Sequence record: DRR723986_13328
Length of the DNA stretch: 20,000 nucleotides
Direction: 5' to 3' (one strand)
A program made the position numbers and the translations under genes. How positions within the stretch are numbered: position 1 is the stretch's first letter; each line of letters begins with the position of its first letter. The notes under the pieces are model-generated. The model ran no database searches. It was given only the letters and a program-made list of their open reading frames with translations, and was not told where the DNA came from. Positions 1 through 20,000 of this stretch are shown piece after piece.

Positions 1-161
1 CTCAATTTAAATCGGAGTTGAATCAATTGGATAAGAAAAAACCTACCTTAATATTCTGCCATTCTGGAGGAAGAAGTGCCAAGGCATTACAAGTGTTTAA
101 ATCTCTTGGATTTGACTATGTCTTAGAGCTTGAAAATGGATACAGTGGATGGGTCGAATAA
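1..161 (+). CDS. Rhodanese-like sulfurtransferase domain protein, 3' end only (starts upstream of window; not in ORF track)
   Basis: Frame +3 translates ...QFKSELNQLDKKKPTLIFCHSGGRSAKALQVFKSLGFDYVLELENGYSGWVE*, with TAA at 159-161. It has the rhodanese active-site loop C-x-S-G-x-R-S and the C-terminal L-x-x-G-x-x-x-W signature. Confidence 0.9.
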   Translation, partial: QFKSELNQLDKKKPTLIFCHSGGRSAKALQVFKSLGFDYVLELENGYSGWVE

Positions 162-394
162 AATCGCTAATTCATTTTATAGAGAGTCAGACCGGCCTTT
201 GGTTGATAGCCTCCTTAACCTTGGGTTTAGCTCCGTTTAGCCCCGAACCCCACATTTGGGGTAAATTGAAATGGGTTGCTGGTGGAGCTGTAGGTATGAA
301 ATCAGCTGATTGGTTTGATTTGATTATGCACGGAACCCCTTGGTTATTGTTGGGTTTTGCTCTTATCCTTAAACTAAGGAAGAAGTCCATTTAA
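149..394 (+). CDS. Small membrane protein with two predicted TM segments (LGLAPF-x-PEPH / DWFDL-x-x-HG type), function unknown
   Basis: 81-aa ORF with two hydrophobic segments and a basic C-terminal tail. Its ATG overlaps the rhodanese 3' end by 13 nt, suggesting co-transcription. Confidence 0.8.
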   Translation: MGRIKSLIHFIESQTGLWLIASLTLGLAPFSPEPHIWGKLKWVAGGAVGMKSADWFDLIMHGTPWLLLGFALILKLRKKSI

Positions 395-425
395 CTTTTA
401 CATGTTACTAACTAGCCAATTTATT

Positions 426-457
426 ATTGACAAAATAAATCTTTGGCCTTATGTTTG
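426..457 (+). promoter_or_regulatory. Bacteroidota housekeeping promoter (-33/-7) for the 509 gene
   Basis: ATTG (426-429), 20-nt spacer, then TATGTTTG (450-457); close to consensus TTTG-N19-21-TAnnTTTG. Confidence 0.7.
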
Positions 458-508
458 CTGTGAACTTTTCTTAAAATGAATTGTTATAATTAGACAAACT
501 TAAATGTT

Positions 509-739
509 ATGGCTTATCACTCTACATTAAAGAAGCGGATCAAAAATAATGAATTGATTGGCGTAGAATATGTCGAAAATTACCTTGGAAGTAACTCAAG
601 GCTACTGCTGTATTTTAACTCTGAACCTAAAATCAGACCGATTTTACATCACAAAATTGAGGAGTATAAGGAGTTATTAGAGAACATCAATACAAAGTTT
701 GAGCAATTCACGAAGCAAATTTCTCCGGTTCAATTTTAA
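509..739 (+). CDS. Small soluble hypothetical protein (76 aa)
   Basis: ATG ORF downstream of a good promoter with an A-rich leader. No signal peptide or recognisable domain. Confidence 0.65.
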   Translation: MAYHSTLKKRIKNNELIGVEYVENYLGSNSRLLLYFNSEPKIRPILHHKIEEYKELLENINTKFEQFTKQISPVQF

Positions 740-853
740 TTATTAAAGCGTTTTAGTGAGTTAAGAATCCAATAATAAAATGCTGATTTTTAACATTCTT
801 GAGGTCATTTTGTGAAACCTTCATATATTTATTTCTTACTAAAATAAATACCT

Positions 854-1780
854 ATGAAAAAAGTTTTACTAATTGCTGGTCTCCTTCCGCTTACATTGGG
901 AGCCCAAACAACAATTTTCGAAGAAAATTTTGATGCTTACACGGCTGGAAATTATGCTGGAAATGAGTCTCCTTACATGACAAGTTGGTCAGAAACGCCA
1001 GGAGGATTTGACGATTGTTTTATTTCTAATGCACAAGCTTCCAGTCCCTCTAATTCAATTGAAATAGTTGGTCAGTCTGGTCCAATGGATGCCTTATGTC
1101 AATTCCCTCAGTCTTATGATGCAGTTGGACACTACAGATTTTCAATGAAAATGTATATTCCAACTGGTTATGCTGGATATTTCAACTGTCAAGAAAGTAC
1201 CACTCCCGGTTTAGGATGGAAATGTGATGTGTTCTTTTCTATTGCTGGAACTGGATATTTATCTTCAAATGGAGATACAAGTTCAATAGAATTTACCTAT
1301 CCAAAAGATGCTTGGTTTGATGTTGTTGTTGAAGCTGATTTAACGAATGATCAAGGTGAGCTATTCATTTCTGGAACTTCTGAAGGGACATTTATGTGGT
1401 CTCCTGGGGTGACTGGTACTGAAACATTTAAAAGATGGGGTGGCGTGAATTATTACGCTTACGGACCAAATAATGAGCAATCGAATTATTTCGTGGATGA
1501 TTTGAAACTGGAGGATATTACAGATTACACAAATATAACTTCCAATTCTACTTTTGATTTTGCTGTATATCCCAATCCTTCAAACGGACAAATCGCCATT
1601 CAATGGGAGGATAACTCAGCTTATGATTTAATGGTAACAGATATTGCTGGAAAATTGGTTTACTCAGAAAATAATATTACCACTAACAGTATTTTTAAAT
1701 TAAATGCTGAAAAGGGAACTTACTTTGTTCAACTTTCTGATAACGAAAGTCGTATAATCAAGAAGATCATTATTGAGTAA
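854..1780 (+). CDS. Secreted protein with T9SS type A C-terminal sorting domain; N-terminal region possibly a beta-sandwich (lectin-like)
   Basis: Signal peptide MKKVLLIAGLLPLTLGA|Q. The CTD FAVYPNPSNGQI...VTDIAGKLV...GTYFVQL...IKKIIIE is typical of Por secretion tails. Confidence 0.9.
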   Translation: MKKVLLIAGLLPLTLGAQTTIFEENFDAYTAGNYAGNESPYMTSWSETPGGFDDCFISNAQASSPSNSIEIVGQSGPMDALCQFPQSYDAVGHYRFSMKMYIPTGYAGYFNCQESTTPGLGWKCDVFFSIAGTGYLSSNGDTSSIEFTYPKDAWFDVVVEADLTNDQGELFISGTSEGTFMWSPGVTGTETFKRWGGVNYYAYGPNNEQSNYFVDDLKLEDITDYTNITSNSTFDFAVYPNPSNGQIAIQWEDNSAYDLMVTDIAGKLVYSENNITTNSIFKLNAEKGTYFVQLSDNESRIIKKIIIE

Positions 1781-1803
1781 TTATATTTTCACATCATAAT
1801 TCT

Positions 1804-1835
1804 AAAGGAGAGCCAACTGGTTCTCCTTTTTTTTT
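1804..1835 (+). terminator. Rho-independent terminator
   Basis: Stem AAAGGAGAGCC, loop AACT, stem GGTTCTCCTTT, running into a 9-T tract (1827-1835), 23 nt after the stop codon. Confidence 0.9.
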
Positions 1836-1843
1836 GAACTAAG

Positions 1844-1871
1844 TAGGGGTAAGTTAATTCTTAATTGTCAT
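1844..1871 (+). promoter_or_regulatory. Putative ECF-sigma promoter, copy 1 (TAGGGGTA-N13-TTGTCAT)
   Basis: TAGGGGTA agttaattcttaa TTGTCAT, 19 nt before ATG 1891. Boxes and spacing are identical at 3239 and 9088. Confidence 0.8.
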
Positions 1872-1890
1872 TGAATAAAAGCAACTAAAA

Positions 1891-2634
1891 ATGACAAAAA
1901 TGAAAACAACAAAATGGCTATTAATTTTTGCTTCAGCAGTGTTAATGTTAACCTCATGCAAAAAAAAAGGAGGAGTATTCTGTTATAGCGCAACTGGAGA
2001 TCAAGTAATAGAAACAAGAGATGTATCAAATTTTTCTTCGATTGATTTATCCATGGATGCAGATGTGTACTTTCAGCAATCTAACGAATATAGCGTTGAA
2101 GTGCATGCCAGTGAAAATTTACAGGATATCATACAGACAAAAGTTAAAGGAAATCGATTAAGCATCTCACTAAAGAACAAAAAGTGTTTAAAGGGAGATA
2201 GTGACGTAGAAGTTTATGTAACGGCTCCAGACCTCAGTAAATTATCTATTTCTGGAACAGGTACAGTTTATTCTTTAAGACAATTTAATTGTTCTAGTTT
2301 GGATGTGAATATATCAGGATCAGGAGAACTAGAATTTGATAGTTTAGCCTGTCAAGATTTCTCTGCAGACATTTCTGGATCCGGCGAAATTTATTTGATG
2401 GGTACTGGAACTTCTGATAAGCAAACTATCGATATTTCTGGTTCAGGTTGTTTTAAAGGGTTTGAGATGCCTACTTTGGAATCTAAAATTAATATCTCGG
2501 GTTCTGGTAATTGTGAGGTCAATGTTGTGAATTCTATAAACGCAAGGATTTCAGGTTCTGGAGAAGTAAGGTATAAAGGAAATCCTTCAATTGATTCTAA
2601 TATTTCCGGATCTGGTTCGATTAAAAAATACTAA
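1891..2634 (+). CDS. GIN-domain (DUF2807, adhesin-head-like) lipoprotein
   Basis: Lipobox LTS|C. N-terminal ETRDVSNFSSI...ENLQDII-x-TKVKGNRLSI motif and repeated ISGSG units ending SGSGEVRYKGNP. Alternative start at 1900. Confidence 0.9.
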   Translation: MTKMKTTKWLLIFASAVLMLTSCKKKGGVFCYSATGDQVIETRDVSNFSSIDLSMDADVYFQQSNEYSVEVHASENLQDIIQTKVKGNRLSISLKNKKCLKGDSDVEVYVTAPDLSKLSISGTGTVYSLRQFNCSSLDVNISGSGELEFDSLACQDFSADISGSGEIYLMGTGTSDKQTIDISGSGCFKGFEMPTLESKINISGSGNCEVNVVNSINARISGSGEVRYKGNPSIDSNISGSGSIKKY

Positions 2635-2640
2635 TATAAA

Positions 2641-2664
2641 GTGGGAGGATGTTCGTCCTCCCAC
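2641..2664 (+). terminator. GC-rich hairpin without a + strand U-tract (weak terminator or mRNA-stabilising stem)
   Basis: GTGGGAGGA-TGTTCG-TCCTCCCAC, a perfect 9-bp stem followed by AATATTTAT. Confidence 0.55.
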
Positions 2665-2670
2665 AATATT

Positions 2671-2678
2671 TATCTTTG
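2671..2678 (+). promoter_or_regulatory. Housekeeping -7 element for the sigma gene (near-leaderless transcript)
   Basis: TATCTTTG matches TAnnTTTG and ends 5 nt before GTG 2684. No clear -33 box. Confidence 0.55.
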
Positions 2679-2683
2679 CATAA

Positions 2684-3241
2684 GTGAATCTGTTACAAGA
2701 ACCCATATCAATTAATCAGTTTGAAGAATTGTTCAAATCTGAGTATGAGAAATTATGTGCAGTTGCAAATCAGTATTTGGCTGACCTGGATGCTGCTGAA
2801 GAAACGGTTCAAGCCGTGTTCGTAAAGTTTTGGGAGAGCAGAATGGCCATAGAGGTAAAGCAATCATTTGCCGCTTACCTGTATACATCTGTTAAGAACA
2901 ATTGTTTGAATCAGTTAAAACATCTGAAGATAAAAGAGGCATACAAAGAGCATAACAAGAGAGAGATGGAATACGAGGAATCGAGAAATGAGCTTGATAG
3001 CTCAGCAGATGAACTTACTGAAAAAATTAAATCAGCCATTGATAAATTACCTGAGGGCCGAAAAAGAATTTTTATTCTAAGTAGATATGAAGGGTTGAAA
3101 TATAAAGAGATAGCTGAAAAATTAAATCTTAGCATAAAAACAGTAGAAAATCAGATGGGGAGTGCGTTAAAATTTTTAAAGTCTGAACTTGCTGAGTACG
3201 CAATCAGCTTGTTGCTGTTCATTTTTTTTCTGATCAGATAG
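2684..3241 (+). CDS. ECF RNA polymerase sigma-70 factor (FecI-like, Bacteroidota expansion type)
   Basis: Region 2 FEELFKSEYEKLC...AAEETVQAVFVKFWE...AYLYTSVKNNCLN. Region 4 IDKLPEGRKRIFILSRYEGLKYKEIAEKLNLSIKTVENQMGSALKFLK. Hydrophobic C-terminal tail; adjacent to FecR. Confidence 0.95.
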   Translation: MNLLQEPISINQFEELFKSEYEKLCAVANQYLADLDAAEETVQAVFVKFWESRMAIEVKQSFAAYLYTSVKNNCLNQLKHLKIKEAYKEHNKREMEYEESRNELDSSADELTEKIKSAIDKLPEGRKRIFILSRYEGLKYKEIAEKLNLSIKTVENQMGSALKFLKSELAEYAISLLLFIFFLIR

Positions 3242-3266
3242 GGGTATTTGGAAAGTTAATTGTCAT
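3239..3266 (+). promoter_or_regulatory. Putative ECF-sigma promoter, copy 2 (TAGGGGTA-N13-TTGTCAT)
   Basis: TAGGGGTA tttggaaagttaa TTGTCAT. The TAG is also the sigma stop codon; 11 nt before ATG 3278. Confidence 0.8.
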
Positions 3267-3277
3267 AAAAAAGGAAG

Positions 3278-4285
3278 ATGTCTGATAAGAACTACATAGA
3301 ATTCAATGAAGCCACCATAATGGCTTACATCAATGGCGAACTAAGCCATGAAGATATAGCTATGGTAGATCATTGGATAGGATTGTCTCAAGAAAATACA
3401 GATGAGTATGAGAGAATTAAATCCATATGGCTTGCTGCAAAAGAGGTGAAACCTCAGCCAGTTTCAGTTGATACTGATAAAGCCCTCAACAAAGTATTGA
3501 GTCAAATAAATCAACAAACTCAACTGAAAGAAATTCAACTTAAAACAAATTATAAAAGAATAGTTTTATCAGCGGCGGCAGTGATCATTTTGCTTTTTGG
3601 CGCAGTGACACTTATTAACTTCTTAAATAATGAGACTGTTAATCAGATAGAGCTAAGCGCTGATAATAAGATTCTCGAGGATCGATTATCAGATGGGACG
3701 ACCGTAAGTCTTAACAAAAACTCAATGCTGTCATACCCTGATAAATTTGGAGATAATGAACGCAGAGTTAAATTAACAGGTGAGGCCTTTTTTGATGTTG
3801 AACGAAACGAGCAAAAGCCATTTGTGATTGATCTTCACAATGATTTTTATGTCAAAGTTTTGGGAACTTCATTTAATATCAACGCAAATGAAGAGGACAC
3901 CATAACTGAGGTTTATGTTAAGACAGGCAAGGTTGAATTCGGCTCAGATGAGGACCAAGTTATTTTAGAGGCGGGAGAAAAAGGAGTGATGAATAACAAA
4001 ACCGGAAAAGTATCAAAAATCATAGTTGAAAACGAAGAGTTAAGAACGTTATATTGGAAAACTCAAGAATTGAATTTTGATCATATTTCCCTGGCTTCAA
4101 CTTTGGAGATTTTAGAACAAGTTTTTAATGTTGAGGTTTTGTTGTCCTGTCCCGAAAAAAGTAGTTCCCAAGTCGTTTCAAAACATCAACACGAATCAAT
4201 TGATGAAATACTGAATGTTATTGCATCTATGCATCATTTAACAGTAAATAAATCTGACCAGAAGTACACTTTGTCCTGTGATTAA
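3278..4285 (+). CDS. FecR-family anti-sigma factor
   Basis: N-terminal YINGELSHEDIAMVDHW anti-sigma helices and TM IVLSAAAVIILLFGAVTLI. FecR domain LSDGTTVSLNKNS...RRVKLTGEAFFDV...VLGTSFNI...VKTGKV, then C-terminal WKTQELNFDHISL domain. Confidence 0.95.
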   Translation: MSDKNYIEFNEATIMAYINGELSHEDIAMVDHWIGLSQENTDEYERIKSIWLAAKEVKPQPVSVDTDKALNKVLSQINQQTQLKEIQLKTNYKRIVLSAAAVIILLFGAVTLINFLNNETVNQIELSADNKILEDRLSDGTTVSLNKNSMLSYPDKFGDNERRVKLTGEAFFDVERNEQKPFVIDLHNDFYVKVLGTSFNINANEEDTITEVYVKTGKVEFGSDEDQVILEAGEKGVMNNKTGKVSKIIVENEELRTLYWKTQELNFDHISLASTLEILEQVFNVEVLLSCPEKSSSQVVSKHQHESIDEILNVIASMHHLTVNKSDQKYTLSCD

Positions 4286-6131
4286 AAAATACACACTCTT
4301 ATTTTTTATACTGTTTTGCGCTCATATGGGAGGTGCAAAATTTTTGCTTTTAGATAGGGTGATAACTATTGATATCCAAAAAACCGCAGTAAAAAAAATC
4401 TTGAACGTTATCGAAGAAAAAGGACAAGTTAAGTTTTCATATGACCCTGATTTGGTAGATGAAAATAAAATTGTAAGTCTGAGTGTTAAAGAGAAAACTA
4501 TCCGTTATGGATTATCCTTGATTTTTGACGGAACAATTAGATTTAAGGAAGTTGGAAGCCATATAGTTTTACTTCAAAATGAATCTAGAGAGGCCATTAA
4601 GGAAAGAAAAAAAGACAGAGACAATTACATTTTTACCGGTAAAATTTTCGACAAAAGAACCGGAAAACCGCTGGTAAATGCAAGTGTTTATGATGTTGAA
4701 GCCAGATTTGCATCTAAATCTGACGAAAACGGGTTTTACGAATTGATTATCCCGAAAGAAGAGCGGGTGAGGAGTTTGTATTTTAAAAAGAAAGACTATG
4801 AGGCTGTTGTTATTGTAATTGCTGCCGATAATCCTGATAATCTTCAAAATAACATTTCACTCGCACCTATTTTAAAAGAAGTCAGTAAAATTGAGCCTGC
4901 TACTGTTGAAAAAGTTCAAGTACCGATAGAAGAAAGGGCCTTGTCCGGAGCTCTAATTTCTGAAGACACATATATTCATTCTGAGAATTTAGATGGAATT
5001 GAAGAAATAAGGTTGGCACAGATTTCACTTGTACCATCAGTCGGGATCGGTTCGAACCTTAGTACAAACGGTTTAATAACTAACCGGGTCTCATTAAACA
5101 TTCTAGCTGGATACTCTAATGGCGTTAGAGGGGTTGAAGTAGGAGGGATTTTGAATATGACCAAAGGAGATGTTTGGGGTGCTCAAATTGCTGGAATTTC
5201 TAATTTAGTTGGAGGGGATGTGACCGGAGGGCAAGTCGCTGGAATTGCTAGCCTTATTCAGGGCAATTTTAATGGAGCACAAGTATCTGGTATTAGCGGC
5301 ATTGTAAAAAGGGATTTTTATGGTGTACAGGCAAGCGGCATTTCTTCAATCGTAAGGGGCCGATTTGAGGGGATTCAATTAAGTGGAATAAGCAATATCG
5401 CATACAAAAGTTCAAGAGGAATTCAGGTTGCTGGAATTTCAAATACCGTTTTTGATACTTTAATTGGAATTCAAGGTTCGGGTATTGTTAATTTTGCCTT
5501 ACACGGTACTAATTACGCCCAAATCTCCGGAATAGCTAATATAGCAGATTCGAGTAAGGGTGTGCAAATTAGTGGAATATTCAATCGTGCTAAAGTCAAT
5601 AGTGGATTTCAATTGGGATTAATTAATTGCAGCAAATCAAGCACGGGTATTGCTTTAGGTTTATTTAATTTTGTACGTGAGGGTTATCACAAAACAGAAT
5701 TGTCCGCAAATGAGATATTCCCAGTTAACTTGACCTTTAAAACGGGTTCTAAAAGACTCTATAATTCGTATCATTTTGGCTTGAGGTTTGGACAGCAATT
5801 GTACTATTCTGGAGGATTAGGCTTTGGAACTTATTTTGATTTAGCTAACAAAACCAAGCTAAGCATAGATCTAACTGGCGACTTAGTTTTTAAAGAATCC
5901 AATTCAAACGGTTTTGCACAATTGTATAAATTATCCACCACATTTGATTATCAGCTTGCTAAATGGCTAACAGTTTTTGGTGGTCCTTCTATCAGTATGA
6001 ACGTTATGCAATTCAAAGATGCAGAAGGGCTTTTTTCATCAGATATAGCTTTTAAACCCTTCTATTCAGAGCAAAATGCAGTGGCAGGCTTTCAAGGTTG
6101 GGTTGGGGGCCAACTCGGATTTAGGTTTTAA
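4278..6131 (+). CDS. Outer-membrane protein: STN domain + CarboxypepD_reg-like domain + about 12 Gly-rich 16-aa repeats (LA_2272-like) + small predicted C-terminal beta-barrel
   Basis: GTG start overlaps the FecR stop (8 nt). Signal peptide; STN-like LDRVITIDIQKTAVKKILNVIEEKGQVKFSYD...HIVL; CarboxypepD-like FTGKIFDKRTGKPLVNASVY...SDENGFYEL; G-x-Q-x-x-G-I-x-N repeats; amphipathic strands ending GGQLGFRF. Confidence 0.85.
   Translation: MIKKYTLLFFILFCAHMGGAKFLLLDRVITIDIQKTAVKKILNVIEEKGQVKFSYDPDLVDENKIVSLSVKEKTIRYGLSLIFDGTIRFKEVGSHIVLLQNESREAIKERKKDRDNYIFTGKIFDKRTGKPLVNASVYDVEARFASKSDENGFYELIIPKEERVRSLYFKKKDYEAVVIVIAADNPDNLQNNISLAPILKEVSKIEPATVEKVQVPIEERALSGALISEDTYIHSENLDGIEEIRLAQISLVPSVGIGSNLSTNGLITNRVSLNILAGYSNGVRGVEVGGILNMTKGDVWGAQIAGISNLVGGDVTGGQVAGIASLIQGNFNGAQVSGISGIVKRDFYGVQASGISSIVRGRFEGIQLSGISNIAYKSSRGIQVAGISNTVFDTLIGIQGSGIVNFALHGTNYAQISGIANIADSSKGVQISGIFNRAKVNSGFQLGLINCSKSSTGIALGLFNFVREGYHKTELSANEIFPVNLTFKTGSKRLYNSYHFGLRFGQQLYYSGGLGFGTYFDLANKTKLSIDLTGDLVFKESNSNGFAQLYKLSTTFDYQLAKWLTVFGGPSISMNVMQFKDAEGLFSSDIAFKPFYSEQNAVAGFQGWVGGQLGFRF
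5130..5685 (+). repeat. About 12 tandem repeats of ~16 aa / ~48 nt (G-x-Q-[IVL]-[AS]-G-I-x-N), predicted beta-helix
   Basis: Repeat cores GVEVGG, GAQIAG, GGQVAG, GAQVSG, GVQASG, GIQLSG, GIQVAG, GIQGSG, YAQISG, GVQISG, GFQLGL, GIALGL. Boundaries approximate. Confidence 0.85.
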
Positions 6132-6134
6132 ATC

Positions 6135-8981
6135 TCACTTAAGTAAAACTGCATGCCCCATAAATTCAAAAATTTGATCCGTTGCAGTTTCACCAAATTC
6201 CAAGGTCCAAATAAATACATTTGAGTTTTCAAGCTCATGGTTTAAATAGGTACCGTCCCATCCGATTAAAGGGTCATATGATTCGAAAATTAATTCACCC
6301 CAGCGATTGAAAATAGAGAAATGATACCGGTTGTGGTCGAGCCCAGAATAAAAAACAGGAATAAAAACAGGGTTTTTAAAATTTGGGGTAAATGCGTTCG
6401 GAACATAGAAAATTTGTTCTGTATTCACGATAAGATTTAAATAAGCTGTGTCTTTGCAATGCTCACTTGAAGCAATTAAATTGACTGTAATTCCTCCAGG
6501 ATTAACGTACAAGTGATTTGGTTCAAAATCTGTAGAAAATTGTCCATCACCAAAAATCCATTCCCAATTTATAGAATTTGATGAATTATTAACAAATTGA
6601 ACAGCCTCTTCTGTAGTAATTAGAGTATTGGAAGTAGTAAAACTTGCTTCGGGCTCAATGTAGATTTCTATTGTGTCAGAGGCATTAATCGTACATCCGT
6701 TTGAGTCAATAATTGTTAAATCAATTGAATAAATACCACTGTTATTGTAGTAATGTATAAAAGATGTTTGGTTAAACATGTGGCCATCTCCACTGTCCCA
6801 ATTTACAGAGATAAAATCTTCATTTCCCGATATGCCCACGATATTAAAATAAACCGGCTCATTGGGACATGCATCTTCTAAATTAATAGCGTATGATGAA
6901 GGGATGAAATATCCAACTGTAATACTGTCTCTATAAACTTGACAGGCGTTAGATTGTTCAACCCAATAAATTCCAGCTTGATCTACAAAATATTGATCTG
7001 AATTGCTGCCATCCTGCCAAACTGGATTGGATCCAGGGCTATTCACCATCAAATTTAAAGTTTCTCCAGGACACAATAGTGTATCATTGGTGAACGATTC
7101 AAGAATTGGGTCAATGAATTGAACATCTATAGTGTCTGAATATGTACAACTGTTGTCACTTACTGTCAGCCAGAATTGTCCACTGCTTTGTGCAGAAAGT
7201 GTTGGATTTGATGATAAATCACTCCATAGATAATTTGGATTTCCTGGGCTTGTCCCATCAATCACGAACGGCAAACCAGAACAAATAATTGTATCATTTC
7301 CTAAGTTGATGTCTGATAGAGTAGAAAAAGAGATGTGGATAGTGTCACTTACTTCGCAGTTATTAATATCTGTTATGGTCAACCATGGACTGCTGGTTGA
7401 GTTAACTGAAAGAGTAGGGTTTGTACTTAAGTCTGACCATAGATAATCAACTGCCCCCACAGTTGTACCATCTATAAGGATCGAATTGTTTATGCAAAGT
7501 GTCGTGTCATTACCCAAATTTAGAGCAAGTGGGCTGGTGAAGTCCACTTGAATTGTATCATAGTATGCACAGAAATTATCAGAAACTGTAACGGAATAAG
7601 TTCCTGTACTGCTTAAGGAAATAGATGCGTTAGTATTCATGTTATTCCATAAATAACTTGTTGCACCTACAGTTGTGGCATCAATAAGAAAAGATTGTCC
7701 CGCACATATCAAAGTGTCTGGACCTAAGTCCACGTTTAGAGTCGTGGAATAAGCAATTGCAATTGTATCTGTAAATACACAGCTATTATTGTCTTCAACG
7801 GTTACCCAGACATCTCCGGCAGAACTTGCGTTGTAAGTTGGAAGAGTGGTTAAATCAGACCATAAAAAGTTGTTTGCTCCTGAATTGCTTAAGTCTAGTA
7901 ATAGAGTTGAATTTGGACATAAAGTGGTGTCATTGCCCAGTGTGAAGTTTGGCAAGTTGTGCACCCCAAAGTAAAAATGATAGGTTGTGTAAGGGCAGCC
8001 TCCAGCGCTAATCTCGCAATAATAATCTCCGGTATCGCTCAGACTCACATTATTAATAGGTAGAAAATAAGATGATCCAACTGGTGCTCCTTGAAAGGTC
8101 CAATTATATGTGTATGTAAAAGAAGTATCGACAAGCGTTAAAGCCGTATCACTGTCTAGACAAGAAAAAACTGTGTCAGAATTTGAAGATGTAGAGCACC
8201 CTATGTGTGACCAATTAGATTGACAACCTGTCAATCCAAAATCATTGAGCACACCGTCAAATGAATTTGAACTTGAATCAACAAGAGTCGTTTGCCCCGC
8301 ATTATTGGCGCCCACGAATCCATTGTCCGCATAATAAAGAGCTAAGAGATCTGGTTCATTTCCGGATAGATTTGAATTCATGAATTGACTGATTTCGGCA
8401 GCTGTACGTGTGTCACCCCAAACGCGTATATCCCGTAAAAAACCGTTATAGAATTGAGAGCTATTGAGATTTGTCCCTGTACCGATATCCCATTCTTGTC
8501 CCAAACTATAGTTGTCTGCCGCTATAAGAACAAAATCGGCATTATGCGTACCCACCAATATGCCATCAATATAAACGCTTCCTAAGTTTCCGTCTCTTGA
8601 ATAAGCAATGTGATGACAAACATTGTCCCCAATTACTTGAGTGCTCATGAAGTCACTCTGTGTCCCCCAACTGCCTTGATCATAAATCATAAGATGACCA
8701 GTCTGTGTAGTGTTTCCTCCCAAAATTATTAGAAGTCTATTCCCGCCTGTTGGAGTATTTACCGAAAACAAAGATGTCCGAATGCTACTTGTTTGATCAT
8801 TTAAATCTCCTTTCATCCAAAATTCAAATGTAAAATTCTGAGATCCAGCAAGCGTATCACTTAATGAATTCATATTCACATAATCATCAATTCCATCAAA
8901 ATGTAAACTATTCGCAGGTGCTTGAGCAGACAATTCAAATGACATGAAAGTCATGAAAAGAATAAGAAGTGTTTTTTTCAT
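6135..8981 (-). CDS. T9SS type B (gliding-motility CTD/CHU_C) surface protein: LamG-like domain + Ig-like repeats + two PKD domains
   Basis: Likely start is MKKTLLILF at 8981, not 9017 (signal peptide; promoter at 8991-9022). LamG LHFDGIDDYV...FTFEFW...HHIAYS...YIDG...IRVW; PKD WDSGDG and WIFGDG; CTD YVPNAFTPN...IFNRWGELIFES...WDGTY. Confidence 0.9.
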   Translation of the reverse strand: MKKTLLILFMTFMSFELSAQAPANSLHFDGIDDYVNMNSLSDTLAGSQNFTFEFWMKGDLNDQTSSIRTSLFSVNTPTGGNRLLIILGGNTTQTGHLMIYDQGSWGTQSDFMSTQVIGDNVCHHIAYSRDGNLGSVYIDGILVGTHNADFVLIAADNYSLGQEWDIGTGTNLNSSQFYNGFLRDIRVWGDTRTAAEISQFMNSNLSGNEPDLLALYYADNGFVGANNAGQTTLVDSSSNSFDGVLNDFGLTGCQSNWSHIGCSTSSNSDTVFSCLDSDTALTLVDTSFTYTYNWTFQGAPVGSSYFLPINNVSLSDTGDYYCEISAGGCPYTTYHFYFGVHNLPNFTLGNDTTLCPNSTLLLDLSNSGANNFLWSDLTTLPTYNASSAGDVWVTVEDNNSCVFTDTIAIAYSTTLNVDLGPDTLICAGQSFLIDATTVGATSYLWNNMNTNASISLSSTGTYSVTVSDNFCAYYDTIQVDFTSPLALNLGNDTTLCINNSILIDGTTVGAVDYLWSDLSTNPTLSVNSTSSPWLTITDINNCEVSDTIHISFSTLSDINLGNDTIICSGLPFVIDGTSPGNPNYLWSDLSSNPTLSAQSSGQFWLTVSDNSCTYSDTIDVQFIDPILESFTNDTLLCPGETLNLMVNSPGSNPVWQDGSNSDQYFVDQAGIYWVEQSNACQVYRDSITVGYFIPSSYAINLEDACPNEPVYFNIVGISGNEDFISVNWDSGDGHMFNQTSFIHYYNNSGIYSIDLTIIDSNGCTINASDTIEIYIEPEASFTTSNTLITTEEAVQFVNNSSNSINWEWIFGDGQFSTDFEPNHLYVNPGGITVNLIASSEHCKDTAYLNLIVNTEQIFYVPNAFTPNFKNPVFIPVFYSGLDHNRYHFSIFNRWGELIFESYDPLIGWDGTYLNHELENSNVFIWTLEFGETATDQIFEFMGHAVLLK
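6890..7950 (-). repeat. Five ~70-aa Ig-like repeats (LGNDTTLC...YLWSD...G-x-x-WVTV...C...DTI)
   Basis: Repeat heads LGNDTTLC (~7940), LGPDTLIC (~7728), LGNDTTLC (~7518), LGNDTIIC (~7305), FTNDTLLC (~7094); period about 210 nt. Confidence 0.85.
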
Positions 8982-8990
8982 TGGGTCCAA

Positions 8991-9022
8991 CAAAAGTATG
9001 CTTTTTCCATGTACCATCCAAA
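8991..9022 (-). promoter_or_regulatory. Bacteroidota housekeeping promoter for the LamG/PKD gene
   Basis: Minus strand: TTTG (9022-9019), 20 nt, then TACTTTTG (8998-8991); a full consensus match. Confidence 0.8.
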
Positions 9023-9087
9023 ATACTGTGACTGATGGTAATTCGTGGACTTATGGATTAATTTCATTTTTTTATTTGCCATCCCGA

Positions 9088-9115
9088 TAGGGGTAAACAC
9101 TTTTTTATTTGTCAT
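9088..9115 (+). promoter_or_regulatory. Putative ECF-sigma promoter, copy 3 (TAGGGGTA-N13-TTGTCAT)
   Basis: TAGGGGTA aacacttttttat TTGTCAT, 25 nt before ATG 9141. Confidence 0.8.
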
Positions 9116-9140
9116 CAATGTGAATAAAGCATTATAACAA

Positions 9141-11501
9141 ATGAAAACAAAAAATCTTATCCTAATCCTGGGACTTTTAATGGCGAATTTTTCAATTGGC
9201 CAAGAGTTAAAACAAACCTTAAGAGGAACAATTATCGATTTTGATTCTAAGGTTCCATTAATCGGGGCAAAAGTTATTGTAATAGGTACAGACCCTTTAC
9301 AAGGAGCAGTTACTGATGTTAATGGCGATTTTAAAATTGAGCAAGTGAATGTTGGGAGGGTTGCTATTCAAATTACAAGTACGGGCTATAAACCCATTTC
9401 ATTGCCTTCGGTTTTAATTGAATCAGGGAAAGAAAAAATTCTCAATGTCGAAATGACTGAAGATATTAAAACCCTAGGCGCAATTGAAGTAAAGGCTCAG
9501 AAAAATAAGTCAGAGTCCATTAATAAAATGGCAACCGTCAGTGCTAAAACTTTCACTGTCGAAGAAACTAATAGATATGCGGGTTCACTTAATGATCCGG
9601 CACGAATGGTTTCTGGATTTGCAGGGGTGACCGGTGATGCAGAAGGAGATAATGATATTGTTGTGAGAGGGAATTCCCCACGTGGAATTTTATGGCGACT
9701 AGAAGGAATTGATATTCCAAATCCTAATCATTTTTCAGATAACGGGGCGACAGGTGGCCCTATTAATGCACTCAACGGGTCAGTTTTGGCAAATTCTGAT
9801 TTCTTTTCAGGTGCTTTCGCGCCAGAATATGGGAATGCCTTATCTGGAGTGTTTGATGTCAAAATGAGAACTGGAAATAATGAAAAACGTGAGTATTCTT
9901 TTTCTGCAGGTGTGATAGGTTTAGACGGAACATTAGAAGGACCATTTTCTAAAAATTATCGAGGTTCTTATATGGTGAATTATCGCTATTCTTCAATCGC
10001 CCTTTTAGATAAAGCTGGAATTCTAGATTTTGATGGGATTCCAATTTATCAAGATGCAGCTTTTAAATTCAATTTTCCAACCAAAAAAACAGGAACTTTT
10101 ACATTGATTGGACTCGGAGGTATGTCCAAAATAGACCAAACAGATCAAAACGATTCAACAGGTCAAGTCTATGGAAGATATGATTTCAGAGCAAATTTAG
10201 GGGTGGTAGGATTGAAACACACAATAATTGCAAGTCCAAAGCTTTACTTCAAGAGTTTCATCTCAGCATCAACTCAATACAATGGTGGAGAAGGACATTT
10301 TTTAAATCAAGATAGTGTCCTGTTTTTCGCTGAACAAGAGGGAAATACAGATAATCAGTTGAAAGCTCAAACAATTGCGAACTATAAATTGAATAAGAAG
10401 AATATTTTTCAATTGGGCGCCACCTATACGCATTTGAATTATCACTTCTTTTATGAAGATGATTATAATGACGAAGATGGAATCATGACACGGCATACAA
10501 ACTCGAAAGGAAATGCCGATATGCTTCAATCTTTTTTAAGCTGGAAGTATAGAATTACAAATGATCTGACTGTGGTGTCTGGATTACATTATACGCACTA
10601 TATGCTCAATGATAATTCGAAGATTGAACCGCGAATTGGTATGAAATGGCAAGTGCATCCAAGGCATAGCTTTTCTGCAGGTTTTGGAATGCATTCAAAA
10701 CTTGAGTCTCCTTCAGTATACTTATATAATGAGTTACAAGCAGACGGATCTTATCTATATCCCAATCGTGAATTAGATTTGACTAAAAGTACACATTACG
10801 TGGTTGGTTACGATTTTAGAGTTTCTGAAAATATGCGTTTCAAAACAGAACTCTATTATCAGCAACTTTCTAATATTCCTGTAGCAAAAGATACCTCTGC
10901 AGATTTCGGACATTTCAGTTTTGTGAATTGGTCATCTGGAGTTCCTGATTTCGAATTGGTCAATGAAGGGACTGGACGAAATTATGGTGCAGAAATTACA
11001 CTTGAAAGGTTCTTTGAAAACAACTACTATTTCTTAGTTACCGGATCAATTTATAAATCACAATATACAGGGTCTGACGGTATCCAAAGAGATTCAAGAT
11101 ATGATGCAAATTTCGCTGCGAATATTCTGGGAGGAAAAGAATTTAAATTCGGGAAGAAAAAGAATTTTAACAAGACGTTTGGTATCAATACAAAGGTTTC
11201 ACTTCTTGGAGGAAATCGATTTACACCAATTGATTTAGTAGCCTCACAAGATGCTGGTTATACTGTTCGTGATTGGTCAAATCCATGGGGACAGAAAGGT
11301 GAAAATGTGTTCTTTATCAATCTTGGCTTGACATACAGATGCGATATGAAACGGGCCAGCCATTCTTTTAAAATAGATATTCAGAATTTGACGAATAATC
11401 AGGCGGTGGTTTCTGAATACTATAACGGTAGAACGGGCAAGGTCGAAACAGATACTCAACTTTCCTTTATCCCAAACATTATTTACACGATTAAATTTTA
11501 G
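9141..11501 (+). CDS. TonB-dependent receptor (CarboxypepD_reg-like N-domain + plug + barrel; no STN; non-SusC)
   Basis: Signal peptide directly followed by LRGTIIDFDSKVPLIGAKV...TDVNGDFKI. Plug DPARMVSGFAGV...IVVRGNSPRGILWRLEGI...GAFAPEYGNALSGVFDV; barrel GTGRNYGAEITLER; C-terminal F. Confidence 0.93.
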   Translation: MKTKNLILILGLLMANFSIGQELKQTLRGTIIDFDSKVPLIGAKVIVIGTDPLQGAVTDVNGDFKIEQVNVGRVAIQITSTGYKPISLPSVLIESGKEKILNVEMTEDIKTLGAIEVKAQKNKSESINKMATVSAKTFTVEETNRYAGSLNDPARMVSGFAGVTGDAEGDNDIVVRGNSPRGILWRLEGIDIPNPNHFSDNGATGGPINALNGSVLANSDFFSGAFAPEYGNALSGVFDVKMRTGNNEKREYSFSAGVIGLDGTLEGPFSKNYRGSYMVNYRYSSIALLDKAGILDFDGIPIYQDAAFKFNFPTKKTGTFTLIGLGGMSKIDQTDQNDSTGQVYGRYDFRANLGVVGLKHTIIASPKLYFKSFISASTQYNGGEGHFLNQDSVLFFAEQEGNTDNQLKAQTIANYKLNKKNIFQLGATYTHLNYHFFYEDDYNDEDGIMTRHTNSKGNADMLQSFLSWKYRITNDLTVVSGLHYTHYMLNDNSKIEPRIGMKWQVHPRHSFSAGFGMHSKLESPSVYLYNELQADGSYLYPNRELDLTKSTHYVVGYDFRVSENMRFKTELYYQQLSNIPVAKDTSADFGHFSFVNWSSGVPDFELVNEGTGRNYGAEITLERFFENNYYFLVTGSIYKSQYTGSDGIQRDSRYDANFAANILGGKEFKFGKKKNFNKTFGINTKVSLLGGNRFTPIDLVASQDAGYTVRDWSNPWGQKGENVFFINLGLTYRCDMKRASHSFKIDIQNLTNNQAVVSEYYNGRTGKVETDTQLSFIPNIIYTIKF

Positions 11502-11505
11502 TAAA

Positions 11506-12666
11506 ATGAAAAAAGCATTAGTTTTAACACTTTTAAGTTGTATATGCAACTTACTATATTCTCAAAATGATACACTTAATTCTAGAATAACTCAAGTTTC
11601 GTTTTTTTATCCCATTGGAACCAATGGAATTGAGTCAACAAAATACACCAATAACTTTTCGTTTAACGTCCTTTATGGCCTCAACGGAGGTTTAAACGGT
11701 GTAGAATTTGGAGGACTCGTCAATTCAAATATTGGACATGTTCAAGGTGCTCAGTTCGCCGGAATTGCAAATATAAATGCGTCCGCTGCGAATGGAGTGA
11801 TAGCGGCAGGAATAGGAAATTTTATTGCCGACTCCTCCAACTCTATATGTTTGGCTGGTATTGCCAATGTAACAGGTTCAAACGTCCTCGGTTTGCAACT
11901 AGCCGGAATCACCAATACGGTAAATGGTGATGTTTCAGGTGGTCAAATAGCCGGGATTACCAACGCAAGTCATGGAGATTTCAAAGGGATTCAAGCAGCA
12001 GGAATTGCCAATGTTAATACCGGTAATTTTAAAGGTGCACAAGTAGCTGGTATTTCTAATTTTAATGGCGGTGATCTGCAAGGAGCTCAAATTGGTTTGA
12101 TAAATAGGGCGAAAAAAGTAAAGGGATTTCAGTTAGGACTGATAAATATCTCAAACGAATTTGAAAAAGGAGTACCACTCGGGTTAATCTCATTTGTTAG
12201 AAAAGGATATCATGCGATTGAATTATCAGGCGGTGAAACTGTGTATGGAAATCTAAACTTAAAATTAGGTGTAGATAAATTATATACCATCTATAAACTT
12301 GGATTCGCTTCACATGGAAGCAGTCAGTTTTTAACTTACGGCTTCGGTGTTGGAACGAAGGTAACGTTGTCAGAAAAATTGAATCTTTCAATTGATGGAT
12401 CTGGGAATCATGTAGTCCATCAAAACTTAAATCCAAATCTTGATTTGTTGGGTAAATTAGATCTTAATTTTAGATATGATTTAGGTGATCACTTTGACCT
12501 GTTTGCGGGACCTTCATTCAATGTTTATTTATCTCAACATGATTTAGAGACTGAAAAATCAGCCCTTAACGTTCCTTATAGCTTGTTCACACATAATTGG
12601 GGAAATGGAGAAGGTCAGACATACATGTGGATAGGAGCAAATGCCGGACTAAGCGTGAAGTTTTAA
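11506..12666 (+). CDS. Gly-rich repeat (LA_2272-like) outer-membrane protein; paralogue of 4278-6131 lacking the STN and CarboxypepD domains
   Basis: Signal peptide; QVSFFYPIGTNG...NNFSFNVLYG; about 11 G-x-Q-x-A-G-I-x-N repeats; GLISFVRKGYH...FAGPSFNV...WIGANAGLSVKF. Starts 4 nt after the TBDR stop. Confidence 0.85.
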   Translation: MKKALVLTLLSCICNLLYSQNDTLNSRITQVSFFYPIGTNGIESTKYTNNFSFNVLYGLNGGLNGVEFGGLVNSNIGHVQGAQFAGIANINASAANGVIAAGIGNFIADSSNSICLAGIANVTGSNVLGLQLAGITNTVNGDVSGGQIAGITNASHGDFKGIQAAGIANVNTGNFKGAQVAGISNFNGGDLQGAQIGLINRAKKVKGFQLGLINISNEFEKGVPLGLISFVRKGYHAIELSGGETVYGNLNLKLGVDKLYTIYKLGFASHGSSQFLTYGFGVGTKVTLSEKLNLSIDGSGNHVVHQNLNPNLDLLGKLDLNFRYDLGDHFDLFAGPSFNVYLSQHDLETEKSALNVPYSLFTHNWGNGEGQTYMWIGANAGLSVKF

Positions 12667-13391
12667 ATCAAATTCATTTCTTCTAGAAATGCTCTTCTTT
12701 TTCTTTGGGATATGACGATTTCGTCATTATTATCCATTAACACTTTCGAATCTGAACGGATAAACGAATTCACCTTATTTAAGTTAATGAGGTGACTGTG
12801 ATGCACTCTGAAAAAGTTAAGCTGTGAGAGCATACTTTCAAATTCTTTCAAGTTTTTTGAGGATAAAATTGCTTTTCCTTTTTCTAGAACACATAAGGTA
12901 TACTTACCATCTGCTTCGCATCTTACAAGATTATTTATATTGATGGTTTCAAATCCTGTACTGGTGGATACTGAAATCAAATTTGCTCCAGCTGCCATTT
13001 CAGCTTTTATTTTTGATAAAAGAGCTCCAGGAGGTTTAGATTTTTCTTCCACCTTTTTTACTGCACGAATAAAGTCATCAATATTGATAGGTTTTAACAA
13101 GTAATCGACAGCATTTACCTTGAAAGCATCTAATGCATAATGATTATAGGCTGTAATAAAAATGATGTGAAAATTTATGCCTTTAACCTCTTCTAGCAGG
13201 TCAAAGGCATTACCGTCTCCCAACTCAATATCTAAAAAAACCAGTTCAGGCTTTTTTGCTTTTATTTCTGCAATACCAGACTCCACAGAATTTGCTTCTC
13301 CAATTACTTCTAGTTTGGGAGCATATTCTTTAATGAATTTAGACATTACTGCCCTATTCAATTTCGTATCATCAACGATTAAAGTCTTCAT
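12663..13391 (-). CDS. LytTR-family response regulator
   Basis: Receiver TLIVDD...ELVFLDIEL...IIFITAYNHYALDAFKVNAVDYLLKP; LytTR domain FFRVHHSHLINL...ISQRKR. ATG at 13391 preferred over TTG at 13400; overlaps the kinase 3' end. Confidence 0.95.
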   Translation of the reverse strand: MKTLIVDDTKLNRAVMSKFIKEYAPKLEVIGEANSVESGIAEIKAKKPELVFLDIELGDGNAFDLLEEVKGINFHIIFITAYNHYALDAFKVNAVDYLLKPINIDDFIRAVKKVEEKSKPPGALLSKIKAEMAAGANLISVSTSTGFETININNLVRCEADGKYTLCVLEKGKAILSSKNLKEFESMLSQLNFFRVHHSHLINLNKVNSFIRSDSKVLMDNNDEIVISQRKRRAFLEEMNLI

Positions 13392-16356
13392 AATCTTCAA
13401 TAATAGGAAAATAAAGTATTATTTCAGTACCTTTTGATTCTCCTTTTGAGTTTTTTAAGTTATTAGTTTCTACTTGAATATCTAAATCATTCAATAAATT
13501 TAAGATGTCTATTCTTTGATTGGTGATATCAATTCCTCTTGACTTATGAGTGCGTTTATTGGCGGTTTTTGTCGCCAATGATTTTTCATATCCAATTCCG
13601 TTATCTTGAATTCTCAATACTACTTGGGTTTCAGTTTTTGATACATTAATTTTCAAAGAACCCTTTCTGTTTTTCAAAGGTTTGATGCCATGTTTAATCG
13701 CATTCTCTATAAACGTGTGGGTGACCATTGAAGGGATAAACAAGGTTTCGGTATTAACGTTTTCATCCACTGTTAACTCAAACTCAAAAGGCTCATCAAA
13801 CTGAAGCCCTTCCAATGGAACATAAATTTTAAACATGTCTAAATCTTCCTTTAAAGAGATCAGTCTTTTTTGGGCATGTTCTAGAATAATTCGGAGTAAG
13901 CGTGAAAATTGAGATAAATATTCATTGGCACGTTCCGATTCACCCAATAAGTAAAGAGATTGTATTGAACTTAAGCAATTAAATACAAAATGCGGATTCA
14001 TTTGCGATTGCAAGGCCCTTAACTCAAGACTCTTTAACTCTCCAGACATTTTCTTAATTTGAGCGCGACCATAACGTCTTCCTCGCCAAATGGAAAAAAT
14101 GATAAAAAATATCAGAGCAGTCGTAGCAAAAACTAAGGTATGTTTGAAACTATCTTTCTCCCAGAAATGGACTTCTACTTCAAAATCAATGGTCGCTTCT
14201 GCCTCTGTACCTACTTGTTTAATTCTCAATTTATAATTCCCTAAAGGCAGTTCTGAAAAAGTCATTAATCGAGATTTACCAACGTCAAACCAACGCTCAT
14301 CCAAACCTTCAATTTTATACAAGTATCGTAAATGTTGGGTTTGATAAAAATTAGGATGTGAAAACTCAAATTGTATTTGATTCTGATCCGGCCCAACAAC
14401 TATAGGCTCATCAATTGAAACTCTTTTATTGTCAATTAAAACATTGTCAATTACAATCTTATTTTCATTAGTAAGGCCTTTTATTTTCATTGGGTCAACA
14501 CAGGCCGGTCCAGATATCATTGAGAACCAAATTTTCCCATCATATGATTTAAATCCTTTGTTTTGAGTTCTTGAGTTTCCTTCTGAATTTGCTAAACCAT
14601 CTGCCGAGGTATAATGTTGGCTAGAAAAACCAGGGCTTTGATTGTTGACATAAGCAATTAGTTCCTTTCTACTAACTCGGTAAATTCCCTGATTGCTGTT
14701 CATCCAAAAATAACCCATGTCATCCTCTATGATACACCAAACGTTTTTATTTAGACGACCATCATTTGTAGGTAATTGAACCAAACCAAATCCATCAAAA
14801 AAACAAAGCCCATATTGAGATGTGCCAATCCAATAGTTGCGATCTTCATCTTGATATATTGACCTAATATCATCTGTAGGCAAGCCTTTTTCCCTTGTGA
14901 AAATTTGATTGATTTGGTTTTCTTTGAAATGAACTATCCCCTCGTTTGTACAAGCTAGAATATGATGGTCTCTATCCTCATAGAAGGAAAATATTTTACC
15001 TAAAGATTTACTTCCTTCTATTAAATGAAATTCGTCATTTTCTAATAAGAAAGTGCCCTCATTTGTGCCTAAATAAACCTGACCTGAGGCTGATGTGAAA
15101 AGTGAAAATGTTATTTTTCCATTTACGTCATCAGAAAAAGGTAAAAATTGGACACGGTTTGTCTTGCGATTTAATTTATGGACTCCTGTATTATCTCCTC
15201 CCAACCATAGATTTCCAAATTTGTCTTCAGTCATAGTCCAGAGACAAGTATTAGTTTGAACACTTTCAATTGAATTGTCCGGTTTAATACGAAGCATTTC
15301 ATCACATTTTTGATCGAACCAAATAATTGAATCTTGACTTTGGTAAACCATGAATCCCGATTTGTTATCCGTATGATAAACATCAACGGCATTGGAGAAA
15401 ATTTTAGGGTATAACATAAACAAACCTGTCGAATTTGTACCTATCCATATTACGCCTGATGAACTAATTGATATGTCCTCAATTCGCCCAAGATTTAAAT
15501 TAGTGTTATTCGAGAACGTTTGTTTTGTTCCATTGATGTAGATTACAATTTGATCTTGATAAGTTAAAACGGTCGTTTGGTTTTTATCATGATAAATGGA
15601 TTTAATATCTTTATTTTCTTGACCCTTGTACCAATCAAATTGTGTGTTTGGTTCAATTTCAACCAATGTTTCGTTCTCATAATTGTAATAGGAAGTATTA
15701 CTGCCGTTGTTTGAGCTAAAAATGCCATCATTTAAAGATTTCAACTTGTTTTTATAAAATTTAAAATCTAATCGGTTTTCTTTTATGGAAAACAGACTGT
15801 CATCACTTAATAACAATAATTCATCCTTGTAAGAAATTGGTTGATAAGGCCTGTTTTCAATGAGATTTAAGGATTTGACCCAAACGTTTTCTTCAAGACG
15901 ATATAAATTTTCCCCCGCAATTGCATAAATTCCGGAATTTGTGTTTTTAAATTGAACATTTCGTCCAATATCCTTAAGGTACAGCTGAGGTATGTTATTT
16001 TCAATCTTTATTATTTCATTCTCCGTAGCCACCCATATCGTTCCGCTGGAATCTTTGGCCATGTTTAGAATAAATGATGAGCTTAAGCCAGTGATATTAC
16101 TTTCGTCAAAAGTTCGAAATTCATATCCATCAAATCGAACCAACCCATTAAAAGTAGCTAACCATAAAAACCCCTCGTCACTTTCAATTATTTGACGGAT
16201 GTTGTTTTGGGGCAATCCGTTTTCAGTGGTCCACTGATATAAAGAATATTGATTACTAGGTGTTTCTACGCGTATAGGTAAATTCTGTCCTATTCCAATA
16301 TTATGAAAGAGATTTAGAATTGTGAATAACACCAAGAAACAGCGAGTTAATTTCAT
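13372..16356 (-). CDS. Sensor histidine kinase: periplasmic Reg_prop beta-propeller + Y_Y_Y domain + TM + LytS-type kinase core
   Basis: GLPQNNIRQIIESDEGFLWLATFNGLVRFDG repeats; YLYKIEGLDERW...LPLGNYKLRIK; TM; ALQSQMNPHFVFNCL (H box), ENAIKHG (N box), IQDNGIG (G1). Start at 16356 (MKLTR) or 16395. Confidence 0.95.
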   Translation of the reverse strand: MKLTRCFLVLFTILNLFHNIGIGQNLPIRVETPSNQYSLYQWTTENGLPQNNIRQIIESDEGFLWLATFNGLVRFDGYEFRTFDESNITGLSSSFILNMAKDSSGTIWVATENEIIKIENNIPQLYLKDIGRNVQFKNTNSGIYAIAGENLYRLEENVWVKSLNLIENRPYQPISYKDELLLLSDDSLFSIKENRLDFKFYKNKLKSLNDGIFSSNNGSNTSYYNYENETLVEIEPNTQFDWYKGQENKDIKSIYHDKNQTTVLTYQDQIVIYINGTKQTFSNNTNLNLGRIEDISISSSGVIWIGTNSTGLFMLYPKIFSNAVDVYHTDNKSGFMVYQSQDSIIWFDQKCDEMLRIKPDNSIESVQTNTCLWTMTEDKFGNLWLGGDNTGVHKLNRKTNRVQFLPFSDDVNGKITFSLFTSASGQVYLGTNEGTFLLENDEFHLIEGSKSLGKIFSFYEDRDHHILACTNEGIVHFKENQINQIFTREKGLPTDDIRSIYQDEDRNYWIGTSQYGLCFFDGFGLVQLPTNDGRLNKNVWCIIEDDMGYFWMNSNQGIYRVSRKELIAYVNNQSPGFSSQHYTSADGLANSEGNSRTQNKGFKSYDGKIWFSMISGPACVDPMKIKGLTNENKIVIDNVLIDNKRVSIDEPIVVGPDQNQIQFEFSHPNFYQTQHLRYLYKIEGLDERWFDVGKSRLMTFSELPLGNYKLRIKQVGTEAEATIDFEVEVHFWEKDSFKHTLVFATTALIFFIIFSIWRGRRYGRAQIKKMSGELKSLELRALQSQMNPHFVFNCLSSIQSLYLLGESERANEYLSQFSRLLRIILEHAQKRLISLKEDLDMFKIYVPLEGLQFDEPFEFELTVDENVNTETLFIPSMVTHTFIENAIKHGIKPLKNRKGSLKINVSKTETQVVLRIQDNGIGYEKSLATKTANKRTHKSRGIDITNQRIDILNLLNDLDIQVETNNLKNSKGESKGTEIILYFPIIEDYEDFNR

Positions 16357-16416
16357 TGCTTCTAAATTAAACTTTATTACCGATTTAAAAATCATTCAAT
16401 TGGAATAGTATTGACG

Positions 16417-16503
16417 CGCTTATGACAATTTTTAATCAGTTATCCGAAATTTTGGCCAGTTATTACTTCATTATACATGGTACTCAAAAGGGTTGTAATT
16501 TTG
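16417..16503 (+). promoter_or_regulatory. Putative LytTR-activated promoter: direct repeats CGCTTAT/CAGTTAT/CAGTTAT plus a -7 element
   Basis: Repeats at 16417, 16437 and 16457 (20-nt period); TAATTTTG at 16496-16503 with no consensus -33 box. Confidence 0.55.
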
Positions 16504-16598
16504 TGGCTGAAAACGCTACTAACTTATAAAAATTGACTCTTTATCACTCAATACTTCAGTGAGTTATGCCCGGATTGGGTGCTAACCTGTAAAATGTT

Positions 16599-16628
16599 GT
16601 TAATCGAGAAAAATTGTTCGTTAACCGA
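16599..16628 (+). promoter_or_regulatory. Second direct-repeat pair GTTAAYCGA (21-nt period), candidate LytTR site
   Basis: GTTAATCGA (16599-16607), 12 nt, GTTAACCGA (16620-16628): the 9+12+9 geometry of LytTR operators. Confidence 0.5.
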
Positions 16629-16694
16629 TTTTTTGTGATAGACTCAACTTCCTTTTTAGTTCTTAGCGCAAATTTTTTTAACAGAAATTAGAAT

Positions 16695-19600
16695 ATGATT
16701 AAGTTATTCAAGAAATTTAGAATGCTAAGCCTGGGTGCTTTATTGGCAATTCCACAATTTTCAAACGCCCAAGAAAGAATCCCAAATCTATCTGACCATG
16801 ATCATGTTATTGAAACATCAGGTCATAATCACGGTGGAGATCTAACGGAAGGCTATCGATTGTTCATGGACTTGGTTGAGCATAGTCCGAGTTTTAAGAA
16901 TAGCACAGAAGCCGCACGTTTCATTGAAAACAAAGGTCAATGGGACAATAATGTATTATTTAAGGCGAAGCTGATTGATGGTGCAATTTATTATGAGAAA
17001 AATAAAATCAAGTATCATTATTATGATGGAGCCGGATTATATGACGCTTTACATAGTGGTGAAACTCAGTATTCCGTTAAACAACATGTGGTTGAATTAG
17101 GTTTTGTTAACGCTAATCCAACTGTTGAAATTCGATCTGCTAAAACATTTGATCAACATCAGCAATCTTATTTCTATGGTGATAAATCAGCTGCGAACGT
17201 AAAATTCTTTCAAGAGATCACCTATACTAACCTTTATAACAATATTGATTTTGTTTATCATTCGTTTGATGATCATATTAAATATGACGTAAATGTTCAT
17301 CCTGGTGGAGATCCAAGTCAAATTGTAATGGATTATAAAGGTGCAGATCGAGTTTATTTACACGAAAATGGTGCTTTGGTAATTGAAACTTCTTTGGGTG
17401 GTATAGCTGAATTTGCGCCCTTTACTTATCAAATTATTAATGGAGAAAAAGTAGAAGTTGAGTCAAGTTTTAAACTGAACGGAACTACGGTTTCTTTCGA
17501 ATTCCCAAATGGATATGACAATTCAATTGACTTAATAATTGACCCGTCATTAATTGCATCAACTTATACTGGTTCAACCGCAGATAACTGGGGATTTACA
17601 GCGGCCCATACTGCTAGTGGGCAAATGGTGGTTGCCGGTGCTACAAGTGGGGCAGGTTACCCAACATCTGTTGGAGCATTTGATGCCACTTACAACGGAG
17701 GTACAAACGCAGCGGCTGGTGGTTTGGCATCTGATGTTACCATTTCAATTTTTTCGGCTGATGGAACAACACTAATAGCATCAACTTATCTCGGAGGATC
17801 AGATGATGAAACCGCTCATAGTCTTCAAGTAGACCAAACAACTGGTGACGTTTATATTATGGGTAAAACCCGTTCGGCAGATTTTCCAACTTCAGTGGGC
17901 GCTTTTGATGTAACTCACAATGGTGGAGGAGAAGATATTTTCATTACCAGAATGAATAGTTCTCTTTCAGCTATTACAGCCTCTACTTTTGTAGGAGGTA
18001 CTGGGGTAGATGGGGCAAATGTTAGTACAGCATTCGCAGGAACCGCAAACACAAAATTCTCTTATGGAGATGCACATAGAGGACAACTAGTTTTTGACTC
18101 AGCTGGTGATATTTATGTTGTTTCGTCTTCAAGATCTGGTGATTTCCCGACAACTGTTGGGGCATTTGACGGAACACTTGGAGGAGCTCAAGATGCCGTC
18201 GTTTTCAAAATGAATAACTTACTTACCACATTGTCATACTCAACTTTCTTAGGTGGAGCGAATGTTGATGCTGGTTTCGGAATGGTTGTTGACGCTTCAG
18301 GGAATGCATATATTACAGGTGCAACTGAGGGAGGATATCCGGCAACTGCAGGTACAATTGACGTTACTTATAATGGTGGTGTTGATGGATTTATTACAAT
18401 ACTTAATCCAACAGGTACTGCAAACGTGGCCTCAACTTATTTAGGAACTACTGCAAAAGATGGTGCATTTTATGTTGATCTTGATCAGGCAAATGAACCT
18501 GTTGTTTTTGGATTGTCATTAGGAGGAACCTATCCAGTTACTGGGGGTGTTTATTCAGATGCTGCATCAAGACAATTTATTCACGGATTAAATTCAACTT
18601 TAACAACAACTAACTTCAGTACTGTATACGGATCGGCCTCTGGTACTCCTAGTATCAACCCTACAGGATTTCAGGTTGATTCTTGCGGAAAAATTATCTG
18701 TGGTGGATGGGGACGTTCATTTGACGGTTCAACTTCTACCGGATTAGTAACTACAGCCGGTGCCTACCAAACTACAACAGATGGAACAGATTTCCACTTT
18801 GCCGTATTAGGACAAAATGCAACAAGTTTAGTGTATGCAACATTCTTTGGTGAAGCTGGTGGGGTTGGTGATCACGTAGATGGTGGATCTTCAACATTTG
18901 ATGAAAAAGGAATTATTTATCAAGCAGTTTGTGCTTCTTGTGGAGGATCAAACGGTTTCCCTTTAACAGCTGGGGCATTTTCAACAACAAATAACGCAGC
19001 GAACTGTAATAATGCTGTTTTCAAATTTGATTTAGATACTTACGCTCCAAATGCCGCCGGAATTGCCGCAGTTGGTGTTGGATGTTTAGGTTTCCCGGTT
19101 AATTTCACGAATACTTCTGGTGGAGCAACCTCATATCAATGGGATTTCGGTGATGGATCTCCCACTTCAACGGCAACTAATCCTACTCATACTTATACAG
19201 CAACTGGAACTTACACGGTACAATTAATCGCCTTCAATCCTACTGCATGTATTACTTCAGATACAACTTCTATTTCAATAACAATTGATCAACCAACGGT
19301 TACAGTTACAACGAATCCAGCAAGTGGAAATATTTGTGCGGGTGACCCTGCAACATTGACAGCTTCAGGTGCATTGACATACACTTGGACTCCAGGTGGG
19401 GCGGTAAATCCTTTAGTTGTTTCACCAGCAGTGACAACAACTTACCAAGTGATTGGAGCTGATGCCAATGGATGTGAAGATACCGTATTAACTACCATCA
19501 CAGTTGACCAGGCACCAACTGCAGCGAATGCTGGTCCTGATCAAACTGCTTGTGTTAATCCAGGAACAGCAACGTTAGCTGGAAATAACCCAGCAACAGG

Positions 19601-20000
19601 AACAGGAGCATGGACTGTGATAGCAGGTGGAGCTACAGTAACTACCCCTTCTGCATTTAACTCTGGTGTAACTGGATTAACTGTTGGAGTCAATACATTC
19701 CAATGGACAATCTCTAATGGTGCCTGTGCTTCATCTTCTGATCAAATTACCATCAATGTTGATGCTTTGCCAACCACTTCTAATGCCGGTCCTGATCAAA
19801 CACAATGTGAAACTGTTACAACAGCCACCTTAGCAGGTAATGTGCCAGCTTCTGGTACGGGTACATGGACAGTGATTGCAGGAGGTGGAACGGTAACGAC
19901 ACCAAATTCACCTACTTCTGGTGTAACAGGATTAACAACCGGAACGAATACTTTCCAATGGACAATTACAAACGGAACTTGTGCACCAAGCACAGATCAA
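16695..20000 (+). CDS. Large secreted/surface protein, 5' part (>=1102 aa; runs off the window; absent from ORF track): FIENKGQW-type N-domain + SBBP-like beta-propeller + PKD + Ig-like repeats
   Basis: Starts MIKLFKKFRMLSLGALLAIPQFSNA|QERIPNLSDHDH...RFIENKGQWDNNVLF. Later motifs: LIIDPSLIASTYTGSTADNWG, STYLGGSDDE, DFPTSVGAFD, YQWDFGDGSPTSTATNPTHTY, ANAGPDQTAC. The same frame holds at the window end (...TCAPSTDQ). Confidence 0.92.
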   Translation, partial: MIKLFKKFRMLSLGALLAIPQFSNAQERIPNLSDHDHVIETSGHNHGGDLTEGYRLFMDLVEHSPSFKNSTEAARFIENKGQWDNNVLFKAKLIDGAIYYEKNKIKYHYYDGAGLYDALHSGETQYSVKQHVVELGFVNANPTVEIRSAKTFDQHQQSYFYGDKSAANVKFFQEITYTNLYNNIDFVYHSFDDHIKYDVNVHPGGDPSQIVMDYKGADRVYLHENGALVIETSLGGIAEFAPFTYQIINGEKVEVESSFKLNGTTVSFEFPNGYDNSIDLIIDPSLIASTYTGSTADNWGFTAAHTASGQMVVAGATSGAGYPTSVGAFDATYNGGTNAAAGGLASDVTISIFSADGTTLIASTYLGGSDDETAHSLQVDQTTGDVYIMGKTRSADFPTSVGAFDVTHNGGGEDIFITRMNSSLSAITASTFVGGTGVDGANVSTAFAGTANTKFSYGDAHRGQLVFDSAGDIYVVSSSRSGDFPTTVGAFDGTLGGAQDAVVFKMNNLLTTLSYSTFLGGANVDAGFGMVVDASGNAYITGATEGGYPATAGTIDVTYNGGVDGFITILNPTGTANVASTYLGTTAKDGAFYVDLDQANEPVVFGLSLGGTYPVTGGVYSDAASRQFIHGLNSTLTTTNFSTVYGSASGTPSINPTGFQVDSCGKIICGGWGRSFDGSTSTGLVTTAGAYQTTTDGTDFHFAVLGQNATSLVYATFFGEAGGVGDHVDGGSSTFDEKGIIYQAVCASCGGSNGFPLTAGAFSTTNNAANCNNAVFKFDLDTYAPNAAGIAAVGVGCLGFPVNFTNTSGGATSYQWDFGDGSPTSTATNPTHTYTATGTYTVQLIAFNPTACITSDTTSISITIDQPTVTVTTNPASGNICAGDPATLTASGALTYTWTPGGAVNPLVVSPAVTTTYQVIGADANGCEDTVLTTITVDQAPTAANAGPDQTACVNPGTATLAGNNPATGTGAWTVIAGGATVTTPSAFNSGVTGLTVGVNTFQWTISNGACASSSDQITINVDALPTTSNAGPDQTQCETVTTATLAGNVPASGTGTWTVIAGGGTVTTPNSPTSGVTGLTTGTNTFQWTITNGTCAPSTDQ
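19527..20000 (+). repeat. Tandem 255-nt (85-aa) Ig-like repeats NAGPDQT-x-C...ATLAGN-x-P...GTG-x-WTVIAGG-x-TVTTP...SGVTGLT-x-G-x-NTFQWTI-x-NG-x-C
   Basis: AATGCTGGTCCTGATCAAAC at 19527 and AATGCCGGTCCTGATCAAAC at 19782; the second copy is cut by the window edge. Confidence 0.9.

Follow-up and report, generated by a model that had tools for sequence, protein, structure and literature searches.

The usual partner of FecR in cell-surface signalling (CSS) is a nutrient transporter. In the canonical systems (FecA/FecR/FecI, FoxA/FoxR/FoxI, PupB/PupR/PupI and the STN-NTE-TBDT operons of the same family as the present locus) a FecI-like sigma factor, a FecR protein with a FecR_C domain and an outer-membrane (OM) partner with an N-terminal STN domain are encoded in this order, and the sigma factor targets the gene of the TonB-dependent transporter (TBDT) as well as its own operon. 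The locus analysed here appears to share these features. It differs in that its STN carrier has a beta-roll and an 8-stranded barrel, has neither plug nor 22-strand barrel, and shows no TonB box that could be recognised, in that the regulated TBDT is devoid of STN, and in that a Toastrack-type lipoprotein is the most constant target.

Two described systems come closer. VreA, of the PUMA3 system of P. aeruginosa, is a receptor that has been studied; it has an STN domain but lacks a barrel, and its gene accompanies those of an ECF sigma factor (VreI) and a FecR-type regulator (VreR). According to the available part of PMC2729926 it has 238 residues, is mostly soluble and periplasmic, has a second domain modelled as TolA/TonB-C-like, and may couple to unknown OM partners, as its authors proposed. 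The protein described here resembles VreA in its STN domain, but is anchored in the OM by its own barrel, carries an NTE domain and a beta-roll, and belongs to a different phylum. Dma1 of B. thetaiotaomicron, likewise from the Bacteroidota, is an anti-sigma factor tied across the periplasm to an 8-stranded OM barrel without a transporter, and its output also concerns the envelope, in that case vesiculation. The Dma proteins, as the corresponding part of PMC10927553 presents them, are single polypeptides with a disordered tether, have no FecR, STN or NTE domains, and work with a sigma factor of ECF21. Here, by contrast, two polypeptides are presumably held together by contact between STN and FecR_C, the rod is structured and the sigma factor is FecI-like. 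Our literature search found no paper on the sigma-FecR-STN-beta-roll-barrel arrangement itself, in line with the preliminary description, which knew of no characterised example; that statement is nevertheless too strong, because VreA and Dma1, as far as these sources go (PMC2729926, PMC10927553), are precedents.

Layout of the locus

The window, meaning the whole 20,000-nt stretch of DNA analysed (sequence record DRR723986_13328), derives from a marine Bacteroidota genome. Its ORF list places the genes at the positions given earlier. The features are as follows.

1804-1829: terminator-like hairpin preceding promoter motif copy 1
1845..1871, plus strand: ECF-type promoter motif AGGGGTA-N13-TTGTCAT, copy 1, exact match, 20 nt upstream of the DUF2807 gene
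1891..2634, plus strand: DUF2807/Toastrack beta-helix protein P0125, 247 aa, lipobox LTSC (PF10988 159.4 bits, DUF4097 22 bits)
2641-2664: terminator-like hairpin 3' of the DUF2807 gene
2684..3241, plus strand: ECF sigma factor of the Bacteroidetes FecI-like type (TIGR02985 172.8 bits, cut-off 126.4; Sigma70_r2, r4_2)
3240..3266, plus strand: promoter motif copy 2, exact match, overlapping the sigma stop codon, 12 nt upstream of fecR
3278..4285, plus strand: FecR-type anti-sigma factor P0124, 335 aa (PF04773 56.6 bits, PF16344 31.9 bits)
4278-6131, plus strand: gene of the STN protein P0001, 617 aa (ORF list)
4278..4352, plus strand: start (GTG) and signal peptide of the STN protein, 8-nt overlap with fecR (helix 2-16 in the model; signal peptide read from the sequence)
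4353..4577, plus strand: STN domain, residues about 26-100 (PF07660 family matches, hhalign, Foldseek)
4620..4883, plus strand: NTE / CarboxypepD_reg Ig-like domain, residues 115-202 (9hfj fold match, profile matches, PF13715)
4884..5003, plus strand: linker, residues 203-242 (pLDDT, family consensus)
5004..5672, plus strand: beta-roll / beta-solenoid, residues 243-465, 16-residue repeats (3p4g match, repeat register; NF047436 23 bits, below cut-off 25)
5673..6131, plus strand: predicted 8-stranded OM barrel, residues 466-617, ending LGFRF, and stop codon (eight DSSP strands, fold matches)
6135-9017, minus strand: gene between the STN protein and TBDT-like genes (ORF list)
9089..9115, plus strand: promoter motif copy 3, exact match, 26 nt upstream of the TBDT-like gene
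9141..11501, plus strand: STN-less TBDT-like protein P0002, 786 aa (signal peptide, NTE, Plug, about 22-strand barrel)
11506..12666, plus strand: beta-roll and barrel paralogue P0003, 386 aa, without STN, NTE or linker, starting 4 nt after the TBDT stop codon

P0124 consists of an N-terminal cytoplasmic part, one hydrophobic helix (about residues 94-116), the FecR domain and FecR_C, with G196-T197 invariant among 21 sequences. P0125 reads LMLTSC|KKKGG at its lipobox. The sequence TAtcTTTG stands directly upstream of the sigma gene and matches TAnnTTTG, which we take to be the -7 consensus. Short contigs from one metatranscriptome library cover the DUF2807, sigma and fecR genes and the 5' parts of the STN and TBDT genes, a weak hint of expression only, as contigs cannot prove transcription.

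The synteny survey found the arrangement to be conserved: in 20 of 20 related loci of one family the genes for sigma, FecR and the STN protein adjoin one another and run in the same direction, as they do in seven of eight loci from other families of the class. The STN protein gene occupies the operon slot of the canonical transducers in sister genomes, where all six canonical TBDTs examined (847-885 aa) follow a sigma-FecR pair of their own. Complete relative genome G005 contains one STN match and one FecR_C match, in adjacent ORFs, and no further STN match at E up to 0.01, a search whose Pfam STN model performs weakly on this protein family.

The STN protein and the STN-less transporter

Taken singly, P0001 matches STN at residues 52-86 (24.0 bits) and CarbopepD_reg_2 at residues 120-196 (30.1 bits), both below the Pfam cut-offs of 28.4 and 32.2, which weighs against our central reading. 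Judged on the profiles of the family both assignments are solid: among 41 aligned relatives, STN (PF07660) was found in 40 (best E 5.1e-10) and CarbopepD_reg_2 (PF13715) in all 41, while none matched the Plug or TonB barrel models. Every full-length relative retains the head, even at about 27% identity, and F53 and Y55 are invariant. In the AF2 model (mean pLDDT 85.9; 76-88 for the STN/NTE head), residues about 28-100 resemble STN/N0, with a Foldseek match to the N0 domain of PilQ (4ar0, E 1.7e-3), and a fold search matched residues 115-202 to the NTE of SusC (9hfj, Z 11.9, rmsd 2.1, 80/80 residues). A profile search for this domain also hit 9hfj (E 3.5e-5) and 6ytc (E 7.7e-4). The reading of the fecR-coupled product as STN followed by CarboxypepD, with neither plug nor 22-strand barrel, is thus borne out. 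Alignment with hhalign to canonical STN-NTE-TBDTs (99.5%, E 9.6e-23) spans residues 6-201 and ends there; this profile comparison shows the head to be homologous to, and the same module as, that heading the STN-NTE-plug-barrel transducers of sister genomes. We could recognise no TonB box in this protein of the fecR operon.

The linker is disordered at residues 204-214 (pLDDT below 50) and continues as a strongly conserved segment, PIE-R--SG-L-S-E---H-ENL, in which N237 is invariant. Residues 253-495 form a beta-solenoid (3p4g, Z 19.1, rmsd 2.0 over 208 residues) with a strict 16-residue period, G-x-Q-x-[AS]-G-I-x-N-x3-G-x3. Nine units in register are found by regular expression and about 13 coils by DSSP, so the earlier count of about 12 Gly repeats is fair. 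Residues 466-617 are modelled as an OmpA-like, 8-stranded OM barrel with Phe as the terminal residue, in keeping with the about eight strands read previously from the sequence. The best fold matches are 6x9z (Z 13.7), OprF-N (13.3) and NspA (13.2), with OmpA, OmpW and PagL at Z 10-12; the matched structures, at Z 10-13.7, are 6x9z, 4rlc, 1p4t, 2lhf, 2f1t, 2erv and 2ge4.

The standard topology of even-stranded OM barrels puts the side bearing the termini in the periplasm. Because the strand number is even and the turns on the N/C side are short, we infer that the beta-roll, NTE and STN are periplasmic, as the preliminary description had proposed for the rod. By the strand positions of the barrel model, only short loops and one 26-residue loop would face outwards, so an external ligand site is unlikely.

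P0002 matches PF13620 (CarboxypepD_reg) with 48 bits and, across profile positions 6-107 of 107, Plug with 20.2 bits, short of the cut-off of 23.9; two orthologues score 23.5 and 24.8 bits for Plug. The Pfam search gave no STN in P0002, in agreement with the absence noted before. In the model of P0002 (pLDDT 66) the plug is unmodelled, and only TBDTs are among the Foldseek matches listed (best E 5.8e-17).

P0003, whose relationship to the STN protein the earlier account did not mention, is by sequence paralogous to its C-terminal two thirds, matching the beta-roll and barrel in BLASTP with 37% identity over 340 aa (E 7e-52). The alignment begins at P0001 residue 245, and the conserved linker segment is not found in P0003. 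In 10 of 14 loci such a paralogue is co-transcribed with the TBDT; seven type-B loci lack it. In a quick tree the STN-bearing and STN-less groups stay separate, which dates the duplication to before the family. The repeat region of P0003 passes the cut-off for LA_2272-type repeat proteins (NF047436, 30.8 against 25 bits). The LA2272 papers found are, in the parts available, genome-wide predictions. Stand-alone proteins that combine this beta-roll and barrel in about 390-540 aa are common in the phylum, and in another family of it were matched in 56 of 61 genomes; these and the LA_2272-type proteins lack the STN/NTE head of P0001. All atlas clusters of the stand-alone proteins are annotated 'hypothetical protein', with no function on record. 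At one distant locus they lie beside PagL-like, PPIase and MsrB genes, with no TBDT and, unlike here, no adjoining sigma/anti-sigma pair; from this one locus, the fold is not generally a TBDT accessory.

Promoter motif and regulon

AGGGGTA-N13-TTGTCAT occurs exactly at 1845, 3240 and 9089, against 0.23 sites expected even with 2 mismatches allowed, and the promoter motif previously reported as common to the fecR operon and the TBDT gene is therefore real. Its conserved ECF-type form, TAGGGGTA-N14-TGTC, precedes the genes of the DUF2807/Toastrack lipoprotein, FecR and the STN-less TBDT. Position and autoregulation suggest that this sigma factor reads it.

At least one motif site is present in 18 of 20 related loci. 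Motif-like sites stand before the DUF2807 gene in 15 of the 19 loci having it, directly before the TBDT gene in 10 of the 14 having it, before sigma in 5/20 and before fecR in 3/20. In three more loci the TBDT gene follows DUF2807, about 100 nt behind the motif of the latter. Where the paralogue directly follows the STN gene the motif precedes it in two of three loci, and the unlinked best TBDT orthologues in G052 and G072 have it just upstream. None of six canonical CSS operons checked carries it. Genome-wide counts were 0-5 in each of ten related genomes, against 0-3 for a reversed control; the extra sites lie in front of a FecR-like gene and of genes for small OMPs, another NTE-TBDT and a second DUF2807 lipoprotein. 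Wherever a target can be recognised it is an envelope protein: a lipoprotein, a small OMP or a TBDT.

The most constant output is the DUF2807 lipoprotein (19/20 loci), not the transporter, which is in the cluster in 14/20 and absent from it in 6/20. The genomes of G044, G037 and G065 have no site beyond the two in the cluster. In G064, and in G044, which is 99% complete, the sole sites precede DUF2807 and sigma, and the system there therefore seems to run without a regulated TBDT.

Signalling model and alternatives

We read the locus as a FecI/FecR-type CSS module in which FecR has a non-transporting STN partner, with the regulon described above, at a probability of roughly 0.6. The third gene of the sigma-fecR operon would encode a protein held in the OM by its 8-stranded barrel, from which a rigid beta-roll of about 13 turns, the conserved linker and the NTE would extend into the periplasm with STN at the tip. 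By analogy with FoxA/FoxR, this tip most likely docks on FecR_C of the co-translated anti-sigma factor and holds FecR in its resting state; protection of the anti-sigma factor by STN is described in the available part of PMC11637429. Once FecR is inactivated, the sigma factor would transcribe from TAGGGGTA-N14-TGTC promoters the genes for the lipoprotein, for FecR and the STN protein, and for the STN-less NTE-TBDT with its beta-roll-barrel paralogue.

As the trigger we tentatively prefer, at somewhat short of even odds, a transducer split in two, in which the STN protein sits beside the regulated TBDT through its beta-roll and barrel, as the STN-less paralogue would, and reports the ligand or TonB state of the TBDT to FecR. 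The main target of the sigma factor is a TBDT that lacks just the domain, STN, which the operon's third gene carries, and the body of the STN protein is paralogous to the gene co-transcribed with that TBDT. Against this stand the loci without a TBDT in the cluster, G044 and G064, the greater constancy of the lipoprotein, the type-B loci without the paralogue, the distant locus where the fold has no TBDT beside it, the missing TonB box and the end of hhalign homology at residue 201.

An autonomous sensor of envelope state is rather unlikely. The STN protein would then be a rigid tether from the OM to FecR, and the signal would be that STN and FecR lose contact, whether because the periplasm widens, blebs form, barrel assembly fails or the rod is damaged; no transporter would take part in sensing, and the output would remodel the envelope. 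Such a device would parallel the Dma anti-sigma factors, but with two polypeptides in place of one; of these factors, Dma1 controls vesiculation (PMC10927553, in part). The invariant core of sigma, FecR and STN protein with DUF2807, the genomes lacking a motif-driven TBDT or any site beyond the cluster, the envelope nature of all recognisable targets and the scant outward-facing loops agree with it, as does the membership of DUF2807 in the Toastrack domain, which is linked to the PSP/Lia systems of envelope stress (PMC11237479, in part). Yet one would hardly expect an envelope-stress sigma factor to have a TBDT as its main target, and the motif is kept even where the TBDT is unlinked; the paralogy to a TBDT-coupled gene is left unexplained, and the NTE and the conserved linker are given no role. 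We slightly favour the STN protein as a signalling subunit in trans for the regulated TBDT.

It is quite improbable that the STN protein is a structural OM/periplasmic member of the regulon, its head a non-signalling relic of gene fusion, with FecR sensing by itself: the sub-threshold Pfam scores and the motif before fecR, which makes the STN protein gene a sigma target, would fit, but the head is conserved to distant relatives and modelled with pLDDT 76-88, the gene sits in the transducer slot, and in G005 the only STN and FecR_C matches adjoin. Least probable is control of FecR by a conventional STN-bearing TBDT elsewhere, with the adjacent STN protein as decoy or competitor; sister genomes do carry canonical STN-NTE-TBDTs, and overproduced free signalling domains reportedly inhibit CSS in Pseudomonas (PMC11637429, in part), but the six canonical TBDTs examined each come directly behind a sigma-FecR pair of their own and do not carry the motif, and within the limits of the search G005 has no other STN, contrary to what had been named as the refuting case.

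On the preferred reading, with its non-transporting STN partner, the locus represents a variant of bacterial cell-surface signalling that is conserved and seems not to have been studied, in which a sigma/anti-sigma switch would be paired not with a nutrient transporter but with a small OM anchor bearing a transporter's signalling head on a periplasmic rod.

Domain architecture of the STN protein and its neighbours

P0001, the protein that carries the signalling head domain (STN), is encoded immediately behind an ECF sigma gene and fecR, in a stretch laid out as follows.

Features of the window (coordinates, strand, description)
854-1780, +, 308-aa protein with a C-terminal Por_Secre_tail (type IX), upstream of the cluster
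1804-1829 and 2641-2664, terminator-like hairpins flanking the DUF2807 gene
1891-2634, +, DUF2807 gene (Pfam)
2684-3241, +, ECF sigma gene, FecI-like (TIGR02985, 172.8 bits, cut-off 126.4)
3278-4285, +, FecR+FecR_C anti-sigma gene (PF04773, 56.6 bits; PF16344, 31.9 bits; both above cut-offs)
4278-6131, +, P0001, 617 aa, overlapping fecR by 8 nt
6135-9017, -, LamG/PKD/CHU_C gene, 960 aa (CHU_C is a type IX secretion tail), downstream of the STN gene and ahead of the promoter of the TBDT gene
9141-11501, +, P0002, protein like a TonB-dependent transporter (TBDT), 786 aa
11506-12666, +, P0003, paralogue of P0001, 386 aa, starting 4 nt past P0002
12663-16395, -, LytTR response regulator (245 aa) overlapping the end of a Reg_prop/Y_Y_Y histidine kinase (1007 aa)
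16695-20000, +, ORF of more than 1100 aa that leaves the window at its end

The gene at 6135-9017 is convergent with the STN gene across a gap of 3 nt. DNA contigs from two metagenome runs join position 6130 to 9074 without it, and in several relatives the STN and TBDT genes are only about 30-150 nt apart. It looks like a strain-specific insertion outside the module. The LytTR regulator/histidine kinase pair is convergent with the gene for P0003.

Taken as a single sequence, P0001 scores below the Pfam cut-offs for both STN (24.0 bits against 28.4) and CarbopepD_reg_2 (30.1 bits). Of 7999 candidates scored in a word-indexed search, 554 were relatives at E up to 0.001; among the 120 relatives listed, 114 cover at least 85% of P0001, and 41 relatives with 32-82% identity to it were aligned as a family. 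STN was matched in 40 of the 41 and CarbopepD_reg_2 in all of them. Because these family-level matches settle the question, the assignment of STN and of the CarboxypepD_reg Ig-like domain (NTE) is secure despite the sub-cut-off scores, and the N-terminal pair read from the sequence in the preliminary description was borne out. None of the 41 relatives matches the Plug or TonB barrel models.

An AlphaFold2 model built on the 41-relative alignment (mean pLDDT 85.9) divides into four units.

Structural units in the P0001 model (residues, fold, structural match)
about 28-100, STN/N0 fold (4ar0; Foldseek/VIA-align)
115-202, SusC NTE domain (9hfj, Z 11.9, rmsd 2.1, 80/80 residues)
253-495, beta-solenoid (3p4g, Z 19.1, rmsd 2.0 over 208 residues)
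466-617, 8-stranded outer-membrane barrel (6x9z, Z 13.7; 4rlc, 13.3; 1p4t, 13.2)

The solenoid, or beta-roll, is made of strict 16-residue units (G-x-Q-x-[AS]-G-I-x-N-x3-G-x3) and also resembles TPS domains and autotransporter passengers (Z 12-15). The barrel matches OmpA, OmpW, PagL and OprH at Z 10-12, and its strands by DSSP are 470-478, 483-490, 495-503, 509-521, 526-539, 546-561, 564-577 and 604-616. With its eight strands antiparallel and an aromatic residue, F, at the C-terminus, the domain is classed as an OmpA-like barrel; the classification is by fold likeness only, no sequence family having been matched. The earlier reading of about eight strands ending in Phe thus agrees with the model, as does that of an STN carrier with neither plug nor 22-strand barrel, given the beta-roll and small barrel found in their place. 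On the NCBIfam model NF047436 (LA_2272 surface repeat) P0001 reaches 23 bits, under the 25-bit cut-off, and a PDB sequence search with the family profile matched the NTE only.

In eight-stranded barrels the side with the N and C termini usually faces the periplasm. In the P0001 model, turns on this side are 2-4 residues long and loops on the opposite side 4, 5, 6 and 26 residues, both estimated from strand limits. This usual topology would place the solenoid, the linker, NTE and STN in the periplasm. Residues 204-214, between NTE and solenoid, are disordered (pLDDT <50) and are followed by a family-conserved segment with the consensus PIE-R--SG-L-S-E---H-ENL, in which N237 is invariant; P0003 lacks this segment.

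In P0002 the NTE scores 48 bits. Plug is matched along profile positions 6-107 of 107 at 20.2 bits, under its cut-off of 23.9, and orthologues reach 23.5 and 24.8 bits. The mature protein opens directly with the NTE. No STN match was obtained in P0002 even at E up to 5, and an exact copy of the promoter motif described below precedes its gene, which upholds the earlier observation of an STN-less TBDT behind the shared motif. The structural model, built from 14 close sequences, has a mean pLDDT of 66 with the plug unmodelled (pLDDT <30), and all Foldseek matches listed are TBDTs (best E 5.8e-17). On the Plug match and the Foldseek hits together, P0002 is assigned as a TBDT, with plug and 22-strand barrel. 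A PDB sequence search with P0002 gave nothing useful. Relative genomes each carry 3-8 TBDTs of the P0002 family.

P0003 shares 37% identity with residues 245-578 of P0001 (E 7e-52) and matches LA_2272_repeat (NF047436) at 30.8 bits, above the cut-off of 25; for these reasons it is taken to be the same beta-roll and barrel, lacking both head and linker. A maximum-likelihood tree of 48 sequences (quick search, midpoint root) puts the 14 paralogues of the family in a single clade (SH-aLRT 99), and none of the P0001-type bodies clusters with the paralogue from the same genome, which argues for an old duplication of the beta-roll/barrel. Fusion of the head to this body may have had a single origin. 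In another family of the phylum (f17, with loci L061-L063), 56 of 61 sampled genomes encode stand-alone proteins of about 420-540 aa that have the same beta-roll and 8-strand barrel and some 100 further residues at the N-terminus. At one distant locus (L061) the stand-alone gene has PagL-like and cyclophilin genes on one side and an MsrB gene on the other.

Conservation of the cluster and its promoter motif

Relatives were sampled from 101 genomes of the family of G001, the genome nearest to the window. The P0001 family model matched 28 of the 101, or 27 without G075, which was left out since its match is limited to the STN-NTE head of a 975-aa ORF; counted with G075 included, the matches span up to 14 of 29 genera. 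Stretches of 15-20 kb were compared around 20 of the 27. Sigma, FecR and STN protein are contiguous and co-directional in 20/20 loci and DUF2807 is present in all but L048, while a TBDT is in the cluster in 14/20 and a separate paralogue gene in 13/20. The paralogue directly follows the TBDT in ten loci; in L036, L038 and L045 it directly follows the STN gene, with no TBDT there. The seven loci without a paralogue (L039 and L047-L052) have DUF2807 downstream of the STN gene, except L048, and their STN proteins form a separate branch of the tree.

Two arrangements can be told apart among L033-L052. Type A reads DUF2807-sigma-FecR-STN protein-(TBDT)-paralogue; type B reads sigma-FecR-STN protein-DUF2807-(TBDT), with no paralogue and with the motif before sigma rather than fecR. 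L048 follows type B minus DUF2807. One locus of a genome in the genus of G001 (L043, genome G005) has an additional, shorter FecR-like ORF upstream of DUF2807 (3427-4206, 259 aa, no FecR_C match) and a second, distant ECF sigma-like ORF between the STN and TBDT genes (8619-9155, 178 aa).

In the G001 locus (L009) the STN gene has 98.5% DNA identity to the window with one indel, and reads as frames of 397 and 253 aa with a TAA between them. P0010, a 371-aa protein on record, is identical to the first 56% of P0001. From the sequences, such shortening could be truncation or assembly error.

Of 401 genomes sampled from the phylum as a whole, 81 were matched at E up to 1e-30. The full-length STN-headed form is found in 17 of the 401, all of which share their class or order with G001; other genomes have the beta-roll-barrel part alone, on ORFs some 420-540 aa long. 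In 7 of 8 loci from other families, the STN gene is immediately preceded by sigma and FecR.

Reading of three intergenic regions revealed the motif AGGGGTA-N13-TTGTCAT, exact at three places in the window against 0.23 expected even with two mismatches allowed. It stands 20 nt before the start of DUF2807, 12 nt before fecR, where it overlaps the stop codon of sigma, and 26 nt before the start of the TBDT gene. ECF promoters combine a G-rich upstream element with a GTC-containing downstream element, and the motif has this shape. Its position and apparent autoregulation suggest that the cluster's own sigma recognises it. Ahead of the TBDT gene (9066-9116) there are two copies of a direct repeat, TTTTTTATTTG[C/T]CATC, with a distance of 33 nt between them; copy 2 includes the TTGTCAT element and copy 1 is just upstream of the GGGGTA element. 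The direct repeat TTATTTGYCATC ahead of this gene was rejected as a shared motif, with 9 matches at two mismatches against 7.8 expected (not significant).

In relatives the motif, as TAGGGGTA-N14-TGTC, is retained in all but two of the 20 related loci (18; absent from L045 and L047) and also appears in three loci from other families. It precedes DUF2807 in 15/19 loci, the TBDT in 10/14, the paralogue in two of the three loci where this follows the STN gene, sigma in 5/20 and fecR in 3/20. L039, L049 and L052 have the TBDT gene some 100 nt downstream of a DUF2807 gene that has the motif in front of it. Among genomes whose cluster has no TBDT, the best-scoring orthologue elsewhere is directly behind the motif in G052 and G072; in G085 the unlinked orthologue has no motif upstream, and the cluster there also lacks it. 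Six canonical cell-surface signalling (CSS) operons contain no copy. On the scale of whole genomes the motif is rare.

Genome-wide motif sites in ten genomes (genome, sites, sites in reversed control)
G005, 3, 1
G089, 3, 3
G064, 2, 1
G072, 4, 0
G085, 0, 0
G044, 2, 0
G041, 5, 0
G037, 2, 0
G009, 3, 0
G065, 2, 0

Sites outside the cluster precede OMP-like proteins of 277, 191 and 217 aa, a second DUF2807 lipoprotein, another NTE-TBDT and a FecR-like gene. One lies before an epimerase gene, which may be coincidence; for three others no ORF begins in the 300-400 nt scanned downstream. Contigs of 174-268 nt from one metatranscriptome, 95-100% identical, fall on the DUF2807, sigma and fecR genes and the first part of the STN and TBDT genes; this coverage is a weak hint of expression, as the contigs give no starts, strands or co-transcription and their gaps, including 6152-8748, say nothing on expression.

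Relation to known signalling systems

Sister genomes contain sigma-FecR-TBDT operons whose third gene encodes STN, NTE, plug and barrel in 847-885 aa (6/6 loci examined), and P0001 holds the transducer's slot in its operon. Profile-profile comparison (hhalign) of the P0001 family with these six canonical transducers gave 99.5% probability (E 9.6e-23), pairing P0001 residues 6-201 with transducer residues 5-190 and nothing beyond; on this homology the P0001 head is the transducer head. A MAFFT alignment had seemed to pair residues 196-260 with the canonical TonB box and first plug residues, and a retained TonB box or plug stub was dropped because the significant hhalign alignment ends at residue 201. 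In SusC-type transducers the NTE is reported to be N-terminal to STN (PMC7782687), while in P0001, as in the canonical TBDTs of this bacterial family, STN comes first.

The cluster shares a FecI-like sigma, a FecR+FecR_C anti-sigma and an STN head with FecI/FecR-type CSS, and differs in that the STN carrier is not a TBDT, the defining feature of the canonical system. In Dma factors anti-sigma and barrel are one polypeptide with a disordered tether; here they are separate ORFs and the link is predicted to be a structured beta-roll. VreA of P. aeruginosa (PUMA3), a studied STN receptor without a barrel, is described as a soluble periplasmic protein with STN and a TolA/TonB-C-like domain (PMC2729926). 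P0001 has STN and an outer-membrane barrel; a TolA/TonB-like domain did not appear among its Pfam and fold matches, though one may be present.

Since VreA and the barrel-tethered Dma anti-sigmas are known, transporter-free trans-envelope signalling is not new. The preliminary description, which knew of no characterised example, therefore went too far as regards the idea (PMC2729926, PMC10927553) and holds for the architecture, which is undescribed in the literature found. An STN protein with beta-roll and small barrel was not found there or in the main text of the ECF reclassification paper (PMC7826278), whose supplements list conserved neighbourhoods for each ECF group and might mention one. 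These supplements aside, the STN/beta-roll/8-strand architecture, its regulon and the paralogue are new as far as the literature searched reaches.

What the STN protein may report to FecR

The preliminary description counted control of FecR by a conventional STN-TBDT elsewhere against its proposal. G005 (one contig, 99% complete) has no such protein to serve this FecR: its single Pfam STN match (E up to 0.01, with a model not very sensitive on this family) and its single FecR_C match are in adjacent ORFs of 341 and 622 aa. By analogy, the STN tip would dock on FecR_C. In the Fox system the signalling domain without signal binds the anti-sigma C-domain and shields it from proteolysis (PMC11637429). 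A resting state modelled on it would have STN bound to the FecR C-domain, protecting FecR.

As to the trigger, we slightly favour a split transducer formed by the STN protein and the STN-less TBDT, at a probability of about 45%. It is suggested by the main target of the sigma being a TBDT that lacks exactly the STN of the operon's third gene, and by the paralogy between the body of the STN protein and the product of the gene coupled to this TBDT. That the STN protein is an autonomous sensor, with no transporter in sensing, we consider less likely. It would fit the invariant set, which is sigma-FecR-STN protein plus DUF2807, the lack of a motif-driven TBDT in G044 and G064, and the envelope nature of all recognisable motif targets. 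DUF2807 is a Toastrack domain, a type connected with envelope-stress systems (PMC11237479), and in Bacteroides Dma1 an anti-sigma factor is already joined to an 8-strand barrel (PMC10927553), both of which point the same way.

A wider proposal covers the split transducer and the autonomous sensor alike, and we hold it tentatively, with more doubt than belief. STN heads may be portable, and across a whole Bacteroidota class a beta-roll/8-strand-barrel protein may have taken over the transducer head, relaying an STN-less transporter or the outer-membrane state to FecR; the STN-less paralogue would be its silent counterpart and the Toastrack lipoprotein its constant output.

CSS is taught as a property of TBDTs, with transport and signalling in one protein and both TonB-dependent. 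Here the signalling head is on a non-transporting protein, and the transporter it appears to control is without that head. The module is compact, with a sharply defined promoter of 0-5 sites per genome in the ten genomes. If STN protein and TBDT cooperate, it would be a natural experiment parting ligand uptake from signal relay and would show in what way an STN domain detects its partner in trans. If, instead, the STN protein acts alone, it would be the equivalent of the Dma tethers with coupling to FecR, and a candidate for sensing the geometry or integrity of the envelope. Should the portable-head proposal be true, it would add a third trans-envelope signalling architecture beside TBDT transducers and Dma factors.
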